From Candidatus Saccharimonadota bacterium (GTDB taxonomy: Bacteria; Patescibacteriota; Saccharimonadia; Saccharimonadales; JACDBH01): a stretch of 58,827 bases of DNA. Numbering within the stretch: the stretch's first letter is position 1; each line of letters opens with the position of its first letter. Location of the stretch: positions 1-58,827 of the forward strand of contig JACDBH010000004.1 of NCBI GenBank assembly GCA_013694995.1. The letters are read 5' to 3'. The notes beneath the pieces were generated by a model. The model had not been told where the DNA came from. It saw only the letters and a list, made by a program, of their open reading frames with translations, and searched no databases. The position numbers and the translations under genes are program-made. Positions 1-58,827 of this stretch are shown here, one piece after another.

Positions 1-35
1 GCCTATAACAGATGAGCAATGTACAGAATATTGTT

Positions 36-112
36 TGGTCGGGGTGAGAGGACTCGAACCTCCGGTCTCCGCGTCCCAAACGCGGCGCGCTAGCCAACTG
101 CGCCACACCCCG
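36..112 (-). tRNA. tRNA-Pro (anticodon UGG), copy 1
   Basis: The reverse complement folds as a 77-nt cloverleaf. Acceptor is CGGGGUG/CACCCCG, anticodon stem CCGCG/CGCGG, loop UUUGGGA, T-loop UUCGAGU, and the CCA is encoded. Confidence 0.92.
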
Positions 113-159
113 ATAATGTGCTGATTAATTGTAAAGGTTCGAGCCATGGATGAAAAGGA

Positions 160-262
160 CTCGGTCACCTTCGGCGACCCCGAAACTTGCGCGTATGGCA
201 ACAAGTTGCCATCGGAAGGTTTCCTTGCGAAATGCCACTGGCATTTCTCACTCACTCCACCC
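160..262 (-). repeat. tRNA-associated structured repeat, copy A1
   Basis: About 75% identical by eye to 487-576. The two share an exact 23-mer, tggcaacaagttgccatcggaag (196-218 = 523-545). It has three hairpins (163-179, 196-211, 230-246) whose stems differ from copy A2 by compensatory changes. Confidence 0.6.
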
Positions 263-299
263 CACGGGTCTCGCAAGTTCAAGACAAACTAAATCTCTA

Positions 300-344
300 C
301 CATAATAAATAATCCTACAAAAAATGCAGGATTATTTATTATGG
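300..344 (-). terminator. 17-bp AT-rich hairpin starting at the CCA end of tRNA-Lys(UUU)
   Basis: ccataataaataatcct (300-316) pairs with aggattatttattatgg (328-344). The right arm includes the encoded CCA. There is no clean U-tract, so it could be a terminator or a processing structure. Confidence 0.4.
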
Positions 345-418
345 AGGGCCCAGTGAGACTTGAACTCACGACACCCTGCTTAAAAGGCAGGTGCTCTAAC
401 CAGCTGAGCTATGGGCCC
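342..418 (-). tRNA. tRNA-Lys (anticodon UUU)
   Basis: 77-nt cloverleaf on the reverse strand. Acceptor is GGGCCCA/UGGGCCC, anticodon stem CCUGC/GCAGG, loop CUUUUAA, and the CCA is encoded. Confidence 0.93.
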
Positions 419-486
419 GTATATTACGGGTTTGTATTGTTAAATCTTGTTACCTAACGTTAATGTAAGCACCTCTATTTTCAAAG

Positions 487-576
487 GCAGGGTCACGTAT
501 CGCGACCCCCGAACTTCACTATTGGCAACAAGTTGCCATCGGAAGATTCGTTTCCGAACTGCCGCTGGCAGTCCTC
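487..576 (-). repeat. tRNA-associated structured repeat, copy A2
   Basis: Paralog of 160-262. Its hairpins at 490-508, 523-538 and 558-572 have the same tops (GCC-AGY-GGC, GCAA-CUUG-UUGC) with covarying lower stems. It directly follows the truncated tRNA-Lys 5' part. Confidence 0.6.
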
Positions 577-602
577 ACTCTGACCATCTGAACTATGGGC
601 CC
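577..602 (-). pseudogene. tRNA-Lys-like 5' fragment (acceptor 5' strand plus D-arm only)
   Basis: The reverse complement GGGCCCATAGTTCAGATGGTCAGAGT matches the first 26 nt of tRNA-Lys(UUU) at 22/26. I found no anticodon arm, T-arm or 3' acceptor strand downstream. Confidence 0.6.
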
Positions 603-734
603 TCGTCGGCGTGTGATGGTCTAATGACCAAGTTTCCGCCAAAATAAATTTGCCCGGCAACTTTAGTCATCAGACCAAGCTGCCTCCTCTCAAACTCCCA
701 AACAGCAGGCAAGCTGCTTAGCTTGGTGTTTTGC
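603..734 (-). ncRNA. Conserved structured tRNA leader, copy X-prime
   Basis: Homologous to 55517-55644. Shared blocks are ccctcgtcggcgtgtgatg and gcctcctctcaaaNtcccaaac. The intervening helices have different sequences at equivalent positions. Confidence 0.45.
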
Positions 735-765
735 TATTAGGATTTATGGCAAAAGAACAGGGGTA

Positions 766-794
766 ATTATCCTGTATTCATCTGTAAAAGTCAA
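766..794 (-). promoter_or_regulatory. Sigma70-like promoter of the leader/tRNA operon
   Basis: On the minus strand: TTGACT (789-794), a 17-nt spacer, then GATAAT (766-771). The architecture matches the promoter at 55677-55705. Confidence 0.5.
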
Positions 795-900
795 TTCATA
801 ATAGGTTGTATTTGGGTCTTGATAGGCGCCTGTCACTGAGGATTTCTAATTACGAGAAGGCGGGAGTATGATTAGTAGTATTAATCAAGAGGTGAAAGAA

Positions 901-1308
901 ATGACAGAATATAAAGAAACGGTTACAACGAGCCAAGACGAAGGAGTAGATAGCACAGGGGCACAGGTTCAACAGGAAACCCGGAGAGTCGACACCAAGG
1001 TATCGGCAGACAGTAGGTCCACAGCAGCCAATGTTGTTTGGTACATTTTAGGATTTATTGAAATTTTGCTGGCTTTTAGGTTTGTACTTAAACTTCTTGG
1101 GGCTAATCCCAACAGCGGATTTGTAGACTTCATCTATTCAATTACAGGTGTTCTAACAGGACCCTTTGACAATATCTTTGGTGTTGCAAGCACAAGAACA
1201 GGTGCTGTCCGATCCGTGTTTGAACCGTCAATTCTTGTTGCGGCTGCGGTCTACGCCCTTATAGCTTGGGGCATTGTTAAGCTCATGAACGTTAATCGTA
1301 GTACGTAA
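901..1308 (+). CDS. YggT-like small integral membrane protein
   Basis: The ORF runs 868-1308. The ATG at 901 is preferred because it has a GAGGTG RBS 6 nt upstream. The hydrophobic core is VVWYILGFIEILLAFRFVLKLLGANP...TGPFDNIF. Confidence 0.55.
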   Translation: MTEYKETVTTSQDEGVDSTGAQVQQETRRVDTKVSADSRSTAANVVWYILGFIEILLAFRFVLKLLGANPNSGFVDFIYSITGVLTGPFDNIFGVASTRTGAVRSVFEPSILVAAAVYALIAWGIVKLMNVNRST

Positions 1309-1424
1309 CATATTTGCACTTTCCATTTAGTTATAGAATGAGAACTGGATTTAAGCATAACGTTTTGAAGTTCTGTAATTTATTTTACTAAAATGCTTGA
1401 TAAACTTTGTTATTCTAAATCCTA

Positions 1425-2015
1425 ATGATACAAAATACATACTTCACTATGGTTAAAAATAAAAAAAATACAAACCGCTTTACCGAACCAGAACCTGGGC
1501 ACTTCGTTCAATTCTATCAATCAGATCTTAACTTGATCCTATCATTAGTTGAGTATATTGGCTCTGGTTTGAGTAGCGATGAAACTTGTATAGTTATTGC
1601 TACTAAGCCTCATATGTTAGCTCTAAACGACCAGTTAATACTGCACGGTATAGATGTTGATGAAGCTCGTCACACCGGCCAGTATATCGTATTAGATGCT
1701 GCTGAGACGCTGGAAAAGTTTATGATAAATGATCTACCGAATAGAAGCCGCTTTTTCGATGTTATTGGAGCTATGTTGAGAGATTCTGCCCTAAAAGGCA
1801 AGCCGATAAGAGCATACGGAGAAATGGTGGCGCTACTTTGGAAACGAGGTAACAAAGAAGCGGTTATACAGCTTGAAAATCTCTGGAATGAATTGATTGA
1901 AAAGTATTCCGTCTCGCTATATTGTGCCTATCCGGCACTTCATTTCATCTTTGATAAAGAAGTCCAAACTGAAATACACGCATGCCATAACGGGTTGCTA
2001 TCAAGCTTGTCTTAA
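1425..2015 (+). CDS. MEDS-domain protein (stand-alone)
   Basis: HFVQFYQSD...GEMVALLW...LYCAYP matches the MEDS pattern of H-x-vqfY, gEm and lCaY. The start codon is uncertain. Confidence 0.6.
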   Translation: MIQNTYFTMVKNKKNTNRFTEPEPGHFVQFYQSDLNLILSLVEYIGSGLSSDETCIVIATKPHMLALNDQLILHGIDVDEARHTGQYIVLDAAETLEKFMINDLPNRSRFFDVIGAMLRDSALKGKPIRAYGEMVALLWKRGNKEAVIQLENLWNELIEKYSVSLYCAYPALHFIFDKEVQTEIHACHNGLLSSLS

Positions 2016-2076
2016 TTTATATATTCAACCTGCACCTAGTCAATAATTATTAAAATTTAGGGCTATTCGGATGCTA

Positions 2077-2108
2077 ATGCTTGCAATTGCATGAAAGCTC
2101 AGTATATT
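2077..2108 (+). promoter_or_regulatory. comEC promoter (TGCTTGCA box plus TATATT)
   Basis: atgcTTGCAA, a 16-nt spacer, then TATATT (2103-2108). The -10 ends 7 nt before the ATG at 2116 and there is no SD, so the mRNA may be leaderless. Confidence 0.45.
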
Positions 2109-2115
2109 GCGTGCT

Positions 2116-3573
2116 ATGGAAAGGCGCAAAATCTACCGCCGTACGACGCGATATATTTTGTTTGGCGTGGCAGTTTTGGTTGGTTTGGTTTGGGCTCGCT
2201 TAACGCCTGAGTTAAGTGGCTGGCTGCCATTAATGATAGGTATAGCGGCACTGGCGAGTTTTAGGAAAGCTCGGCTAGTTTCTGTATATATTGTAACCAT
2301 ATTCGGCTTCACCCTGGGATGGTACAGGGGTGGGCAGTATATGCATGAAGTCCGCTTCTTGCAGGAAATAAGCAGAGAAAAAGTCGTGCTGAACGGAGAA
2401 GCTTTAACAGATAGCATTTATGACGAAAGAGGTGGTATAGCATTTGATCTAGGCTCGCTAGAGCTTGAGGCTCCGGAGACTAGGAATATAGTTGGTAAAA
2501 TCGGTATATCCGGACATGGCGAGCGTATGGTTTACCGCGGGGATAAGCTACGCATAGTTGGAAAATTTTATCCCTCGCGTGGTTCGTATGTTGCCCGTAT
2601 CAGTTACGCGGAACTTGAAGTGTTAGGGCGGTCAAGTTCGGTAGCCTACCGAGCAACCCGTGAATTTACAGCTGGTATGCAGACGGCATTACCGGAGCCG
2701 CAAGCGTCCTTTGGGCTGGGTCTGTTAATTGGCCAGCGTAATACACTTCCTAAATCTACTAACGAGGTTCTGGCCATGGTCGGGCTGACCCATATTATTG
2801 CAGTTTCCGGATATAATCTAACGATCTTGGTTCAGGCTACGCGTCGCCTGCTTGCTAAAAGATCTAAATTTCAGGCAATGCTGGGTGCATCGTTGCTGAT
2901 ATGCTCATTCTTGATAGTAACGGGGGCGAGTCCGTCTATTGTTCGGGCTTCGATCATTAGCTTTTTAGCCTTGGGAGCCTGGTATTACGGCCGTAACGTT
3001 AGACCTATGGTTTTAATTACACTGACCGCAGCTGCTACTGCGCTTTGGAATCCACTATATTTATGGTCCGATATAGGCTGGTATCTTTCGTTTTTGGCTT
3101 TCTTCGGCGTTTTGGTTGTCGCGCCACTGGCTAGGCGTCGTTTTTTGGCAGGCCGAAAACAGCACATTTTTGGTGATATTATTTTAGAAACTGTAGCAGC
3201 CCAGGTAATGACTTTACCATTAATACTCTATATTTTTCATGAATCCAGTTTCGTGGCATTGCTTGCGAATATATTAGTCGTACCCCTCATACCAATTGCT
3301 ATGTTGCTGAGTTTTGTAGCTGGTGTTGCGGGCATGCTTGTGCCGGCATTATCGGGTTGGTTGGCCTGGCCAGCTAAGTGGTTACTTACCTATCTCTTGG
3401 ATATAGCCAATCTTGTAGCCCGAATACCTCATATGCAGTATTCGGTCAAGATTAACTTCGTTATTATGGCGTTATTTTATTTGATAGCTGCTACCCTAAC
3501 TTACATTTGGTGGCGCAAAACGTTCTCAAATGATAAAATAACAGATGAAAAACAAGTTGTTATTCTTTCGTGA
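2116..3573 (+). CDS. comEC: ComEC/Rec2 DNA internalization channel protein
   Basis: Polytopic membrane protein with GLTHIIAVSGYNLTIL (competence-domain HxxAxSG motif). ATG at 2116 is preferred over the TTG at 2107. No C-terminal metallo-beta-lactamase domain is apparent. Confidence 0.85.
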   Translation: MERRKIYRRTTRYILFGVAVLVGLVWARLTPELSGWLPLMIGIAALASFRKARLVSVYIVTIFGFTLGWYRGGQYMHEVRFLQEISREKVVLNGEALTDSIYDERGGIAFDLGSLELEAPETRNIVGKIGISGHGERMVYRGDKLRIVGKFYPSRGSYVARISYAELEVLGRSSSVAYRATREFTAGMQTALPEPQASFGLGLLIGQRNTLPKSTNEVLAMVGLTHIIAVSGYNLTILVQATRRLLAKRSKFQAMLGASLLICSFLIVTGASPSIVRASIISFLALGAWYYGRNVRPMVLITLTAAATALWNPLYLWSDIGWYLSFLAFFGVLVVAPLARRRFLAGRKQHIFGDIILETVAAQVMTLPLILYIFHESSFVALLANILVVPLIPIAMLLSFVAGVAGMLVPALSGWLAWPAKWLLTYLLDIANLVARIPHMQYSVKINFVIMALFYLIAATLTYIWWRKTFSNDKITDEKQVVILS

Positions 3574-3579
3574 GGTTTT

Positions 3580-4293
3580 ATGTCTGGACATAGCAAATGG
3601 TCAACAATCAAACGCCAAAAAGGAGTGACTGACGCCAAACGCGGGGCGGTATTTACACGAATTGGCAACCAGATTGCAGTTGCTGCCAGGAGTGGTACGG
3701 ATCCATCGATGAATGCCGCCCTTGCTATGGCGATTGAAAAAGCTAAAACCGCCAATATGCCTCTTAATAATATTGAGCGGGCCATAGCTCGTGTTGCAGA
3801 TAAGTCAGCCGCACAATTGCAGGAAGTCATGTACGAGGGTTATGGCCCAGGAGGTGTAGCTATACTAGTAGAATGTGCAACCGATAACTTAAATCGTACC
3901 TACCCGGAAGTTCGTAATGCTTTTAACAAGCATGGTGGCAGCATAGCCGAGAAAGGCGCCGTAGCTTTTCAATTTACCCTTAAAGGTGTTATACGGGTCA
4001 AGGGCTCAGGTGATGAGCTGATGCTCACTGCTCTCGATGTCGGAGCTGATGACGTACAAGAGATGGAGGCAGAATCTTTAATTTATTCCGATCCGAAAGA
4101 TCTTGCCAAAGTTCGTGACGGCTTAAAGTCAGCCGGGGTTGAACTCGTAGAAGCCGAGTTGATATATGAACCTAATGCCACTGTAGAAATCAGCGATGAA
4201 GCCACCCAGGGTAAAGTCATGCGTCTCATGGACGCCCTCGACGATCTTGAAGACGTAACCAACACCTACACTAATTTCGAATTTAAGGATTAA
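3580..4293 (+). CDS. yebC: YebC/PmpR family DNA-binding regulator
   Basis: The N-terminus MSGHSKWSTIKRQKG is diagnostic. The gene sits upstream of ruvC, as in many bacteria. Confidence 0.92.
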   Translation: MSGHSKWSTIKRQKGVTDAKRGAVFTRIGNQIAVAARSGTDPSMNAALAMAIEKAKTANMPLNNIERAIARVADKSAAQLQEVMYEGYGPGGVAILVECATDNLNRTYPEVRNAFNKHGGSIAEKGAVAFQFTLKGVIRVKGSGDELMLTALDVGADDVQEMEAESLIYSDPKDLAKVRDGLKSAGVELVEAELIYEPNATVEISDEATQGKVMRLMDALDDLEDVTNTYTNFEFKD

Positions 4294-4294
4294 T

Positions 4295-4774
4295 GTGCGC
4301 ATAATCGGGATTGATCCAGGTACGGGGATTTTAGGCTTTGGAATTATCGAAGTCGTTAAAGGTAAGCCGCAGTTAGTTGACGGCGGCGTAATCCGTACGC
4401 CAGTAAAAGAAGATGATGCGGTAAGGCTACTTACTATTTATGAAGAACTGACGGATATTATTGTTGACACGAAACCATCGGAAATGGCGGTCGAAAAGTT
4501 GTTCTTTGCCCAGAATGTAACCACTGCGATGACTGTGGCCCAAGCCCGCGGTGTCGTACTGCTTACCGGCATGCAGGCTGGGCTTAGGATATCTGAATAT
4601 ACGCCCTTGCAGATAAAACAGGCCTTAACAGGCTATGGACGGGCAGAAAAGAAGCAGATCCAGGAGATGGTTCGGGTGATATTGGGTCTCAAAAAAATAC
4701 CGAAGCCCGATGACTGCGCCGACGCCCTAGCTACCGCTATCTGTCACAGCATGACTAGCAATATTAAAACATAA
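4295..4774 (+). CDS. ruvC: Holliday junction resolvase RuvC
   Basis: GTG start. N-terminus is MRIIGIDPGTGILGFGII, and the C-terminal DDCADALA acidic motif is present. Confidence 0.9.
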   Translation: MRIIGIDPGTGILGFGIIEVVKGKPQLVDGGVIRTPVKEDDAVRLLTIYEELTDIIVDTKPSEMAVEKLFFAQNVTTAMTVAQARGVVLLTGMQAGLRISEYTPLQIKQALTGYGRAEKKQIQEMVRVILGLKKIPKPDDCADALATAICHSMTSNIKT

Positions 4775-4783
4775 TATCCTTAT

Positions 4784-4804
4784 TTCCAAGACCAGGTCTT
4801 GGAA
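4784..4804. repeat. REP-like palindromic hairpin (left flank of RAYT)
   Basis: ttccaagac-cag-gtcttggaa. The same hairpin, with the shared lead-in aacataatatc, recurs at 5434-5471. Confidence 0.8.
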
Positions 4805-5419
4805 TTATTGGTCTGCTAAACCATACTTTATTTCGTCAAAGATTTCTTTTTGTTCTTCGTAGTCTTTTACGAACTTTAGGTAGTCATTTTTGTCTGTAAA
4901 TAACTCCATAATCCTGTGAGGTTGTAACCATTCTGCATGCTGTTTGCCTAGGTAGTAAGGAAGGCTTGAAAATTTCCATGTCTTATAGGCTTTAGGGTTT
5001 AAATGTATGTAGCGAGAAATATGATGCAAATACGCATCATCAGTGATCATCGATGCCTTAAACCGATCCTGAAATAGGGGGCCGACACGTTTATATTTTT
5101 TATTAAAATATATAGTATATGTGCCGCAAACATTTTTGAGCAATTTTCTTATAGCGTCTTCCTCGAGTTGATAAACTAGAAGGTGAAAATGATTAGGCAT
5201 TAGACAAAAGGCAAGTAACTCAAGGTCATTGTACAGCCAAGGATACTCACGTTTTTTGTAATCTAAAACGGGATGCCTCGAGAGATAACGCTTAAACAGG
5301 TTTAGAAATACAGAATAATCTTCTTCATCTAGAAAAATTCTTCGTTTATTTACCCCTCGATTATAGATATGATAATGGGTATTGTGGAGATAAATCTTGC
5401 GTGAGTTCCGGCTAGCCAT
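4805..5419 (-). CDS. REP-associated tyrosine transposase (RAYT, IS200/IS605 Y1 HUH family)
   Basis: HUH motif in PNHFHLLV and catalytic Tyr region ISRYIHLNP. The gene is AT-rich relative to the flanking ruv genes and is bracketed by identical hairpins. Confidence 0.85.
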   Translation of the reverse strand: MASRNSRKIYLHNTHYHIYNRGVNKRRIFLDEEDYSVFLNLFKRYLSRHPVLDYKKREYPWLYNDLELLAFCLMPNHFHLLVYQLEEDAIRKLLKNVCGTYTIYFNKKYKRVGPLFQDRFKASMITDDAYLHHISRYIHLNPKAYKTWKFSSLPYYLGKQHAEWLQPHRIMELFTDKNDYLKFVKDYEEQKEIFDEIKYGLADQ

Positions 5420-5444
5420 AAAAAATATTATACAACATAATATC

Positions 5445-5471
5445 TATTTCCAAGACCAGGTCTTGGAAATA
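5445..5471. repeat. REP-like palindromic hairpin (right flank of RAYT)
   Basis: tatttccaagac-cag-gtcttggaaata, a 12-bp stem. Confidence 0.8.
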
Positions 5472-5496
5472 ATATAAAGGTGAGATAATTAACTGA

Positions 5497-6078
5497 ATGA
5501 TTGCGACACTTTCTGGGGTAATAAGCGAAAAGCTGTTAGATACGGTCGTATTGAGCGTCAATGACGGCGTTGGCTATGGACTACTAATGACTATCGAGGA
5601 TTATGCCAACTTGGCCTTAGGCCAAAAGGTTAAAATATATGTCTACGAGCATATTCGAGAAAACGCTTATGACTTATTTGGTTTTACTAGCCTCGATAGT
5701 AAATCGATGTTCGAACAACTTTTAAGTGTCAATGGTGTCGGGCCGAAGTCGGCTTTGAGTATTTTATCACTTGGAAATACTAATGATGTTCGGCTGGCAA
5801 TTGCTGAAGGCCATATTAAGTATATCCAAGCGGCAAGCGGCGTTGGCAAACGCGTAGCTGAACGGGTAGTCGTTGATCTTAAAGATAAAGTTGGGTTGGC
5901 AGCGAGCGATGATGCCACTACATTCTTACAATCCCCAAGTGCTGGCAGCGACGAAGCCATGCAGGCACTAGTAGCACTCGGCTACAGCCCACAGGATGCG
6001 GGCTTGGCACTGAAGAATATTGATAAATCCTTACCTGCAGAAGACAGGATTAAGCTAGCTTTGAAAGGTAAAAGTTAA
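5497..6078 (+). CDS. ruvA: Holliday junction branch migration protein RuvA
   Basis: MIATLSGVI...[13 protein letters not shown] (HhH motifs). Its stop overlaps the ruvB start. Confidence 0.92.
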
Positions 6079-7109
6079 TGGCGGTTGAACGGATTATACA
6101 TACGGCTACGGATGATAATGACCCGGTTGAGGTTGAGCTGGAAATTACTCTACGGCCAAGGGATTTCGCCAGTTATATCGGCCAGGAGCGTCTCAAGCAG
6201 AATTTAAAGTTAGCTATTGATGCTGCAAAACAGAGAAGCGAAACATTGGACCATATTCTGCTCTACGGCCCACCCGGTTTGGGCAAGACCACCATGGCAA
6301 GTGTGATTGCTAACGAGATGGGTGCGAGCATCCGTGTTACCAGCGGGCCAGCAATAGAGCGAGCCGGGGACCTGGCGAGCTTACTTACGAACCTACAGGA
6401 CGGCGACATATTATTTATTGATGAAATCCACCGTTTGCACCGGAGCGTGGAAGAAGTGCTCTATAGTGCCATGGAAGATTTTAAGATCGATATTATGCTC
6501 GGTAAAGGACCTTCAGCTAGGAGCCTGCGTTTGGATGTACCTAAGTTTACGTTAATCGGTGCCACGACACGTACAGGTGCACTGGCTGCGCCGTTGAGGG
6601 ATCGCTTTGGCATGATGCACCGGCTTGAATTTTACACGCCCGAGCAGATCGCTAAGATTATCGTTAGGGCTGCAAATATACTGGAGAGCAAGATTCATCC
6701 GGAAGCGGCCAAGATATTATCAACCCGTGCCCGTTTGACGCCGCGCATAGCCAACCGACTACTTAAAAGGGTCAGAGATTTTGCCGATGTAAATGGCGAC
6801 GGCATTATCGATACCGAGACAACCTATGCAGCTTTAAACCTCCTGGAGATTGACGAACTGGGTCTAGACCCGGCAGATCGATATCTACTTGAGCGGATTA
6901 TTGAAAATTATGGAACTAATCCGGTTGGTTTGAATACACTGGCTGCCCTAACCGGCGATGAGGCTACGACTATCGAAGACTTTTATGAACCTTATCTCAT
7001 GCAGATCGGCCTGCTGGAACGTACCCCCCGCGGCCGCAAAGCCACACCAAAAGCTTACAAGCACCTAGATAAAAAGATCAAGGGTGGCGACCAGCCAAGC
7101 TTGTTATAA
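6078..7109 (+). CDS. ruvB: Holliday junction DNA helicase RuvB
   Basis: Walker [10 protein letters not shown], Walker [11 protein letters not shown], and a RuvB C-terminal domain. Confidence 0.95.
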
Positions 7110-7194
7110 ATCGACGCACTTAGGCAAATTTATATACCGAACTCTTGTGAGTAGTTTGATGATTAGGACTTACTCGGTGAGAAGTAATATAATA

Positions 7195-7812
7195 ATGCCT
7201 ATGCATCGGACGCAGGCAGAAACAGCACATAGGGAGCAGGCTCAGCAAAAATTATCATCCGAAGGTCGGAAGTATTTTAATTTAATCGAATTTGATGAAA
7301 ACGAAGATCTTGTTACCGAAATTCGCAAGGATCCATTTGGATTATTCCTAATACTTTTCACGGGTATATTCGTAGGCCTAACCATTATGATCATAACCGT
7401 TTTGCTGTCGGCTGCAGACTTGGATGGGTTAGGCTTTGGTAATCTAAGCAGCTTTAGGGGTATATTACTATTTATATCCCTGCTACTTATACTCGGAGTC
7501 GCAATCATGACGTTCATTGGAGCGTTTTTATACCGCAGTAATGTGATTTATGTCACTACTGAAAAGCTTGCTCAAGTCGTGTACATCAGCCTGTTTAACC
7601 GCAAAATTTCGCAACTTTCAATTGGAGATATCCAGGACGTGACCGTAACCCAGAAGGGAATATTTGCGCACCTTTTCAAATACGGAACTTTGGTCGTCGA
7701 AACAGCCGGCGAACAGCAGAACTATACCTTTAGCTTTGTACCAGATCCATACCAGGTTTCGACGCTTATCGTAGGGGCGCATGAGCGTAATCTTGCGCTC
7801 CACGGCAACTAA
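7195..7812 (+). CDS. Membrane protein with bacterial PH (YdbS/DUF304-like) domain
   Basis: Two TM helices are followed by YVTTEKL...LSIGDIQDV...GTLVVETAG. The ORF opens at 7084 inside ruvB, and ATG 7195 is taken as the start. Confidence 0.6.
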   Translation: MPMHRTQAETAHREQAQQKLSSEGRKYFNLIEFDENEDLVTEIRKDPFGLFLILFTGIFVGLTIMIITVLLSAADLDGLGFGNLSSFRGILLFISLLLILGVAIMTFIGAFLYRSNVIYVTTEKLAQVVYISLFNRKISQLSIGDIQDVTVTQKGIFAHLFKYGTLVVETAGEQQNYTFSFVPDPYQVSTLIVGAHERNLALHGN

Positions 7813-7955
7813 CCTGGGCTCCCTTGCTTGGCGTACTACTGTGGCAGAACCTGCGCTACTTATTTCACCGTACCTAATGTACGGGCTCGTTCCGTTGCTC
7901 GTTTCGTTCTTGCATTTCATTCACGCTCGAAGCCCAGTAAGCTCGAGTATTAAAA

Positions 7956-8243
7956 TCATTCGGCGAAAGGATTGTTGCGGGCGTTTTCGAACAGGGTTTG
8001 AACTTCAATATTCTGGTCCTGAAGGTCATTCAGTTTTTTTGCAACTTCAGCATCAATCTTAGGGCGGGGAGTGCCTTGATAAACCTGACCTATCTTAAAC
8101 TCACTAGGCTCCTGCTTCACTAGTTTGCCGCTCGTGTAAAGGAGGTAGGAATACATAACACCAAACGCAAGGATACATAGCAGAGGAACGTAATGTTTTA
8201 GTTTTGGAAGAAGTTCATGCAGTTGCTTATTTAATTTATCCAT
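7956..8243 (-). CDS. Small single-TM protein, last gene of the pilMNO operon
   Basis: Its start lies 1 nt after the pilO stop. It has an N-terminal TM (VPLLCILAFGVMYSYLLY). It could be a PilP-like accessory protein, but the family was not recognised. Confidence 0.55.
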   Translation of the reverse strand: MDKLNKQLHELLPKLKHYVPLLCILAFGVMYSYLLYTSGKLVKQEPSEFKIGQVYQGTPRPKIDAEVAKKLNDLQDQNIEVQTLFENARNNPFAE

Positions 8244-8244
8244 C

Positions 8245-8874
8245 CTAAGGCCTCACATAAGTGTTTAATACTAAAGAAAATGTCACGAGGTTTCGGTCGG
8301 TTTCACTTGGCTGAATATTAATATCGATGACTTGAGCCGTCCGGCGGTTTTTTTCGAGCCGCTTTAGGTATTCCAATAGCTGAACGTAGCTAATCGGTTT
8401 TTCTTTATCTGACTGTACCTTTATTTCCATCGCATAGACACCCTTGAGATCCTCGAGCTCCGTAAGTTGGGTCGTATTACTGTCGACTGTATTTTGTTGT
8501 TTGGCAGCAGTGGGTTTGGTGCCCTTTTTGATGACCTCGCCGAGTTTAGATTCAGGGAATTCTATTGAAGTTAGGTTAATACCGGATTCTTGGGCAATCT
8601 TGACCAGTTCCAGTACAGTTTTTGCCTGGTCTTTTTCTTGGGGTACAACTGTCTTAGCAATTTTTTCTAACTCCTCGTATTCGGTGATATCGGCTTTGGC
8701 CTGGGCTAGCGCGCTACTTTGGCGATCCAAAACTGCTTTTTCAAGCTTCAGTGCTAATAGCTTATTACCCTCTTTTTGAAGCATCTTATTAGCAAAGTAC
8801 GTTCCCGCACCACATATTGCAATGAGTAGTATAACCACTCCGACCATTACAAAATAAGTACGTTTTGCAGTCAT
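8245..8874 (-). CDS. pilO: Type IV pilus assembly protein PilO-like
   Basis: N-terminal TM, a coiled-coil, and position after pilN. Confidence 0.7.
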   Translation of the reverse strand: MTAKRTYFVMVGVVILLIAICGAGTYFANKMLQKEGNKLLALKLEKAVLDRQSSALAQAKADITEYEELEKIAKTVVPQEKDQAKTVLELVKIAQESGINLTSIEFPESKLGEVIKKGTKPTAAKQQNTVDSNTTQLTELEDLKGVYAMEIKVQSDKEKPISYVQLLEYLKRLEKNRRTAQVIDINIQPSETDRNLVTFSLVLNTYVRP

Positions 8875-8875
8875 A

Positions 8876-9481
8876 CTAGTTATCCTTCTCCTGGTTTAAA
8901 AGCAAGAAAGGGTTGTTGTCTTTAATAAAAAGCGCCCGCATACTTGCCTGGCAGGGATATCCACTTACGCCTGAACTTTCTTCGCAGGATAGGCTTTGGA
9001 TGTCGGCTTTTTCGAATATGCCATTGGCTTGATCCTGCAGGTTAACTTGAGCCTGGGTGGCAGTATTGTAGCTTGACGCTCCAACTAATAGGTCTATGCC
9101 ACCCTGCAAGTCGCGGCTTAAGCTAAGATCTTGCAAGATTGTGCCCGAGGGCATCACAAGGCCAATCTGCTGAAGCAGTTTGGAAAACAACACTTCTCTG
9201 GAAAGTACGTCGACAACTAGCTTCAAACTGCCACTAATCTCAGCTACACGTTTGAGAGTCTCTTCCTCATTGCTTGATTTTAGATCAGCTTTAGTGCTGT
9301 CAATGGACTGTTGTAAAGACTTCGAATCTTGTTTCAAGTAAAACATACTACCGCCGGCAATCAGTACCAGACCGGTTGCGGCAATACCGATACCGATTAA
9401 CCATTTTATGAGAGCCGTATTGCGTCTTGAGAAGCTAATAGCCTGCCTATATTCAGGCGGCATTAGGTTAATCATGCTCAT
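8876..9481 (-). CDS. pilN: Type IV pilus assembly protein PilN
   Basis: INLMPPEY N-terminus and a TM helix. It overlaps the pilM stop by 4 nt. Confidence 0.8.
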   Translation of the reverse strand: MSMINLMPPEYRQAISFSRRNTALIKWLIGIGIAATGLVLIAGGSMFYLKQDSKSLQQSIDSTKADLKSSNEEETLKRVAEISGSLKLVVDVLSREVLFSKLLQQIGLVMPSGTILQDLSLSRDLQGGIDLLVGASSYNTATQAQVNLQDQANGIFEKADIQSLSCEESSGVSGYPCQASMRALFIKDNNPFLLLNQEKDN

Positions 9482-10557
9482 AACCAGATTTCCTTGGGTT
9501 CGACTATAGCGGCTCCTGCAACTGTTACATATAGGGTCTGTTCGGCTTCATGAGGCGGTTGTAATTTCTTTAAATCAAAATAGCCCCAGAAGTTACAGAG
9601 CCGGGTCGGGATGCGTAAGTTGTCTGTCATGTAGTCAACTAGTCCTGGCATATTGGCGCCTCCACCCATGGTGATAATCTGCCCGATGCTCTGCTTACCC
9701 TCAGTGCGCTCTTCATAGTATCGGACGACACGGCGGATTTCCTTTATCAACGAATCGAGCTGAGGTTTTAGAGCATCGCGGATTTCCGGCTGCCGCTTAC
9801 TTACGCCTAGCCCATACTTGGTTTTTAAGCTATTAGCTTCGGCTTTTTCTATATTGAGCTTTTCAGCAATACGGTTACTAAAGTCGTCGCCACCACCTGG
9901 GATGGTTCCATTTACAATGAGTATTTCATCAAATACTGTCAGGTCTACCGATAATGAGCCTAGGTCGATTAAAATTGTTGGGATATCGCTGCTATTTTCG
10001 GCGACGGCAATTATGCGGCTGGCCGCCGATATTGTAGTTTCCAACGCGCAGACTTCCAGCCCTAATATATTGAAGAACTTCATATAAGAGTCAACGACTT
10101 TTTTAGGCACAGCTACAACCAATACATCTGTTTGCTCGGCATTTTTAGGATGAGTCATGTAGTCCAGATAAAGATCGTCGATTGGAATTGGAATGTACTG
10201 CTCAGCCTCAAAATGTATAGCGTCTTCAAGCTCATGCTTGTTCAGGCTTGCCGGAACTGTCATAACCCGTGAGTAGGCCCGAGAAGCAGGAATCGTAGCG
10301 GCGACCCGACGGGAAGTAATTTTGCCGATTACACCTTTGTCAAAAAGCTCCATGGCGGCTTTAGCCAGTAATTCGTAATCAACAATAACGCCGTCTTTTA
10401 TAGCCGAGGAGTCAAAACGTGACACGCCATAACCTTTAAGAGTATGGTGTTTGGCATCTTCATCAATCTGCATGACTTTAATAGTGTTAAAGCCGATATC
10501 AAGCCCGAACAAAGGCTTGTCTTTATAAAACAGTGTTTGCTTATGTTGTGTGGCCAC
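9478..10557 (-). CDS. pilM: Type IV pilus assembly protein PilM (actin-like ATPase fold)
   Basis: FGLDIGFNTIKVMQI, DLGSLSVDL and ITMGGGANMPGL motifs. Confidence 0.88.
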   Translation of the reverse strand: MATQHKQTLFYKDKPLFGLDIGFNTIKVMQIDEDAKHHTLKGYGVSRFDSSAIKDGVIVDYELLAKAAMELFDKGVIGKITSRRVAATIPASRAYSRVMTVPASLNKHELEDAIHFEAEQYIPIPIDDLYLDYMTHPKNAEQTDVLVVAVPKKVVDSYMKFFNILGLEVCALETTISAASRIIAVAENSSDIPTILIDLGSLSVDLTVFDEILIVNGTIPGGGDDFSNRIAEKLNIEKAEANSLKTKYGLGVSKRQPEIRDALKPQLDSLIKEIRRVVRYYEERTEGKQSIGQIITMGGGANMPGLVDYMTDNLRIPTRLCNFWGYFDLKKLQPPHEAEQTLYVTVAGAAIVEPKEIWL

Positions 10558-10660
10558 AATAATTTACAGCGGTGCCCTTATAAAAATATACTCTCATTAT
10601 AGCAAACAGCTTATGGTTTCGATACCCGGAAAGCTCCATGGCTTATTTTGAAGGAATCTC

Positions 10661-12079
10661 TTAGTAATCGTACTGGTAGCTTCTGACTGTCCAAGTGCTG
10701 CCGCCGGAAGAAAGGGAAGTGCCGAAGGTTACGGTTCCAGCGCCGCTTAAGTCAATCGTCTGGCCGATGGCCGAGCCAGTATTACCGCTACCTCCTAAGG
10801 TCACCTTTGACCACTGAGCCTGGAAGATTGTACCGGGAAAGTTACCGGCTCCTGAGACGTCTATAGTATTCAGGCTTTGTGAGCTATGTAGGTCCGACCC
10901 GGTGACATCGGTACAGTTAGGGTTACAAGAAGCTGTACTTTTAGATGTAATAAAGTGGGCGCTGGTACCACTGCTGTTGGGAATAACGGTGGCAGAACCG
11001 GTTACAGCCATTGTGCCGTCAATTAATATAACCGGCCGGGTAGTGCCCAGAGATTCGGCAATCCGAATACGGGCTGAGCCACCAACTGTCAGATTGCCAG
11101 TGATATAGGCATTGCCGGTAATCGTTAAATCGCAGCTGCTGGTCCATTTGACGTTGCCGGTCAGTTTGATATTGGCCGCCCAGGTACGCACAAAGCCATT
11201 CGGAGGGACGTTCCTGCTGCAATCGACAGCATTAGCGTTCGAAGCATAGGTGCTGGTGACGGCAGCTAAATGGGCTGCTCTGTCATAAGTCGGAAGTGCC
11301 ACGTAAGGAGCGGTGCAGCCGCTGATGAGTCCGCTGCCGCCATTCCCTGGTAGAATATTAGTCGAAGTAGTTTGTCCGGTGGCGCAGACGCTACCATAAA
11401 TAAAAGTTGAATTATCCATTGTTATAGGTTCGCCAGAATTGCACTTCATAGGAAATGAGGGGCCGGGATTGTTACCTGGTGGACAATTATAGTGGGCAAC
11501 AAACACGTCAAGTGGCTGGCTGTCAGTACCGATCATCGAGTTACCATTCAAATCTATATATCCATTCACGTATATCTTGGAATTGGTGATATGGGCGTTG
11601 CCATTTAGGATTAAACCCCCGGTTCCAGCTTGGACAGAAAACCCAGGAGAAAAAGTGCCCACTGAAGTTATTCTAACAATACGGGTACTAATAGGGTCGG
11701 TTGTTCCGTTAAATCTATATGTTCGTCCGGTTGATGTAATTATTTTTTCGTTCGGACCGCTGCCGGCGGCTACGTTTGTCTGGTAGGTGCCGCGTCCTTG
11801 GGTAATGGAGTTATAAAATTCTGTTTCAGTGGTAAAACCGACAAAAGCGTTATCGGTGTTGAGGGTATAGATGCTTTGTTCGGCTCCGGCTTCCGCGGTA
11901 AGAAGGGCATTAGAAACGAAGACGTTTTTTGAAGTGCGACCGTATTGCCCAATAACCAAATCTACCAAGGACAAGCCAATAAAAGTTAATAGCAAGGCGA
12001 CCAAGAGAACCGTAATAAGTATAATTCCCCGCTCATCATCACGAACTTTTTCTATCGGGGCATACAAGTGATCATTCAT
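10661..12079 (-). CDS. PilX_N-type pilus-associated protein with beta-helix-like C-terminal region
   Basis: ERGIILITVLLVALLLTFIGLSLV resembles the PilX N-terminal domain. The remainder is G/N/T-rich repeats (GNAHITN, ITGNAYITGNLTVGG). It overlaps the upstream minor pilin gene by 8 nt. Confidence 0.6.
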   Translation of the reverse strand: MNDHLYAPIEKVRDDERGIILITVLLVALLLTFIGLSLVDLVIGQYGRTSKNVFVSNALLTAEAGAEQSIYTLNTDNAFVGFTTETEFYNSITQGRGTYQTNVAAGSGPNEKIITSTGRTYRFNGTTDPISTRIVRITSVGTFSPGFSVQAGTGGLILNGNAHITNSKIYVNGYIDLNGNSMIGTDSQPLDVFVAHYNCPPGNNPGPSFPMKCNSGEPITMDNSTFIYGSVCATGQTTSTNILPGNGGSGLISGCTAPYVALPTYDRAAHLAAVTSTYASNANAVDCSRNVPPNGFVRTWAANIKLTGNVKWTSSCDLTITGNAYITGNLTVGGSARIRIAESLGTTRPVILIDGTMAVTGSATVIPNSSGTSAHFITSKSTASCNPNCTDVTGSDLHSSQSLNTIDVSGAGNFPGTIFQAQWSKVTLGGSGNTGSAIGQTIDLSGAGTVTFGTSLSSGGSTWTVRSYQYDY

Positions 12080-12899
12080 TTCTAAACACCGATCTAGTTA
12101 TGTATTCCGCAGTTATATCACGGTTGAATTTTTCCTTAAGTAGGGTAATGGTGACCTCCACAGACCTAGCTTCTCCCGGAGGCACATCGACGTCAAAACT
12201 ATTTACATAACGCACAGTAAGGCCGGTTACACCATCAACCAATTTTTTATCGGCTGGACATAGCGTGGTGGCGCTGGCAGCAGGACAGGAAGTCAGAGCG
12301 CCGTTAAGGGGCGAATCCGCTGCTAGAGTCCGCTTATAGAGGGAGCCGTTCTCAATAAAGTAAATGTTATTGTTTTTATAAGTTATATAATGCAGGGCGT
12401 CTTCAAAAATAACGTCCTGGTACTGGTCATTGGCGGCGGTAGCTAGAATTAGCGTATCGGTATCAGCTTCCCAACTATATTCATTTGCCGGAGCACTAGG
12501 AGCGTTGGCATCCGGCCAACGGTTGAACTCATCGACGTTGGCAGACAAACGTATATCCTTAGAAAGTAGGTCTAATGCCAGCTGGGCTTCCCTTAGAAGG
12601 TCGGCTCGGGCGGAACTGATGCTATTATTCACTATCGTATTAGTTAAAAAAGTCATGATAGCTATAATGACAATGCCTGACAGAGTCGCGGCTACGATCA
12701 TTTCAACAATAGTGAAGCCAGACTGGTTTTCACTGGTCTTGTGCAAAATCCTCGGTTCGGAAGGTGAATCAACTCGATCGAAAACGATTTTATCTGCAGG
12801 AGAGGTACTTAAAGGTAAATTGACAGAAGAAAAATTGTTTACAGCTGAGATTACTGGCTTTGGGGATGGGGGAGCTTTATGTAAGTCCAATATACTCAT
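12072..12899 (-). CDS. Prepilin-type minor pilin (PilW-like) with unusually long N-terminal extension
   Basis: The class III signal QSGFTIVEMIVAATLSG sits about 60 aa from the ATG. That ATG forms an ATGA overlap with the upstream gene's stop. Confidence 0.7.
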   Translation of the reverse strand: MSILDLHKAPPSPKPVISAVNNFSSVNLPLSTSPADKIVFDRVDSPSEPRILHKTSENQSGFTIVEMIVAATLSGIVIIAIMTFLTNTIVNNSISSARADLLREAQLALDLLSKDIRLSANVDEFNRWPDANAPSAPANEYSWEADTDTLILATAANDQYQDVIFEDALHYITYKNNNIYFIENGSLYKRTLAADSPLNGALTSCPAASATTLCPADKKLVDGVTGLTVRYVNSFDVDVPPGEARSVEVTITLLKEKFNRDITAEYITRSVFRNE

Positions 12900-13291
12900 T
12901 GTCCGATACCAATCACGCCGATGAGTGAGCTGAGTTGGACAGTTCTTTGGTCGGCCCCGTCCTTGTAAGTAATAGCCAAATCAACCCTGCGCAACCCGGC
13001 GCTGGGCTCGCTGACCTCTATAGTACCGGTTTTAGGGGAATGCAAGTCGGCGGGTAATTCACTTGTAAAATCGATATCGACGCCAGGCGTCAGGCTGCTG
13101 TACTGTTGGTTACGCAGCGATTCTATCTGCCGTTCTCCGGCGCGGGTAGCTAGCTCCAAATGATATGTCTTACGTTGGGTAGTCTCGATTGTAATATACA
13201 GATTCGTTATCCCAACTATAATCATCCCAATTACAACAATTGCAACCAGTAATTCGACTATTGTGAACCCCGCTTGGGAACGTTTCTTCAT
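12896..13291 (-). CDS. Prepilin-type minor pilin (PilV-like)
   Basis: MKKRSQAGFTIVELLVAIVVIG. The internal ATG at 13291 is preferred over the ORF start at 13312. Confidence 0.75.
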   Translation of the reverse strand: MKKRSQAGFTIVELLVAIVVIGMIIVGITNLYITIETTQRKTYHLELATRAGERQIESLRNQQYSSLTPGVDIDFTSELPADLHSPKTGTIEVSEPSAGLRRVDLAITYKDGADQRTVQLSSLIGVIGIGQ

Positions 13292-13359
13292 GCTTATGCT
13301 TAACAATAACAAAAACCGGCTGCTAGAAGCAACCGGTTATCTGTTACGAAACTATCGTA

Positions 13360-13746
13360 TTACTGGTTAACGCTTGTGAGCGTGTAGACACCACCGACCG
13401 CATCCGGATCGTTAGTATTCTCCATCGTTGCTGCTAGTGTATATGATGTTCCGCCACCTACTGCTGTGTAAGTGTAGGCATCGCTCCTAGGGCCTGTCGT
13501 TTCGTCGGCTGTAACACCTGCATCTGCCTGGGCAGCTGCAAAGTCAGCTGGGTACGCTCCGTTGTCGTTAAAATACGTTTCTAGCTTCTGCTGGACGTTC
13601 TTAAGCTCGTTCTTACGATCAGTGTCGCGGCCACGGGCCTGGGCACTGAATAGATTTGGCAGCGTCAAAGCTACCAAGATACCGATAATAACAATCACGA
13701 CTAACAGTTCGATAATCGTGAAACCTTTTTGATTCATTCGTCGCAT
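13360..13746 (-). CDS. pilA: Type IV major pilin
   Basis: MRRMNQKG/FTIIELLVVIVIIGIL. An AAGGAG RBS lies 8 nt upstream of the ATG at 13746, and the gene has its own strong promoter. Confidence 0.85.
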   Translation of the reverse strand: MRRMNQKGFTIIELLVVIVIIGILVALTLPNLFSAQARGRDTDRKNELKNVQQKLETYFNDNGAYPADFAAAQADAGVTADETTGPRSDAYTYTAVGGGTSYTLAATMENTNDPDAVGGVYTLTSVNQ

Positions 13747-13792
13747 TATAACCACTCCTTAATGCTTACTATTTTTTTTCTGATACTCTGAC

Positions 13793-13820
13793 AATATACT
13801 GCTTATGGCTGAAATGTCAA
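13793..13820 (-). promoter_or_regulatory. pilA promoter
   Basis: On the minus strand: TTGACA (13815-13820), a 16-nt spacer, then TATATT (13793-13798). It lies in the pilC-pilA gap. Confidence 0.55.
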
Positions 13821-13826
13821 TGATTT

Positions 13827-15035
13827 TTACACAGCTCCTTGGATAGAGATTATAGGACCGAGCACGCTCATAACAATAAAACCGACAATTCCACCCAAGC
13901 CTACTATCAAAATCGGCTCTATAATCGAAGACAGGCCGCTAGTGATAGCATCAACTTCGTCTTCGTAAAACTCAGCCACCTTATCCAGTACTTCTCCGAT
14001 CTTCCCGGTTTCCTCGCCGACAGCTGTCATCTGGATAATTATGGCAGGCAGTATATTGCTCTGTCCCAAGCTAGTAGCTATATTGCTGCCGTTTTTAATG
14101 CTTTCAACACTATCAGTCAGTGCTTTTCGGACTACTAGATTGGTTAGTGCTCCACTGGTTATATTTAAGGCCTCAATCACAGTAACTCCAGCAGCCAAAA
14201 GTGAGCTGAAAGTGCGGGCAAATCGTGCGACATTAACCTTAAGGATGATATTACCGAATATCGGTATCCTGAGTAGGAATTTATGGAATGCATATTTACC
14301 TTTTGGGTTTCCCGTAAGTCTTCGGAAAAGAAAAACTGCTAAAATGATGGCTCCAATAAGGATGTACCATTTACTGGTCATAAAGTCGCTTATTGCTAGG
14401 ACGACTTTTGTTTGTAATGGAAGCTTGCCTCCGGCACCTTGCAATATAGAGGCAAGCTTAGGAACAACACTAACCATTAGAAAGCTTACAGCACCAACAG
14501 CGACTAGAGTAACTACCAATGGATACACCATAGCGCTTTTAAACTTACCCTTGATTTGAGCGTCTTTTTCAACCTGGGTGGCCAGGCGATTTAAAATCTG
14601 ATCCAATATACCACCGGCTTCTCCGGCCCGCACCATATTGACGTAGACTTCAGAAAACGCTTTAGGGTGCTTGGCAAGGGAGTCGGATAGCTGTGCGCCA
14701 CCCTCGACATCTGAAATGATTTTACCCAAAGCTTCCTTGAGAGCCGGTGAGCTTGATTGTTCGCGTAAGGTCGTTAAGGAGCGGAGCATTGGAACGCCTG
14801 CGCTGATCATAGTAGCGAACTGGCGGGTAAAAACCACCAACGCTTTCGGTTTGACCTTGCCGCTGCCAGGCAGTTTTATGTTCATCTTCAGCCCGCTTGA
14901 ACCGGCAGGTTTGACGGTTACGGGTGTAAGGTTACGTTTACGCAAGGTATCGATTGCCTGGTCTTTGGATGGAGCCGATATTGAGCCCTCCTGGGTCTTA
15001 CCAGATGCATCACGTGCACTATAAACAAACTCCAT
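13827..15035 (-). CDS. pilC: Type IV pilus platform protein PilC (GspF family)
   Basis: Duplicated GspF domains (FTRQFATMISAGVP and FARTFSSLLAAGV) and three TM segments. Confidence 0.92.
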   Translation of the reverse strand: MEFVYSARDASGKTQEGSISAPSKDQAIDTLRKRNLTPVTVKPAGSSGLKMNIKLPGSGKVKPKALVVFTRQFATMISAGVPMLRSLTTLREQSSSPALKEALGKIISDVEGGAQLSDSLAKHPKAFSEVYVNMVRAGEAGGILDQILNRLATQVEKDAQIKGKFKSAMVYPLVVTLVAVGAVSFLMVSVVPKLASILQGAGGKLPLQTKVVLAISDFMTSKWYILIGAIILAVFLFRRLTGNPKGKYAFHKFLLRIPIFGNIILKVNVARFARTFSSLLAAGVTVIEALNITSGALTNLVVRKALTDSVESIKNGSNIATSLGQSNILPAIIIQMTAVGEETGKIGEVLDKVAEFYEDEVDAITSGLSSIIEPILIVGLGGIVGFIVMSVLGPIISIQGAV

Positions 15036-15036
15036 A

Positions 15037-16851
15037 TTATTCAGATCCCTTCGATGCAGTTACACGCAGGATTTCCTCTAAAGAAGTTTGTCCGCGTAGA
15101 GCTTTAATAAAACCATCAACTTGCATTGACACCATGCCGTCTTTAATGGCCTGCTGGTTGATGACTTCGGATGTAGAATTGGCAACAATTAGCTTCTGTA
15201 TTGTATCGGAATTGTTTAAGACCTCGTAAATACCAATACGGCCGCGGTACCCTGTCAGGTTGCATTCGTCGCAACCGCCGTCGTGGGCCCGCCAGATCCG
15301 GGTAATTTGCTTCTCACTAGTACTGAGGCTAAGGGTCGATTGTTTACCGGCCCCGGTCTTACCGATACCGCCGTCGAGCGCTTGTTCTTCGAGCTGATGG
15401 ATAAATTTCATCGATGCAGCATCTGATATCGCGAAAGATTCCGAAATCTTTTTTATAGTAGCCGCATCAGGCTCGATGCTCTCGCGGCAGGTTGGGCAGA
15501 GACGACGCACCAGCCGTTGCCCAACGACAGCGCGGACAGTGCTGGCAATCAAGAAGGCTTCTATGCCCATATCCAAAAGCCGCGGCAGACAAGTTGCGGC
15601 GTTGTTGGTGTGTAGAGTACTAAAGACTAAGTGGCCGGTAAGAGCCGCCTGTACCGCCAGCCCGGCAGTCTCGCCGTCGCGGATTTCCCCTACCATTATA
15701 ATGTTCGGATCTTGGCGAAGTAGCGCCCGTAGCCCATTTACAAAAGTCATTCCGGCCATCGGATTCACTTGAGTCTGATTGGTACCTGGCACGCGATATT
15801 CAACTGGGTCCTCAACGGTAGAAATATTTACTTTAGGGCTGTTGATTAGCGACAGGACACTAAATAGGCTGGTGCTTTTGCCCGAACCGGTAGGACCGGT
15901 AACTAAAACCATGCCGTGCGGCTGGATAATAGCTTCGTTTATAGTTTTGAGTGATCTGCCCCAATAACCCAGTTCTTCTAGTGTCAGTGCCTTGCTTGAT
16001 TCGTTCAAAATACGCATAACTACTTTTTCGCCGTCGACGATAGGCAGAGTGGAGACGCGCAGAGCGTAGATAGCACCGTTAGCCGAAATCTTAAAACGGC
16101 CATCCTGAGGGGCGCGGCGTTCATCAATCTTGAGGTTGCTTAATATCTTAATGCGTGACACAAGCGCCGCTAGTACCTTTTTGGGCAGCTTGTTGGTTTC
16201 TTTTAATATGCCATCGATGCGGTAGCGGACCGACACCATGTTTTCCCTAGGTTCAATATGTATATCACTAGCACCGGCTTTGACTGCGTATTCGATTAAT
16301 AGGTTGACGGTTTGGGCAATTGGCGAGTCTTCGGCGACATCTTCCTCGGAAATATTCTCGTCAATGTCCTCGGTAATCTCTTCCGGACTCATGACTTTAG
16401 TCAGCTCGGAAGTAATATTGTCGCGGTACTGTTCGAGCGCTGTTCTGATGTTCTGTTCACTGGCCATGGCGACTTTGATGTCATTGCCCAGCTCTTTTTT
16501 CAAGAAGTTTACTGCCTGGACATCATCCGGATCTTCGATAGCCAATAATTTAGCACCGTCGTTATCAATGCCATACAAAACTACTTTGTATTGGTTGGCT
16601 ATGCGCTCTGGAATGAGCCTGAGTACTTCACGTTTGATGTCTTTCGGATCTAGCTCAATAAATGGAACTTCAATTTCTGCGGCGTAAAGCTGGGTCAGCT
16701 CTTTCTCGCTGATGATGTTGCCCTTAACGACCAAATCCTGAAGAGCAGTTTTATTATTGCCCGACTGTTCGCGGATATTCTTAATCTGCTCATCGGTTGC
16801 TTTACCGCTTTTAAGCAGCAATTCTTTAACTAATGCATCGGAAATTCGCAT
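15037..16851 (-). CDS. pilB: Type IV pilus assembly ATPase PilB (GspE family)
   Basis: N-terminal MshEN/T2SSE_N region, Walker A GPTGSGKST, Asp/His boxes and a tetracysteine motif (CPTC...CDEC). Confidence 0.95.
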   Translation of the reverse strand: MRISDALVKELLLKSGKATDEQIKNIREQSGNNKTALQDLVVKGNIISEKELTQLYAAEIEVPFIELDPKDIKREVLRLIPERIANQYKVVLYGIDNDGAKLLAIEDPDDVQAVNFLKKELGNDIKVAMASEQNIRTALEQYRDNITSELTKVMSPEEITEDIDENISEEDVAEDSPIAQTVNLLIEYAVKAGASDIHIEPRENMVSVRYRIDGILKETNKLPKKVLAALVSRIKILSNLKIDERRAPQDGRFKISANGAIYALRVSTLPIVDGEKVVMRILNESSKALTLEELGYWGRSLKTINEAIIQPHGMVLVTGPTGSGKSTSLFSVLSLINSPKVNISTVEDPVEYRVPGTNQTQVNPMAGMTFVNGLRALLRQDPNIIMVGEIRDGETAGLAVQAALTGHLVFSTLHTNNAATCLPRLLDMGIEAFLIASTVRAVVGQRLVRRLCPTCRESIEPDAATIKKISESFAISDAASMKFIHQLEEQALDGGIGKTGAGKQSTLSLSTSEKQITRIWRAHDGGCDECNLTGYRGRIGIYEVLNNSDTIQKLIVANSTSEVINQQAIKDGMVSMQVDGFIKALRGQTSLEEILRVTASKGSE

Positions 16852-16942
16852 ATTGTTTACGCTTAGTATATCTTAAATCATTTTTGTTAAATACCGTTAA
16901 AAGTCTTGACTGTTGTTAGAGCAAGTTGTACTGTATCTTGTT

Positions 16943-16971
16943 CATGCTTGCATGAGGCTAACGAGTATAAT
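16943..16971 (+). promoter_or_regulatory. recA upstream box CATGCTTGCATG plus TATAAT
   Basis: Near-palindrome at 16943-16954. TATAAT at 16966-16971 is only 12 nt after TTGCAT. The RBS AAGAGGAG precedes the ATG at 17002. Confidence 0.4.
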
Positions 16972-17001
16972 ATAACTACGGATATAAAGAGGAGTTACTA
17001 A

Positions 17002-18030
17002 ATGGCAAAATCACAGTCTGACCCAAAAGTGATGCAGGATGTCTCGCAAGCCGATGGCAAGTCTAAAGCTTTAGGCATGGCGGTCGATCACATAGAAAAA
17101 CAATTTGGCAAAGGCACGATAATGCGCCTTGGTGAGTCAACTCACCAGAATGTAGAATGCTTTCCGACCGGCAGCATAAGTCTGGACTTGGCCTTAGGTG
17201 GCGGTATCCCTAAAGGCCGGGTCATCGAAGTTTATGGGCCCGAAAGCTCCGGTAAAACCACCCTTACATTACATGCGATTGCTGAAGTCCAACGCAAAGG
17301 CGGCACGGCAGCTTTCATCGATGCCGAGCATGCACTCGATCCGCAGTATGCTCAGCGCATAGGAGTTAACCTAGAAGAACTGCTGGTTTCGCAGCCCGAT
17401 AATGGTGAGCAAGCACTTGAAATAGTGGAATCATTAGTCCGTTCCAACGCTGTTGACCTTATTGTTGTCGACTCGGTCGCCGCGCTTGTGCCGCAGGCCG
17501 AAATCGAAGGTGATATGGGCGATTCTCATATGGGTTTGCAGGCTCGGTTGATGAGCCAGGCACTCCGCAAGCTCACGGCCATTATCAGCAAAAGCAAAAG
17601 CACGGTTATATTTATTAATCAGCTGCGTATGAAGATTGGCGTCATGTTCGGCAATCCCGAAACAACTACTGGTGGTAATGCGCTGAAATTCTATGCCAGT
17701 TTGCGCATGGATATCCGCCGTATTTCGCAAATCAAACAGGGCGAGGCCGTCATAGGCAACCGAACAAGAGTAAAAGTAGTTAAAAACAAAATTGCACCGC
17801 CGTTTAGAGAAGCCGAGTTCGATATCATGTATAACGAAGGTATTTCAAAAGAAGGAGACGTGCTGGATCTGGCTACCGCTAAAGAAATCGTCGAAAAAGC
17901 CGGCGCTTGGTATGCCTATGAGAACGAAAAAATCGGCCAGGGCCGCGAAGCCGCCAAGCAATACTTGCGTGATAATCCAAAAACATTGGAGAAAATTGCT
18001 AAACAAGTCATGGACGCTAGTAAAGCCTAA
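17002..18030 (+). CDS. recA: Recombinase RecA
   Basis: GPESSGKTT Walker [10 protein letters not shown] and the L1/L2 loop regions. Confidence 0.97.
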
Positions 18031-18047
18031 GCTGTAAACTATAGCAT

Positions 18048-18497
18048 ATGCACACAGTCAATCATGCAGCAGTCGGGGCAGGTATTGCGCTTTTGCTACC
18101 ACCTCAAATAGCACTGCCCTTAGCATTTTTGAGTCATTTTGTCCTGGACGGCCTACCACATTACGGTATAGCTGGCGACGAAGGCTTTAAGAACCTCTTC
18201 AAGCACAATAGAACAGACATCATGCTCCTAGTAGATGTAGTAGGGGTTGTCACGTTGATTGTTTTGGCATTCGGACAATCTTGGTATGTTTTAGCTGGAA
18301 TGATTGCCGCCGTATCGCCGGATTTTATGTGGCTGTACCGCTACTTTTTATACGAAAGGCATGGCAATGAACCGCCAAAAGCCGGGCCTATTACCCGCTT
18401 TCACCAAAAAATTCAATGGTGCGAACGGTTATGGGGAATATATATAGAGGCACCACTAGCGGCCCTGCTTGTATTTATGGTTATTAAACTGACATGA
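18048..18497 (+). CDS. Small polytopic membrane protein, paralog 1 (possibly YdjM/DUF457-like)
   Basis: Conserved NH..G, LSHF.LD..PH.G, SPD.MWLY and RFH..IQW motifs are shared with the next ORF. Confidence 0.6.
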   Translation: MHTVNHAAVGAGIALLLPPQIALPLAFLSHFVLDGLPHYGIAGDEGFKNLFKHNRTDIMLLVDVVGVVTLIVLAFGQSWYVLAGMIAAVSPDFMWLYRYFLYERHGNEPPKAGPITRFHQKIQWCERLWGIYIEAPLAALLVFMVIKLT

Positions 18498-18940
18498 CGG
18501 CGACTAACCATGGACTGATGGGAGCGGTTATAGCTATTACATTACAAAAATATCCTCCACTTGCTATAACAGTCTCCTTACTCAGCCATTTCCTGCTTGA
18601 TGCTTTTCCTCACTTTGGCGATGGCAAGATGAGCCTTCACAGCCGGAGATTCTACGGCATTTTATTTACAGACATGACACTAGCGGTAGTGTCTACACTA
18701 GCTGTAGCGTGGTTTTGGTTTGAAATAGCGCTACTAGTAGTAGGCTGTGCATTTTTAGCGGCCAGTCCTGATCTTATGTGGCTGTATTATGAATATCTTA
18801 AGCCAAAATTAAAACTTGGTAGGCTTGCAAGATTTCACTCAAGAATCCAGTGGTCCCAATCACCTCCCGGTCTAATGGTAGAATTCATCTGGTTTATAGT
18901 GCTTTTTCCAACCCTAATCTATATAGGAGCCCAATTCTAG
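18494..18940 (+). CDS. Small polytopic membrane protein, paralog 2
   Basis: Overlaps paralog 1 by 4 nt and carries the same motif set (LSHFLLDAFPHFG, SPDLMWLY, RFHSRIQW). Confidence 0.6.
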   Translation: MTATNHGLMGAVIAITLQKYPPLAITVSLLSHFLLDAFPHFGDGKMSLHSRRFYGILFTDMTLAVVSTLAVAWFWFEIALLVVGCAFLAASPDLMWLYYEYLKPKLKLGRLARFHSRIQWSQSPPGLMVEFIWFIVLFPTLIYIGAQF

Positions 18941-19012
18941 TTTGCAAGGAGCCTCCTTGCAAACCATATATTTTATAGGACGGACCTCTAAAAATTTTAA
19001 TTACATCTAAGT

Positions 19013-19612
19013 ATGAAGATCACATCCATAAAACAGCAAGTTAAAAATCCCGATCGCGCCAGTATCTTCGTTGACGGCAAATATTCATTTTCTCTTAGCC
19101 TTAATGAGTTGTTAGCGGAAAAGCTTAAAACTAACCTGGAGCTTTCCGGAGCAGACTTAAAAAACTTAAAAAAACTCTCGGCTGACGGCAAATTGAAGGC
19201 TCGGGCGCTGGAGTGGGTGCTTAACCGTCCGCGTAGTGTAAGGGAGTTCAAAGATTATCTGCGCCGCAAAAAAGCCGATGTTGAACTATCGGAATTATGG
19301 GCTGAAGAGTTCCAAGCTAGAGGCTACCTAAGTAATTCAGCCTTCGCTGCTTGGTTAATTGAACTGCGACGCCGGGCTGGCAAAAGCGAGCGGGCAATCC
19401 GTTTTGAGCTTGCTAGCAAAGGTGTTACCCGTGAAGTTGCCGAAGAAAACCTGCAGGATAATGCCAGCGAACTTGGTCGCCTGCGACTTCTAGTGAATAA
19501 AAAAGGCCAGCTGCCCCGATACAAGGCTGACCAGCAGAAGTTCATACAGTTTCTAGCCCGTAAGGGTTTTAAATATGATGATATTAAGACTGTGCTTTCT
19601 GAAAAATACTAA
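19013..19612 (+). CDS. recX: RecA regulator RecX
   Basis: Helical-repeat protein with the typical RecX N-terminus (DRASIFVDGKYSFSL) and location near recA. Confidence 0.8.
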   Translation: MKITSIKQQVKNPDRASIFVDGKYSFSLSLNELLAEKLKTNLELSGADLKNLKKLSADGKLKARALEWVLNRPRSVREFKDYLRRKKADVELSELWAEEFQARGYLSNSAFAAWLIELRRRAGKSERAIRFELASKGVTREVAEENLQDNASELGRLRLLVNKKGQLPRYKADQQKFIQFLARKGFKYDDIKTVLSEKY

Positions 19613-20145
19613 CTAATCCCTAGGGCCGGGGCAACGGCCTGCGAACCAACCTTTACATCAACGTCTTTTACTAACACCCGACGGTTGGTAATTTCGACAA
19701 TTTGTGTCCTGTCGATGCTTAGCTGTCCATGAGCCAAACTTTTATAAAGCGGCCTGGTTACATATAGTTTATGTACCATCATAGATGTTACATCAACTGC
19801 ATAGTCATTAACTTTACCAACCCGGCGGCGGTGGGTGGTAACGACCGGTTTACCTACAAGCTCAAACTCCAACTCTAGCACTTCCTTAAGCCTAATCAGC
19901 TCGTCGGGTTCGCTAAGAACGTCATAATCGTTGACGGCGATACCCTGGGGTACAAAATCACGCACGTCTTGGGCGAGTAGGATCAAGCGTTTCTTACTGA
20001 AGTGGTCGGTGCACAGCCAGCCTTCGATTTTCAAGTTGTTGGGGTTGATTAAAGGCTTATCAGCCGTGGCAACTTTACCACCAGTACGCAAGCTCATAAT
20101 CGGTACGTTGGTAATATTTTTGGTCAGCTGCAACATAGCAACCAT
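19609..20145 (-). CDS. PRC-barrel domain protein (two repeats)
   Basis: PIMSLRTGGKVA and GKPVVTTHRRRVGKVNDY resemble PRC-barrel cores. Confidence 0.55.
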   Translation of the reverse strand: MVAMLQLTKNITNVPIMSLRTGGKVATADKPLINPNNLKIEGWLCTDHFSKKRLILLAQDVRDFVPQGIAVNDYDVLSEPDELIRLKEVLELEFELVGKPVVTTHRRRVGKVNDYAVDVTSMMVHKLYVTRPLYKSLAHGQLSIDRTQIVEITNRRVLVKDVDVKVGSQAVAPALGIS

Positions 20146-20205
20146 ATTATACGCTAAAGGGTTGCAAGGTAGATGTCAGAAAAAATGTTGTAAAAATCAA
20201 ATGCT

Positions 20206-20238
20206 CATGCTTGCATCTGTAAAAAGTGTGGCTACAAT
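20206..20238 (+). promoter_or_regulatory. Promoter of the LTD surface-protein gene
   Basis: CATGCTTGCAT (20206-20216), a 16-nt spacer, then TACAAT (20233-20238). The ATG at 20250 follows 11 nt later, giving a very short leader. Confidence 0.5.
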
Positions 20239-20249
20239 ACGGCTTAATT

Positions 20250-21644
20250 ATGAAACGAGCTGGAGTACTCGCGAGTGTGGTGGGCTGCTTGCTTTCAGCG
20301 TGCAGTTTACTTTTACCAGCTTTATCACTTGCAGTCTATGCCCAAGAAGCTGTAGAGCCCGAGCTACTTATCAGCCATTTCAAAATTACCAGCAGTAACG
20401 GCCAGTTTGTCGAACTGTACAATAATAGCGACACCGCTATCGACTTGGCGACTGTACAGATTGCTTATTACAATAACTATGATCTAACTAAAGCTACAAG
20501 CAGCAAGCAGATTGCACTTTCCGGCATTTTAGACCCCGGAGGTTATTTTATTCTTAACGATAGCGCGCTAACACTGTGTTATCGGATGATGCTTTCATCT
20601 CAGTCCTTAGGCTTTAGCAGTACAGCCGGCATGGTTCAGGTATTAAGGTTATCGCAGGCAAGGCCTGGAGGACCGGTGACGAATGTGCTTGTAGACAATG
20701 TAGCGTGGTCAAAAACAGCTGCTAGCGGCGCACAAATATTGCCAAGTTCAACTAATGCCTTTCTAGAGCGCCGCTGGGCGGATAATGTTCCTAAAACAAG
20801 TGGCGGCGGCAGCTGGCTCAATGTCCAGCCGAGTGCTGCCAACCCCTGTGAACTGGAGTCGGTAACTGTACAGGCGCAGACCATGCAACATGAGGATAAT
20901 ACGCTTTTGCCATCAACCCTGCCGCCTGTGCGTTTTGTGACAATAGCGCCAGCAGGTGAAAAAGCAAAAACTAATAACAATAAGGGATTGATGGCACCGC
21001 TAATAAACGAACTGCTTCCAAATCCGGCCAGCCCTCAGACTGATGCTGATGATGAATATGTTGAATTGTACAATTCAAACGAAACATCTTTTGACTTAAG
21101 CAACTTTTCTTTGGCGTTTGGCGCGGCCAATCCCCGCAAATACAATTTTCCTGAAGGTACCATATTAGCAGGCAAGTCGTTTACAACTTTTAACTCGGCT
21201 GACACAAGCCTGAGTCTCAGTAATGAACAGTCACAGGTATGGCTACTCGACCAAAACGGCGCCGTTATAAGCCAGAGCGAACCATATAGCGATCCTAAGG
21301 AAGGCCAGGCGTGGGCAATGGCCGATGGCGCCTGGACCTGGACTTTGCAGCCAACGCCCGCCCTCGAAAATGTTATTGCGCTGTCAGTTTTAGGTGATAC
21401 AACTAAGCCATCAGGTACGGTACTAAGTATAAGTAATTCCAGCCCAACTGGCTCGGCCGCAACGGTTGCCAGCGCAAACACCTCGGCCGCACAACTTAAT
21501 GATGCCGCACCGTTACATCCACTAATACTTGCTGGGGTAGGGGCTGCCGCGGTAGGATATGCTGTGTATGAGTACCGGCAAGATGTGGCAAATCGAATCT
21601 TCCAGTTCCGACGCTACCTACGCGATAGGCGAGCGCTTCGGTAA
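20250..21644 (+). CDS. Secreted, C-terminally TM-anchored protein with two lamin-tail-domain (LTD) repeats
   Basis: Signal peptide MKRAGVLASVVGCLLSACS. LTD-like cores are LLISHFKI..NGQFVELYN and LINELLPNP...DEYVELYN. There is a C-terminal TM helix plus an Arg-rich tail. Confidence 0.7.
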   Translation: MKRAGVLASVVGCLLSACSLLLPALSLAVYAQEAVEPELLISHFKITSSNGQFVELYNNSDTAIDLATVQIAYYNNYDLTKATSSKQIALSGILDPGGYFILNDSALTLCYRMMLSSQSLGFSSTAGMVQVLRLSQARPGGPVTNVLVDNVAWSKTAASGAQILPSSTNAFLERRWADNVPKTSGGGSWLNVQPSAANPCELESVTVQAQTMQHEDNTLLPSTLPPVRFVTIAPAGEKAKTNNNKGLMAPLINELLPNPASPQTDADDEYVELYNSNETSFDLSNFSLAFGAANPRKYNFPEGTILAGKSFTTFNSADTSLSLSNEQSQVWLLDQNGAVISQSEPYSDPKEGQAWAMADGAWTWTLQPTPALENVIALSVLGDTTKPSGTVLSISNSSPTGSAATVASANTSAAQLNDAAPLHPLILAGVGAAAVGYAVYEYRQDVANRIFQFRRYLRDRRALR

Positions 21645-22047
21645 TCTCTGCAGAGGCGGAGAGGTTTTCGTATTGTCGAGTGATTTGGGCGGCGGCAAAA
21701 CGACATTTACTAAAGGTTTGGCCGCGGGCGCTGGCTGTAAAGATATTGTCGGTAGCCCGAGCTTTACTATTAACCGAATCTACCCATGCACCAACAACCG
21801 CACGCTTTATCATTTTGACTTTTATCGACTAGGCGATGCCGGTATTGTAGGACAGGAACTAAAAGAAGCCTTAGAAGAGCCAGGTAGTATTGTCGTGATT
21901 GAATGGGCGGATATAGTAAAAGATTTGTTACCAAAACGCTCTATTAATATTGTATTTGAACGTATAGCTGATAATGAAAACGCCAGACAACTCAGTATTG
22001 AATATCCAGAAGGCATGTCATACTTAATTACTAGAACAAAAAAATGA
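21583..22047 (+). CDS. tsaE: t6A biosynthesis ATPase TsaE
   Basis: SSDLGGGKTTFTKGL P-loop and HFDFYRL motif. The chosen start overlaps the preceding gene by 62 nt. Confidence 0.8.
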   Translation: MWQIESSSSDATYAIGERFGNLCRGGEVFVLSSDLGGGKTTFTKGLAAGAGCKDIVGSPSFTINRIYPCTNNRTLYHFDFYRLGDAGIVGQELKEALEEPGSIVVIEWADIVKDLLPKRSINIVFERIADNENARQLSIEYPEGMSYLITRTKK

Positions 22048-22436
22048 TAATTCTGATAATCCGCAGTGAAAATCCCGAGGCAGAAATCGGTTTATACCAT
22101 GACGGTAAAGAGCTTGTATATTTGAAATGGCGGGCGCATAGGATGCTGGCTGAAACGATAAATAAAAAAATCGACGAACTGTTAGCCCGCGAGTCAAAAA
22201 CACTGAAAAATATAGAAGGCATCGTAGCTTATAAAGGTCCTGGTAGCTTTACGGGACTGCGAATTGGGCTAAGTGTTGCAAATGCTCTGGCATACGGATT
22301 GAAAGTTCCTATTGTAGGAGCCACGGGTGAATTCTGGATCCAAGAGGGCGCCGGTTACCTGCTAAGTAAAAAGAATGAAAAAATGGTTATGCCAGAATAT
22401 GGTGCCGATGTGCACATTATTCCGCCGCGCAAGTAA
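22044..22436 (+). CDS. tsaB: t6A biosynthesis protein TsaB (short form)
   Basis: GPGSFTGLRIGLSVANALAY motif. It is only 130 aa, versus about 220-230 aa in typical bacteria. Confidence 0.7.
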   Translation: MIILIIRSENPEAEIGLYHDGKELVYLKWRAHRMLAETINKKIDELLARESKTLKNIEGIVAYKGPGSFTGLRIGLSVANALAYGLKVPIVGATGEFWIQEGAGYLLSKKNEKMVMPEYGADVHIIPPRK

Positions 22437-22669
22437 GTTTCGTAAAAAATATCATATGTTGTAGTGGTAAGACCTCTGGCAAAATAACTCCATGGTTAAA
22501 AAACGTGGTATTATTTATATTAAGGATTATTCGAGTTTTGGGACAATCCTTTACATGTTCTTAACGATATTTTTCAACTTAGTTTTCTTGCTTAGGTAAA
22601 CATAGGCTAATGAAGTGATAGTGATGCCTGGATGTGACCTGGCAAGCAGTATAGAAAGGAAACAAAATT

Positions 22670-24181
22670 ATGTTACTTACCATTGTTCTTGCATTGGTAG
22701 GGCTTGCTGCTGGCTTTGGTGCCAACACGGTCCTGACAAAGAAAAAATTAGGCTCAGTCGAGGCAACGGCTGATAAAGAATTAAAGAAAGCTAAAAAAGA
22801 GGCTGACGAGGCACTTCGTAAAGCCAGGGAAGAGGCGTCCGAGATAGCTGAGACTGCACGCAAGGAAGAACAAACCCGTCGCCGCGAAATCAAAGAAATA
22901 GAAGCCCGACTTATTACCCGTGAAGAAGCACTAGATAAGAAACTTGATGTAATCGACAAGCGAGCAGAAGCCCTGCGTAAAGGCGAGGATGAGGTTGAAG
23001 CTTTAAAGGATGAAATTCGTGCTATCCGCTCAAAACAGCAGGAGAAGTTGGAAAAAGTTGCCAAGCTAACCAAGGCAGAGGCCGCTGACAAGCTGATGAA
23101 AATGACGGAACGCGACATCCGCAATGATCTATTGGGTCTTATAAATAAACTACAAAATGAAGCAAAGGATCAAGCTGAAGAACAGGCAGCGATGATTATT
23201 ACCAGTGCTATGGAGCGCATGGCCAGCGAAGTAACCGCTGAGCGAACGGTTACAGCTGTCAAGCTAGAGGACGAAGAGATGAAGGGCCGGATAATAGGCA
23301 AGGAAGGTCGGAACATCCAAGCCTTACAACGTGCAACTGGCGTCGATATTATGGTTGATGACACGCCCGGTATGATAATCTTGAGCTCTTTTGACCCTAT
23401 TCGGCGCGAAACAGCCCGGATTGCCCTTGAAATGCTACTTAAAGACGGTAGGGTTCACCCCGGCCGCATAGAAGAAGTTGTTGATAAGGCGCAGAAACAA
23501 GTTCAAAAAGATGTCATGCATGCCGCAGAAGATGCCGCCCGTGAAGTTGGTATTGTAGGTATACCTAAGGAAATACTGCAACTCCTAGGCGAGTTAAAGT
23601 ATCGGACATCTTATGGCCAGAATGTCTTAAAGCATTCAACCGAGATGGCGCATATTGCTGGCACAATAGCCGATCAGATTGGTGCCAATGTAAAAACAGC
23701 CAAGTATGCAGCACTGGTTCATGATCTTGGCAAAGCACTCACGCACAAAATAGAGGGTAAGCACCACCATATCAGTGGGGAAATGCTACGCAAATATGGG
23801 GCGCCAGAAGAAATTGCTCTTGCCGCCGAACAGCACCACGACGACGTCGAGGCCACCTCCGTCGAGGCGCTAATTATTCGTGTGGTTGATGCCATAAGCG
23901 CCTCACGGCCAGGCGCCCGCAATATTAGCGCCGAAAATTTTGGCGAACGTATGCGTGACTTAGAAAATACTGCATTAGGATTTCCTGGCATCGATAAAGC
24001 CTATGCAATTTCTGCTGGCCGCGAAGTTCGGATATTTGTTAAACCACAAGACGTTGATGACTTAAGTGCCATTAAATTAGCTCGCGATATCGCGGTCAAG
24101 ATAGAAAGCACCATGCAATACCCGGGCACTATAAAAGTAAACGTCATCCGTGAAACCCGTGCCATAGAATTTGCCAAATAG
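22670..24181 (+). CDS. rny: Ribonuclease Y
   Basis: N-terminal TM, K/E-rich coiled coil, KH domain (GRIIGKEGRNIQ) and HD domain (LVHDLGKA). Confidence 0.95.
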   Translation: MLLTIVLALVGLAAGFGANTVLTKKKLGSVEATADKELKKAKKEADEALRKAREEASEIAETARKEEQTRRREIKEIEARLITREEALDKKLDVIDKRAEALRKGEDEVEALKDEIRAIRSKQQEKLEKVAKLTKAEAADKLMKMTERDIRNDLLGLINKLQNEAKDQAEEQAAMIITSAMERMASEVTAERTVTAVKLEDEEMKGRIIGKEGRNIQALQRATGVDIMVDDTPGMIILSSFDPIRRETARIALEMLLKDGRVHPGRIEEVVDKAQKQVQKDVMHAAEDAAREVGIVGIPKEILQLLGELKYRTSYGQNVLKHSTEMAHIAGTIADQIGANVKTAKYAALVHDLGKALTHKIEGKHHHISGEMLRKYGAPEEIALAAEQHHDDVEATSVEALIIRVVDAISASRPGARNISAENFGERMRDLENTALGFPGIDKAYAISAGREVRIFVKPQDVDDLSAIKLARDIAVKIESTMQYPGTIKVNVIRETRAIEFAK

Positions 24182-24184
24182 TAA

Positions 24185-24982
24185 ATGAACATCTTATATA
24201 TTGGTGACATCATGGGCGAACCTGGAATTGAAATAGTTGAACAAGTTTTACCCGGATTAGTTACGGAAAAATCTATTGATCTAGTAATAGCCCAAGCCGA
24301 GAATGTCACCAATGGAAGAGGTCTGAGTATAGAAGACTACGAACGATTAAAATTCGCCGGCGTGCAGGCATTTACCAGTGGTAACTGGACATTACACCGC
24401 GAAGAAACCAACAAATTGCTTGATGATCCTACTGTACCTGTTACGAGGCCTGCTAACTATCCGGAAAGTACGCCTGGCAAGCAATATAAAATCTTAGATA
24501 TGGTTCAAGGCAAAGTTTTACTTGTAAGCTTATTAGGAAACATCATTGGCAAAGACGCCGAAAAGCCAGTGAACAATCCACTTACGTGTGTCGATGAGAT
24601 TTTAAATAACCTAAAGGAAGAAAATTTTGTGGCAATAGTAATTAATTTTCATGGTGATTTTAGTAGTGAGAAAAAAGTTATTGGTTACTACTTGGATGGC
24701 CGGGTAACGGCTGTGATTGGTGACCATTGGCATGTGCCTACTAATGACGCTATGGTGTTGCCAAATGGCTCGGCGCACATTACCGACGTTGGTATGTGCG
24801 GGAGTCTGCATAGCAGTCTAGGCGTAAAGTTTGATAGTGTCGTTCCCCGTTGGCGCGACAACGTACAGACTCGCAACGAACTCGAAACATACGGACCGCG
24901 CCAGTTTAACGCGGTTCTAATTGAAACTGATCCACAAACAAGTCATTCAAAATCAATCAAACAGATTCAGAAAATTTTATAA
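24185..24982 (+). CDS. ymdB: YmdB-family metallophosphoesterase
   Basis: MNILYIGDIMGEPG, AENVTNGRG and FHGDFSSEK motifs, with conserved rny-ymdB synteny. Confidence 0.9.
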   Translation: MNILYIGDIMGEPGIEIVEQVLPGLVTEKSIDLVIAQAENVTNGRGLSIEDYERLKFAGVQAFTSGNWTLHREETNKLLDDPTVPVTRPANYPESTPGKQYKILDMVQGKVLLVSLLGNIIGKDAEKPVNNPLTCVDEILNNLKEENFVAIVINFHGDFSSEKKVIGYYLDGRVTAVIGDHWHVPTNDAMVLPNGSAHITDVGMCGSLHSSLGVKFDSVVPRWRDNVQTRNELETYGPRQFNAVLIETDPQTSHSKSIKQIQKIL

Positions 24983-25120
24983 CTTATTGTACTTGGTTGG
25001 CGTAAGCGACAGCGCACTTTCATCTGTGCGCCGAGATTACTCGGTCGGGCGGCACTGGTGGTGGCGAGGTGGAAGGCAGTCCTGTCGGCATCGGCGACCG
25101 GTACATTATGAAGGATCTTC

Positions 25121-25555
25121 CTAACCACGCGGAAAATGCTTATCGTATAAGTCTTGGATTCGGTCAAACGCTTCCTCTATATGAAGTCGCAGCGTCCGTC
25201 GATCAAGCTTTGCCAATCGAGCTATGTGGGGGAACTCTACTTCGGGATCGCGCGGAAGAAATGTAAATCCCTCACCAAGCGCACCATCATACTTGATGGT
25301 CAGCGACGCGAGAAGCAAAGACCTCCAATCCGACATGATCTGGTCGCGCTGACTGCCTGATGTATTGGCGAAACGAATGGACAGCTTTTGGGCCTGCAAC
25401 ATTATCTCCGAATTCTTTTCTGCAAGATCCAGCCCCACCGCGAAATGGACGTCATCTTCATCAACACCATTGCTCACAAGCCATGCTTCTAGCTCCGCAA
25501 GTTCCGCTGCCACGGCCGAAGTTTCCTGAACCAACTGTCGTTGCCCACCTAACAT
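25121..25555 (-). CDS. Hypothetical protein (144 aa), family not recognised
   Basis: A long ORF in the islet. The only motif-like feature is RTLRLH (R-x4-H, HEPN-like), which is too weak for assignment. Confidence 0.45.
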   Translation of the reverse strand: MLGGQRQLVQETSAVAAELAELEAWLVSNGVDEDDVHFAVGLDLAEKNSEIMLQAQKLSIRFANTSGSQRDQIMSDWRSLLLASLTIKYDGALGEGFTFLPRDPEVEFPHIARLAKLDRRTLRLHIEEAFDRIQDLYDKHFPRG

Positions 25556-25873
25556 CCTGTACTACTTCGGCTATTCATAAATTTCATTATAGAACTTCCA
25601 TGCATATATGAACACAGCTGGGAAGACTAGCCAGCACGATCAAGGTTCTATTGATCCTTCTCCTCTTTAACAATTTGCCGTGCTGTATCAGTGATGGCTC
25701 GTGCCAACTTGTACACATCAACCGGCTGGGGGCGAGCTCCTATGATTCTCAGGTTGTACTGCTGAGCTCGTGACCGTAACTTTCGGTCACGCCGATAACC
25801 ACCCTTTGGCAAGGGATACGCACGCCTCGGAGTTTTCCGCGCGCGGCGTTCTTAGGCATGTGCGATGAAGTTT

Positions 25874-26416
25874 CTAATTGTCCTTGGCCTTGATGATTGT
25901 CACGGAGTCCTTGAAGGTAACTACGACCTCGGCAAGCTTGCCAGCTGGATGGGTGTCCTTGTCGCTGAAGTCGAACCCGAGCCTTTGGCGCGGCGTGTCA
26001 ACGAAAAGCTGAACCTTCTTACCCGATTCGTTACGCTTGCCAATCTGAACCATAAGCTGAACGCCTGAGGACGTATCGCTAGCTTTGGCTTCTATCCACC
26101 ATTCCTCAAGTAGGTCAACACTCTCCCGTGCAATGACTCGACTACCCTCTGAGTCGAGGCGGACAAACTTTAACTTAGACAGCGCCTCACGGTTGCCTAG
26201 ATGCTCAACCAGGCGCTGTTGAATGCTGTATTCATTGGTAAAGCTGAACTCTTTCTTGTCGACCGGACAGAATGTTACTTCAAAGATGTCGTAAGCAATT
26301 TCTAATGGAACTGTGTGCTTTTTGCAATATGCCCGCGGTGGTGCTCCTGTGACCAGCAACCACATGATATCTTCAGGATCTGTCTCTACTATTAAGAACT
26401 TTGACTCACTATTCAT
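25874..26416 (-). CDS. Hypothetical protein (180 aa), family not recognised
   Basis: A long ORF directly downstream of tRNA-Pro copy 2. No recognisable motifs. Confidence 0.5.
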   Translation of the reverse strand: MNSESKFLIVETDPEDIMWLLVTGAPPRAYCKKHTVPLEIAYDIFEVTFCPVDKKEFSFTNEYSIQQRLVEHLGNREALSKLKFVRLDSEGSRVIARESVDLLEEWWIEAKASDTSSGVQLMVQIGKRNESGKKVQLFVDTPRQRLGFDFSDKDTHPAGKLAEVVVTFKDSVTIIKAKDN

Positions 26417-26588
26417 AGTGACCTCAGGATGAGCGAAGCGAGCATGTATGTCAACAACTCTTGGACGTAGAGTTTAAGATACCCTAACAAGGTTCCAACC
26501 CTCTTAATAGAGGTTGCGATTTCAGGGCCATCGCGTGATAGTGAAAATCACAACGATTTAATAGATGCGTAAACTGATAAAAAATAAA

Positions 26589-26665
26589 TGGTCGGGGTGA
26601 GAGGACTCGAACCTCCGACCCCCTGGTCCCAAACCAGGTGCGCTAGCCAACTGCGCTACACCCCG
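26589..26665 (-). tRNA. tRNA-Pro (anticodon UGG), copy 2
   Basis: 77-nt cloverleaf. Its acceptor, D-arm and T-arm are identical to copy 1. The anticodon stem is CCUGG/CCAGG, versus CCGCG/CGCGG in copy 1, and the loop UUUGGGA is the same. Confidence 0.92.
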
Positions 26666-26921
26666 ACGTCTTGAATCTTAAAATACGATTATCGTACTGC
26701 TAGCAATAAATTTGTCCGATATTACTCACGTAATCTCATCTAACTGCCATTTTATAGTTTGTTAATCCTTTCACTAATTTAGAAAGGCAACCACGTTTTT
26801 GTAAACAAACAGCCAGGCAATTATACCCGTTTTTAACAGGTATGACAATCTTATAAGCGGCAGTCTAAGTTTATATACGAGCCGTTAAATTGTATACTTG
26901 ATGTATAACCAGGGAGCCAAA

Positions 26922-27488
26922 ATGACAGAAGATCTTTTTATTTTAGTACTAGCAGGTACAGCCCGCGAACAGCGTAAATCGATCCGTGCAGCTCGTCTAA
27001 TCGCGGAAATAGGCAATGGTATGGATGGGGTTAAGACTGAACTGGTTGATCCGAAAGATTACAACTTTCCGGGCGATGGTAATGACCCAGAAGGCAAAGA
27101 TCCACGCTACAGTGAGCTAACAGCACGAGCTGACGCGTTTTTTATAGTCACCCCGGAATACAACCATAGTTTTCCGGGCAGTTTGAAGCGTATGCTGGAC
27201 AGCGAACTAAAAAACTACATACATAAACCAGTAGCGCTAGCGGGCGTATCAGATGGCAATTGGGGCGGAGTACGTGCGGTTGAGGCACTTGTTGGTACAG
27301 TTCGCGAAATGGGTTTGGCTGTCACCTTCACTGACGTCTATTTCCCAAAAATACATGAGCAGATAGATGAAAACGGCAACTTACTGAACGACTATTATAA
27401 AACTTCAATCCCTAAAGCCTACAAAGAACTCATTTGGATGGCCCAAACCCTGAAACATGGTCGTGAGCACATCCAACCGATTGAGTAA
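26922..27488 (+). CDS. NAD(P)H-dependent FMN reductase family protein
   Basis: LVLAGTAREQRKS...FIVTPEYNHSFPGSLK. An AGGGAG RBS precedes the ATG at 26922. Confidence 0.8.
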   Translation: MTEDLFILVLAGTAREQRKSIRAARLIAEIGNGMDGVKTELVDPKDYNFPGDGNDPEGKDPRYSELTARADAFFIVTPEYNHSFPGSLKRMLDSELKNYIHKPVALAGVSDGNWGGVRAVEALVGTVREMGLAVTFTDVYFPKIHEQIDENGNLLNDYYKTSIPKAYKELIWMAQTLKHGREHIQPIE

Positions 27489-27513
27489 GTAAGCATAGCC
27501 CTTTTCAGCTATA

Positions 27514-28167
27514 ATGCTGCTTATGGTTTCTGCAATATTTGCAGCTTTAGCTATCGCTGCCTTGTTGGTCCTCTCCGAATATGCCTGGAAACGTGCCAAA
27601 ATCCAGGACGAGGTGGCGCGCAAGTTTGTGCATATAACCTCTGGCACATTTATTGCATTTTTACCGTTTTGGGTTAGTTACGATTGGATTAAACTACTGG
27701 CTGTAGGTTTTGTGGTAGTAAATATCGTCAATCGTTTTACAAATTCGTTCCATGCCATTCACTCCGTACAGCGTAAAAGCTGGGGTGACATTTTGTTTGG
27801 TGTCGGGGTATTCGCAATTGCTTGGTTTGAGCCGGCATCTTGGTTGTTTGCGGCTAGTATATTGCAGGTAAGTTTGGCGGATGGCTTGGCTGCCGTTGCT
27901 GGCGTAACTTACGGTAAAAAACATGGTTCTTATTATCTACTCGGTCAGCCTAAGTCATTTATTGGTAGCTTAGTCTTTTACGGTGTTTCAATGATGGTTA
28001 TTTCAATCACGCTTTTTTCATACAACTATTTTGCCGATCCGCTGAGTCTAGGGCTGGTAATTATATTACTGCCACTAATGCTGGCGTGCGTGGAGAATCT
28101 GGCCGTATACGGCACGGATAATCTTTTTTTGCCTCTAGCGACTTTGTGGGCTTTAAGCCTGTTTTAG
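27514..28167 (+). CDS. Polyprenol/phytol/dolichol kinase-like (CTP-dependent) membrane protein
   Basis: Polytopic, with RKFVHITSG and DGLAAVAGVTYGKK motifs typical of the DGK1/VTE5/SEC59 and CdsA-like superfamily. Confidence 0.55.
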   Translation: MLLMVSAIFAALAIAALLVLSEYAWKRAKIQDEVARKFVHITSGTFIAFLPFWVSYDWIKLLAVGFVVVNIVNRFTNSFHAIHSVQRKSWGDILFGVGVFAIAWFEPASWLFAASILQVSLADGLAAVAGVTYGKKHGSYYLLGQPKSFIGSLVFYGVSMMVISITLFSYNYFADPLSLGLVIILLPLMLACVENLAVYGTDNLFLPLATLWALSLF

Positions 28168-30030
28168 ATCAAGCTTCTCGCGTGCCTGTTTGCTGGCTCG
28201 GAAGCTACCGTGTGCCCTCAGGGCAATAAATATCACTACCACGTCTACTATTTCCTGCAGAGCTGCACCCAGGGAAGCGGCGTAGCGGCCGGTCGCAAAC
28301 ACCAGCTGCATAGCTAAACTTAATCCGATGCCAATAAGTATCGCCTGCTGGGCAATGCTAAAGGTCTTCTTTGCAATCTCAACGCTTTGGGCGACTTTAT
28401 CAATGTTATCAAGCATGATGACTACATCCGCCGACTCGCTAGCTGCGGTTGATCCGCGGGCGCCTAAGGCAATACCAATATCTGCTGCCGTTAGTACCGG
28501 CGCGTCATTTACCCCATCACCAACAAAGGCCACCGGCCTAAGTTTTAAGGCTTCTATAGCCTGAACTTTATCGCCAGGTAAGGCATCGGCGACGACCTCA
28601 TCAATACCAAGTTTTTTAGCGATGGAGTTGGCAACAGTTTGATTGTCGCCTGTAACCATTAGAGTATGTCGGATGCCTAATTTCTTAAGCCGAGCTAGCA
28701 TGCCATGGCTTTCATCCCGCACGGCATCGGCAAAAGTTATTATGCCCGCCAGCTTGCCATCGATGCCAATGTAGGTAGCTGTTAACTTAATAGACTGCCC
28801 CGAAAAGTTCGGTGGCAATGTGATTCCCTCGTCACGCAAATAATTAAGCGTACCAAGTACCGTGTATTTGCCGCCGATATGGGCATTCATACCTCGGCCG
28901 GGAAGTTCCTGTAATGACTTTACCTTATACAGTTTCAGGTTTTTATTAATAGCTTCATCGACAATTGCGCGGGCAAGAATATGGGTAGAGCTAACTTCGG
29001 CTGCAGCTGCAACCGCCAGCACTTCATCCTTTTTATAATTACCATATGCTGTTACTGACTGTACTTCAGGCTTGCCCTGTGTCAGGGTGCCGGTTTTATC
29101 AAAGGCCATTGTGCGTACTTGTGCCAGGCGTTCTAGGGATGACCCAGACTTAACAATAATTCCTTGCTTGGCCGCACGGCTCATGCCCGAAATAAGTGCA
29201 ATCGGAGCCGCAATGAGTAACGGACAAGGCGTTGCAACAACAATAACTTGCAAAAAGCGCACTGGGTCGCCACTGATTATCCAGACTGCCCCGGCAATTG
29301 CGAATGATAGGATTGTAAATGGAATGCTGTATTGGTCGGCCAGTCTAACAAAAGGCGACTCAGTCGACGCTGCACTTTTAACAAGTTTTATAATTTGCTC
29401 GTATTGGCTATTAGCGGCAGTTTCGGTTGCTCGCATCGTAACAACACCGTCAATATTCACTGCACCGCTCATCAACACATCGCCCATTTTCTTACTAAGA
29501 GGCAAACTCTCGCCCGTCAGGCTTGATTCGTCTATGCTTGTCTGGCCATCAACAATAATTCCGTCTACTGGTACTACTTCGCCTGGCTTTATAATCAACT
29601 TGTCGCCGACCGATACTAGTTTTATAGGGATGTCGGTTTCTTTCCGGCCTCTTAAAACATGAGCTCTTTTAGGTGCTCTATCAAGCAGAGCATGGAGTTC
29701 TACTTTGGCGCGGTTTTCGGCGTAATCTTCCAGTGCCTCGCCGCCTGTTAACATAAGGACGATAATCATGCCCGCAATGTATTCGCCTAATATAACTGAG
29801 GTTATTATCGCGGTGGCGGCTAATATATCGATACCGTATTTCCCACTCTTAAGGTCTTGGTACATACCCCATAAAAGCGGCATAACATTCGAAATAGCAG
29901 TAATACCTAATAGCCAGTGAGCGGCCGTGTCGTAACCAAACATATCTAGCCCAATCCCAACCGCAAAGGCAATCAAAACTAATCCGAATTGTTTATACTC
30001 ACGAAAAAACTGCCTCAAGTTCCTCAACAT
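28153..30030 (-). CDS. P1B-type heavy-metal-translocating ATPase without N-terminal metal-binding domain
   Basis: DKTGTLT, TGES, GDGVNDAP and the transmembrane motif ATPCPLL (TPC variant of CPx). Confidence 0.9.
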   Translation of the reverse strand: MLRNLRQFFREYKQFGLVLIAFAVGIGLDMFGYDTAAHWLLGITAISNVMPLLWGMYQDLKSGKYGIDILAATAIITSVILGEYIAGMIIVLMLTGGEALEDYAENRAKVELHALLDRAPKRAHVLRGRKETDIPIKLVSVGDKLIIKPGEVVPVDGIIVDGQTSIDESSLTGESLPLSKKMGDVLMSGAVNIDGVVTMRATETAANSQYEQIIKLVKSAASTESPFVRLADQYSIPFTILSFAIAGAVWIISGDPVRFLQVIVVATPCPLLIAAPIALISGMSRAAKQGIIVKSGSSLERLAQVRTMAFDKTGTLTQGKPEVQSVTAYGNYKKDEVLAVAAAAEVSSTHILARAIVDEAINKNLKLYKVKSLQELPGRGMNAHIGGKYTVLGTLNYLRDEGITLPPNFSGQSIKLTATYIGIDGKLAGIITFADAVRDESHGMLARLKKLGIRHTLMVTGDNQTVANSIAKKLGIDEVVADALPGDKVQAIEALKLRPVAFVGDGVNDAPVLTAADIGIALGARGSTAASESADVVIMLDNIDKVAQSVEIAKKTFSIAQQAILIGIGLSLAMQLVFATGRYAASLGAALQEIVDVVVIFIALRAHGSFRASKQAREKLDLKQA

Positions 30031-30301
30031 TAAAAATAACTCCTTTATGCTTGTTTGTATTATATATCAAATGAGTAATGACCGGATAAATCAAATTACA
30101 TTTTGTAAAACACCTAACAATAAATAAGTAAAAAAATATACTGCACAGCTATTATGCTTATGAAAAACTTAAGACACAACAAAAAGTGCGAGGTGTAAAA
30201 AATATTAACCAGTAAGCTTTGGGGCAGTTTTTGTATGCATCGAATGATTGCTTTGAAGCTGGCTGTGCGACCGAGCCAGTATGAAATTAAAGGAGGGACC
30301 T

Positions 30302-31978
30302 ATGACCATAGACCAATATAAACGTTATTTTAAGAGAGGACTTTACGCAGCGGTAGCATCGCTGTTTATAAGCCTACAATTGCCGCTGGGTATGCTGGGA
30401 AGGGCTTCGGCAGAAGAAATAACCGAAACCTCAACTCAACAGGAAGTGGTAGAAATTGTTACTCCGCCTCAGCCAATCGATGCCCAAGCTCTAGTCGACC
30501 ATGAGTGCAACGATACTGAATGGCATTTTGTGATTAATCAAATTAATGAAGAAGCCAATGCACCGGCTTCTATTCTTGTAACTTGGGCTAATGATGACAC
30601 CGAAGTTGTACTGCTTGGCAACTTTACCGGGGGTGTAGCCCATTACACGACTACTTCTAATCTTGATAGCACGGTAGTATCTGCGAGCGCTACTATTTAC
30701 GGCGAGTGGGATGGTCAGTTTAATTTGTCCCATGGGCCTTGCGAAGAAGAGGAAGAAGAACTTGGCTCCATCACCATCATTAAAGACGCCCAACCTGATG
30801 ACCCGCAGAATTTCGTATTTACTGCCACGGGAGAAGATGTCAATAACTTCACACTGGATGATGATGATAATGCAACATACAGCGACACCAAGCTTTTCGA
30901 TGACTTGAGCGCCGGTGGTTACACATTCACCGAAGGCACAGTTGAAGGCTGGACGCTTAAGGATATTGAGTGTTCAACAGAAACTGGCGTAACAATAGAC
31001 GGCGCAATGGTTTCCATAACCTTAGGCGCAGGAGCGAATGTTACTTGTACCTTCATCAATGAAATGGAAGAAGACGAGGAAGAAGATAAAGTAACTCTCT
31101 GCCACGCAACAGGATCTGAAACAAATCCGTTCATCAAAATTACCATCAGTGTTTCGGGTGCTTTCAATGGGCACCTGGGTAGTGACCACCAAAATGGCGA
31201 AGATATAATTCCTCCATTCGAATTCATGGGCACTACTTACTCCCAGAATTGGGATACCGAAGGACAGTTACTTTACCGTAATGATTGCGTAGAAGAGGAA
31301 GAAGATGGTTCCATCACAATCGTAAAGGATGCCCAACCAAACGATGCGCAAAACTTCAGCTTTACAACAACCGGATCAGGCCTGAGCAATTTCACGCTTG
31401 ATGACGATACTGACGCTACTCTAAGCAATACCAAGACTTTCAGTGACTTGGGTGCCCGGACCTATACCGTTACCGAGACTGAAACCTCCGGCTGGAGCCT
31501 AAAAAGCATAGTTTGCAGCCAAGGCGCAAATGTTAACTTGAGCGGCCATACCTTAACCATCCATCTTGCGAAGGACCAGCACGTAACATGTACCTTCCAT
31601 AACGATAAGGCTATCGTTATCCTTACTGGAGGTGGTGGAGGAGGTCAGGTGCTGGGTAGCACTACAACTAAACTAGCTAATACTGGCAGCGCGACTATTC
31701 CTAGTTATGTTGCTGTTGTCATATTGCTTCTATTGATTGCGGTTACCCGCCTGTCTACCCGCAAGGCAAAAGCCAGTAACAACTGGACGCACTCTGAAGA
31801 AGCAGGGTCATTCACGGCCTTTCGCAGCAATGTTATTCTCGTATCGGTATTTGCATCAGTGATAGTAAAGGAGATATTCACAAGAGCAAAAGATGCGTTT
31901 AATAGCACGCTGGCAGGACTAAGACAGCTCTATAGTTCACCGTGGTCAATGCCATATGAAGGGTTCTATAGGGCATAA
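30302..31978 (+). CDS. Cell-surface protein with two Cna-B/prealbumin-like repeats and a LANTG sorting-signal-like segment
   Basis: AGGAGGG RBS before the ATG at 30302, and a signal peptide. There are tandem ~105-aa repeats (GSITIIKDAQP...CTFIN and GSITIVKDAQP...CTFHN). KLANTGS is followed by a TM helix and RKAK, then about 75 extra residues. Confidence 0.75.
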   Translation: MTIDQYKRYFKRGLYAAVASLFISLQLPLGMLGRASAEEITETSTQQEVVEIVTPPQPIDAQALVDHECNDTEWHFVINQINEEANAPASILVTWANDDTEVVLLGNFTGGVAHYTTTSNLDSTVVSASATIYGEWDGQFNLSHGPCEEEEEELGSITIIKDAQPDDPQNFVFTATGEDVNNFTLDDDDNATYSDTKLFDDLSAGGYTFTEGTVEGWTLKDIECSTETGVTIDGAMVSITLGAGANVTCTFINEMEEDEEEDKVTLCHATGSETNPFIKITISVSGAFNGHLGSDHQNGEDIIPPFEFMGTTYSQNWDTEGQLLYRNDCVEEEEDGSITIVKDAQPNDAQNFSFTTTGSGLSNFTLDDDTDATLSNTKTFSDLGARTYTVTETETSGWSLKSIVCSQGANVNLSGHTLTIHLAKDQHVTCTFHNDKAIVILTGGGGGGQVLGSTTTKLANTGSATIPSYVAVVILLLLIAVTRLSTRKAKASNNWTHSEEAGSFTAFRSNVILVSVFASVIVKEIFTRAKDAFNSTLAGLRQLYSSPWSMPYEGFYRA

Positions 31979-31998
31979 ATAAAAACCAACAATGAAAA

Positions 31999-32024
31999 AA
32001 GAGGAGCCAAATGCGGCTCCTCTT
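31999..32024. terminator. Bidirectional terminator hairpin
   Basis: gaggagcc-aaatgc-ggctcctc, flanked by an A-run and a T-run. It lies between the surface-protein gene and tRNA-His. Confidence 0.6.
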
Positions 32025-32039
32025 TAATTTAACAATACT

Positions 32040-32117
32040 TGGGGTGCCTGATGGGACTTGAACCCACGACCTACGGTACCACAAACCGCCGCTCTAACCA
32101 GCTGAGCTACAGGCACC
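32040..32117 (-). tRNA. tRNA-His (anticodon GUG) with encoded G-1
   Basis: Cloverleaf with anticodon loop UUGUGGU. An extra 5' G pairs with C73, and the CCA is encoded. Confidence 0.92.
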
Positions 32118-32222
32118 AAGAACTGCGTTATTATATCTGTTAATGGTGTTTTTTACAACCGAACTACTTCGGCAGTGTTGCGAGTAAGGAGAGAGCAAAT
32201 TGCTTGTCGACGCTGTGCGTCC

Positions 32223-32432
32223 TCAAGTAACATTTTTGCTTCGGGCGAATTTGGGATATAGATGTGGGTAAATGCTTACAATTTTATGCAGTTCACGCTG
32301 GTCCGCAATAGGAAAAACCTCTGCAGTTGGTGCTCGATAATCGGCTTCTGTTTCGCTATAACGATGTAGTGATTCCACTGAGGGCATCCTGCTATTGTAG
32401 CACAAAAATGACTTAGATTCAATATTAAGCAA
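32223..32432 (-). CDS. Doubtful small ORF
   Basis: Only an ORF call. There is no clear RBS and no motif. Confidence 0.2.
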   Translation of the reverse strand: MLNIESKSFLCYNSRMPSVESLHRYSETEADYRAPTAEVFPIADQRELHKIVSIYPHLYPKFARSKNVT

Positions 32433-32470
32433 TAGCTGTTTAATAGCTGGAGTGTAAAACTATTTGATTA

Positions 32471-33046
32471 TTATGCATCACCGTTTATTTTATGTTCAGC
32501 AATTGTGTTGTAGACGTCTGAGAAGGTTTCGTGATCATACATATTTGCCGAATAGTCGGCACGAAGTATTTTCCTAGAATATGGCGTAATCAAAAAGGCG
32601 GCTGGTACTAGAAATAAACTGCCATCAATATTCTTTTGCTTATATCCGCCTTTTCGCACTGCATGAACCCAGTGAGGCACAAAGCTAATCATTTTAGCTG
32701 CACCTAATGCAGAGGGTATAACCTTGTATTTTGCATATGTTGACATTAATTGATCTGATATAACCGGAAATGGTGGTTTTTTCTCATGAATGCTAAAAAT
32801 GTTATTGATTATATTTTCTTTTGAGGATTGAACAAATGCTATGACCGAACAATCACTATTTAGCAGCAATTTATGTTCAAGCGATAAACGGTGGATAGCA
32901 AGATTGCACCATGGGCAGCCCGCATAACGCATAAAAACAACTAATAAATACTTATCATGATAATCTTTAATACTAACCTTTTTGCCCTTAACATCGGTCG
33001 CTGAGAATAGAGGCGCTAAATCTCCTATTTTCAACCGTCTGCTCAT
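32471..33046 (-). CDS. Thioredoxin-fold redoxin (AhpC/TSA-like) protein
   Basis: GDLAPLFSATDVKGKKVSIKDY...RYAGCPWCN (CxxC). Confidence 0.7.
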   Translation of the reverse strand: MSRRLKIGDLAPLFSATDVKGKKVSIKDYHDKYLLVVFMRYAGCPWCNLAIHRLSLEHKLLLNSDCSVIAFVQSSKENIINNIFSIHEKKPPFPVISDQLMSTYAKYKVIPSALGAAKMISFVPHWVHAVRKGGYKQKNIDGSLFLVPAAFLITPYSRKILRADYSANMYDHETFSDVYNTIAEHKINGDA

Positions 33047-33129
33047 GAAATGATTGTATCACTATGGAGTTGTTGTGCTGGTACAGCTTAGTGTACGAAG
33101 TTAGCACCAAATACCTAGATTTTATATGG

Positions 33130-33726
33130 CTAGTATGACTTTATGTTTTTAAACAAATCTGCTGTTTCATTGAGCTCAGGACAAGTTTTTTCAAGATATA
33201 CATATAATGTCTTGCCGTTGCTTAACTGAACAGTATGCTTCAATTCGTTTTCGGTGTCTTCTGCGGGAACTTGTTCATAAAGTAATTTTATACCCCTAGA
33301 ACAGGACTGAAGTTTTGGTATAGCAGCAAATAATTCATTATGGTTCGATGCAATGTAAAGCTTTTCAGTACCCCTGACCGGGTATGTACTCACACTTAGC
33401 CCACCATAGGAATTTGTTACGTCTCCTGAGTCATCTAAATATGTAATTTCAAGAATATTGCCTGGGTTAGGTAGGTAAAGCCTGCTCTTTGGAAAGTAAA
33501 TATCACCTGTCTGTGGTTCTACGGGCGCACCCTTTTTAAGTCCTCTTACTGCCAGCAATACTAGTTCCCTTGTTTGCACAATATTTGATTGATTTGCGGC
33601 AGCATTGTAATATTGAGCCTTTAATAGTCCAAAATTAGCTCCCATAATAATAAGAGCTAATACAATTACGCTAATCGCGACTTTCTTTATCGCCAACATT
33701 TCGTGTTTTTTATGTTGTTTTTTCAT
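33130..33726 (-). CDS. Hypothetical N-terminally anchored/secreted protein
   Basis: N-terminal TM (VAISVIVLALIIMGANFGLL). No recognisable domain. Confidence 0.55.
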   Translation of the reverse strand: MKKQHKKHEMLAIKKVAISVIVLALIIMGANFGLLKAQYYNAAANQSNIVQTRELVLLAVRGLKKGAPVEPQTGDIYFPKSRLYLPNPGNILEITYLDDSGDVTNSYGGLSVSTYPVRGTEKLYIASNHNELFAAIPKLQSCSRGIKLLYEQVPAEDTENELKHTVQLSNGKTLYVYLEKTCPELNETADLFKNIKSY

Positions 33727-33771
33727 TTTTTATCCTTAGTTATGGCTAGCCTTAGTTTAGCATAAACGAAG

Positions 33772-33792
33772 TGGTACACCCGGAGGGATTCG
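33772..33792 (-). repeat. Exact 21-nt copy of the tRNA-Arg(UCU) 3' end (att-like)
   Basis: tggtacacccggagggattcg is identical to 33946-33966, in the same orientation. Confidence 0.9.
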
Positions 33793-33898
33793 CCTGGCTA
33801 GCAATTCAAAATTAGAATTGCTTAAAGCCACCCCAAATCCAGTTGGTTTGGGGCAAGGGGCGGGGAATGTCCACTGGACATTCCCGTTCGAATCCCTC
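33783..33898 (-). repeat. Structured repeat copy A4 (four-way-junction-like fold)
   Basis: A 10-bp closing stem, gagggattcg (33783-33792) with cgaatccctc (33889-33898), encloses three hairpins at 33801-33821, 33831-33853 and 33863-33885. The last has the family CCAGUGG top. Confidence 0.55.
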
Positions 33899-33904
33899 GC
33901 TGAG

Positions 33905-33949
33905 ACCAAAATAAGAAGTTCTAGGCAAGCTAGAACTTCTTATTTTGGT
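33905..33949 (-). terminator. 20-bp perfect hairpin beginning at ACCA of tRNA-Arg(UCU)
   Basis: accaaaataagaagttctag / ctagaacttcttattttggt with loop gcaag. Confidence 0.5.
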
Positions 33950-34022
33950 ACACCCGGAGGGATTCGAACCCCCGACCTGTGGGATAGAAGCCCATTGCTC
34001 TAATCCGCTGAGCTACGGGTGC
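33946..34022 (-). tRNA. tRNA-Arg (anticodon UCU)
   Basis: 77-nt cloverleaf. Acceptor GCACCCG/CGGGUGU (G1-U72), anticodon loop CUUCUAU, T-loop UUCGAAU, and the CCA is encoded. Confidence 0.9.
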
Positions 34023-34059
34023 ATACCTAACGATTTTAACATTAAAATTGTTCTAATAG

Positions 34060-34240
34060 GGATTCGACCCGCATTCTGCGGGCCCGCAACTACATCTTTC
34101 AAAACAAGTTTTGAAGAGTAGGTTGCCTTGCAAACCGCCACTGGCGGCTTTCACCACGACTCATAAACTGCCTGTGGCAGTTTATGCTTTTCATGCTTGA
34201 CCGAATGAGAAGGTTTATCTCCGTGAGAGTATATAAGTCA
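34060..34240 (-). repeat. Structured repeat copy A3
   Basis: Hairpins at 34068-34082 (GAA loop), 34098-34115 (CUUG top), 34135-34147 (CCAGUGG top) and 34163-34185. Their order and tops match copies A1 and A2. Confidence 0.5.
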
Positions 34241-34288
34241 GGTGTGATAGAAGCCCATTGATCCAAGTCCTGTCTGAGCTACCGGGGC
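34241..34288 (-). pseudogene. tRNA-Arg(UCU)-like 5' portion (acceptor through variable region)
   Basis: The reverse complement reads GCCCCGG-UA-GCUC...AAUGGG-CUUCUAU-CACAC-CUGAC, paralleling the intact tRNA-Arg. No T-arm or matching 3' acceptor strand follows. Confidence 0.6.
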
Positions 34289-34413
34289 GTAACTTTTGCA
34301 TCACGCAAAAGTAATGACCAATCTTCAATTCACAATTCTCAGTGAAGGAATTAATACTTCAAAGCCAGAGGCTTTGTCTGACACCGGTAAATGTAAATTG
34401 TTAAATGGTAAAT

Positions 34414-34430
34414 GCTTTGCGAAGCAAAGC
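34414..34430 (-). terminator. Hairpin abutting the 3' end of tRNA-Gly
   Basis: gctttgc-gaa-gcaaagc, 1 nt from the CCA. Confidence 0.35.
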
Positions 34431-34431
34431 G

Positions 34432-34506
34432 TGGTGCGGGATGGGGTAGTCGAAACCCCGTCTTAAGTTTGGAAAACTTACATATTAACCGTTATACGAA
34501 TCCCGC
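34432..34506 (-). tRNA. tRNA-Gly (anticodon UCC)
   Basis: 75-nt cloverleaf. Acceptor GCGGGAU/AUCCCGC, anticodon stem UAAGU/ACUUA, loop UUUCCAA, and the CCA is encoded. Confidence 0.9.
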
Positions 34507-34554
34507 TAGAACAGAGGTGATTATACCATTCATGCCTATAATTGCATACTTATA

Positions 34555-35829
34555 TTATCTAAAAAGTGCTTTCATTAAATGGCCATTAGTTAGCCAATAA
34601 GCAACTCTTGAAGCTGTAAATGAATACGCAGCAAAAAATATAAATATCGCACTTGTTATATTAAGGATACTCGAAACCACTCTACTGGAGATGGTGGTAT
34701 GTGATAAATCATATTTTAAAAATCCGAAACTACGGTGGATCCATGCAAGTTTTACGTAACGAATAAATGCGACTGGAATAATTATCATTGATTGAATGAA
34801 TGAATAAAATGGAAGTAACAGGTATTCTTTTTTCCAACCCTTTCCCGCAATTAGAACATAAGTATATACCCAAGATAGGATTATTAAGAAGAGCATAGTA
34901 TAAGGGAAATTGAGTAGTTCTATCCATCGTAGTGGAAGCAGTAAGTATACTAAAAGCGAATTATAAAATAGTATGAAGAAATGATGCCAACCATAACTTG
35001 CTATGTTAGTTATATGATGTCTAAAGCCTCCCGCGAACCAAATTATTCGTTGCATGTACCATGATTTAAAAGTGTCTGGAACTGCAGTATAAAAAGTAAA
35101 ATCTATGTGATTGATCTTGTACCCCATAACACGTGCTAATTTACCAATTTCTATATCCCCTCCTGCGAAGAAGTTTGAATGACATGAGAGTACATGCTGA
35201 AAGACGTGAGCTTTGGCTATATTACATGCACCAGAAGTAAGCCATGGGTCCATCCTGCGGTTATCCATGGCTATTTTATATTCGAAAGCTTGTAATACTT
35301 CTATTATATTTTTAGGATTATTGGCTTCACATCGTAGGGATGCAATATCGAGGCCTGAATTAATAAATGTCCTTACAAGATTATTAACATTATCAGTTGC
35401 ATATGTATCTGCGTCCATAAGAATACAGGGAGTATCTCGTTTTATACCAAGACGGTAAAAATTATGTAACGCACCCTTGTATATGGTGTAGGCATTCTTA
35501 ACGGGACGGCCTTTTACTATAGGTAATGCCGCTTTCGTATAACGAAACCCAAATTTTCTGCAGACTTTTCGAAGCTCACGGTAAAATTCAGGTGTTTCAT
35601 GTAGGGAGGTGCATATAAGCACTTTACCAGGGTATTTTTTTAAAAATTTAATATTCTGAAGATACGATATGTTGCCGTAAACGGTAGGCATTAAGAGATA
35701 CTGAGGGGTCTTAGTGTAGGAAGGTTTATTGATAATTGCTTTTTTAAATAGTAAAAAAGCACGTGGCACGTAGTCTATAAGTGCAACGATCATAATAGTA
35801 ATCAAAATAAGTATGGTTGAATCATTCAT
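34555..35829 (-). CDS. Membrane-embedded family-2 glycosyltransferase (processive synthase-like)
   Basis: DADTYATDN (DxD), GGDIEIG and QRIIW (QxxRW-like) motifs, with C-terminal TM helices. A sampled 60-nt line is about 30% GC. Confidence 0.75.
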   Translation of the reverse strand: MNDSTILILITIMIVALIDYVPRAFLLFKKAIINKPSYTKTPQYLLMPTVYGNISYLQNIKFLKKYPGKVLICTSLHETPEFYRELRKVCRKFGFRYTKAALPIVKGRPVKNAYTIYKGALHNFYRLGIKRDTPCILMDADTYATDNVNNLVRTFINSGLDIASLRCEANNPKNIIEVLQAFEYKIAMDNRRMDPWLTSGACNIAKAHVFQHVLSCHSNFFAGGDIEIGKLARVMGYKINHIDFTFYTAVPDTFKSWYMQRIIWFAGGFRHHITNIASYGWHHFFILFYNSLLVYLLLPLRWIELLNFPYTMLFLIILSWVYTYVLIAGKGWKKEYLLLPFYSFIQSMIIIPVAFIRYVKLAWIHRSFGFLKYDLSHTTISSRVVSSILNITSAIFIFFAAYSFTASRVAYWLTNGHLMKALFR

Positions 35830-35836
35830 ATCATAT

Positions 35837-35866
35837 AAAAAAGGGTAAAGCTAAAAGCTTTACCCT
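35837..35866 (-). terminator. Rho-independent terminator after the LANTG small ORF
   Basis: Stem gggtaaagc/gctttaccc followed by UUUUUU on the minus strand. Confidence 0.65.
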
Positions 35867-35894
35867 CCCTTTATACTGCGACTAAACTAATAGT

Positions 35895-36062
35895 TTAGCG
35901 GCGGTGTGCTGCGCGGGTTATTAAGCCAAGCGCAACGATCATAGCTAGACCAGCGATTAACCCGATTACTATTGGGTTACCAGTGTTAGCTAATGTAGCT
36001 ACTGCGCCTGCGCCACCACCAGCGACAGTTGCTGCACCAAGGACTTGTCCTTCTACACTCAT
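35895..36062 (-). CDS. 55-aa protein consisting essentially of a LANTG sorting-signal module
   Basis: Not in the ORF track (under 60 aa). GGAG lies 8 nt upstream of the ATG. Product is MSVEGQVLGAATVAGGGAGAVATLANTG-NPIVIGLIAGLAMIVALGLI-TRAAHRR, and a terminator follows. Confidence 0.55.
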   Translation of the reverse strand: MSVEGQVLGAATVAGGGAGAVATLANTGNPIVIGLIAGLAMIVALGLITRAAHRR

Positions 36063-36161
36063 TGCTTTTACTCCGTTACGTGTAATTTAACTAGGTAATT
36101 ATACATTAAATTACAATATAAAGCAATATAATTATATAGATTTACTAATTTTGCAAATACT

Positions 36162-37682
36162 TTAAAGCTCGTGGGTGATAGTAATATGAGCACCAAGAGA
36201 ATTCAGGCGTTCTGACAAGTCTTCGTAGCCGCGATTAATAGTATATACATTGCGTAGCATTGATGTGCCACGAGCAGCTAGCATACCGATCAGCAGCAGG
36301 CTAGCTGGCCTCAAGGCTGGCGGACACACAACATCGCCGTGGGTAAAAGCTGTCGGGCCGTTAATATATATACGGTGCGGGTCAGCCAGCTCGACATTCA
36401 TGCCAATTTTAGTCATTTCAGTATAATAGATAGCCCGGTTATCGAACATCCAGTCATGGATTAGAGTGCGGCCGTGAGCAACACCGCAGATTGGCACGAA
36501 GTAAGGTATATTGTCTGGGTTGAGCCCTGGCCATACGTTAGGGTGCAGTTTATCCGTTGGTGCTTTCAAATTACCATTATGTTTATTAATTATAATATCG
36601 GCCAGCTCGGTGATTCCATTGTCTGAGGGGTATGGTTCGCCGATCTTTATATTCAAGCCCATTTTTTGCAGTTTTAATAATTCCAGTCCTATCCAGTGTA
36701 TGGGCACCCTGCAGATACTAAGCTTTGAATTTGTTGTAACTGCTGCAGATATAAAGAACATTGCCTCTATAGGGTCTTCGGTCGGTGAGAAAATAATATT
36801 CTTTTTAATCTTCTGGATGCCGGTCACCTTTAAGACCGCTGAGCCAACACCTTCGATTTTTACGCCACATTTTATTAAAAAGGCGCAAAGATCTTGGACC
36901 ATGTAATCGGCACTGGCACTCTGGATTATGGTTATGCCGGGAGTTTTGGCCGCAGCCATCAAGGCGTTATTAGTAACGGTATTACCTTGTTCGTATAGCA
37001 CTATTCGGCCGGCTACTTTTTTCTTGACGGTAATGTTGTAATGGCCGGTCTTGGCAACTACATCAACGCCAAATTGTTCAAGGGCGAATAAATGTGGTGC
37101 TACGGTGCGAGTACCAAGTTTACAGCCGCCAGCATAGGGAATCATGAAACTCTTGTGTTCATGCATTAGTGATCCAAGTAGCATAAGCACGCTACGGGTT
37201 TTGCGGGCGGCCTGTTTGTTTATGCTATTTAAATCAAGAGTCTTTGGCGGTTTGATCTCAAGGTCATTACCAGGCAGCCAGCGGACTTTAATACCGATGC
37301 TTTCTAGCACTTCTATAATCCTATAGACCTCTTCAATCTTTGGAAAAGCTTTAAATGTAGTTGTACCTTGGTTCAGCAGGCTTGCGCATAGTAGTGCGAC
37401 AGCAGCATTCTTACTGCGTTTCAAAGCAATTTCGCCGTGCAGTTCATGGCCGCCTTCTATCCTCAGGTTAATAGCGCCGCTACCAAGATTTACAATCTGT
37501 TTGTTCAGTACATCGCTAATCCGGCCGAGCATGTCCATGCTCAGATTTTGACGGCCTTTTTCTATTCTATTAACAGCGGACTGGGATGTATTGAGCCGCT
37601 TAGCAAACTCAGACTGAGTTAATCCCTTTTCTTGACGGATTTGGAAAATTAAATGGCCTATCTTCTCACTGGTACTATTCAT
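36162..37682 (-). CDS. murA: XRE-family HTH domain fused to full-length UDP-GlcNAc 1-carboxyvinyltransferase (MurA)
   Basis: Residues 1-65 form an HTH_3 domain (GLTQSEFAKRLNTSQSAVNRIEKGRQ). The rest is MurA-like (HGEIALKRSKNAAVALLCASLL; active-site loop AGGCKLGTRTV with Cys). Confidence 0.8.
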   Translation of the reverse strand: MNSTSEKIGHLIFQIRQEKGLTQSEFAKRLNTSQSAVNRIEKGRQNLSMDMLGRISDVLNKQIVNLGSGAINLRIEGGHELHGEIALKRSKNAAVALLCASLLNQGTTTFKAFPKIEEVYRIIEVLESIGIKVRWLPGNDLEIKPPKTLDLNSINKQAARKTRSVLMLLGSLMHEHKSFMIPYAGGCKLGTRTVAPHLFALEQFGVDVVAKTGHYNITVKKKVAGRIVLYEQGNTVTNNALMAAAKTPGITIIQSASADYMVQDLCAFLIKCGVKIEGVGSAVLKVTGIQKIKKNIIFSPTEDPIEAMFFISAAVTTNSKLSICRVPIHWIGLELLKLQKMGLNIKIGEPYPSDNGITELADIIINKHNGNLKAPTDKLHPNVWPGLNPDNIPYFVPICGVAHGRTLIHDWMFDNRAIYYTEMTKIGMNVELADPHRIYINGPTAFTHGDVVCPPALRPASLLLIGMLAARGTSMLRNVYTINRGYEDLSERLNSLGAHITITHEL

Positions 37683-37693
37683 GTATCATTTAA

Positions 37694-37711
37694 TATATCA
37701 TATATGATATA
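37694..37711. promoter_or_regulatory. Perfect 18-bp palindrome upstream of the HTH-murA start
   Basis: tatatcata|tatgatata, 12 nt from the ATG at 37682, in the divergent gap with glyA. It is a candidate operator. Confidence 0.4.
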
Positions 37712-37821
37712 AAATGTCTATTTATTGTTTTGTATTTTTTTGCTTGCCCTACTACAATACACTCATGATTTAGCGACACGCAAGCCCATTTCCGTTACAC
37801 TACTATTAAACGAGGTTTGCT

Positions 37822-39102
37822 ATGATTCACGATAAAAAACTGAACTCTATATTAGAAGCAGAAACAAAGCGTCAGCGCGAGGGACTGGAATTAATTCCAT
37901 CCGAAAATTACGTATCGAAAGACGTTCTGGAGGCACTTGGTAGCATATTTACCAACAAATATTCCGAAGGTTACCCGGGCAGGCGCTATTATGGTGGCCA
38001 AGAAAACACTGACCAGATAGAAACAATAGCTATCGATCGAGCAAAACAGTTGTTTGGCTCCGACCATGCCAACGTACAATCACACTCAGGCGCACCAGCC
38101 AACATAGCCGTTTATCAGGCATGGTTGAATCCAGGTGATACCATTATGGCTATGCGCCTTGACCACGGTGGCCACTTAACGCATGGTGCACCAGTAACAT
38201 CCAGTGCCAAGCTTTATAATTTTGTCCGCTATGGAGTCAAGGATGTAGAGACGGGCGAAATAGATTATGACGAAATGCGCGAAGTCGCACTCAAGGAAAA
38301 ACCAAAGATTCTGCTAGCCGGTTTTAGCGGTTACCCACGTTCTTTAGATTATGCCAAGTTTGCGGCTATCGGCAATGAAGTCGGCGCCGTACTAATGGCT
38401 GACATGGCTCACATTGCTGGCCTAATTGCCGGCAAAGTACTGCCAAACCCCTTTGATTTTGGATTTCAAATTATTACCAGCACGACGCATAAAACTCTAC
38501 GCGGGCCGCGCGGTGGTTTGATACTCAGTAATGGGACAGTCGGTAATCCTCTCAAAGCACCTGAAAAAACTGTTGAAAATCTGCCGACATTGATTGACCG
38601 CGAAGTCTTCCCAGGCTTTCAGGGTGGACCGCACATGAATAACGTATTAGCTAAGGCAGTAGCATTCGGTGAAGCTTTAGAGCCAAGTTTTCATGATTAT
38701 GCCTTACAAATCCTTAAGAATTCCAAGCAACTTGCTGACGAGCTTATGAAGGTAGGATTTAAATTGGTAACTAACGGCACTGACAACCATATGATAATGA
38801 TTGATATGCCCAAGAGTTTTGATATTAATGGTCGTGAAACCCAGGATTTGCTAGACCGGGTGGGGCTTACAGGCAACTGCAACGCTATACCCGACGATCC
38901 CCTACCACCGTTCCGGCCCAGCGGTTTCCGGTTGGGTACGCCTGCCATGACAACCCGCGGTCTTAAGGAAAAAGACATGGTGTTTGTCGCCGAACAGATG
39001 GTTAAAACAATCAAATCGCGCCAAGATGAGTCAGTTTTAGATAAAATCAAATCTGAAATTGCGGTTTTTGCCTCTCAATTTCCTCTTCCCAGTGATATCT
39101 AA
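37822..39102 (+). CDS. glyA: Serine hydroxymethyltransferase
   Basis: LELIPSENYVS, and TSTTHKTLRGPRGG (PLP-binding lysine). Confidence 0.96.
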   Translation: MIHDKKLNSILEAETKRQREGLELIPSENYVSKDVLEALGSIFTNKYSEGYPGRRYYGGQENTDQIETIAIDRAKQLFGSDHANVQSHSGAPANIAVYQAWLNPGDTIMAMRLDHGGHLTHGAPVTSSAKLYNFVRYGVKDVETGEIDYDEMREVALKEKPKILLAGFSGYPRSLDYAKFAAIGNEVGAVLMADMAHIAGLIAGKVLPNPFDFGFQIITSTTHKTLRGPRGGLILSNGTVGNPLKAPEKTVENLPTLIDREVFPGFQGGPHMNNVLAKAVAFGEALEPSFHDYALQILKNSKQLADELMKVGFKLVTNGTDNHMIMIDMPKSFDINGRETQDLLDRVGLTGNCNAIPDDPLPPFRPSGFRLGTPAMTTRGLKEKDMVFVAEQMVKTIKSRQDESVLDKIKSEIAVFASQFPLPSDI

Positions 39103-39105
39103 ATA

Positions 39106-40131
39106 TTAGGGCAATAATTCGGGTTCGCGCTCAAGGTTGATTTGAAACAAGTTATAAACTGCATCGGTAACTTTCTGCTGATACTTGATTAGATCTGCGG
39201 TGGACTGGGCTTTCTCATTAACGAATACCAAAGCTTGGTCTTTCCAGCTGGACATGCCGGTTTCTGTGTCTTTTTTACCTTTAAACCCTGCCTGCTCAAC
39301 CAGCCAGGCGGCCGAGATCTTGTAATTATCTTTGGCTTCCCAGGCAACAACATCCTTAAACTTCTTTTTAATAATTTTGTAATGGTCTTGGCCGATAATC
39401 GGATTGGCAAAAAATGACCCGTTGTTTGCGACCTTGGCTGGGTCGGGCAGTTTTTTAGAACGTATATCAATAACGGCTGAGCGGATATCTATAAGAGTTG
39501 GCTTTGTGATTTTATGTTCTTTGAAATACTTGTCTAAGCTTTCGTAAAAAGGTGGTTTAGGCGCTGCCCTATGGAGCTTCAGAGTTACAAAGCAGATTAA
39601 AAACCGTCCGTTATCGACGGTCTTAAAGCGGGAAGTGCGGTAGCCGAAACTGCATTGGTCTTTCTCCAAGACAACGAAATCCTTAGCCATACGGTCGTAA
39701 GCTTCCAAACTTACAAATGTACCGGCAATTTCTTGGCCATAAGCACCGACATTCTGGACAGGCGTTGCTCCAACAGTGCCCGGTATAAGTGACAAGCACT
39801 CGACACCCTGCAAGTTCAGCCCTACGAACTGGTCAACAATTAAATCCCAATTTTCACCAGCACCTATTTTATAAGTTGCTGACGATGTATTTTCTGTGAT
39901 TTTTTCTAAGCCCTTGATTCTATTGACAATTACTAGGCCTTTGAAGCCTTCGTCTCGCCATATTATATTGCTGCCGATACCGATCATTCTTACAGGTAGT
40001 TGGCGTTCTTCGGCCCAAGTTACAGCTTTGTTCAGCTCATCTTTGGTTTTGACTTCAACCAATGAATCGGCTGTGCCGCCTAGGCGCATAGTTGAGTATA
40101 GCTTCAACGAAACGTCTTTAAGAATAGTCAT
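39106..40131 (-). CDS. murB: UDP-N-acetylenolpyruvoylglucosamine reductase MurB
   Basis: STMRLGGTAD, IGIGSNIIW, and a C-terminal MurB domain (SAAWLVEQAGFKG). The internal ATG at 40131 is preferred. Confidence 0.88.
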   Translation of the reverse strand: MTILKDVSLKLYSTMRLGGTADSLVEVKTKDELNKAVTWAEERQLPVRMIGIGSNIIWRDEGFKGLVIVNRIKGLEKITENTSSATYKIGAGENWDLIVDQFVGLNLQGVECLSLIPGTVGATPVQNVGAYGQEIAGTFVSLEAYDRMAKDFVVLEKDQCSFGYRTSRFKTVDNGRFLICFVTLKLHRAAPKPPFYESLDKYFKEHKITKPTLIDIRSAVIDIRSKKLPDPAKVANNGSFFANPIIGQDHYKIIKKKFKDVVAWEAKDNYKISAAWLVEQAGFKGKKDTETGMSSWKDQALVFVNEKAQSTADLIKYQQKVTDAVYNLFQINLEREPELLP

Positions 40132-40224
40132 GCTTATGTTTAGTATCACATTTTTATGGGACGGGAGCAATCTTCAGCATGCTTCCTGTTGCAGTTTTTA
40201 TTAATCAGGCATACGATATATCCA

Positions 40225-40776
40225 ATGCGAAGAGGCCATACTCCCTACCAACAATTCGGACGACGTTTGCACGATATTCGTCTGCGACTACAGGAATCGC
40301 TGCCGGAAGTGTCAGGCGCTGTCGAGCTGGACAGCGACGTGCTGGCTCGCTATGAGCGTGGTGAGGATAGGCCAAGCGAGGACGTGCTGCTGCTTCTCAT
40401 TAATCATTTTGCTATCAAAGACGAAGAAGCTGACGAATTATGGGAGCTAGCTGGCTATACTTCCGAAAACCATAACCATCACGAAGAGGCTGCAAACCTG
40501 CCCACACTAATGATGGTTCCTATGGACAACAGGGTAATTTATACCGATACAGCCCATGTCGTCATTAATAACTACGGCGTTATCATGAACTTTATGCAAA
40601 ACGGCGCCAACAACCAGCCGATGGCAGTCGCACGGGTTGGAATGAGCCTTGAGCATGCTAAAAGTGTTTTAGAAGTTCTAGCTACTACTATTGCTCAAGC
40701 CGAATCGGTCAAAACTCCGAAGCAACTTCCTGAATCGAGCAAAAGCCTCCCAAAAAACAAAAAACAGCAATTCTAA
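40225..40776 (+). CDS. XRE-type HTH protein with unknown C-terminal domain
   Basis: FGRRLHDIRLRLQESLPEVSGAVELDSDVLARYERGEDRPS. The start is taken at ATG 40225. Confidence 0.6.
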   Translation: MRRGHTPYQQFGRRLHDIRLRLQESLPEVSGAVELDSDVLARYERGEDRPSEDVLLLLINHFAIKDEEADELWELAGYTSENHNHHEEAANLPTLMMVPMDNRVIYTDTAHVVINNYGVIMNFMQNGANNQPMAVARVGMSLEHAKSVLEVLATTIAQAESVKTPKQLPESSKSLPKNKKQQF

Positions 40777-40819
40777 AATATATAAGGTGGCAAGCTAGAC
40801 ATTAACTGCTTCTAAGCTT

Positions 40820-41110
40820 ATGATAATAAGGATGAGTCAAGAAGTTTTTACACCGCATATCAATGAAATCGAACAAAATCCAACTTTGATCGATCATTAC
40901 GCAGAAAGAGTAGTAACTTTCCGGGGTGTTACCGCGCCTTTGGGTGTTCTTATTAATCTATGTCCAGTATCTAAAGAAGCAATGGATCCCGAAAAAATAA
41001 ATGAATGGACCGAAAATATACTAGAAGCGTCGGGTATTGATTATAAAGCAGAGTTATCACAGATAGAATCAGCTAAGACTGATTCTGCTAAAAAAAAATT
41101 GAAGAAATAG
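40820..41110 (+). CDS. Hypothetical protein (96 aa)
   Basis: ORF only. No RBS or motif recognised. Confidence 0.4.
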   Translation: MIIRMSQEVFTPHINEIEQNPTLIDHYAERVVTFRGVTAPLGVLINLCPVSKEAMDPEKINEWTENILEASGIDYKAELSQIESAKTDSAKKKLKK

Positions 41111-41142
41111 GTTCAACTGTAGAACCCGCTAAAGACCCAGTC

Positions 41143-42426
41143 GTGATTGAAACCACGGTTACGACTCCAGTTACTAAGTTAGAGTCAAAACAGCCGGCAA
41201 CAGTTTCAATTTCTGTGCCCGCAGAACTGGCAGAACCACGAGTAGATATACCGCAATTATCACAAGAAACAGAAATGTTACGGCGCCGGTTAAATGAGCA
41301 AGTTGAGGATTTAGAACTGCCTATACATGAAATAATAGCTGTGCCTGAAGATAAAGCTAAAACTAAGACACTTAATATTAAACCAAACTTGCCCCAAGAA
41401 CCGACGGTGATAGATCGGGAGTTGCTCGGTATACCTCCTGAAATTAAGATAGTGGAACCTGTGCTTATATCTGTAAAAACTTTGCCTGTTACGGAAATGC
41501 GGATTGAAAAACAGGAATTATTGTTGCCACCTGCGTTATCATCGGAGAATGATGAAGAACAAAATTTTCTAAGAGTAATTGAGTCTAATCAAGAGTTAGA
41601 TATAAATATGCCAGATAAAACTACAGACCAGATAGAAAATACGGTTATCGTTCAGCCCGAGACTGAGATTCAAGATGATATGTTGGACTTGATGGAATTT
41701 CCAGTAATTACCACATTGGAATCAGAGCTTATAGATAATGATATCGCTTCAGATATGGCCGAAATGGCGGAACCCTACATTTACCCGTTTGAAACTACTG
41801 CTGAAACAGACCTAGAAAAAAACGAAGAAATTAAACTGGAGGATAGATTTGAGCAGGAAGTAACACTGCTTATTTCTAAAGAAAATTTTGTGCAAACTAT
41901 TGAAGAATTTACTAACGAAGTAGATGGTCAAGCTCTATTAGAAAATAGCCATGAAGCAGAACTGTCGCCTCCGATTATCATGCAAGCTGAAGAGCTTATT
42001 ATTGCAGTCGAAACTGAAAAGCCCCAACAAGCAGAAGAGGCACGGCAAATTTTAAAATCTTTGATTGAACATGCGTTAGTTAGTACAAACTTATCTGTGG
42101 ACGAATCTTTAAGCGCAGAAAAAATTGAGGCACTAGAGGAGGAGATGGTAGCCTGGGCGATACGTTTCTTAAAGTGCGTTGGAGTAAAGTCGGATCAAGA
42201 AACAGCACGAGCTTTTATGCGTCTTATTATCAAAGATGTACAATCTACGACCGAGCATAGTGATTACACGGCCAAAGTGGACGAGGGTACGCATGAGCAG
42301 AAATTAAGTTTCTCACGCTTATTAAATGATGTTAGACAAATAGACCAGAATGAAGCGTTATTGCCGCCTTTTTATAAGCTCGGACGCGTGGCCCTGAGCC
42401 TGAGCAAGCAGCTATTACCTGTTTAA
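41143..42426 (+). CDS. Highly acidic hypothetical protein (427 aa)
   Basis: Long E/D/I/L-rich ORF with a GTG start and no SD. No family recognised. Confidence 0.5.
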   Translation: MIETTVTTPVTKLESKQPATVSISVPAELAEPRVDIPQLSQETEMLRRRLNEQVEDLELPIHEIIAVPEDKAKTKTLNIKPNLPQEPTVIDRELLGIPPEIKIVEPVLISVKTLPVTEMRIEKQELLLPPALSSENDEEQNFLRVIESNQELDINMPDKTTDQIENTVIVQPETEIQDDMLDLMEFPVITTLESELIDNDIASDMAEMAEPYIYPFETTAETDLEKNEEIKLEDRFEQEVTLLISKENFVQTIEEFTNEVDGQALLENSHEAELSPPIIMQAEELIIAVETEKPQQAEEARQILKSLIEHALVSTNLSVDESLSAEKIEALEEEMVAWAIRFLKCVGVKSDQETARAFMRLIIKDVQSTTEHSDYTAKVDEGTHEQKLSFSRLLNDVRQIDQNEALLPPFYKLGRVALSLSKQLLPV

Positions 42427-42429
42427 TAA

Positions 42430-43059
42430 TTACGCCCGGGATATAACCGGAGAACGTTTTAAGTAAGTGCGGCCTTCGACCATGTCAGCCATGGCTAAAA
42501 CCACGCTTTGACGTGAGATAGTATGCCAAGGCATCACTAGCTCATCTGTTAACTGGAAGGTCCGGTGATTGTCATTGTCGACCATAACGGGTGAGCGTAG
42601 CACAGTCCAATCTAGATTACTTTTTCTTAAAATACGGATATGTTCTTCGGCATCTTGGATAATAGCGCCAGCTGCATGCCCCAGTATTTTATAAGACAAG
42701 TGCTGCAGACGCGACGGCTTGTCACCGACATCGCGCGCGTCTGCTCCAGTCAGAGATACAATTCTTTTCTTGCCATGTTTTTCCATCAGCGGGACTACAT
42801 TTTTCATGGCCGTTGATAAAATGTCGTGAACCTGGGTGCCCCAACTTCCCAATGCACTCAGTACTACATCATTGTGCTTAAGAACTTTCTCAATATCTGC
42901 GGCTGAATGTATGTCTCCTCGGATTATATGCAGCTTATCTTGTTTTCTAAAATGGTTTGGCCCATGAATAAAGGCCGTGACTTCGTAGCCCCGATGGAGC
43001 ATTTCAGTTACCAGACGGCTACCAATTCTACCCGATGCGCCAAGAATAAGCACTTTCAT
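42430..43059 (-). CDS. NAD(P)H-binding (NmrA/atypical SDR-like) protein
   Basis: MKVLILGASGRIGSRLV Rossmann motif. Confidence 0.8.
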   Translation of the reverse strand: MKVLILGASGRIGSRLVTEMLHRGYEVTAFIHGPNHFRKQDKLHIIRGDIHSAADIEKVLKHNDVVLSALGSWGTQVHDILSTAMKNVVPLMEKHGKKRIVSLTGADARDVGDKPSRLQHLSYKILGHAAGAIIQDAEEHIRILRKSNLDWTVLRSPVMVDNDNHRTFQLTDELVMPWHTISRQSVVLAMADMVEGRTYLKRSPVISRA

Positions 43060-43267
43060 TAGTTAATGGTAATACGATTTATTATTTTAAGATAGGCTTA
43101 CATACATATCGTACCCAGGAGGCGGCTCTCTGACTTTAGCAAACATACCACTGGCTGGAACGATATGGTTAGTCAATAATATAAATCTAGTTTAAAAATA
43201 TATTAGTAATAAATCACCGGGCACTCTAAAAGTGATGACTGTGCCACTGACTTATAATAACAAAAAA

Positions 43268-43295
43268 ATACACCTGCTCTCGTACGCAGGTGTAT
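43268..43295. terminator. Bidirectional terminator hairpin
   Basis: atacacctgc/gcaggtgtat with an A-run on the left and a T-run on the right. Confidence 0.6.
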
Positions 43296-43316
43296 TTTAT
43301 ATTAAAAATCAATGTT

Positions 43317-43406
43317 TTAGCAGAAGTCTTCGCTGTCTAAGCTTAGTACTTCCCGAATTTGCTTGCGTTCCTGTCGATAGTTAATCAGTTTTTCTATGCT
43401 TCGCAT
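43317..43406 (-). CDS. 29-aa small ORF with strong translation signals
   Basis: TAAGGAGGG lies 4 nt upstream of the ATG. Product is MRSIEKLINYRQERKQIREVLSLDSEDFC. A terminator sits about 20 nt downstream. Confidence 0.45.
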   Translation of the reverse strand: MRSIEKLINYRQERKQIREVLSLDSEDFC

Positions 43407-43542
43407 GCGGCCCTCCTTAACCACATCCCATTATCAAGAATATTGTTGTCTAGATCTGTAAGTAATCTTACGAAACAAGCTTTAGAAGCGTGCAGGCAAC
43501 ACCTTACTTAAAAGGTAGGGCCACGATAATTATTTTAGTAAG

Positions 43543-44316
43543 TTAAGCACTTAAGATACTCGAGCTTATTAGCTTAGGCTGCTCAAGGGTCAGGCTATGG
43601 GTGCCTTCTAATATTTGGGTGTGGATATGAGTGCGATCTATTTTAAGGCTAGCCAAATTGCCAAGCACAATTTTACTTTCATGGCTGCCATAGAATAAAT
43701 ATACCGGACAATGTACAGAGTTTAGATTTTTTTCAACGGTTTGCTGTTCGATAATATAATGCAAGCTCTCGGAATATGAACGCCAGGTATGCAGAACACT
43801 ATCTTCAGCCACGTGACGCGGCTTGTTTTTTAGATAATAACGGGCCAACCGCCTGCTAACGGGCCGTAGTCTATAGCACCATAGTGAACATAATATTCGT
43901 GAGGTATTACCGTAGTATGTGAATGCCAGCAGTTTCTTACCACGGGTGATATCACGTCTTGCTTCTTCTGGGCTAGTATAGATAGGCATTCCGATAAGAA
44001 CTAGTTTAGTAACCTCATCCGGGTAGGCGACAGCGTATTTCAAGGCTAGCAATGCGCCCATTGAATGAGCGGCTATGACAAATTGATTAAGTCCAAGTGA
44101 CTCCAGCGTGTCATGAAGCGCTTGTATGTGTGTACCGGCAGTATAATCCGTGGACGACTGCGGCGAACGGCCAAATCCCAGTAGGTCTACAGCTATAACC
44201 CGGTTGGTCTTGGATAATAATGGCAGATACGATTCCCAGTACCTAGAAGAGGATGCCATGCCATGAAGCAAAACTATTGGCTTACCCCGTCCGCTATCAA
44301 TATAATTAAGCAACAT
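43543..44316 (-). CDS. Alpha/beta hydrolase
   Basis: HGMASS oxyanion region and the nucleophile elbow AHSMGA. Confidence 0.8.
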   Translation of the reverse strand: MLLNYIDSGRGKPIVLLHGMASSSRYWESYLPLLSKTNRVIAVDLLGFGRSPQSSTDYTAGTHIQALHDTLESLGLNQFVIAAHSMGALLALKYAVAYPDEVTKLVLIGMPIYTSPEEARRDITRGKKLLAFTYYGNTSRILCSLWCYRLRPVSRRLARYYLKNKPRHVAEDSVLHTWRSYSESLHYIIEQQTVEKNLNSVHCPVYLFYGSHESKIVLGNLASLKIDRTHIHTQILEGTHSLTLEQPKLISSSILSA

Positions 44317-44521
44317 GATTATTAATTTTTCTTGAGTTTATATATCCCCAAATAAAGAGCGGTAAGGATATAGCTCCCCTCATTAACCAACCATAGACTG
44401 CGTATTTTTCTGATATATTTAATAAGAAGACATACAAGACTAGTATCAACAAGATAAAAATCAAAAACAGCTGCCAAGGTTTAAGATTCTTCATAGCAAT
44501 GGAGGGAATATTATTCAACAT
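44306..44521 (-). CDS. Small two-TM membrane protein
   Basis: Overlaps the downstream hydrolase start by 11 nt and has two hydrophobic helices. Confidence 0.5.
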   Translation of the reverse strand: MLNNIPSIAMKNLKPWQLFLIFILLILVLYVFLLNISEKYAVYGWLMRGAISLPLFIWGYINSRKINNHVA

Positions 44522-44548
44522 CTGCTTGGTTTACAAGACGGTTATGAT

Positions 44549-44624
44549 TGGTACGCCCGGACGGATTCGAACCGCCGACTTTCTGTTCCGAAGACAGACG
44601 CTCTATCCACTGAGCTACGGGCGC
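44549..44624 (-). tRNA. tRNA-Arg (anticodon UCG)
   Basis: 76-nt cloverleaf. Anticodon stem UCUGU/ACAGA, loop CUUCGGA, and the CCA is encoded. Confidence 0.9.
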
Positions 44625-44644
44625 ATTGTATGATATTATCACGT

Positions 44645-44992
44645 TTACTTATATTTAACTTCTTGCAATCTCCTATGTGTTCTTTCTCTATGGCAATTTG
44701 CACAGACTAGTTCACATTTAATTATTTCTTTCTTTAACGCCCCAATCCTACCAGTTTTTGAAAAATAGCTTATGATCCCAGATTTGTATGTATCTTCGAG
44801 ATGATCAAAATCCATTACATAGGCTGGGTAGTGCTTTTTGCAATCAGTACACGGATGATTTTCTTTTATATTTCGTACATAATTATCTATTTCACTTCTA
44901 TAACGACGATTTCTTGCCAAGTATAGACTCTTATTTGCTTGATAGTGCCTTTTACTTGCCGTCCGTCTGTCAGCTACATTCTTATAAGGCAT
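44645..44992 (-). CDS. Free-standing HNH endonuclease
   Basis: CTDCKK...DFDHL...CANCH zinc-finger/HNH signature. AT-rich, and 20 nt upstream of the tRNA-Arg. Confidence 0.75.
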   Translation of the reverse strand: MPYKNVADRRTASKRHYQANKSLYLARNRRYRSEIDNYVRNIKENHPCTDCKKHYPAYVMDFDHLEDTYKSGIISYFSKTGRIGALKKEIIKCELVCANCHRERTHRRLQEVKYK

Positions 44993-45077
44993 GTATTTAT
45001 TATAACATTAATATTTGTTCTAACCCCAAACTGCAAACATACTTATAAATGCATTTTATCTGTACAATAGGTTAGTT

Positions 45078-46358
45078 ATGACACATATTAAGAATTTTGA
45101 TGACATCAATCAAACCCTTACTAAGTATGTACCTTTATCGAAAGAAATTACCGGTAAGAATATAACACTGGATCGAATGCGGCCGATGATGGAGGCTTTG
45201 GGCAACCCGCAAAGACGACTGAAAATTGTCCATATTGCCGGAACAAGCGGCAAAACATCGACATCATACTATATCGCTGCCCTATTGACACAGGCAGGCA
45301 AGAAAACGGGCTTAACGGTTTCACCCCACGTCGACAGTGTGGCTGAACGAATTCAAATTAACTTAAAATCACTGGAAGAAAAGGAATTTGCAACTTCTTT
45401 AGTGGAATTTTTAGAAATACTTGAACAGTCTAGTATAAAACCAACTTATTTTGAACTAATAGTTGCATTTGCATACTGGTATTTCGTTAAAGCCGGCGTT
45501 GATTACGCAGTTATCGAAACAGGATTAGGCGGAATGCAAGACGGCACAAATGTAGCGGATAATTCTGATAAGGTTTGTGTTATTACAGACATTGGATTTG
45601 ATCACATGAATATCCTAGGGCACACCTTAGAGGAGATTTCGCGGCAAAAAGCCGGGATTATCCATACAAATAACAGCGCTATTATGTATCGCCAATCAGA
45701 AGTTGTAACAGATATTATTGAGGATTGGTGCAAAGAACATCAATCGACACTTAAACTTTTAGAAGAAAAAATTCTACAGGCAGATGCACCCGTAGCCCTG
45801 CAAGTATTGCCGTCTTTCCAGCAGCGCAACTGGCTCTTGGCATATGAGGCATATAAATTATTGAAGGCTCGGGACACTTTACCTGAGCTAAGTAGCGAAA
45901 AACTAGATGAATCGATGCAAATAAGGATTCCTGGCCGTATGGAAGAACAAATTATCGGTAGTAAAAAAATCATCATGGATGGCGCTCATAACGAGCAGAA
46001 AATCAAAACTTTTGTTAGTAGCTTTAAGACTAAATATCCACACACTACTCTCCCGGTACTACTGAGTTTAAAACAGGATAAAGAATTTGCTGGAGTTCTG
46101 CCGCTCCTAAAACCCATAACTAGCAGAATTATTATCACTGAATTTACTGCCACCCAGGATTTACCCGCAAAGGCGATCGACGCTCATGAGCTTGCTAAAG
46201 CTGCTAAGATCTTCGGATATCAGGATATTTCAGTGCAAGAAGATCAGGACAAAGCCTATAGGGAATTATTAGCTTGTCCTGGAAACATGGCGTTGGTTAT
46301 CGGCTCATTTTATTTGTTAGGTCAATTAAGGCATAATCATACTGAGCTAATCTCATGA
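45078..46358 (+). CDS. folC: Folylpolyglutamate synthase/dihydrofolate synthase
   Basis: Mur-ligase P-loop HIAGTSGKTST, and DGAHN. Confidence 0.88.
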   Translation: MTHIKNFDDINQTLTKYVPLSKEITGKNITLDRMRPMMEALGNPQRRLKIVHIAGTSGKTSTSYYIAALLTQAGKKTGLTVSPHVDSVAERIQINLKSLEEKEFATSLVEFLEILEQSSIKPTYFELIVAFAYWYFVKAGVDYAVIETGLGGMQDGTNVADNSDKVCVITDIGFDHMNILGHTLEEISRQKAGIIHTNNSAIMYRQSEVVTDIIEDWCKEHQSTLKLLEEKILQADAPVALQVLPSFQQRNWLLAYEAYKLLKARDTLPELSSEKLDESMQIRIPGRMEEQIIGSKKIIMDGAHNEQKIKTFVSSFKTKYPHTTLPVLLSLKQDKEFAGVLPLLKPITSRIIITEFTATQDLPAKAIDAHELAKAAKIFGYQDISVQEDQDKAYRELLACPGNMALVIGSFYLLGQLRHNHTELIS

Positions 46359-46828
46359 GTGAAATTAAAATTATTGCCGCTATTGATAGTAAAAGAGGCT
46401 TGGCCAAAGCGGGTAAGATCCCTTGGAATTTGCCGGCCGACCGCAGTTATTTCCGCAAACATGTTGAAGACGGTCCGGTCGCAATGGGTTGGAACACGTA
46501 TGTAAGTAACAAGTACAAACCTTACGGCAAAGGCAAAAATATTATTTTTACACGTCAACGCGAGAAACCCGATGACGTGGCGATCAGCAAGGATGCCATA
46601 AGATTTTTTAGCAAATTGAAAGAAGATATCTGGGTAGCCGGCGGCGGCCAGGTCTATAAGGCAGCACTGCCTTATGCTACCCATCTTTACCTAACCCGTG
46701 TTGAAGGAAATTTTCAATGCGACGTCTTCTTCCCGGAATTCGAAGACAAGTTCAAGCTTGCTCATAAGGAGAAGCTGAAGACCGAAAACAATACAAAGTA
46801 CCAGTTTGAGATTTGGGAGCGAAAGTAG
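46355..46828 (+). CDS. folA: Dihydrofolate reductase
   Basis: IIAAIDSKRGLAKAGKIPWNLPADRSYFRKH, and VAGGGQVY. Confidence 0.85.
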   Translation: MSEIKIIAAIDSKRGLAKAGKIPWNLPADRSYFRKHVEDGPVAMGWNTYVSNKYKPYGKGKNIIFTRQREKPDDVAISKDAIRFFSKLKEDIWVAGGGQVYKAALPYATHLYLTRVEGNFQCDVFFPEFEDKFKLAHKEKLKTENNTKYQFEIWERK

Positions 46829-46833
46829 TTACT

Positions 46834-48120
46834 TCAAGCTAAAACTGCGGTCGCAAGGCCTAAGAATACCAAAAAGCCCAGTACGTCTGTGGCAGTAGTA
46901 ATAAATATTGTGGCCGAGGCAGCTGGGTCTTTGCCTAACTTTGACATTATAAGCGGGACTAAAGTTCCGAAAAATGCCGCCACTAGCAAGTTAATAACCA
47001 TTGCCATTGCCAAAATTAAAGCTATTTTATAATCATGATTCACAAGTATTACGACTACCGCCACCAGCACACCATTGATTAAACCGTTGAACAGGCCGGC
47101 GCCCATCTCGTTGCGCAGCGTCCGCCAAGCAGTTTTGAGTTCAATCTGTTTGAGGGCTATACCGCGTACAATAACGGCCAAAGTTTGAGTGGCGGCATTA
47201 CCGCCCATACCGGCTACTATCGGCATATACACTGCCAATAAAACATATGAGGTCAAAGTAGCTTCGAATTGGCTGACAACAAAAGAGGCTAGGAAAGCAG
47301 TTGCCAGGTTAATAATTAACCAGCGGTAGCGGTTCTTAACCTTATTACGCGCTGAGTCTGCGACGCTTTCCTCGGCATGTATACCGGCAAAATCATACAG
47401 GGTCGATGCCTCAGATTCTTGTATAAGCTTCAAAATATCATCGGAATAAATAATACCGACCACCGCGTCAGAGTCATTTAATACGGCTACCTTGGCGTGC
47501 GGGTGTGAGGTGAACATATCCATGACTTCATCGTGGGTGGCAGCATAAGAAATCGTCGGTATCCGCTTAACGTATTTTTCTATTACTTCGGATTTGCGGG
47601 CGAACCCAAGCTCGTGACCAGGCAGAAATCCCGCTAGTTTTCCATCTTCTTTTTGGGCAAGGATGACAGGCGGCCGGCCAGTGCGCTTTTCATGTTGTTT
47701 GAATTTTTTTGCTACATCAGCGACATTATCACTTATATCTACCTGGATGTAATCAAGGGTCATAAGCCCGGCTGCTGTTTCGGCATCGAATTCCAGAAGT
47801 GTAGATATGGAGTCTTTTAAATCCTGACTTAGTACTAGCAGTACACTCTCGCGTTTTTTGGGGCTGAGTACCTGCAGTATGTCGGTAGCTTCGTCTGGAT
47901 CGACCGTTTGAAGGATTTCAGCTAAATCTTCTTCCGGTATATGCATCAGCACATCCCGTTTTACGGTTCGAGTCAAAGAATCAAGAACATCAATCCGTTT
48001 ATCAATCGGCAGCGCTAAAAATAGCTCCACCCTTTTATCTTTACGGAATAAGATATCAGTAAGCAGCTTTGGGCTGATCGAAGTAATATTCTTGGGTATT
48101 TTGATTTCTGGGATCTTCAT
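46834..48120 (-). CDS. mgtE: Magnesium transporter MgtE
   Basis: N-domain, tandem CBS domains, and a C-terminal TM domain with GMGGNAATQ. Confidence 0.93.
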   Translation of the reverse strand: MKIPEIKIPKNITSISPKLLTDILFRKDKRVELFLALPIDKRIDVLDSLTRTVKRDVLMHIPEEDLAEILQTVDPDEATDILQVLSPKKRESVLLVLSQDLKDSISTLLEFDAETAAGLMTLDYIQVDISDNVADVAKKFKQHEKRTGRPPVILAQKEDGKLAGFLPGHELGFARKSEVIEKYVKRIPTISYAATHDEVMDMFTSHPHAKVAVLNDSDAVVGIIYSDDILKLIQESEASTLYDFAGIHAEESVADSARNKVKNRYRWLIINLATAFLASFVVSQFEATLTSYVLLAVYMPIVAGMGGNAATQTLAVIVRGIALKQIELKTAWRTLRNEMGAGLFNGLINGVLVAVVVILVNHDYKIALILAMAMVINLLVAAFFGTLVPLIMSKLGKDPAASATIFITTATDVLGFLVFLGLATAVLA

Positions 48121-48285
48121 ACACCGCTTTTCTATTCAACTAATCTATTTAGATTAATTATAACAACCTGCTTGCATTTAAGGTAAACGATATCAATTCA
48201 CATTAGTATTATTATTGCAATAAAGTGTTTCGCAGCAATTGGCTATGCATCGGCATAAAATAAGGTGTATAACTAGGAGTCTAAA

Positions 48286-49152
48286 ATGGCACTATGGGAT
48301 AAAATTAGCAGTCGCGGCAATGTTGAGGACCGGCGCGGTATGAGTCCGCAGGGTCTTGCGGGCGGGATTGGCGGCCTCGGTCTTACGGGTGTAATTATCT
48401 ATCTGGTTATCAGCCTATTAAGCGGAGGAAGTAGTTCATCTAATCTTGATCAGCTATTACAGCAACTGCAACAAGGTGGTGTTACACAACAGACTGGCCA
48501 GCCGGAACAGTTTGCTGGAGCTGATCAGTACGAAACTTTCGCATCGGCCGTAGTCGGTTCAAACAATGACCTGTGGCGCGAAGTTTTTACAAAAAACAGC
48601 CAGACTTATGATGAACCCAAATTAGTTTTGTTCCGCAGCCTTACCAATTCTGGCTGCGGTTATGCCAGCTCGCAAGTCGGCCCACATTACTGTCCTACCG
48701 ATAAAACAGTTTATCTGGATGAAACATTTTTTGATGAACTACAAAAACGCTTTGGTGCTGAAGGCGGTGATGTTGCTGAGGCCTACGTACTTTCCCACGA
48801 AGTCGGCCATCATGCCCAAAACGAGCTGGGTATTATGGAAGAAGTACAGCGAGCCCAGCAAGCTGATCCCGCAGCGGCAAATGATTTGTCAATTAAATTA
48901 GAACTCCAAGCTGACTGTTTTGCCGGTTTGTGGGCTTACTCCATCAAGGATTTAGGAGTATTCACACCCGGTGAAATAAACGAAGCTATCAACGCTGCCG
49001 AAGCCGTCGGTGACGACCGCATTCAAGAAAAAGTTCAGGGTCAGGTAAATCCAGAGTCTTGGACCCATGGTTCTTCCGCCCAGCGTGTAGAATGGTTTAA
49101 CCGCGGTTATGAGAGCGGCCAGGTTGCTACCTGTAATACATTTGCGGCGTAA
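48286..49152 (+). CDS. YpfJ-family neutral zinc metallopeptidase
   Basis: N-terminal TM, SHEVGHHAQN (HExxH) and a LELQADCFAG motif. Confidence 0.85.
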   Translation: MALWDKISSRGNVEDRRGMSPQGLAGGIGGLGLTGVIIYLVISLLSGGSSSSNLDQLLQQLQQGGVTQQTGQPEQFAGADQYETFASAVVGSNNDLWREVFTKNSQTYDEPKLVLFRSLTNSGCGYASSQVGPHYCPTDKTVYLDETFFDELQKRFGAEGGDVAEAYVLSHEVGHHAQNELGIMEEVQRAQQADPAAANDLSIKLELQADCFAGLWAYSIKDLGVFTPGEINEAINAAEAVGDDRIQEKVQGQVNPESWTHGSSAQRVEWFNRGYESGQVATCNTFAA

Positions 49153-49208
49153 TTTAAAAGAAGGGCATATTGCCCCTCTTTTAAATTAATATTGTGAGTA
49201 CTGTAAAT

Positions 49209-49373
49209 TTAGCTGAGCATGTTCATGCTGTCACTGTCTGTATCGTTGCTCGGCATACTATCAGTACGGTTACTTTGGCGGGCTTTGCCACCTGCGCGGG
49301 CTACTCGCTCACGAGTTGCCTTATCAGCGCTTGCCAGTCCCCGCTTGCTCTTTCCGGTTCTGTTATTGGCCAT
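49209..49373 (-). CDS. KGG-repeat/YciG-like small stress protein (54 aa)
   Basis: Not in the ORF track. AGGAGGG lies 4 nt upstream of the ATG. Product contains RGLASADKATRERVARAGGKA. The plus-strand ORFs at 49194-49437 are antisense artefacts. Confidence 0.7.
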   Translation of the reverse strand: MANNRTGKSKRGLASADKATRERVARAGGKARQSNRTDSMPSNDTDSDSMNMLS

Positions 49374-49530
49374 TTACCCTCCTTTTCTTAGATTTGCATG
49401 TCTAACAATAGGACTTCTGATAAGTATAAGCAGTTAATTATCTAACAGCGCTTTATGCAATTTATTGTAAAGAATAGTTAATTAGATTATTAATATTTTC
49501 CTACCATAACCACAATGAAGGTACTTGATT

Positions 49531-49800
49531 CTATCCAAGTTTTTTATAAAGTGTGCCTGTAATGGCCAGGGTAGATATACCTATGCCCAACAGTATTACC
49601 GGATTATTGGAAAGCAGGTCTATCTTGTCAATAATCCCTTCAAAACCGTAAAAAGTAGCAACTAGGCCGAATGCCCCAAGCATTGTGAAAAGAAGGGGGA
49701 ATTTATGTACCGCATTTTGGCGCTGTTCAGACAGCTTATGTAGTACATTAATTTCTTTTTCCCTTAAGCTGCTGGGTACAGGCATTGAAGTTTTCTTCAT
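49531..49800 (-). CDS. Small two-TM membrane protein
   Basis: Hydrophobic helices FPLLFTMLGAFGLVATFYGF and VILLGIGISTLAITG. Confidence 0.5.
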   Translation of the reverse strand: MKKTSMPVPSSLREKEINVLHKLSEQRQNAVHKFPLLFTMLGAFGLVATFYGFEGIIDKIDLLSNNPVILLGIGISTLAITGTLYKKLG

Positions 49801-49842
49801 GATAGTAAAAGTATAGCAGGCTTAACCTTATGTAGTAGTTGC

Positions 49843-51807
49843 TTATAAGCCGAAGCCGCGCTCAAATAGCGGCCTAGTTCTGTTATTGGTTATGCCGTTA
49901 GTGTTAATGGGTAATTGCTGTATGACTGATGGCCAAGGCAGGGGAAGCTTCCCGCTGAATTTACTGTTGCCAAATAATACGTCGGCGACACCGCCTCCCT
50001 CGCTGCCCGGTAACCATGCCGCCACGGCCGCATCCCAACCCGTTATCTGATCCGTAATAAGTAGTGGCCTGCCTGACAATATAACCACGACAACTTTATT
50101 GCTGCTTAACTTTAGGCGCTGGATAACCTCCAGGTCTGCTTTCTCGATTGTTGGGTTAGCGTTGTCCCCCCAGCCTTCGGCGTATGGTCTCTCGCTAATT
50201 ATGGCAATTCCGACATCGGCTTTAGATGTTAAACCGTCAAAAATACCGCTGATATCATATTCAATCCGGTTATTTCCCGCTAGCTGGCGGATGCCTTGTA
50301 ATATTGATGTTCCCCCGGGCATCCAATTACCATCAACGCCTTGCCACTCAACTGTCCAGGCACCGGATTGCCGTCCGACATTATCGGCACCACTTCCAGC
50401 TATTAGTATGTGTCCGGAATTTTTAGACAAGGGTAGCAAAGTGTTTTCATTTTTTAATAGCACAACAGATGATGCTACGGCTTGGCGCGCTAGCTGCCGA
50501 TGAGTGACCGACCCTACATTTTCTAATCCCGCATTTTCAGTATCGATATCAAACAAACCTGCCTTAAATTTCTGATACAGAATCCGGCTGACGGCATCGT
50601 CGATTCTTGAGCGGCTGATTTTACCGCTTTTCACGGCCTTGCGGACGTCAATTAAAAAATCTTTGTAGTCGTAAGGAAGCATAGCCATATCAAGCCCTGC
50701 ATTTATAGTATTTATATTAGCTTGGTATTTACTTGTTTCGGCATACTCATACACTCCATACCAGTCCGACACTACGAAGCCCTTAAAACCAAGCTCAGTT
50801 TTAAGTTTGTCAGTTAATAAATACTTGCTGTCGATTACGCGCTGCTCGCCCCACTGGTTGAGCCCAATCATAACGCTGGATACGCCAACCTCTACAGCAG
50901 CTTTATATGGCGGCAAATACTCACTAACCAGCGCCTGTTCGTCCGCACTGGTCCTGCCTTGGTCAATCTTGAACTTTTTATTATTAGATTGGTTCCATTC
51001 CATAGCTCCTGTCGCCAAATAATGTTTTGCAGCCGCCATAATAGAAGGGTTGCCGGACATAGCCGCCTGCATACCTTCTATAAAAGCTGCGCCCAGAGTT
51101 CCGTTAAGCATAGGATCATCTGAAAAAGCTTCATAAACTCTGCCCCAGCGGATATCTTTTGGCGCGTCTAGAGAAGGCGAAAAGTTCCAGTTGACTCCGG
51201 TTGCGGTCAGCTCAGCCGCCGTGGCTTTAGCTACTGCTGTAACTAGGTCGGCATCCCTACTGGCGCCCAGGCCGATCGCGTGCGGGAAAATAGTTGCCCC
51301 CAACACGTTAGAATGGCCATGGTTGGCATCAATACCATATAAAATCGGTATCCGCAGGCGTGAGTTGTCCGCTTGGCTTTTAATTTCACTAACCATATCA
51401 AGCCAGCCTTGGGGTGTATTGATATCAGGTTTAGCCCCGGCGCCACTAAGCATACCCCCTAAGTAATACCTACTGACGTCCTCAATTTTTTTCAAACTGT
51501 TTTTATCTACCAGCGCCATTTGGCCGATTTTCTCCTCTAGAGTCATACGGCCTAAAAGGTCCTGGACCCTTGACTCAATTGGCTGGCCAGATTGTTTGTA
51601 TAATGCATCCGCGGGGGGTGGGGGCAGCTTAAGTCCTAAGTCTTCAGGACGCTGTAAATACGCCGCCGTCCCAGCAATAATAGCTAGTGCAACCAGTAAA
51701 ACTAATTTACGACTTAGTATCGGCTTATTCCAGCTTAGATTTCGCTTTACCTTAGCCGATCTTTTAGATTTTTTTACTTTGCGGCTGACTTTGCTCTTTT
51801 TTAACAT
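49843..51807 (-). CDS. Glycoside hydrolase family 3 (beta-glucosidase/hexosaminidase-like), N-terminally anchored
   Basis: KHYLATG, GFVVSDW (nucleophile Asp) and a C-terminal GH3 domain. Confidence 0.88.
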   Translation of the reverse strand: MLKKSKVSRKVKKSKRSAKVKRNLSWNKPILSRKLVLLVALAIIAGTAAYLQRPEDLGLKLPPPPADALYKQSGQPIESRVQDLLGRMTLEEKIGQMALVDKNSLKKIEDVSRYYLGGMLSGAGAKPDINTPQGWLDMVSEIKSQADNSRLRIPILYGIDANHGHSNVLGATIFPHAIGLGASRDADLVTAVAKATAAELTATGVNWNFSPSLDAPKDIRWGRVYEAFSDDPMLNGTLGAAFIEGMQAAMSGNPSIMAAAKHYLATGAMEWNQSNNKKFKIDQGRTSADEQALVSEYLPPYKAAVEVGVSSVMIGLNQWGEQRVIDSKYLLTDKLKTELGFKGFVVSDWYGVYEYAETSKYQANINTINAGLDMAMLPYDYKDFLIDVRKAVKSGKISRSRIDDAVSRILYQKFKAGLFDIDTENAGLENVGSVTHRQLARQAVASSVVLLKNENTLLPLSKNSGHILIAGSGADNVGRQSGAWTVEWQGVDGNWMPGGTSILQGIRQLAGNNRIEYDISGIFDGLTSKADVGIAIISERPYAEGWGDNANPTIEKADLEVIQRLKLSSNKVVVVILSGRPLLITDQITGWDAAVAAWLPGSEGGGVADVLFGNSKFSGKLPLPWPSVIQQLPINTNGITNNRTRPLFERGFGL

Positions 51808-51871
51808 TAGTACTATCTTAACATCGATAGGACTACAGAGGATTACTTTTTACTGCAAGAATGTATTGTCT

Positions 51872-52243
51872 TCATACCATATGGCTAATGCAGACCCAGT
51901 TACCGGCAGGGTCTTTAAACCAAGCAGCATCGCCCATTTCGGGGTGGCTCATGACACCTGTAGCGTCTGAGCCTTCAAGTTTTTCAACTTGTATGCCATT
52001 TTCACCTAGTTCTTTAACTGCTGAGTGGACATCATCAACTTCTACGCCTAATACTGTAGAATCCCAGGCCTTATGATCACTTTTAAAATATATGTTGATT
52101 TTAGTACCACTACCACTCTCTAGTACGATATCGTTCTCATTTTCTTTTTTCACTTTGAAACCAAGTTTATCAACGTAAAAGTTTTTTGCTTCTGCTAAAT
52201 CGTCAACACTAAAATTAGCATGAGTATTATTTTGTCCTAACAT
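51872..52243 (-). CDS. VOC/glyoxalase-family protein
   Basis: About 120 aa, with a FYVDKLGF motif. Confidence 0.7.
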   Translation of the reverse strand: MLGQNNTHANFSVDDLAEAKNFYVDKLGFKVKKENENDIVLESGSGTKINIYFKSDHKAWDSTVLGVEVDDVHSAVKELGENGIQVEKLEGSDATGVMSHPEMGDAAWFKDPAGNWVCISHMV

Positions 52244-52398
52244 TCCAGCCTCCTTATTTACATTTAAATTATACTCTTAGCCCTAGCAACAAGCCAATAA
52301 TACTCAGTTGGGCCATAGTATATGAGTGGCAAAACGAAACTCTGGAATTCAACAATAATAACGCTCACGTTAAGGTAGTCATAAAAACATAACTCGCT

Positions 52399-52432
52399 TG
52401 GAGGGCCAGCGTAGATTCTGTATCAGCTAATT
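52399..52432 (-). repeat. att-like junction R1 (tRNA-Lys(CUU) 3'-end copy plus shared arm)
   Basis: tggagggccagcg is identical to 55440-55452. It is followed by tagattctgtatcagcta, which is related to R2 and R3. Confidence 0.8.
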
Positions 52433-52824
52433 TTCGGTTTACGCAGCGCCATTAGCTTGCGAATACCTAGATAAATTCCGCAAACAACCAGTGACCAAAA
52501 TATCCAGTTTATGTAAAAGTTTATAGTAGTAAAAGATTCGTTTAGAAATCCAAATGCCGAACTAGCGTTATCCATGTCGCTACAATCATTAAAACTTGCC
52601 TTCACGGTTGAATGGGTTGGGTATCCAACATGGCGCATACTCATGTCAACCTGATAATTCAAACCAGTGCATAGCATTCGTTCAGGTACCAGTTGTCCAG
52701 TGTTAAACTCAGAATCACGTGGTTGCTCAAAGCCTCTGAAGTAACTTACCTGTTTTGAGTTCGGGAGTACAATCAGCAATATGTTTATAATCAATCCAAG
52801 TATCACCGCTATGCCAACGATCAT
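52423..52824 (-). CDS. Cassette 1: two-TM hypothetical protein
   Basis: The start is taken at MIVGIAV. The 25-codon upstream extension runs through a hairpin and repeat R2. Confidence 0.5.
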   Translation of the reverse strand: MIVGIAVILGLIINILLIVLPNSKQVSYFRGFEQPRDSEFNTGQLVPERMLCTGLNYQVDMSMRHVGYPTHSTVKASFNDCSDMDNASSAFGFLNESFTTINFYINWIFWSLVVCGIYLGIRKLMALRKPKIS

Positions 52825-52888
52825 CTTCTTCACAACTTTACTATAACAAAAACAGAGGCAAATGCCTCTGTTATAAGCATAAGTGTAT

Positions 52889-52921
52889 TGGAGGGCCATA
52901 GTGCACGTTATTGCAACTATG
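52889..52921 (-). repeat. att-like junction R2
   Basis: tggagggcca (10 nt of the core) followed by tagtgcacgttattgcaactatg. Confidence 0.7.
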
Positions 52922-53020
52922 CTTCAAGCATAGTTAGCTACCAACCTGAACGTAGGTTATTTGTGCATCTTAATAGTGTAGTATTATTAGGCAGGAATCA
53001 TTATCTAAAGAAGGGCTAGA

Positions 53021-53836
53021 ATGAAGTACTCAAGTATAAAGGACCTTTACGCCAAAGTAAGCAGCGAGTTAAATACCCTGGCTATAATAGTTGCTGTAGT
53101 TTCTCTTCTACTGGCAATTGCACTGCCAAATACAGTTAGTGCAACTCATTCTTGGAATAATTACCACTGGGCAAGGCAGGCTAACCCATTTACCTTAAAG
53201 CTAAGTAGTAATTTATCGACAAACTGGCAGCCTTATTTAATAACAGCATCTAGTGATTGGTCTCAATCGAGTGTCTTGGACACGGTCGCGGTAACAGGAA
53301 CTAAGAATCCAAAAACCTGCAAGCCAACTTTAGGCCAAGCAGAAATTTGTAATGCAAGCTACGGACGGAATGGTTGGTTGGGGCTGGCACAGATTTGGAT
53401 TAGCGGATCGCATATCACCCAAGGCGCGGTTAAGATGAATGACACCTACATGAGTAAGGCACCGTATAATACCGTTGCGGAAAAGAATCATGTTATGTGT
53501 CAAGAAGTAGGACATATTTTTGGGTTGGGTCATCAAGATGAATCAGGCGCTGATCTTGGAACATGTATGGATTATTCTATGAGTACAAATAGCCAACGTC
53601 CTAACCCTCACGATTACGAACAACTGCAGCAAATTTATAATCACCTAGATAGCACCACTTCAGTAGGTGCAATTGTGAACACGGACGCAGCTAGTGATAG
53701 TAGCGACTTGAATAGTTCGCAAAACTGGGGCCGTCGGGTATTTCGCTCAAAAAGCGGTTTTGTTGAAGTTTATGAGCGTACGTACAAAGATGGTAGCAAG
53801 TTGATTTCACTTGTAAATTTAGCTGATCACCAATAG
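53021..53836 (+). CDS. Cassette 2: secreted metzincin-like protein with QExxHxxGxxH
   Basis: Signal/anchor segment, then CQEVGHIFGLGHQDE. The first His of the canonical HExxH is Gln. Confidence 0.65.
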   Translation: MKYSSIKDLYAKVSSELNTLAIIVAVVSLLLAIALPNTVSATHSWNNYHWARQANPFTLKLSSNLSTNWQPYLITASSDWSQSSVLDTVAVTGTKNPKTCKPTLGQAEICNASYGRNGWLGLAQIWISGSHITQGAVKMNDTYMSKAPYNTVAEKNHVMCQEVGHIFGLGHQDESGADLGTCMDYSMSTNSQRPNPHDYEQLQQIYNHLDSTTSVGAIVNTDAASDSSDLNSSQNWGRRVFRSKSGFVEVYERTYKDGSKLISLVNLADHQ

Positions 53837-53845
53837 TCTAATTTT

Positions 53846-53880
53846 TGGAGGGCCAGCGTAGGCGCTGTAGCAACTATTTT
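53846..53880 (-). repeat. att-like junction R3
   Basis: tggagggccagcg followed by taggcgctgtagcaactatttt. Confidence 0.8.
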
Positions 53881-54236
53881 GAGTTACGAACAGTATATAC
53901 AAGAATCATTATCGTCCCGATGATTATTGAGATATATATAATAGGCACCCATCCAATAGCTCCGAAGCCATCATTTGCATGGAAAGCTAGTAAAGAAATT
54001 AAAGATATCGCCCACACAATCAGAAGAAGTCGTGATCGAGTGAAGCCATATCTAAGATAAATAGAAATTAAGCTTCCGACTACGCCAACCGGGACTAGAT
54101 AAAGAAAATTAGTGAAAATGTCATTCATTACATAGTCGGGACTAAAGATTCCCCCTATAGAGAAGGCGATAATATATGAAAGAATTCCAGCAATTATCAG
54201 GAAAGGCCAAAAATATCTGTTAAATTTTGTCATCAA
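53874..54236 (-). CDS. Cassette 3: four-TM hypothetical membrane protein
   Basis: Hydrophobic 120-aa ORF. Its stop codon lies inside the R3 arm. Confidence 0.55.
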   Translation of the reverse strand: MMTKFNRYFWPFLIIAGILSYIIAFSIGGIFSPDYVMNDIFTNFLYLVPVGVVGSLISIYLRYGFTRSRLLLIVWAISLISLLAFHANDGFGAIGWVPIIYISIIIGTIMILVYTVRNSK

Positions 54237-54270
54237 GTTAATAGTAACAGAAAATAAAGTATAAGCGTCT

Positions 54271-54287
54271 TAGAGGGCTAGCGGGGA
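54271..54287 (-). repeat. att-like junction R4 (degenerate, longer core)
   Basis: tagagggctagcgggga versus the tRNA's tggagggccagcgggga, 15/17. Confidence 0.6.
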
Positions 54288-54346
54288 TGTTATGTTATAT
54301 CAACTAAAATTCAGATATTTAACTAAGTACACATCGAAAAAAACAA

Positions 54347-55255
54347 CTAGACGCGCTTCTCCGAATACACAATATCTAACCACTGAAAGTTGTTGATAAC
54401 CTGCTCCTCAATAAAGGCAGTTTCTTCTTGAGGTAAGGTCGACTGGCTTATCTGGGTCAAAAAACCTTCTTTTAAATAGTCTTTACTAATTCCGATGTTT
54501 TCGCTCCATAATTGTTCAGCTAGACGATAAAATCGAAGAATAGCTCCTTCGCGTGTCGCGCACACGGCTTTTAACGACTCCGGGGGCAATGTGTCTAATT
54601 TAGAACTGTAAGCCGCCCATTCGCCGTTCTCATTAAATTGTTTGGGTCCAAATAAATCTACAAAGTACACTTTTCCGTCTGCTTCGGCTACGACATTGGC
54701 AAGTTTCAAATCCAAACCATGTGGCAAAATGGTTACATCTTCGCCCGCCACCATGCCGCGACTTAACCCGGCTTCATCATATCCCGCTAATGTTTCAATA
54801 ACTCGCCGAATCATAAACCACTTTCGGAAGTTCGGGACATCGGGGTTAATGATCATTTTTTCACCATCTCCCCCTGGAATGAATTGATCATATGAGAATA
54901 TCTGTGTCTCGCCGTTAATCCTTGTCGGCGCGTGAAAGAAAGTCTCCGGTATATTCCAACCTTGTTTGATTAGCTCACCACGATATGGCATCAGCATACC
55001 ATCCAATAAGACAGCTTCACCTCCGTCTAAACCCTTTCCTGCAGCCATTCGCTTCCACAGCACCTTGAAATATTCTCCTCCAACTTCATATTCCATAACT
55101 GACACACGTGATTGTCTGCTCTCACTGATTCCTGCAGTGTCAATGAACTTAAACTCTACGAACTGCTCAAGCTGCCGATGTGCATCCAATTCCGCTGCGG
55201 TCGGCGTAAACCTATCACTATGTGACTGATAGAGTTCGTTATGATCAGTTGACAT
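54347..55255 (-). CDS. Cassette 4: hypothetical protein with weak protein-kinase-like motifs
   Basis: HGLDLKLAN (D-x4-N catalytic-loop-like) and VYFVDLFG (DFG-like). This is motif level only. Confidence 0.5.
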   Translation of the reverse strand: MSTDHNELYQSHSDRFTPTAAELDAHRQLEQFVEFKFIDTAGISESRQSRVSVMEYEVGGEYFKVLWKRMAAGKGLDGGEAVLLDGMLMPYRGELIKQGWNIPETFFHAPTRINGETQIFSYDQFIPGGDGEKMIINPDVPNFRKWFMIRRVIETLAGYDEAGLSRGMVAGEDVTILPHGLDLKLANVVAEADGKVYFVDLFGPKQFNENGEWAAYSSKLDTLPPESLKAVCATREGAILRFYRLAEQLWSENIGISKDYLKEGFLTQISQSTLPQEETAFIEEQVINNFQWLDIVYSEKRV

Positions 55256-55402
55256 GTTTATATTTTACTCCGTTTTCCTATTAGTACAGAAGGAGGAATA
55301 AAATTAAGCACTGTCAAAGGAAAACATTTACTGTCACAGGTTATTAATGCCCACAGGCACCCCTTTGGTATGTCCGGACTTCAAGTTCTTGCAAAACATG
55401 CC

Positions 55403-55440
55403 AAATAAAATGACCCATCTTAGGATGAGTCATTTTATTT
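55403..55440 (-). terminator. 12-bp hairpin beginning at the 3' end of tRNA-Lys(CUU)
   Basis: aaataaaatgac / gtcattttattt. Confidence 0.45.
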
Positions 55441-55516
55441 GGAGGGCCAGCGGGGACTTGAACCCCGGACACCCTGCTTAAGAGGCAGGTGCTCTAACCA
55501 GCTGAGCTACTGGCCC
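55440..55516 (-). tRNA. tRNA-Lys (anticodon CUU)
   Basis: 77-nt cloverleaf. Acceptor GGGCCAG/CUGGCCC, anticodon loop CUCUUAA, and the CCA is encoded. Confidence 0.93.
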
Positions 55517-55644
55517 TCGTCGGCGTGTGATGATGTGGTTTCTGCACTGCCGGCAAAACAAGTTTGACCGGACAGTGATAGAAACCTCATCAAGCCGCCT
55601 CCTCTCAAAATCCCAAACGTCCCGAGACGGGACTGGTTTGGTAT
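55517..55644 (-). ncRNA. Conserved structured tRNA leader, copy X
   Basis: Homolog of 603-734. It contains nested helices (ugaugagguuucu/agaaaccacauca; ccaaac/guuugg around gucccg-ucu-cgggac). Confidence 0.45.
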
Positions 55645-55676
55645 TTTTTTGATAGCTGCAATCGCTACAAAGGCAA

Positions 55677-55705
55677 ATTTTAGCAAATTACCTCTGTTTT
55701 TTCAA
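55677..55705 (-). promoter_or_regulatory. Sigma70-like promoter of leader X/tRNA-Lys(CUU)
   Basis: On the minus strand: TTGAAA (55700-55705), a 17-nt spacer, then TAAAAT (55677-55682). Confidence 0.5.
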
Positions 55706-55783
55706 GTATGTTAGTACGCTGAAGCTGCAAGAGTTCAATGTGCAGACCAGTCATATCTCTTTTACAAAATCAGTACTCAAAAA

Positions 55784-55813
55784 AATAACAGAGGTTATTA
55801 CACCCCTGTTATT
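55784..55813 (-). terminator. Rho-independent terminator of the CHRD-protein gene
   Basis: aataacagagg/cccctgttatt stem (one mismatch) followed by a U-run on the minus strand. Confidence 0.6.
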
Positions 55814-55827
55814 AATCGTCATGCCTT

Positions 55828-56592
55828 TTATTGGCGGTGAGCTGAGTGGCTTGTTGTTTTTGTGTTATGCATCTTAACTTGTACGTTCGTCTTACCCTTA
55901 CTACCAGTGATTGATATTTCACCACAGGCTACAGGCAGCAGCGGATCATATACAATGGCGCTGCTTCCACTAGGCGTATCAACACTCTCTGGGGCAAAAT
56001 CACCGTGCAGTACAATATGTTGCTTGTCCAACGCTTTTAGTTGCCTGTAGGCTTCTCTGTCAGCTGATTTACTCATATCAAAAGTATATGTCTGGCTGAG
56101 ATCAAAATCTCCATCAGAGCCAACACTTGGGAAATTACTTACGCTTGGACTACCAGCAAAAGGTGCAAATAGTACAGTATTAGGGGGTGTTCCAAAAGCG
56201 GTCTGTGGAGATGTAAGATTTAGTTTAATCGGGCCGTATGCAGGAGCGCCTTCAAATACTGATACAAAACCGTCGTTATTTGTATCGGCCGAATTAGCCG
56301 GGCACATCGCATCTGCACCTGTTAGTTTGCCGTGAATATGGGCAGGGTGGGGCATGCCAGGCTCTAAACCTTCAGCATGAATACTGACGCTTAGTTTTTT
56401 ACCATCAAACGTAAGCTGGGCTGTTCCGGTTACGTTTGAGTCATTCAATTCGCTTAATGTTGCTCGGTAATTAGTAAAATTACCTCGTTCCGTGGGCGAT
56501 GCTCCTACTCTTGTAGGGATTGCAGCAACCGCAAGTCCGCTTGTTGCCAGTAAACTTAAGCCAGTAAAGGCTGATAATATTGTTTTCTTCAT
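55828..56592 (-). CDS. Secreted CHRD-domain protein
   Basis: Signal peptide, then NVTGTAQLTFDGKKLSVSIHAEGLEPGMPHPAHIHG. Confidence 0.65.
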   Translation of the reverse strand: MKKTILSAFTGLSLLATSGLAVAAIPTRVGASPTERGNFTNYRATLSELNDSNVTGTAQLTFDGKKLSVSIHAEGLEPGMPHPAHIHGKLTGADAMCPANSADTNNDGFVSVFEGAPAYGPIKLNLTSPQTAFGTPPNTVLFAPFAGSPSVSNFPSVGSDGDFDLSQTYTFDMSKSADREAYRQLKALDKQHIVLHGDFAPESVDTPSGSSAIVYDPLLPVACGEISITGSKGKTNVQVKMHNTKTTSHSAHRQ

Positions 56593-56742
56593 AAACTACC
56601 TCCGTTATACCAGGCGTATTAATTGTTTGCCTGGCGAGGTGCTTATTGTGGGGGTAGCTAAAATATAATTCTGTAAGAAATAACACTTTATATTATTAAG
56701 TAAATAATAAACAGCAATTACAACATCGCTTAAGTACGACAC

Positions 56743-57555
56743 TTAGATTTTGTAATTTTTGCGAACGAAGTATAAAAACATTCTCTCGGGTAAAATTTTG
56801 CGTAGCAAAAGTAGCTGTGGCGCAGGTGATCCAACAGCGTATCTAATGCGATTTGATTTATCTGTGGCGGCCTTGACAATTACTCTTGCCACCACGCTTG
56901 GATCCTTGCCGTTCTGTCCTGCCCGTTGGGACACGGCATCGACTTTTTTGACAAATTTGTCATAGCCAAGCGAGTGCAGAGGCCTTATGTTATGCCTGCT
57001 TTGAGTATAAAATGCGGTCTTTATAACGCCAGGTTCAATAATTTTTATATTAACTCCATGCAAAGCGGCCTCGTAACTGAGTGATTCGGAAAAGCCCTCT
57101 ACAGCCCACTTTGTAGAGTGGTAGATACTATATAAAGGGAATGTAAGACGACCACCCATAGACGCCACCTGGATAATCGTGCCACTTTGGTTCGGCCTCA
57201 TGTGCCTTAATGCTGCCCGCGATACACGCATGAGACCAAAAACATTAGTGTCAAATTGCTTCTGGATAGCTTTATCATCCATGCTCTCAAACACGCCATC
57301 GAGTGCATAGCCGGCATTATTTACTACCACATTTATTTTGCCGAAATCTTTAACAGCATTTTTAAAAGCGTCTGTAATGCTACTGTCATCTGTAACATCA
57401 AGTTGGTACATACGGACAGAAGGCAAATGTGAAAAATCAAGCTTTGCTAACGAGCGTGCAGTAGCGGCTACGTTCCAGCCGGCCAGTGCAAACATTTCAA
57501 CAGTGGCTTTGCCAATCCCGCTTGAAGTCCCGGTTATTAGTACAGTTCTTTGCAT
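56743..57555 (-). CDS. Short-chain dehydrogenase/reductase
   Basis: TGTSSGIG, NNAG and YHSTK (YxxxK). Confidence 0.9.
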   Translation of the reverse strand: MQRTVLITGTSSGIGKATVEMFALAGWNVAATARSLAKLDFSHLPSVRMYQLDVTDDSSITDAFKNAVKDFGKINVVVNNAGYALDGVFESMDDKAIQKQFDTNVFGLMRVSRAALRHMRPNQSGTIIQVASMGGRLTFPLYSIYHSTKWAVEGFSESLSYEAALHGVNIKIIEPGVIKTAFYTQSRHNIRPLHSLGYDKFVKKVDAVSQRAGQNGKDPSVVARVIVKAATDKSNRIRYAVGSPAPQLLLLRKILPERMFLYFVRKNYKI

Positions 57556-57647
57556 GCACGAATTGTAGCAGCATACGATGCGACATGCAGAAAACGCATA
57601 TATTTAGTATGTAGAGCTATTAATAGTGAATTGTCTGGACCTTAATT

Positions 57648-57857
57648 CTAAGGGCGTTGGATATTGCAATCGAAGGCTGTAATATAGTCGATTGACTGGG
57701 TATTTTGGATGACGGTGTCATAGCAATCAGCTGGCAGTATAACTTGGCCGAAAGTTGCCGTCGCTGCCGATTCTACGGCGATTGATGGTGTCAGGATCTG
57801 CAATACGTTCAAATTCATAATGGTCATGACAATGGTGAGGAAAAGTATGCGTTTCAT
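57648..57857 (-). CDS. Small secreted Cys-containing protein
   Basis: Signal peptide MKRILFLTIVMTIMNL. Its start abuts the upstream gene's stop. Confidence 0.45.
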   Translation of the reverse strand: MKRILFLTIVMTIMNLNVLQILTPSIAVESAATATFGQVILPADCYDTVIQNTQSIDYITAFDCNIQRP

Positions 57858-58827
57858 CAGCTTGCCACTATCGTTAGTGTAAGACTTAAGCTGTAGGTGC
57901 CATTAACCTGCTCAGGCGGAATGCGCTGGGACAGGCCGACGCCGGTAAGATCCCAGGTGCAGTTTGTGCCGGCTGTTGCGCCGCCGGTCAGTAAAGTAAC
58001 AGAGTTAGTGGTGCCCTCCACATATGCAGTTGATGATCCTTTGGTTACACCGGTAGACGTACAGGGCGAAATTGGCGTCAAAGTTGATACGCTCGGGTTG
58101 ACTGTAAGTTGGCCGGCGATAGTGTCGGTATCTCCACCATCGCCGCAGCCAGCAGGTGCGCCACCACCATCATTAAAATCGTATGTGTTAGTGCCCGTAG
58201 TCCAGTTAGAGGTGGCTCCGCTGGTTGCCGCAATCGAAAGCGTCCAGGTCGCAGTGGTCGTATAATTAGTGACCCTGATTTTCTCTGAACTTATACCAAG
58301 CGTGCCGGTAGAAGTAAGGCAATTAAAACTAAAGGTGGCTGTCGTCATGCTTACCGAAGGGGACGTCACTGATGCTCCGCTCGAGTTAACAATATCAACG
58401 CTTAGTACCGGGTTAAAGGCCTTAAAAGCTGCTATCTGCCCGCGCCAGGCGCCACTAGCCGTGGTGGCCGATGTTGAATAAGTACCCGTTGATGTCACAA
58501 TCCTGTCAGCACCGCCGTATGTTGAACGTAAAGCAATTGCACCTACGTTAGCGAAATCATTGCGTTCAGTAAAACTATTTGTCCAAGTACTATAAGTGGT
58601 ATCTACATCAACGACTAGCCCTGCAATCAGCAGGCTGTTGGCGGTAGTAGTGGTGACATTTCCGGTTGCCGGTGATGTGCTCGTACCGGTCGATGAACCA
58701 GTCGCATCAAGAACGCTGGATGTAACTAGTCCGGAATACTCGTAAATATGGATACCCATACGAGTCGTGACGCTGGAAGTACAAGTGGTAGTCGTTTCGC
58801 CGCCGCCAGCCACTTTATAAAATATCG
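57857..58827 (-). CDS. Thr/Ser/Gly-rich surface-type protein, 5'-partial (runs off the window)
   Basis: The frame stays open to the window edge. The sequence is low-complexity and T/S-rich, with no anchor motif. Confidence 0.5.
   Translation of the reverse strand, partial: IFYKVAGGGETTTTCTSSVTTRMGIHIYEYSGLVTSSVLDATGSSTGTSTSPATGNVTTTTANSLLIAGLVVDVDTTYSTWTNSFTERNDFANVGAIALRSTYGGADRIVTSTGTYSTSATTASGAWRGQIAAFKAFNPVLSVDIVNSSGASVTSPSVSMTTATFSFNCLTSTGTLGISSEKIRVTNYTTTATWTLSIAATSGATSNWTTGTNTYDFNDGGGAPAGCGDGGDTDTIAGQLTVNPSVSTLTPISPCTSTGVTKGSSTAYVEGTTNSVTLLTGGATAGTNCTWDLTGVGLSQRIPPEQVNGTYSLSLTLTIVAS

Follow-up and report, generated by a model that had tools for sequence, protein, structure and literature searches.

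A family of compact three-helix elements lodged in hairpin loops of truncated tRNA copies in Saccharibacteria

The window analysed here is a stretch of 58,827 nucleotides from a Candidatus Saccharimonadota bacterium (contig JACDBH010000004.1), near the start of which two intact tRNA genes and two copies of a folded element, A1 and A2, lie together on the minus strand. The gene order originally predicted for this locus was borne out by ARAGORN and Rfam tRNA calls. Read along the minus strand, the locus opens with the leader of the A2 unit (603..794), which was aligned with loci L008, L118 and L035 and carries a promoter-like site at 794-766 (TTGACT-17-GATAAT, 10/12 matches) and a conserved motif at 603-712; a 25-codon small ORF in this leader was rejected because its reading frame is unconserved in L008. 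The leader runs into a tRNA-Lys 5' fragment (578..602; acceptor 5' strand and D arm) that shares 88% identity with nucleotides 1-25 of tRNA-Lys (394-418), which confirms the predicted truncated tRNA-Lys. The A2 core (491..578), matched by covariance model R1 with 101.6 bits (E 3e-30), is inserted after the D arm of this truncated copy, at position 25/26. The spacer between A2 and tRNA-Lys (419..490) starts with an anticodon stem-loop remnant, CCTGCCTTTGAA, at 480-491, a direct repeat of 380-391 (92%). The intact tRNA-Lys(UUU) gene (342..418; ARAGORN, Rfam), with A2 upstream and A1 downstream, is followed by a terminator-type hairpin (300..344) whose arms, 300-319 and 325-344, are 95% complementary; a hairpin had been foreseen here, but its arms are 20 nt rather than 17 bp. 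It forms the centre of a palindrome of about 100 nt, which covers 109/124 nt.

The 5' flank of A1 (252..299), recognised by an inverted repeat of 266-290 and 352-376 (76% complementary), repeats two parts of tRNA-Lys: the variable region with the 5' strand of the T stem, in forward orientation (252-265), and the T arm, in inverted orientation (266-290). The A1 core (163..251; R1, 105.9 bits, E 1e-31) comprises the hairpins H1 (loop AGU), P2/H2 (CUUG) and H3 (GAA). Its 3' flank (113..162) was read from the sequence and by comparison with class Ia tails elsewhere: a tRNA-Pro 3' fragment in degenerate form, GAGTCCTTTTCATCC, is accompanied by a T-loop in reverse complement, CTCGAACC, and by a promoter-like site (156-128, TTTTCA-17-TACAAT) that would serve tRNA-Pro. 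The intact tRNA-Pro(UGG) gene lies downstream at 36..112 (ARAGORN; Rfam tRNA, 66.6 bits). These flanks make A1 a hybrid: the 5' one is of the tRNA-Lys type and the 3' one of the tRNA-Pro type. The exact 23-mer said to be common to A1 and A2 is CTTCCGATGGCAACTTGTTGCCA, which occurs twice in the window and in none of 100 shuffles, and the identity of the two elements, put at about 75%, is 77% over the core. Both elements lie where they had been placed, with core boundaries slightly narrower. The term "tRNA operon" used for the locus is loose, since -10 boxes and terminators of their own were found for most of the units and tRNAs.

A second locus, also on the minus strand, begins with a 47-nt tRNA-Arg 5' fragment (34242..34288; positions 1-44, by sequence comparison), whose acceptor strand reads GCCCCGG as against GCACCCG in the intact gene; the GCCCCGG-type acceptor is present in the intact tRNA-Arg(UCU) of loci L075 and L080. 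Next come an isolated H1-like hairpin, AAACTGCCACAGGCAGTTT (34165..34183; partial R1 match, positions 12-30), which is probably the relic of an older core, and the B1 core (34067..34154), in the T loop of the truncated tRNA-Arg copy, with an R1 match spanning 34051-34161 (110 bits, E 6e-33). The intact tRNA-Arg(UCU) gene (33946..34022; ARAGORN, Rfam) separates B1 from a downstream, class II, unit (33772..33945) that was delimited by covariance model, sequence and fold. This unit starts with a terminator hairpin (33908-33945), continues with an inverted T-loop/T-stem, GAGGGATTCGAA (33887-33898), and a decayed three-hairpin core, B2 (about 33796-33886), and ends with 21 nt identical to the tRNA-Arg 3' end including CCA (33772-33792). 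The B2 fold has three hairpins closed by a 10-bp helix, and its covariance-model match is marginal (33800-33894, 13.9 bits, E 0.011). Of the two distant copies predicted here, B1 is therefore a full member and B2 a decayed one; the accompanying tRNA-Arg fragments are present as described, one before B1 and one after B2. A further relic lies on the minus strand downstream of tRNA-Lys(CUU) (55371..55386; sequence comparison), where the inverted T-arm segment and a forward variable/T-stem piece are kept and the core is absent; relatives have a full class II unit at tRNA-Lys(CUU) (L034, L050, L053, L100 and L112).

These folded elements of about 90 nt form one family, apparently specific to Saccharibacteria, of which A1, A2 and B1 are strong members in the window. 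With one degenerate pattern, at least 119 additional loci were recovered, almost all of them in MAGs of Saccharibacteria, against a chance expectation of about 0.3, and a profile search of the gathered loci gave 120 to 143 copies, so that further copies in relatives, proposed as a check on the original prediction, do exist. Several positions in loops and stems are set by the pattern itself, so that their conservation is uninformative. The pattern had 0 matches in viral contigs. A search of Rfam 15, by gathering score and in E-value mode, returned no family for the element cores: tRNAs alone reached the gathering threshold in the window and 19 loci, and in E-value mode over window positions 1-1000 the core was overlapped by weak, chance-level matches only. 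The ribozymes covered (hammerhead, twister, twister-sister, pistol, hatchet and HDV-like), group I and II introns, Y RNA, tmRNA and RNase P all failed to match a core. A description of the family was not found in the literature, and it is apparently undescribed so far.

On its sense strand the core forms three helices around a conserved junction (5' GUGA; a GNRA-like GCAAG or GGAAA; GG), with an AGU triloop on H1, a CUUG loop on the long P2/H2 hairpin and a GAA loop on H3, and the whole structure is closed by the stem of the host hairpin. The core starts with GUGAGAA and ends with GUGACC, without inverted termini. The three hairpins predicted for each element were found with the same fold family-wide. 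Over 111 copies, 95.8% of cells in the three helices were paired, compared with 27-48% when partners were slid; both sides had changed in 24/32 pairs, 657 cells were changed on both sides (51-95 in slid controls), none of 500 shuffles reached the observed pairing and covariation values, and 23/30 RNAalifold pairs were compensatory. Covariation is thus very strongly supported, and the compensatory changes noticed in the lower stems of A1 and A2 are real and match family-wide covariation at columns 15-27 (CG 54, AU 33, UA 10, GC 8) and 89-94 (CG 45, GC 36, AU 14, UA 11). Wobble was asymmetric, with 186 G.U against 34 A.C; one core pair is G.U in 89/111 copies and another in 46/111. The junction bases G8, U9, G10, A11, G81, G82 and A93 were more than 95% conserved, though unconstrained by the search pattern. 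The excess of G.U over A.C, together with the pairing and the junction conservation, points to selection on the sense strand, a narrower form of the earlier inference of selection on structure, and from these patterns the folded molecule under selection is most likely RNA rather than single-stranded DNA. GNRA-like junction sequences and CUUG tetraloops are typical of RNA. Of the three marks expected of a conserved structured RNA, compensatory covariation above controls and strand-asymmetric wobble pairs are seen in the core, and transcription is tentatively supported. Three further structural readings were rejected: a pseudoknot between the H2 loop CUUG and the junction CAAG, since neither the GGAAA variant nor copies whose loops differ keep this pairing, and it shows no covariation; a separate GNRA hairpin after H1, which is displaced by a covarying 12-30 pair that extends H1; and a box C/D-like arrangement, whose 3' UGA falls within the covarying H3 helix.

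Transcription was judged from Logan assembled metatranscriptome contigs of relatives and from promoter-like boxes. TATAAT boxes lie upstream of pseudo-tRNA starts, and assembled contigs of three metatranscriptomes cover cores of relatives; in four wastewater metatranscriptomes compared with L035, the tRNA alone was covered.

Within truncated tRNA copies the element occupies a hairpin loop (the T, anticodon or D loop; also position 25/26), and it was found besides in the loop of one non-tRNA hairpin; an intact cognate tRNA almost always adjoins. The association with broken tRNAs was thus borne out and can be stated more precisely, as the element is not merely fused to a truncated copy of the tRNA next to it but occupies one of the hairpin loops of that copy. 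Adjacent elements and tRNAs were on the same strand in 114 cases and on opposite strands in 4. The flanks map to positions 1-53, 1-24, 1-16 or 58-77 of the neighbouring tRNA; ARAGORN called none of these fragments, and none made a complete cloverleaf with both acceptor strands. In L052 and at the tRNA-Arg locus of the window, the acceptor stem of the source tRNA differs from that of the intact gene. The same core was found at more than 25 different tRNA types, and 90/147 tRNAs were occupied.

Each unit is accompanied by an inverted tRNA segment, which gives a forward-inverted-forward order centred, in downstream units, on the terminator loop. The palindrome covers a median of 87% of the region between tRNA and core in downstream units, compared with 28% in 48 control tRNAs, and reverse T-arm matches follow class I (upstream) cores. 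The identity of the inverted segment has decayed to chance level, including its acceptor part, so that the original extent of the inversion is uncertain. The forward-inverted-forward order and the position of its junctions, at short palindromes, make the arrangement one of an inverted triplication or tandem inversion duplication, for which template switching at short palindromes has been described in ODIRA (PMC4689423) and through hairpin-capped intermediates (PMC10766183); template switching also creates RNA hairpins (PMC8794818). The units share with ODIRA-type inversions the order of the copies and turning points in hairpin loops (terminator, T arm and anticodon arm), but they measure tens of nucleotides rather than kilobases and their third copy bears an inserted structured element. 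An origin as retrocopies of mature tRNA was considered, as fragments start at +1 and end with CCA, yet the terminator or leader is also duplicated in L089, L047, L102 and L041, and the inverted segment indicates an event at the DNA level. A TTGAAC sequence that resembles a -35 box lies 3-10 nt, not 17, from the -10 box and is better read as a reverse T loop.

Our preferred reading, at a probability of about 0.5, is a non-autonomous insertional element that is structured as RNA and expressed on a tRNA scaffold. Such an element would land, presumably by active insertion, in single-stranded hairpin loops, mostly those of tRNA genes, and would persist only where an intact tRNA copy survives beside the interrupted one. 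Trimming would leave of the interrupted copy a 5' fragment where the element lies upstream of the tRNA, and a CCA-terminated 3' fragment where it lies downstream of both the tRNA and the terminator. The partial duplication probably arises by fold-back template switching during replication, of which an inverted middle segment with turning points in hairpin loops is the signature, and we infer that insertion of the element and the template-switch rearrangement are linked. The chimera is predicted to be transcribed from tRNA-type promoters, by which the element would be displayed on a tRNA-like scaffold, and a trans-acting partner may be involved.

The genes near the copies were surveyed for such a partner by clustering 582 ORFs within 3.5 kb of cores at 119 loci, among which no recurrent transposase, integrase or reverse transcriptase was found. 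A histidine kinase is the commonest neighbour (10/119 loci), and the most frequent families are housekeeping ones; the window itself yielded housekeeping domains only, and neither TnpB, IscB nor any other transposase. A large serine recombinase, present at 5 loci, was rejected as partner, as it belongs to a separate element at tRNA 3' ends. The copies resemble REP/REPIN, Correia, RPE, BOX and MITE repeats in being short, multi-copy, non-coding and lineage-restricted, with stable hairpins, probably often co-transcribed with neighbours, more alike within a genome, and in having nested and decayed copies. Unlike those repeats, they have neither terminal inverted repeats nor a fixed-length target duplication, the duplicated flanks being 16-53 nt or 17-20 nt with inverted segments; they also differ in the three-helix junction with conserved bases and strong RNA-type covariation, and in their strict placement in hairpin loops of truncated tRNAs, accompanied by an inverted tRNA segment and a neighbouring intact tRNA.

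The original prediction had offered a non-autonomous element that targets tRNA genes and a tRNA-linked non-coding RNA, and these remain the two leading explanations. The latter is possible but less probable: the element would be an immobile family of host non-coding RNA genes, each a structured RNA on a tRNA scaffold (part of an RNP, a tRNA mimic or a decoy), maintained by vertical inheritance and selection and made uniform within a genome by gene conversion, with rare new copies arising by duplication at tRNA loci. RNA-type covariation, conserved junction bases, promoter-like sites belonging to the units themselves and the absence of a mobility gene nearby all fit a host RNA. So does the side occupied, which is specific to tRNA type across species (Val-UAC 5/5 downstream, Ser-GGA 4/4 upstream, Gly-GCC 5/6 upstream), although this consistency fits old inherited insertions as well as site preference. 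The forward flanks have also stayed close to the cognate tRNA: 30/53 3' fragments match the intact tRNA at no fewer than 16 of 17 positions, and 5' fragments of 52 nt are in many cases 100% identical to the intact gene. Near-identity of these flanks beside a decayed inverted segment suggests selection on the flanks, or young copies. Perfect 52-nt direct repeats about 150 nt apart would be expected to be lost quickly if neutral, yet they persist in a streamlined genome.

Against a host RNA stand several features of the copies that would be functionally puzzling: two cores in one dead tRNA (L005, L022, L025 and L077), a core nested at the H3 position of another (L021, L044 and L105), a tandem array of cores (L037) and the unrelated hairpin used as a target. 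The 57/147 tRNAs that have no element, the occupancy of the Gly-Arg locus, which varies among L075, L080 and the window, and the decayed copies in the window (B2, the H1-like relic and the tRNA-Lys(CUU) relic) count in the same direction, as do the anticodon loops, destroyed or remodelled in many host fragments. Nor do cores cluster by site across genomes: their identity at the same tRNA site in different genomes (0.717) equals the background (0.72), and within a genome it averages 0.78 and reaches 0.977. Orthology could not be drawn from the spacers of upstream units either, which are no more alike at the same site (0.574) than at different sites (0.587). Among described tRNA-linked RNAs, 3'ETS sRNAs, plant tRNA-snoRNA dicistrons, gammaherpesvirus tRNA-miRNA chimeras and engineered scaffolds likewise place a structured RNA near or inside a tRNA-like sequence under a tRNA-type promoter (a predicted one here), an arrangement that could aid processing and stability. 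The element departs from them in that its scaffold is a truncated tRNA with no complete acceptor stem, the module sits in loops, dozens of copies occur at different tRNAs, and it is known from sequence rather than from processing.

More tentatively, the core might be the RNA component of a new mobile or RNA-guided system that uses tRNA mimicry, including the 3' CCA, for propagation. In one version a small RNA, catalytic or ligatable, would insert into the exposed loops of hairpins in other RNAs or in genes; in the other, the core would be a scaffold RNA for a protein with its gene elsewhere, and its tRNA-derived flanks would direct that protein to specific targets.

A DNA-level element, for which RNA would be irrelevant, seems unlikely: in this view a recombinase or transposase with its gene elsewhere would act on the folded sense strand as single-stranded DNA, as at IS200/IS605 ends or attC sites. 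The strand-specific structure, the consistent orientation and insertion into hairpin loops, which also fold as single-stranded DNA, would suit such a substrate, and transcription through the first terminator would not be needed in downstream units. PATE-like elements derived from IS200/IS605 carry sub-terminal hairpins for recognition by a Y1 transposase and insert 3' of a fixed tetra- or pentanucleotide without duplicating the flanks. Here two hairpins, H1 and H3, are sub-terminal and insertion depends on the strand; the flanks, however, are duplicated, and the left junction shows no more than G-richness (G|GUGA). Neither a Y1 transposase nor an integron integrase was seen within 3.5 kb of any copy. 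An attC site is a single imperfect hairpin, whereas the core has three helices and no attC core sites (RYYYAAC/GTTRRRY) at its ends. The two pairs kept largely as G.U, the GNRA-like junction and CUUG tetraloop and the absence of matches in viral contigs weigh further against a DNA-level element.

Improbable, too, is the view that the units are scars of integrase-mediated insertion and excision at tRNA genes, with the core as an arm of a decayed attachment site. Direct repeats of the tRNA 3' end do flank downstream units as in attL/attR, and large serine recombinase genes abut tRNA-Pro and tRNA-Gly 3' ends in four loci. As with tRNA-targeting integrative elements, an intact tRNA lies beside a displaced partial copy, junctions in the T loop or anticodon loop look like crossovers, and the displaced fragment can derive from a different allele (two cases here). 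The units, however, are about 170-250 bp long and contain no integrase, the roughly 200 bp enclosed by the repeats having no ORF; 5' fragments are as common as 3' ones, the middle copy is inverted, and cores also lie in D and anticodon loops, at position 25/26, upstream of tRNAs and in a non-tRNA hairpin. The same core at more than 25 tRNA types, with RNA-like covariation, is also hard to square with scars, and in viral contigs the core was not seen as the attP part of an intact integrative element.

A tRNA intron or split-tRNA system, in which the element is spliced out or the halves are joined into a functional tRNA, is close to refuted: the sites do resemble those of archaeal non-canonical introns, which include the D loop, position 25/26, the anticodon loop and the T loop, and 5' and 3' fragments each bear a core, but no copy lies between two complete exons, the functional tRNA is a separate intact gene, at first sight no bulge-helix-bulge is evident, the host is a bacterium with CCA-encoding tRNA genes, and the core of about 90 nt falls short of the P1-P9 catalytic core of a group I intron, about 200 nt or more, and has no Rfam intron match. 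A two-piece tRNA assembled from upstream and downstream units is likewise unlikely, as only 4/90 occupied tRNAs have cores on both sides and the acceptor strands of the 5' and 3' fragments at the tRNA-Arg locus of the window mismatch.

Almost nothing is known of the non-coding RNAs of Saccharibacteria, which are abundant, reduced episymbionts, and a large, strongly covarying RNA family from them is missing from Rfam 15. Its architecture is unusual in that loops of dead tRNA copies, almost always with a live copy adjoining, house a compact RNA of three helices; it raises the questions of how essential single-copy tRNA genes can be colonised without killing the cell and why streamlined genomes keep dozens of such units. 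If the RNA is a mobile or guiding agent the mechanism would be new, and if it is a host RNA the units would constitute a natural tRNA-scaffold expression system. Covariance model R1 can be used to improve the annotation of tRNA loci and pseudo-tRNAs in CPR genomes and to flag assembly breakpoints at element repeats.

The covariance model of the family placed all window copies of the roughly 90-nt structured core on the minus strand: A1 (147-258; 105.9 bits), A2 (475-585; 101.6 bits) and B1 (34051-34161; 110 bits), together with a lone hairpin resembling H1, one of the core's three helices (34165-34183). Two distant copies had been proposed in the original prediction; B1 was recovered, whereas B2 (33800-33894) was marginal at only 13.9 bits, yet it still folds as three hairpins within a closing helix of 10 bp. 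The exact 23-mer thought to be common to A1 and A2 was found, and no shuffle yielded it. The truncated tRNA-Lys is likewise present, at 578-602 on the minus strand, where the sequence is 88% identical to the first 25 nt of tRNA-Lys, and so is the hairpin after tRNA-Lys (300-344, minus strand), but its arms are 20 nt and not the 17 bp claimed. In both window loci two units bracket one intact tRNA, with the layouts A2, tRNA-Lys(UUU) (342-418, minus strand), terminator, A1 and B1, tRNA-Arg, terminator, B2. The window is an ordinary segment of a Saccharibacteria chromosome, encoding ComEC, PilB, RNase Y, MurB and SHMT.

The 5′ flank of A1 is of the Lys downstream type and its 3′ flank of the Pro upstream type, the remnant expected of recombination between two adjacent cores. 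In the closest metagenome, from soil, a 26,247-nt contig was identical to the window from 372 to about 26,618, and at an identity threshold of 97% no contig matched 65-339 (A1, its terminator and most of the first tRNA-Pro); a 19-kb contig of equal depth continued past tRNA-Lys with a different terminator (TAAAAAGACCTATTGAAAAATAGGTCTTTT). The presence of A1 and tRNA-Pro at the window end is therefore due either to variation between strains or to chimerism of the contig end, a doubt that leaves A2, B1 and B2 unaffected. The window has two tRNA-Pro(UGG) genes, the first gene at its start (36-112, minus strand) and another at 26589-26665, with identical 3′ halves and different anticodon stems; such a duplicate is unusual in a reduced genome, and the metagenome contigs break at both.

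A1, A2 and B1 have in common GCCAGYGGC, TTYGNAA and AACTTGTT at fixed spacing. When this pattern was scanned against one genome per GTDB species (596 Gb), at least 119 loci matched, against about 0.3 expected by chance on our own calculation, and among the matches listed nearly all were Saccharibacteria or Saccharimonadales MAGs, often with several per genome. None of 2.9 million viral contigs matched, Rfam 15 had no match to the element in the window or in 19 more loci, and no description of the family was found in the literature searched. A profile search of the collected loci gave 143 copies; the relatives are MAGs throughout and the loci are 8-kb tiles, so that these counts are not per genome. 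One locus, a 3.9-kb contig with nested cores and tRNA-Ala (L105, QIJM01000165.1), has been assigned to a Paraglaciecola arctica MAG, probably through contamination by a Saccharibacterium.

Within 200 nt of a tRNA, 114 of the profile-search copies lay on the same strand and 4 on the opposite one. Mapping of the flanks onto the neighbouring tRNA revealed a simple placement rule: a truncated copy of this tRNA holds the core in one of its hairpin loops, and the junction is closed by the host stem. Units upstream of the tRNA (33 tRNAs) carry positions 1-53 when the core is in the T-loop (frequently 52/52 identical to the intact gene), 1-24 when it is at 25/26, as in A2, and 1-16 when it is in the D-loop (Glu, Gln); in Pro-GGG the core occupies the anticodon loop. 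In the 25/26 units AGAG and CUCU flank the core and are able to pair; in L011 and L035 they change jointly. Downstream units (53 tRNAs) lie beyond the tRNA and its terminator and consist of an inverted T arm and variable region, forward positions 44-53, the core and positions 58-77 with CCA, usually ended by a second terminator. Upstream units of Gly(GCC) (L011, L035, L057, L093, L107, L072) and Glu/Gln (L040, L102, L118, L069) have a hairpin after the core, formed by remodelled host sequence, with the same CCAGGC hexaloop despite unrelated tRNA contexts (TCCTTG-CCAGGC-CAAGGA and AGGACA-CCAGGC-TGTCCT). One further site is not a tRNA: upstream of dprA-topA the core occupies the loop of a conserved hairpin, with three tandem units in L037. 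This hairpin (L037, about 1410-1450; L043; L073, about 5830-5870) is terminator-like with a G-rich loop, reads GACCTNNAGAGG-GGGTGGGCACC-GCTNNAGGTC followed by CACCCTTCAACCCACC, and had no Rfam match.

Downstream units form an imperfect palindrome of about 100 nt, from tRNA position ~44 to just before the core and centred on the terminator loop, with a median span of 87% of the region compared to 28% in 48 core-less tRNAs. In upstream units the core is followed by 8-15 nt of tRNA and then its reverse complement. Fold-back template switching is known to yield such layouts with hairpin turning points (PMC4689423, PMC10766183, PMC8794818), and may have made those of the element units. The forward fragments remain near the intact sequence, with 30 of the 53 3′ fragments agreeing in at least 16 of 17 positions; in the inverted copy, the acceptor portion has chance-level identity. 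Leaders and trailers were mostly free of duplication (exceptions L089, L047, L102 and L041).

An alignment of 111 distinct copies gave, by RNAalifold, three helices: H1 (columns 12-30, AGU triloop), the long hairpin P2/H2 (36-80, CUUG loop) and H3 (83-100, GAA loop), with two-sided changes that keep pairing in 23 of 30 pairs. Over a 32-pair structure, standard pairs filled 95.8% of cells, compared to 27-48% in controls in which the 3′ partners were slid by 1-3 columns, and two-sided changes numbered 657 cells against 51-95; none of 500 shuffles reached any observed pairing measure. G.U pairs outnumbered A.C (186 to 34) and one pair was G.U in 89 of 111 copies, so the fold is that of the sense strand alone. 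Conservation in the columns fixed by the pattern is not usable as evidence; outside them G8, U9, G10, A11, G81, G82 and A93 are more than 95% conserved and the H1/P2 junction is GNRA-like (GCAA or GGAA). Copies found by the model outside the pattern covary at the helix tips (GCC/GGC to CCC/GGG, UUC/GAA or ACC/GGU) and vary in H3 length.

Cores at different tRNAs of one genome resemble each other more (mean similarity 0.78; 0.977 in JAPUFB, 0.943 in OY970318) than do those at the same tRNA site in separate genomes (0.717, with the background at 0.72). L075, L080 and the window differ in occupancy of the Gly(UCC)-Arg(UCU) locus; two cores occur in several pseudo-tRNAs, and in three loci H3 is replaced by another core. 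Decayed members in the window are B2, the 34165 hairpin and a relic after tRNA-Lys(CUU) and its terminator (55371-55439), an inverted T-arm segment plus a forward variable/T-stem piece that looks like a unit whose core was lost. In L052 the acceptor strands of the 5′ and 3′ fragments are mutually complementary (GCCATCT/AGATGGC), unlike the intact tRNA-Thr between them, and the window Arg 5′ fragment has GCCCCGG, as in L075 and L080, where the intact gene has GCACCCG; a resident tRNA has thus been split or replaced at least twice. An RNA-structured, non-autonomous element accommodates both the RNA-type selection and the insertional behaviour, and we give this reading a probability of about 0.5. 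Such an element would enter hairpin loops, survive only where fold-back duplication leaves an intact tRNA, and be expressed with the truncated tRNA serving as its scaffold.

A family of host ncRNAs that selection maintains and gene conversion homogenises is possible though clearly less probable. For a given tRNA type, species agree in which side is occupied, and there is no recurring mobility gene near the cores; both points count against pure mobility. A single-stranded-DNA recombination site is an improbable reading. An intron or split tRNA, and equally att-site scars, are very improbable beside the RNA-structured element.

At L051 (4724-6469), L119 (1204-2871), L057 (5684-7177) and L107 (5762-6187), genes for large serine recombinases with Resolvase, Recombinase and Zn_ribbon_recom domains converge on tRNA-Pro(UGG) or tRNA-Gly(GCC). 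They overlap the tRNA by its final 9-10 nt, and by more in L107, a locus that is cut short; they look like a separate integrative element family using tRNA 3′ ends in Saccharibacteria.

TATAAT boxes precede the starts of pseudo-tRNAs, the intact tRNA has a separate -10 box in the spacer, and a TTGACT-17-GATAAT site (794-766, minus strand) belongs to the A2 unit. Short contigs over cores were present in three metatranscriptomes at about 88-90% identity, indicating relatives, with DNA carry-over possible. At many loci (for example window 1-15, minus strand; L094, L051, L095) the promoters of tRNAs and pseudo-tRNAs share (A)TCTGTTATAAT or TCTGTTAAAAT as an extended motif. Some position-25/26 and D-loop units are preceded by a second conserved leader motif (603-712, minus strand; also in the L008, L118 and L035 leaders), which runs from AGGAG..GC through a hairpin with a AAACTTGTTT-type loop to CATCACACGCCGACGA. 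This hairpin is similar to H2 of the core, and the motif may be either part of a core or an element in its own right.

What the first reader, a model, noticed from the sequence alone, without database searches (positions are those of the whole stretch)
36162..37711. MurA fused to an N-terminal XRE helix-turn-helix domain, with a perfect palindrome upstream
**Observed.** A single 506-aa ORF joins a canonical HTH_3 domain to a complete MurA that retains the active-site Cys loop (AGGCKLGTR). An 18-bp perfect palindrome (tatatcatatatgatata, 37694-37711) lies 12 nt upstream of the start, in the gap shared with divergent glyA.

**Established knowledge.** MurA catalyses the first committed step of peptidoglycan synthesis and is normally a stand-alone enzyme.

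**Inference.** The arrangement suggests an enzyme that binds DNA and autoregulates, or regulates glyA. That would link peptidoglycan precursor flux to transcription. Alternatively the HTH has been co-opted for another interaction.
Basis: partly seen in the sequence, partly recalled or inferred. Interest (0 to 1): 0.6.

Follow-up and report, generated by a model that had tools for sequence, protein, structure and literature searches.

The report
Self-repressing MurA with DNA-binding head
In this Saccharibacteria genome the only copy of MurA, the enzyme that starts cell-wall synthesis, carries a DNA-binding domain that most likely switches off its own gene through a conserved palindrome on its promoter; this design is standard in the lineage, and I found no paper describing it.

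Summary
ORF 36162-37682 (-) encodes 506 aa: an XRE-type HTH (aa 4-63), a roughly 10-aa flexible linker and a complete Cys-type MurA. It is the only EPSP-fold gene in a 98.75%-complete 766-kb Saccharibacteria genome that also holds murB, Mur ligases and mraY.

The fusion is not an artefact. It is kept across the whole order and in several other Patescibacteria classes.

The 18-bp palindrome is unremarkable as a single-genome statistic, but it is conserved:
- TATAYC-N6-GRTATA lies upstream of 105 of 118 distinct fused orthologs (2 mismatches or fewer).
- It is absent upstream of 20 distant and 10 closely related unfused murA genes.
- It occurs once in this genome.
- It stays with murA when glyA is not the neighbour.

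Its right arm is the extended -10 box, and the ATG follows 9-10 nt later, so the mRNA is probably leaderless. A symmetric dimer through the MurA domain is predicted (ipSAE 0.76; best control 0.01).

The best reading is a bifunctional enzyme-autorepressor. DNA binding and any ligand control remain untested. Regulation of glyA is not supported.

This scan reached the same reading before on other genomes. Seven literature searches found no description.

The parts
36162..37682 (-). HTH-MurA gene, 506 codons plus stop; the only MurA/EPSP-fold gene of the genome
37494..37673 (-). XRE/Cro-C1-type HTH domain (aa 4-63). Four predicted helices; the recognition helix TSQSAVNRIE has S33 Q34 S35 A36 R39 invariant in 57 diverse orthologs
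37473..37493 (-). flexible linker (aa 64-70), low model confidence (pLDDT below 50 at aa 65-68)
36174..37472 (-). MurA catalytic body (aa 71-503). Structural match to solved MurA has TM-score up to 0.93. It carries a subtype-specific insertion of about 14 aa (within aa 345-391) and subtype-specific surface residues at the predicted dimer interface
37122..37124 (-). codon of catalytic Cys187 (equivalent to E. coli Cys115) in the loop GGCKLGTR
37694..37711 (.). 18-bp perfect inverted repeat, the candidate operator (family consensus TATAYC-N6-GRTATA); unique in the genome
37692..37697 (-). -10 hexamer TATATT preceded by TG (extended -10); its first four bases form the end of the right arm of the repeat; it ends 9 nt before the ATG
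37715..37720 (-). -35-like hexamer TAGACA, 17-nt spacer; the spacer is almost wholly filled by the repeat

Best explanation
The gene encodes a bifunctional protein: an active Cys-type MurA (UDP-GlcNAc enolpyruvyl transferase) that also represses its own gene. The enzyme body forms a symmetric homodimer. This holds two flexibly tethered N-terminal XRE-type HTH domains that bind the two arms of the inverted repeat TATAYC-N6-GRTATA. The half-site centres are 11 bp apart, one helical turn. The repeat fills the promoter spacer and the upstream part of the extended -10 box, so a bound dimer would exclude RNA polymerase and give negative autoregulation of MurA level. The mRNA is probably leaderless, because the ATG lies 9-10 nt after the -10 box and there is no Shine-Dalgarno sequence. 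Shown here: the fusion, its conservation, the conserved unique repeat, its overlap with a promoter-like site, and its co-occurrence with the HTH. Inferred: DNA binding, repression rather than activation, the dimer, and leaderless translation. Speculative: that substrate or product occupancy of MurA tunes DNA binding.
For: (1) Architecture. HTH_3 plus EPSP_synthase sit in one frame. The AlphaFold model has pLDDT 89, with a four-helix HTH, a disordered linker and a MurA body. The body matches solved MurA structures with TM-score up to 0.93.

(2) It is the working MurA. It is the only EPSP-fold hit in a 98.75%-complete genome, which also holds MurB, five Mur-ligase-domain genes and MraY. K91, N92, C187, R192, D390, R458 and R484 are invariant.

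(3) The fusion is conserved. It is full-length in 19/19 same-family genomes and in nearly all other families of the order. It is found throughout the order at 52-78% identity and in other classes of the phylum. Named relatives are Candidatus Saccharibacteria/Saccharimonadales MAGs.

(4) The operator is conserved. Among 118 distinct fused orthologs, the best match to the repeat in the 250 nt upstream has 0 mismatches in 43, 1 in 41 and 2 in 21. Controls with 1 mismatch or fewer: 1 in downstream flanks and 0 in mid-gene stretches. Two genomes from other classes carry the identical 18-mer.

(5) The repeat co-occurs with the HTH. None of 20 distant unfused murA genes and none of 10 closely related unfused murA genes (47-52% identity, same subtype) has it near the start. 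Four of the unfused genes are nested among fused ones in the tree (clade support 0.999), and one relative keeps a decayed HTH remnant with stops (L152). So the repeat was lost together with the HTH. One fused ortholog with an altered recognition helix (L171) also lacks the repeat.

(6) Specificity. The pattern occurs once in the genome. One-mismatch variants are at chance level (13 against 10 expected) and mostly intragenic.

(7) Position. The right arm coincides with TGnTATAAT, while the left arm lies in the spacer, which is normally unconserved. Where the leader is long, the repeat stays with the -10-like box and not with the ATG.

(8) It is not a hairpin. The Y/R positions of the two arms vary independently (25 C/A combinations; Fisher p = 0.84).

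(9) Dimer. The homodimer prediction gave ipSAE 0.76 against 0.01 for the best of 3 controls. That mark was reached by 20 of 30 proteins solved as pairs of one chain and by 1 of 23 solved as single chains. The runs agree in at least 90% of contacts, and partner pLDDT is at least 85. My own alignment was used, so these counts hold only roughly. The interface lies in the MurA body and uses subtype-specific invariant residues such as W411, R437 and L335, plus the insertion.

(10) Family behaviour. The nearest solved HTH relatives are dimeric palindrome binders: HipB, R-M controller proteins, CylR2 and SinR. XRE regulators typically autoregulate as dimers on palindromes (PMC12565409).
Against: There is no experimental evidence of DNA binding, of the transcription start or of repression. 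The right arm would be conserved anyway as a -10 box, so only the left arm carries independent weight. The orthologs are kin and not independent samples, and the position matrix was built from sites selected by the pattern. Thirteen of 118 fused orthologs have no good repeat, although at least two of these (L019, L027) reflect my start-codon choice: their repeats were seen just before the start. The predicted dimer could be recalled from multi-chain MurA crystal entries. The HTH domains were not placed confidently in the interface, so the geometry on DNA is unknown. The closely related unfused enzymes keep the interface residues, so dimerisation, if real, is not specific to the regulator role. 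Some XRE-like HTH domains bind protein or RNA instead of DNA: MBF1/EDF1 appeared among the sequence hits.
Confidence: 0.7

Rival explanations
1. The HTH is not a DNA reader. It has been co-opted for a protein or RNA contact, as in RodZ (whose XRE-like HTH binds MreB) or MBF1/EDF1 (whose HTH binds the ribosome). On this reading the palindrome is bound by another factor or is only a promoter feature.
For: EDF1/MBF1 are among the sequence matches of the HTH. The genome holds few regulators. No binding data exist.
Against: The recognition-helix residues S33 Q34 S35 A36 R39 are invariant. A palindrome with one-turn half-site spacing is kept at the gene's own promoter. The palindrome is lost exactly where the HTH is absent, decayed or altered. 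No RodZ-type HTH family (HTH_25) appeared among the Pfam hits.
Confidence: 0.1
2. The palindrome is only promoter architecture, with no operator role. For example, it could be two overlapping, oppositely oriented extended -10 boxes forming a bidirectional promoter that serves murA and the divergent gene.
For: The right arm equals TGnTATAAT. Read on the other strand, the left arm gives TGATATA, and glyA is divergent in 104 of 118 fused loci.
Against: On the opposite strand the key sixth position (T) of the -10 hexamer is present in only 35 of 105 sites, against 84 of 105 for the murA-side box. The repeat persists where there is no divergent gene, for example in L166, where a co-directional gene with a terminator-like hairpin lies upstream. 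It is absent from the promoters of unfused murA genes. It occurs at no other promoter of this genome. glyA has its own conserved TACAAT block about 50 bp away.
Confidence: 0.08
3. HTH-MurA is a wider transcription factor that controls glyA or a cell-wall regulon and so couples one-carbon or cell-wall genes to MurA.
For: The site lies in the shared murA-glyA gap, and this synteny is common (104 of 118 fused loci).
Against: The genome has a single site, with near-matches at chance level and mostly inside genes. The site follows murA when glyA is elsewhere (13 of 14 such loci have 2 mismatches or fewer; other classes). No similar repeat lies in front of murB.
Confidence: 0.07
4. The fusion is an assembly or annotation artefact: two genes joined by a sequencing error.
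For: None was found.
Against: The same open frame, covering query residues 1-506 without stops, is found in well over 100 independent assemblies from many studies.
Confidence: 0.01

Closest known systems
Bifunctional enzyme-repressors ('trigger enzymes' with a fused DNA-binding domain): BirA (winged HTH plus biotin ligase), PutA (RHH plus proline dehydrogenase), NadR (HTH plus NMN adenylyltransferase). Named from my own knowledge, not tested here.
   Same: One polypeptide joins a pathway enzyme to an N-terminal DNA-binding domain that acts on the promoter of its own pathway or gene. The operator is a palindrome and the protein acts as a dimer.
   Different: The enzyme (MurA, first committed step of peptidoglycan synthesis) and the HTH class (XRE/Cro-C1) differ. 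In BirA and PutA, ligand or redox control of DNA binding is established; here it is only conjecture. The target appears to be the protein's own gene alone.
Restriction-modification controller (C) proteins such as C.Esp1396I, and small XRE repressors such as CylR2, SinR and HipB
   Same: These are the nearest solved relatives of the HTH (E 1.6e-6 to 1e-3). They are dimers on inverted repeats that overlap their own promoter. From my own knowledge, C-protein genes are often transcribed as leaderless mRNAs, as proposed here.
   Different: Those are proteins of 66-110 aa whose dimer contact lies in or next to the HTH domain. Here the HTH has only four helices and the predicted dimer contact lies in a 435-aa enzyme body. 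There is no R-M or toxin-antitoxin context.
Canonical MurA (E. coli / E. cloacae MurA; MurAA and MurAB of Firmicutes) and its known controls
   Same: It has the same fold (TM-score up to 0.93) and the same catalytic Lys, Cys, Arg and Asp residues. It has the same pathway role as the only copy beside murB-F and mraY.
   Different: Identity is only 24-31%. There is a roughly 14-aa insertion, and the Asp369-equivalent position is Pro/Ala. The known controls are all post-translational: UDP-MurNAc feedback and the 'dormant complex', CwlM activation, IreB/ReoM-ClpCP proteolysis, and direct inhibition by IreB (PMC12077105). None involves DNA binding by MurA itself.
MocR/GabR-type regulators (GntR HTH fused to an aminotransferase fold). 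Named from my own knowledge.
   Same: An HTH is fused through a linker to a dimeric enzyme-fold domain that supplies dimerisation and ligand sensing.
   Different: In MocR proteins the enzyme fold is mostly a sensor that has lost its housekeeping catalysis. Here the enzyme must still work, because it is the only MurA of the genome.

Membership tests
MurA (UDP-N-acetylglucosamine 1-carboxyvinyltransferase) | EPSP-synthase / enolpyruvyl-transferase two-domain fold | tested here: met
   Pfam PF00275 covers the full length, E 7.1e-36. The model matches solved MurA with TM-score 0.86-0.93, ahead of NikO and AroA.
MurA (UDP-N-acetylglucosamine 1-carboxyvinyltransferase) | Score above the curated family cut-offs | tested here: inconclusive
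   NCBIfam PRK09369 scores 301.3 bits against a cut-off of 297, so it is just met. The TIGR01072 equivalog scores 289.6 against a cut-off of 392.7, so it is not met. This is a divergent subtype.
MurA (UDP-N-acetylglucosamine 1-carboxyvinyltransferase) | Catalytic residues equivalent to E. coli Lys22, Asn23, Cys115 (or Asp), Arg120, Asp305, Arg371 and Arg397 | tested here: met
   K91, N92, C187, R192, D390, R458 and R484 align to these residues and are invariant in 57 orthologs. The Asp369 equivalent is Pro/Ala in this subtype; the consequence is unknown.
MurA (UDP-N-acetylglucosamine 1-carboxyvinyltransferase) | Genomic role: needed upstream of MurB-F and MraY, with no other candidate enzyme | tested here: met
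   It is the single EPSP-fold hit in a 98.75%-complete genome. MurB lies 1.4 kb away. There are five Mur-ligase-domain genes and MraY.
MurA (UDP-N-acetylglucosamine 1-carboxyvinyltransferase) | Enolpyruvyl transfer from PEP to UDP-GlcNAc | not testable with these tools
   This needs an enzyme assay or complementation of a murA depletion strain.
XRE / Cro-C1 HTH regulators (Pfam HTH_3) | HTH_3 domain above the gathering score, with a helical bundle fold | tested here: met
   55.1 bits against a cut-off of 23. Four helices are predicted at aa 4-59. Solved relatives include HipB, C proteins, CylR2 and SinR.
XRE / Cro-C1 HTH regulators (Pfam HTH_3) | A palindromic site at the regulator's own promoter | tested here: met
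   The repeat is unique in the genome, overlaps the spacer and -10 box, and is kept in 105 of 118 orthologs. It is absent where the HTH is absent.
XRE / Cro-C1 HTH regulators (Pfam HTH_3) | Dimeric, sequence-specific DNA binding | not testable with these tools
   Only a predicted homodimer is available (ipSAE 0.76 against 0.01 for the best control). No protein-DNA test is available.
Bifunctional enzyme-repressors (BirA / PutA / NadR type) | A catalytic domain and a DNA-binding domain in one polypeptide, with both conserved | tested here: met
Bifunctional enzyme-repressors (BirA / PutA / NadR type) | DNA binding switched by the enzyme's substrate, product or catalytic state | not tested
   The only hint is that the predicted dimer interface includes R192 and residues flanking the Cys loop. 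No test was possible.

The most novel reading that the evidence does not exclude
HTH-MurA may be a one-protein homeostat for cell-wall precursor supply. Occupancy of the active site by UDP-GlcNAc/PEP or by the feedback ligand UDP-MurNAc would open or close the Cys loop beside the dimer interface. That would change how the two HTH heads sit, so murA transcription would be set directly by the precursor pool. This would be a minimal sensor-regulator-enzyme circuit, evolved in genomes that have almost no transcription factors. It would have arisen simply by grafting an HTH onto an already dimeric MurA subtype.
Probability: 0.3. Interest if true: 0.8.

Novelty: new variant of a known kind. Interest (0 to 1): 0.62.

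Why it matters
MurA is the committed step of peptidoglycan synthesis and the target of fosfomycin. All the MurA controls I found described act on the protein: feedback by UDP-MurNAc, CwlM, and IreB/ReoM with ClpCP (PMC12077105). A MurA that reads DNA and controls its own promoter would be a new mode of cell-wall regulation.

It would also be a rare, clearly assignable regulator-operator pair in Saccharibacteria and related Patescibacteria. Their regulation is almost unknown and their genomes hold very few transcription factors; this genome has three HTH_3 hits.

The pair is short, unique per genome and conserved, so it can be tested directly in vitro. It could also serve as a native regulated promoter for the emerging genetics of these episymbionts.

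The natural series offers a clean case of how a trigger enzyme is born and lost. The series runs from an unfused dimer-type MurA, through HTH fusion with the operator, to secondary loss of both.

Tried and rejected
- **Read-level or RNA evidence for the frame and the transcript start.** No expression or start-site data were obtained.
- **Regulon search.** The strict pattern and variants with up to 2 mismatches were searched genome-wide. Only the murA site stands out. One-mismatch sites number 13 against 10 expected and are mostly inside genes. Other spacer lengths give 0-2 hits.
- **Single-genome palindrome statistics.** Perfect palindromes of 18 bp or more are not significantly enriched, with 6 against about 3.5 expected. 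The other one in the window (21061-21078) lies inside a 472-aa ORF. It was dismissed as chance.
- **RNA hairpin or riboswitch reading of the gap.** Rfam finds nothing at E up to 1, and there is no compensatory variation between the arms.
- **Recognition helix versus operator covariation.** The helix motif is intact in all 118 fused orthologs, including the 13 without a good repeat, so there is no general covariation. Only one outlier (L171) shows a changed helix together with a lost repeat.
- **Literature.** Seven searches were run. Four of them (MurA with HTH, XRE, fusion, Saccharibacteria, CPR or transcriptional regulator) returned no description of this fusion. The other three (trigger enzymes; leaderless promoters in Saccharibacteria; the MurA dormant complex) sought background and did not turn it up either.
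- **Stand-alone paralog of the HTH.** None was found in the genome with the full-length query. The only other clear HTH_3 hit is on contig 7.
Full report
**1. What is in the sequence**

The minus strand carries one uninterrupted ORF at 36162-37682, 506 aa long.
- Pfam places HTH_3 at aa 14-63 (E 7.6e-15) and a full-length EPSP_synthase domain at aa 76-493 (E 7.1e-36).
- NCBIfam names it MurA. PRK09369 scores 301.3 bits, just over its cut-off of 297. The stricter TIGR01072 equivalog (289.6 bits against 392.7) is not reached.
- The perfect palindrome TATATCATATATGATATA lies at 37694-37711, 11 nt before the ATG. It sits in the 139-nt gap shared with divergent glyA.

**2. The enzyme part is a working, if divergent, MurA**

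- It aligns over its whole length with solved MurA proteins at roughly 24-31% identity. The Lys-Asn, Gly-Gly-Cys...Arg, Asp and Arg-Gly-Tyr motifs are all in place.
- K91, N92, C187, R192, D390, R458 and R484 are invariant in 57 diverse orthologs.
- An AlphaFold model (pLDDT 89) matches MurA crystal structures with TM-scores of 0.86-0.93, ahead of NikO and AroA.
- The genome is 766 kb and 98.75% complete. This gene is its only EPSP-fold hit.
- The genome also encodes MurB next door, five Mur-ligase-domain proteins and MraY. The fused protein must therefore supply MurA activity.

Patescibacteria hold two MurA subtypes:
- The subtype found here has the catalytic Cys, a roughly 14-aa insertion (within aa 345-391) and Pro/Ala at the Asp369-equivalent position.
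- The MurA of other orders of the same class is only 26-31% identical, lacks the insertion and has Asp in place of the Cys.

**3. The fusion is a lineage trait, not an accident**

- The 120 best database hits are all 505-514 aa long and carry both HTH and EPSP Pfam domains.
- Whole-genome searches find the full-length frame in 19 of 19 genomes of the same family and in nearly every other family of the order.
- It is present throughout the order at 52-78% identity, and in a few families of other orders.
- It is present at 46-58% identity in several other classes of the phylum.
- Named relatives are Candidatus Saccharibacteria/Saccharimonadales MAGs.
- In the HTH, the most conserved residues are those of the recognition helix: S33, Q34, S35, A36 and R39, followed by E41, G43, Q45 and N46. 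The helix motif is intact in all 118 distinct fused orthologs examined.

**4. The palindrome is a conserved, gene-specific site on the core promoter**

Taken alone, an 18-bp perfect palindrome is not unusual here, with six of 18 bp or more against about 3.5 expected. The degenerate pattern TATAYC-N6-GRTATA tells a different story.
- It occurs exactly once in the genome, and one-mismatch variants are at chance level and mostly inside genes.
- Upstream of 118 distinct fused orthologs, the best match within 250 nt has 0, 1 or 2 mismatches in 43, 41 and 21 cases. In the controls, 1 downstream flank and 0 mid-gene stretches reach 1 mismatch or fewer.
- The end of the repeat mostly lies 8-14 nt before the start codon.

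Aligned on the repeat, the site has the following layout.
- The right arm coincides with an extended -10 box (TGnTATAAT).
- The left arm lies in the spacer, where promoters are normally not conserved.
- The ATG follows the -10 box by 9-10 nt.

The consensus scan independently calls TAGACA-17-TATATT with an upstream TG at 37720-37692 on the minus strand. No Shine-Dalgarno sequence fits in the 9 nt before the ATG, so the mRNA is probably leaderless (inference).

Where the leader is long (30-190 nt), the repeat stays attached to the -10-like box and not to the ATG.

**5. The natural experiment**

- Twenty unfused murA genes of the distant subtype have no such repeat; their best matches have 3-5 mismatches.
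- Ten unfused murA genes of the same subtype (47-52% identical to the enzyme part) also lack it near the start.
- Fused genes from other classes keep it. Two of them (L166, L170) carry the identical 18-mer.

A FastTree run on the enzyme part gives this order of events:
- The basal lineages of the subtype are unfused.
- A fused clade follows. Four unfused genes are nested inside it among fused ones (clade support 0.999).
- The deeper nodes are weakly supported.

A relative from that same family keeps a decayed HTH remnant with stop codons (L152). One fused gene whose recognition helix has changed (L171) has no repeat. Repeat and HTH thus appear together and are lost together.

**6. Alternatives for the repeat**

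- *RNA or DNA hairpin.* This is unlikely. The one variable position pair varies independently between the arms (25 C/A combinations, Fisher p = 0.84), and Rfam finds nothing.
- *Bidirectional promoter.* This is unlikely. The left arm read backwards has the critical sixth-position T in only 35 of 105 sites, against 84 of 105 for the murA-side box. The repeat also persists where no divergent gene exists.
- *Control of glyA.* This is not supported. The repeat is present (2 mismatches or fewer) in 13 of 14 fused loci without glyA nearby. glyA also has its own conserved TACAAT block about 50 bp away.

**7. How two HTH heads could read a palindrome**

- The model shows a four-helix HTH joined to the enzyme by a low-confidence linker at aa 60-70.
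- A homodimer prediction of residues 4-503 gave ipSAE 0.76, against 0.01 for the best of three controls.
- That mark was reached by 20 of 30 proteins solved as pairs of one chain and by 1 of 23 solved as single chains.
- The three runs agree in at least 90% of contacts, and partner pLDDT is at least 85.
- My own alignment was used, so these counts hold only roughly. MurA entries with several chains exist, so the pass may partly reflect memory.
- The interface is symmetric and lies in the enzyme body. It involves aa 192-199, 228-232, 254-258, 278-283, 329-340, 376-386, 409-411 and 434-437.
- It uses the subtype-specific insertion and residues that are invariant in this subtype but different in the distant one, such as W411, R437 and Y230.
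- The closely related unfused enzymes share these residues. This suggests that an HTH was grafted onto an already dimeric MurA.
- The half-site centres are 11 bp apart, which suits two heads on one face of the helix (inference).
- The interface includes R192 and neighbours of the Cys loop. That makes ligand-dependent DNA binding conceivable, but it is untested.

**8. Comparison with what is known**

- The nearest solved HTH relatives are HipB, restriction-modification controller proteins, CylR2 and SinR. All are dimers on inverted repeats.
- XRE regulators typically autoregulate on palindromes upstream of their own genes (PMC12565409).
- The known controls of MurA are all post-translational (PMC12077105).
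- No solved MurA carries an HTH.
- Seven literature searches found no description of the fusion.
- Functionally, the closest analogues are enzyme-repressors such as BirA, PutA and NadR (my own knowledge).

I therefore class it as a new variant of a known kind.

**9. Caveats**

- The orthologs are related, so the counts overstate independence.
- The position matrix comes from pattern-selected sites.
- Two of the orthologous promoters counted (L003 and L004, from genomes G002 and G015) come from genomes flagged as unpublished.
- Earlier notes of this scan recorded the same fusion in other genomes, and one follow-up reached the same reading. The tests reported here were made independently on this window and its relatives.

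Noticed in passing
window 40156-40776 (+), facing murB at 39106-40170 (-): A second XRE-type protein (HTH_31, E 6.4e-8, plus a weak DUF3467 match) is divergently paired with murB, the next enzyme of the pathway. I saw no copy of the murA repeat in the short shared gap. So the first two cell-wall precursor genes each sit beside or inside an HTH gene.
   Followed up: partly
window 37753-37769 (+ strand TACAATACACTCATGAT): This block on the glyA side of the gap is conserved in many orthologous loci. It is probably the glyA -10 box plus the start of its leader. Rfam finds no known RNA family in the gap.
   Followed up: partly
L052-L071 versus the window protein (column of Cys187): The unfused MurA of other orders of the same class has Asp in place of the catalytic Cys in all 20 sampled. 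It also lacks the roughly 14-aa insertion. There are thus two MurA subtypes in Patescibacteria. From the known action of fosfomycin on the Cys, only the Cys subtype would be expected to be sensitive (inference).
   Followed up: partly
L152 (G286:C18) and L171 (G193:C37): L152 carries a decayed HTH remnant with in-frame stops in front of an intact murA. L171 is fused, but its recognition helix is altered and it has no repeat upstream. Both belong to the family in which fused and unfused forms coexist.
   Followed up: partly
L156 (G367:C18), upstream of its unfused murA: A separate 225-aa XRE-type ORF lies directly upstream on the same strand, with a different recognition helix. This may be an unrelated neighbour or a two-gene counterpart of the fusion.
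   Followed up: no
window 35895-36062 (-): A 55-aa Gly/Ala-rich ORF with a hydrophobic stretch and a basic tail lies just downstream of murA, with no Pfam match.
   Followed up: no
whole genome G000: There are only three HTH_3-type hits in the 766-kb genome: the MurA fusion, one on contig 7 (552-719) and the weak one next to murB. The repertoire of regulators is very small.
   Followed up: no
window 21061-21078: A second 18-bp perfect palindrome, TTGAATTGTACAATTCAA, lies inside a 472-aa ORF. It is probably chance.
   Followed up: partly

Follow-up and report, generated by a model that had tools for sequence, protein, structure and literature searches.

The window, by which we mean the whole 58,827-nt stretch analysed (contig JACDBH010000004.1 of a Candidatus Saccharimonadota bacterium), contains a tRNA-Lys(CTT) gene that anchors an array of four intervals, A to D, delimited by copies of the tRNA 3′ end (Table 1). 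Each interval holds one ORF, three of the four being co-oriented with the tRNA, and the stop codons of ORFs A and C fall within the repeat arm, that of C being the TAG at site positions 29-31. This arrangement had been described in a sequence-only reading of the DNA and is borne out here. The product of ORF A has two hydrophobic segments. That of ORF B is secreted and metzincin-like, with the motif QEVGHIFGLGH and weak Peptidase_M10/M43 matches (E = 6e-4), and the AlphaFold2 model of the ORF D product (pLDDT 89) finds its best PDB matches among kinase folds. At its tRNA-proximal end, cassette A carries a terminator hairpin (52851-52872), the spacer TTATAAGCATAAGTGTAT and the extended -10-like sequence TGTTATAGT; the hairpin directly 3′ of the tRNA would represent the tRNA-proximal end of cassette D. 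The GC contrast also reported earlier proved to be modest, with 40.9% in the array, 44.1% in the whole window and 47.3% in the GH3 gene. The window also encodes ComEC, competence-type pili, RecA, RecX and RuvABC.

Table 1. Features of the tRNA-Lys-anchored array, listed from the tRNA outwards
Feature	Position	Strand	Details
tRNA-Lys(CTT), array anchor	55440..55516	-	ARAGORN; Rfam tRNA model 70 bits
Terminator hairpin directly 3′ of tRNA	55401..55442	-	Inverted repeat I3, 19 nt, 95% complementary; terminator scan
Cassette D	54271..55439	-	Degenerate site R4 54271-54305; ORF 54347-55255 (-), protein-kinase-like
Cassette C	53846..54270	-	Site R3 53846-53880; ORF 53874-54236 (-), 120-aa membrane protein
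Cassette B	52889..53845	+	Site R2 52889-52923; ORF 53021-53836 (+), opposite orientation
Cassette A	52399..52888	-	Site R1 52399-52433; ORF 52423-52833 (-), small membrane protein
Possible decayed site copy R0, TTGGGCCATAGTATATGAGTGGCAAAACGAAACT	52308..52341	+	nhmmer E = 2.3, not significant alone
Glyoxalase/bleomycin-resistance-like gene, just distal to array	51872..52243	-	Pfam Glyoxalase E = 1.6e-12

We searched the window with TGGAGGGCCAGCG, the reverse complement of the tRNA-Lys(CTT) 3′ end including CCA. At up to two mismatches it occurs at 52399 (0), 52889 (2), 53846 (0) and 54271 (2), besides the tRNA itself at 55440, and nowhere else in the window. All five matches lie on the + strand, in the tRNA's orientation, and exceed chance: shuffles give 0.90 expected matches, and none of 100 reached five. 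R1, R2 and R3 remain similar past the tRNA-derived core (repeat family D1, 36 nt, 61-83% identity), and an nhmmer profile built from other genomes recovers them with E = 5e-12, 1e-14 and 1.5e-12 respectively, confirming that they are related junctions with shared flanks. R4 is weak by the same profile (E = 0.01); it is tRNA-like through 17 nt and then arm-like with an insertion of roughly 4 nt. The tRNA identity of the copies in the window is uneven, at 10, 13, 13 and 17 nt. The further decayed copy suspected at 52308 did not reach significance, though it includes the 11-nt GGGCCATAGTA, which matches a site variant found at R2. No site was detected at the 3′ end of the glyoxalase-like gene, a homolog of which is a cassette in another array (L010; E = 5e-17); this gene may be an old cassette with a decayed site. 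The only other contig with the window's array genes has an identical arrangement, and neither excised circles nor gain or loss of cassettes at strain level were seen for the source genome.

What recurs is a conserved 35-nt site, TGGAGGGCCAtCGTaGAnGCTATyGCAACTAnnnT. Among GTDB species representatives, a degenerate 31-nt pattern derived from R1-R3 matched 46 loci, nearly all in Saccharibacteria MAGs, where about 0.1 matches are estimated to occur by chance; a slightly broader pattern picked up at least 120 contigs from metagenomes. More than 160 Saccharibacteria loci have such site-and-cassette arrays behind a tRNA-Lys. Site copies almost always form co-oriented tandem arrays that end at tRNA-Lys (CTT or TTT), with up to 11 copies in 8 kb in the profile search. 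Among the matches listed, all 232 of 232 metagenome copies of at least 20 bits fall on one strand, and the next tRNA is a tRNA-Lys in the same orientation in 52 of 54 metagenome loci. In the genome set, 24 of the 46 loci have a tRNA-Lys 290-2900 nt away from the site, and site quality does not clearly fall as the tRNA becomes more distant. Left of the core, the sequence falls into at least three classes, so that not all copies can have a symmetric two-arm core site. Short contigs carry many of the homologs and site copies, and it is common for a contig to end at the site.

The cassettes share a compact plan, with a median length of 676 bp (n = 121), and of 118 longest ORFs, 100 run in the same direction as the tRNA. 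In a non-redundant set of 212 cassettes, the ORF stops exactly at the TAG of the site in 49, and the motif TGnTAnnnT lies within 60 nt upstream of the start codon in 130, compared with 23 in shuffles. The median distance from core to start codon is 57 nt. A perfect hairpin is present in 80/212; hairpin sequences differ among cassettes, and the spacing between hairpin and junction is roughly constant in many. Read in tRNA orientation, a cassette comprises a short spacer, often a terminator hairpin, its own extended -10 promoter and one ORF, followed by the conserved arm TAGTTGCGATAGCATCTACGATGG, whose first triplet often serves as the ORF's stop, and then by the 7-nt core CCCTCCA. The cargo is diverse. 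The 118 cassette ORFs form 102 BLASTP clusters, and 111 ORFs match 70 Pfam families. Represented are APH-type and ROK kinases, NUDIX hydrolases, toxin-antitoxin modules and glyoxalase-type genes, and the pool even has a heliorhodopsin. Three cassettes match Pfam RelB, and a RelB-type antitoxin cassette keeps its own operator and promoter. With toxin-antitoxin modules and kinases among these families, the cargo does not serve mainly host interaction, as had been proposed.

Comparison between arrays places the breakpoints at the core. Two loci, L005 and L048, are 99% identical, and L005 has an extra 2.1 kb exactly at TGGAGGG, adjoining the tRNA. Its left junction reads as old trailer, TGGAGGG and new arm, the arm departing from the tRNA match immediately after TGGAGGG, and its right junction as new hairpin, TGGAGGGCC and tRNA body. 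Moreover, L016:416-848 and L022:403-835 hold the same cassette (87% identical), fourth behind the CTT gene in one and first behind the TTT gene in the other, with flanks that diverge exactly at the core. One RelB-type antitoxin cassette is present in six arrays, its homology starting at, or no more than 14 nt from, site position 1 where the end is seen. Because the L005/L048 and L016/L022 junctions break there, the last 7 nt of tRNA-Lys, CCCTCCA (TGGAGGG on the + strand, 55440-55446), would be the crossover region, analogous to attI.

Using XerD, gamma-delta resolvase and a Patescibacterial Xer probe in phmmer, we found no tyrosine or serine recombinase in the window, the 46 genome loci or the 120 metagenome loci (about 1 Mb of array loci). 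The Pfam tables of called genes likewise list no recombinase, and the window has no Phage_integrase-type protein. The claim that the window is free of recombinases holds for the tyrosine and serine families; an IS200-like Y1 (HUH) transposase gene (Y1_Tnp) does, however, lie at 4805-5419.

The conserved site and its arrays point to an integron-like gene-capture system with a recombinase encoded elsewhere. We thus read 52399-55516 as the local array of a Saccharibacteria-wide, integron-like cassette system anchored at tRNA-Lys, with site-specific capture in trans, and put the probability of this reading at about 70%. The sequence-only reading had suggested serial site-specific integration of single-gene, non-autonomous units at the tRNA-Lys 3′ end, serviced in trans; this gains comparative support from the more than 160 loci, the L005/L048 insertion, the cassette common to L016 and L022, and the lack of a linked recombinase. 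We propose that a free, presumably circular, cassette recombines via its core with the final 7 nt of the tRNA-Lys gene, which are identical to that core. This would leave the tRNA intact and give it the spacer and terminator of the new cassette, while older cassettes would be moved distally, so that the array would grow at the tRNA. Loss of cassettes would be possible too, as would their transfer from one array to another and between CTT and TTT tRNA-Lys genes. The enzyme would be encoded away from the locus and act in trans, and is most likely a simple tyrosine recombinase that binds the ~35-bp site. As the recombinase itself was not found, we infer catalysis, just as we do the circular form of the free cassette, the class of the enzyme and present activity in the source genome. 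A description of such a system was not found in the literature, and it is apparently undescribed.

Gene exchange might instead proceed with no dedicated recombinase, the site and tRNA gene acting as homology anchors for natural transformation with RecA-dependent or microhomology-mediated recombination. The competence and recombination genes of the window, the lack of any array with a linked recombinase and the varying length of tRNA identity would all fit. However, the tRNA and the incoming arm have just 7-13 nt in common, which is too short for RecA-mediated pairing, and the L005 arm diverges directly after the core. Anchors alone would also leave unexplained a non-coding 35-nt site that is nearly invariant across the phylum between unalignable flanks, and we consider this route unlikely.

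It is rather less likely that the intervals are decayed remnants of larger integrase-bearing elements (ICE, IME or prophage) accreted at tRNA-Lys in the manner of CIMEs. Direct repeats of the tRNA 3′ end in tRNA orientation and units without an integrase agree with such decay, as do fossil-like arrays with decayed sites (L174) or a truncated tRNA-Lys (L044/L116). Against it, the cassettes (121-212, depending on the set) are uniformly compact and single-gene, the same ones recur as precise units, about 1 Mb of arrays holds no integrase or conjugation remnants, and the full site was not found in 2.9 million viral contigs. The earlier comparison offered both a CIME and an integron-like analogy; the latter fits better, since cassettes are compact, have the stop codon in the site, carry their own promoters and lack integrase remnants.

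The site could also be mainly an RNA or expression element, for example a conserved 3′-UTR module (tRNA-like CCA end, trailer and terminator), a micro-ORF or an antisense -10 promoter, in which case the arrays would be gene clusters sharing it and recombination there incidental. It does always lie just 3′ of co-oriented ORFs, often with the stop codon and often followed by a terminator. Moreover, it shows a codon-like periodicity, with 46-52% of differences from the consensus synonymous in two frames, and T35 could equally be a codon second base or the closing T of a -10 box of the form TAnnnT. Yet the site has no Rfam match, no consistent fold and no covariation, and neither coding-like frame has a usable start codon. 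Folding of spacer plus site as single-stranded DNA gave z-scores of -2.7 to +0.7 and no common structure. The restriction of the site to tRNA-Lys neighbourhoods, and insertions and homology breakpoints exactly at the core, likewise make this explanation very improbable.

Least probable of all is 'peel and paste' single-strand mobilisation by an IS200/IS605-type Y1 (HUH) transposase in trans, in which CCCTCCA would form both the target and the end sequence and the enzyme would recognise the hairpin some 17 nt downstream: the Y1 gene of the window, homologs within arrays L004, L068 and L139, the strict strand polarity of arrays and the frequent hairpin spacing would suit it, but the window gene sits between ruvC and ruvA like an ordinary IS insertion that the relative L175 lacks, Y1 occurs in just 4/166 array loci, hairpins vary by cassette and are perfect in only 80/212, and no conserved hairpin was found in the arm.

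Returning to integron-like capture in trans, several observations count against it. The codon-like periodicity is not predicted by a pure protein-binding site, and the uneven tRNA identity of the window copies is not predicted by a fixed 7-bp crossover. The flank classes left of the core, the lack of a clear fall in site quality away from the tRNA, and the failure to find a recombinase, excised circles or strain-level cassette turnover also weigh against it. We tentatively entertain, as a possibility we ourselves think doubtful, a phylum-wide gene-capture platform in which the last 7 nt of tRNA-Lys serve as docking site for the 35-nt site, the unlinked machinery is non-canonical, and the periodicity reflects a second, overlapping function. 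Such machinery would not be an integron integrase, and might be a housekeeping or novel recombinase; the second function could be, for example, a micro-ORF, an antisense promoter or guided recognition.

As a phylum of episymbionts with reduced genomes, Saccharibacteria are considered to have few mobile elements, and in these and other CPR bacteria, with their tiny genomes, the acquisition and turnover of accessory genes are poorly understood. A conserved cassette platform would account for a hypervariable locus in Saccharibacteria and may explain frequent assembly breaks there. The 35-mer would offer a simple marker for mining the flexible gene pool of the phylum (toxin-antitoxin modules, kinases, heliorhodopsin), and the tRNA-Lys site would be a natural docking site for genetic tools in transformable cultured Saccharibacteria.

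Among known systems, the 178-bp repeats at E. coli tyrT likewise place repeated tRNA 3′ ends behind a tRNA gene. Whereas those are tandem duplications of one unit, the intervening genes here are mutually unrelated and a non-tRNA arm is conserved across the phylum. Acinetobacter pdif modules and IMEX elements, which the housekeeping XerC/XerD of the host moves, resemble the cassettes in being small, recombinase-less and bounded by short conserved sites, and the cassettes would likewise depend on an enzyme encoded elsewhere. In class 1, the spacer TTATGCTTAAA is similar to the dif XerD arm (TTATGTTAAAT), and class-1 junctions can be read as ATGGCCCTCCA-ATACGC-TTATGCTTAAA, with a right half that is XerD-arm-like. 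However, the XerD-arm-like spacer is missing from class 2 and class 3 flanks. Moreover, pdif sites have an 11-6-11 layout, a XerC arm and a XerD arm around a 6-nt spacer, and alternate in orientation around plasmid-borne modules, whereas the repeats here are direct, chromosomal and have a tRNA-derived core.

In streptococcal CIMEs, direct repeats of the tRNA-Lys 3′ end delimit tandem non-autonomous units that need an integrase in trans, and the units described here are flanked in the same way. CIMEs are kilobase-scale ICE or IME remnants of heterogeneous content that have lost their recombination and transfer modules, with cognate integrase-bearing elements known at the same site. In contrast, the units of the Saccharibacteria arrays are uniform, each an expression cassette for one gene with a conserved arm dedicated to it, and neither about 1 Mb of arrays nor the viral contigs yielded a parent integrase-bearing element. 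The rAID-1 clusters of Bacteroidales are co-directional arrays of small, diverse, lower-GC genes whose repetitive intergenic stretches are described as 'reminiscent of integrons'; their defining feature is a gene for a XerD-family recombinase at the cluster 5′ end, and they carry immunity genes (Ross et al., bioRxiv 10.1101/471110). Co-directional lower-GC genes and repetitive intergenic motifs are found here too, with the difference that there is no linked recombinase, the anchor is tRNA-Lys and the cargo is broad.

Like integrons, above all sedentary chromosomal ones such as the Vibrio superintegron with its VCR repeats, the Saccharibacteria system has long co-oriented arrays of mostly single-ORF cassettes whose site abuts or overlaps the stop codon, one fixed primary insertion site (here next to the tRNA, as in L005 versus L048), and diverse cargo rich in toxin-antitoxin, phosphotransferase, NUDIX and glyoxalase-type genes. 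In integrons, the tyrosine recombinase gene intI lies adjacent to attI, whereas here no intI adjoins the arrays, and a tRNA gene 3′ end takes the place of attI. The recombination sites also differ: attC is an imperfect inverted repeat that folds in single-stranded form, its structure conserved and its sequence little so, whereas the 35-mer is linear and conserved in sequence. Finally, integron cassettes are promoterless and depend on Pc, whereas most cassettes here carry a promoter of their own. The tRNA-Lys arrays would thus add an independent case of integron-like architecture, one with an unlinked recombinase and a docking site inside a tRNA gene.

The 3′ end of tRNA-Lys(CTT), which reads TGGAGGGCCAGCGGGGA on the plus strand, recurs in the window as the sequence-only reading had proposed. 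With up to two mismatches, the 13-mer TGGAGGGCCAGCG occurs five times in the 58.8 kb, always on the plus strand: at the site copies R1 to R4 and in the tRNA gene itself. Shuffles gave an expectation of 0.9, and none of 100 reached five. The sequence said to be common to R1, R2 and R3 on the right of the core (TAG..CTGTA.CA.CTA) was recovered as well. These three copies lie near the consensus, and R4 is tRNA-like for 17 nt and then arm-like, with a small insertion. A further decayed copy, proposed at 52308, was not significant. Each of the four intervals does hold a single ORF, A to D. The lower GC content claimed for the array stood in direction but is small in size, at 40.9% versus 44.1% for the window. 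One other contig with the array genes of the window is known, and its arrangement is identical.

Features of the window and of the compared loci (handles such as L142 denote array-bearing or related loci, with locus-internal coordinates)
Feature	Position	Strand	Remarks
tRNA-Lys(CTT)	55440-55516	minus	ARAGORN
R1	52399	plus	arm 52407-52434
R2	52889	plus	arm 52897-52924
R3	53846	plus	arm 53854-53881
R4	54271	plus
ORF A			small membrane protein
ORF B			secreted metzincin-like protein; weak M10/M43 matches
ORF C			membrane protein
ORF D	54347-55255		protein-kinase-like fold; AlphaFold2 model pLDDT 89; top PDB matches all kinases, including Rio1, PknB, APH(3′)
GH3 beta-glucosidase gene	49843-51807		flanks the array
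Y1 transposase gene	4805-5419	minus	IS200-like (HUH), 204 aa; Pfam Y1_Tnp E = 3e-10
ruvC	4295-4774
Recombination/competence cluster	~640-17600
Two tandem arrays, each with tRNA	L142:5962-10852
Common cassette	L016:416-848; L022:403-835
Heliorhodopsin cassette	L045 (oriented) 6760-7642
NUDIX duplication	L004:1105-3676
GH3 end with half-site	L173 (reverse complement) 5628-7880
Truncated tRNA-Lys	L044:5885-6020; L116:9110-9250
Left flanks, examples	L028:5059; L014:7795; L039:7569; L010:1311; L035:6293
Left flank, class 1			hairpin + TTTAAGCATAAGCGTAT
Left flank, class 2			hairpin + CATAATGCTTATGCT, 9-mer inverted
Left flank, class 3			structured element of ~70 nt, ending GTATCTGTT....TCTT

When a degenerate 31-nt pattern fitted to R1-R3 was scanned against GTDB, with each species represented by one genome, 46 loci matched (chance estimate about 0.1), almost all of them in Saccharibacteria MAGs; a slightly broader pattern matched at least 120 JGI metagenome contigs. 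The full site had no match in viral contigs, and three arm-only matches there, all without the core, equalled the chance expectation; a phage or plasmid origin was rejected on these grounds. The consensus is TGGAGGGCCAtCGTaGAnGCTATyGCAACTAnnnT, in which positions 1-10, 13-14, 21, 23, 25-29 and 35 are conserved at 93-99% (316 unique copies) and beyond which the flanks are unalignable. A profile built from the site copies finds nearly always tandem, co-oriented arrays, the densest with up to 11 copies within 8 kb. Among the contigs listed, all 232 metagenome copies of at least 20 bits lie on one strand. Of the 46 genome loci, 24 have an array that ends at tRNA-Lys, oriented as in the window, and most others are truncated at the locus boundary; where a tRNA follows in the listed metagenome loci it is tRNA-Lys in 52 of 54 cases (43 CTT, 9 TTT). 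Locus L142 carries two tandem tRNA-Lys(CTT) genes with an array before each, in the order array, tRNA, array, tRNA. Site quality showed no clear trend with distance from the tRNA in a sample biased by the locus-finding method. The identity between the site and the resident tRNA is limited to TGGAGGGCC(A) in most genomes, so the arm is conserved in its own right.

Comparison of array loci revealed where the units begin and end. L005 and L048 have one cassette in common (99% identity), which tRNA-Lys follows directly in L048, whereas 2.1 kb is inserted between them in L005. The left junction of this insert passes from the old trailer through TGGAGGG into a new arm, and the right one from a new hairpin through TGGAGGGCC into the tRNA body; left of the common cassette, similarity between L005 and L048 breaks off exactly at site position 1. 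L016 and L022 have another cassette in common (87% identity), which is in fourth place behind a CTT gene in one locus and heads the array at a TTT gene in the other; its homology covers promoter, hairpin and spacer and ends at the cores on both sides. A RelB-type antitoxin cassette was found in six arrays in differing contexts, its homology beginning at, or at most 14 nt from, site position 1 wherever that end is visible. These breakpoints indicate that each unit extends from core to core. The arm moves together with the 3′ end of the ORF, and spacer and hairpin with its 5′ end, which places the probable exchange point inside TGGAGGG, corresponding to the terminal 7 nt of the tRNA (CCCTCCA). 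The tRNA identity of the four copies in the window (10, 13, 13 and 17 nt) is not predicted by a fixed crossover. Best supported, with a probability of about 0.7, is an integron-like cassette-capture system, which the sequence-only reading had raised as a store serviced in trans: the tRNA-Lys 3′ end would dock incoming units, the 35-nt element would be the cassette site, and a recombinase would be supplied in trans.

In the genome loci, the median interval is 676 bp long (n = 121), and in 100 of 118 cases the longest ORF points in the same direction as the tRNA. Among 212 non-redundant cassettes, the stop codon falls inside the site in 88 (49 with exactly TAG at site positions 29-31), start codon and tRNA-proximal core are separated by a median of 57 nt, and TGnTAnnnT, an extended -10 motif, occurs within the 60 nt before the start in 130, versus 23 in shuffles. 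In tRNA orientation, the core is often followed by a spacer and a terminator hairpin, and tRNA-Lys genes have the same kinds of trailer. Taken together, these features suggest that the cassettes are compact, self-expressed units. Their cargo is diverse: 118 ORFs form 102 BLASTP clusters, and 111 ORFs match 70 Pfam families, including AAA_18 kinases, ROK, APH, RelB, PIN, YoeB, NUDIX, D-Ala-D-Ala ligase and heliorhodopsin. The last is a complete gene (Pfam E = 2.5e-91) and forms a single-gene cassette. With 92 of the 118 ORFs being singletons, the ORFs are not paralogs that arose by tandem duplication, a possibility the sequence-only reading had allowed for. It had also proposed looking for the window's ORFs beside the same junction elsewhere; one homolog of B, in L160, and about 123 of D were found, and no site lies near them in the contexts examined (L160, L176-L178). 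The D homologs (42-67% identity) are mainly from Patescibacteria and also from Actinobacteria (Amycolatopsis, Acidimicrobiales). Actinobacteria include hosts of cultured Saccharibacteria, and these homologs may reflect gene exchange between host and epibiont.

The arrays of some lineages appear to be fossils. The syntenic 6-kb stretch between tRNA-Lys and GH3 in L174 retains decayed sites only, and in L173 the GH3 gene adjoins tRNA-Lys(TTT) and ends in a half-site, GCTATTGCAACTAttcT, which contains its stop codon. The GH3 gene adjoins tRNA-Lys in relatives, where the closest homolog is 73% identical, and is possibly a large cassette of old date. The arrays of L044 and L116 stop at what is left of a truncated tRNA-Lys (TGGAGGGCCATCTGGGACACGAAC), beside an intact tRNA-Trp; part of the anchor gene has been deleted. 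Decay of large integrative elements, the CIME-type history that the sequence-only reading had also put forward, explains less of the evidence than cassette capture.

We searched for the enzyme with phmmer, using XerD, gamma-delta resolvase and a Patescibacterial Xer from L178 as queries, with regex probes and Pfam tables of called genes, and by running Pfam on conserved neighbours. Neither tyrosine nor serine recombinases were detected in the window, the 46 genome loci or the 120 metagenome loci examined, nor by Pfam scans in ORFs beside four examined arrays without a nearby tRNA-Lys. The conserved neighbours are housekeeping genes (folD, murI, murD and others), and a linked recombinase was rejected. 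Sequence left of the core sorts into classes that recur as tRNA-Lys trailers. Class-1 junctions have an imperfect dyad around the core, AGCATnnnCG..AT / ATCGnnnATGCT, which would be compatible with a simple tyrosine recombinase whose overlap is 7 bp; this is only a lead, because the dyad is absent from the other classes. The window also holds a dense cluster comprising ComEC, ruvC/A/B, a type IV pilus and competence-pilin operon, recA and recX, which bears on the possible entry of free cassette DNA into the cell. Recombinase-free exchange following natural transformation accounts for less of what was observed than capture by a recombinase.

The arm (site positions 9-36) varies in a codon-like manner in all copies, with conservation lowest at positions 12, 15, 18 and 24. 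Synonymous changes make up 46% of deviations from consensus in a plus frame (WRAIVDAIATKI...) and 52% in one minus frame (...ILVAIASTMALQ), which has its wobble positions in common with the former, versus 10-25% in the remaining four frames. Neither coding-like frame has a consistent or usable start codon. For T35, two roles are conceivable: middle base of a hydrophobic codon, or final T of a TAnnnT -10 box. A conserved C-terminus of the cassette proteins was rejected, as in-frame upstream ORFs span just 8-57 codons, and so was another RNA gene: Rfam matched the tRNA alone, the T-arm is absent and there is no fold. A site that served only at the level of RNA or expression would explain less of the evidence than a recombination site does.

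The claim that the window lacks any integrase or recombinase holds for tyrosine and serine types (phmmer, Pfam), but a Y1 transposase gene is present between ruvC and ruvA/ruvB. It seems to be an ordinary insertion, since ruvA and ruvC are adjacent in the relative L175, where the gene is missing. Only 4 of the 166 array loci have a Y1 gene, and homologs (E about 1e-59) are cassettes within arrays in L004, L068 and L139. In L004, the Y1 cassette stands between two exact copies of a segment made up of a NUDIX cassette and both of its flanking sites, a duplication that could be real or an assembly artefact. HUH-type single-strand mobilisation fits less of the evidence than the integron-like reading.

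When comparing these arrays with known systems, the cargo profile resembles that of chromosomal integrons, whereas the site is unlike attC, since spacer and site show no consistent fold as single-stranded DNA. The nearest published analogue that we read, rAID-1 of Bacteroidales (bioRxiv 10.1101/471110), has a linked XerD-like recombinase; in the Saccharibacteria arrays, the enzyme is unlinked. Full-text searches found no description of tRNA-Lys site-and-cassette arrays, in line with the supposition that the type is undescribed in CPR-type genomes. The principle of cassette arrays built by site-specific recombination is already known; the tRNA anchor, linear conserved site, self-promoted cassettes and unlinked enzyme are new, and they occur in a phylum that had not been expected to have such a system.
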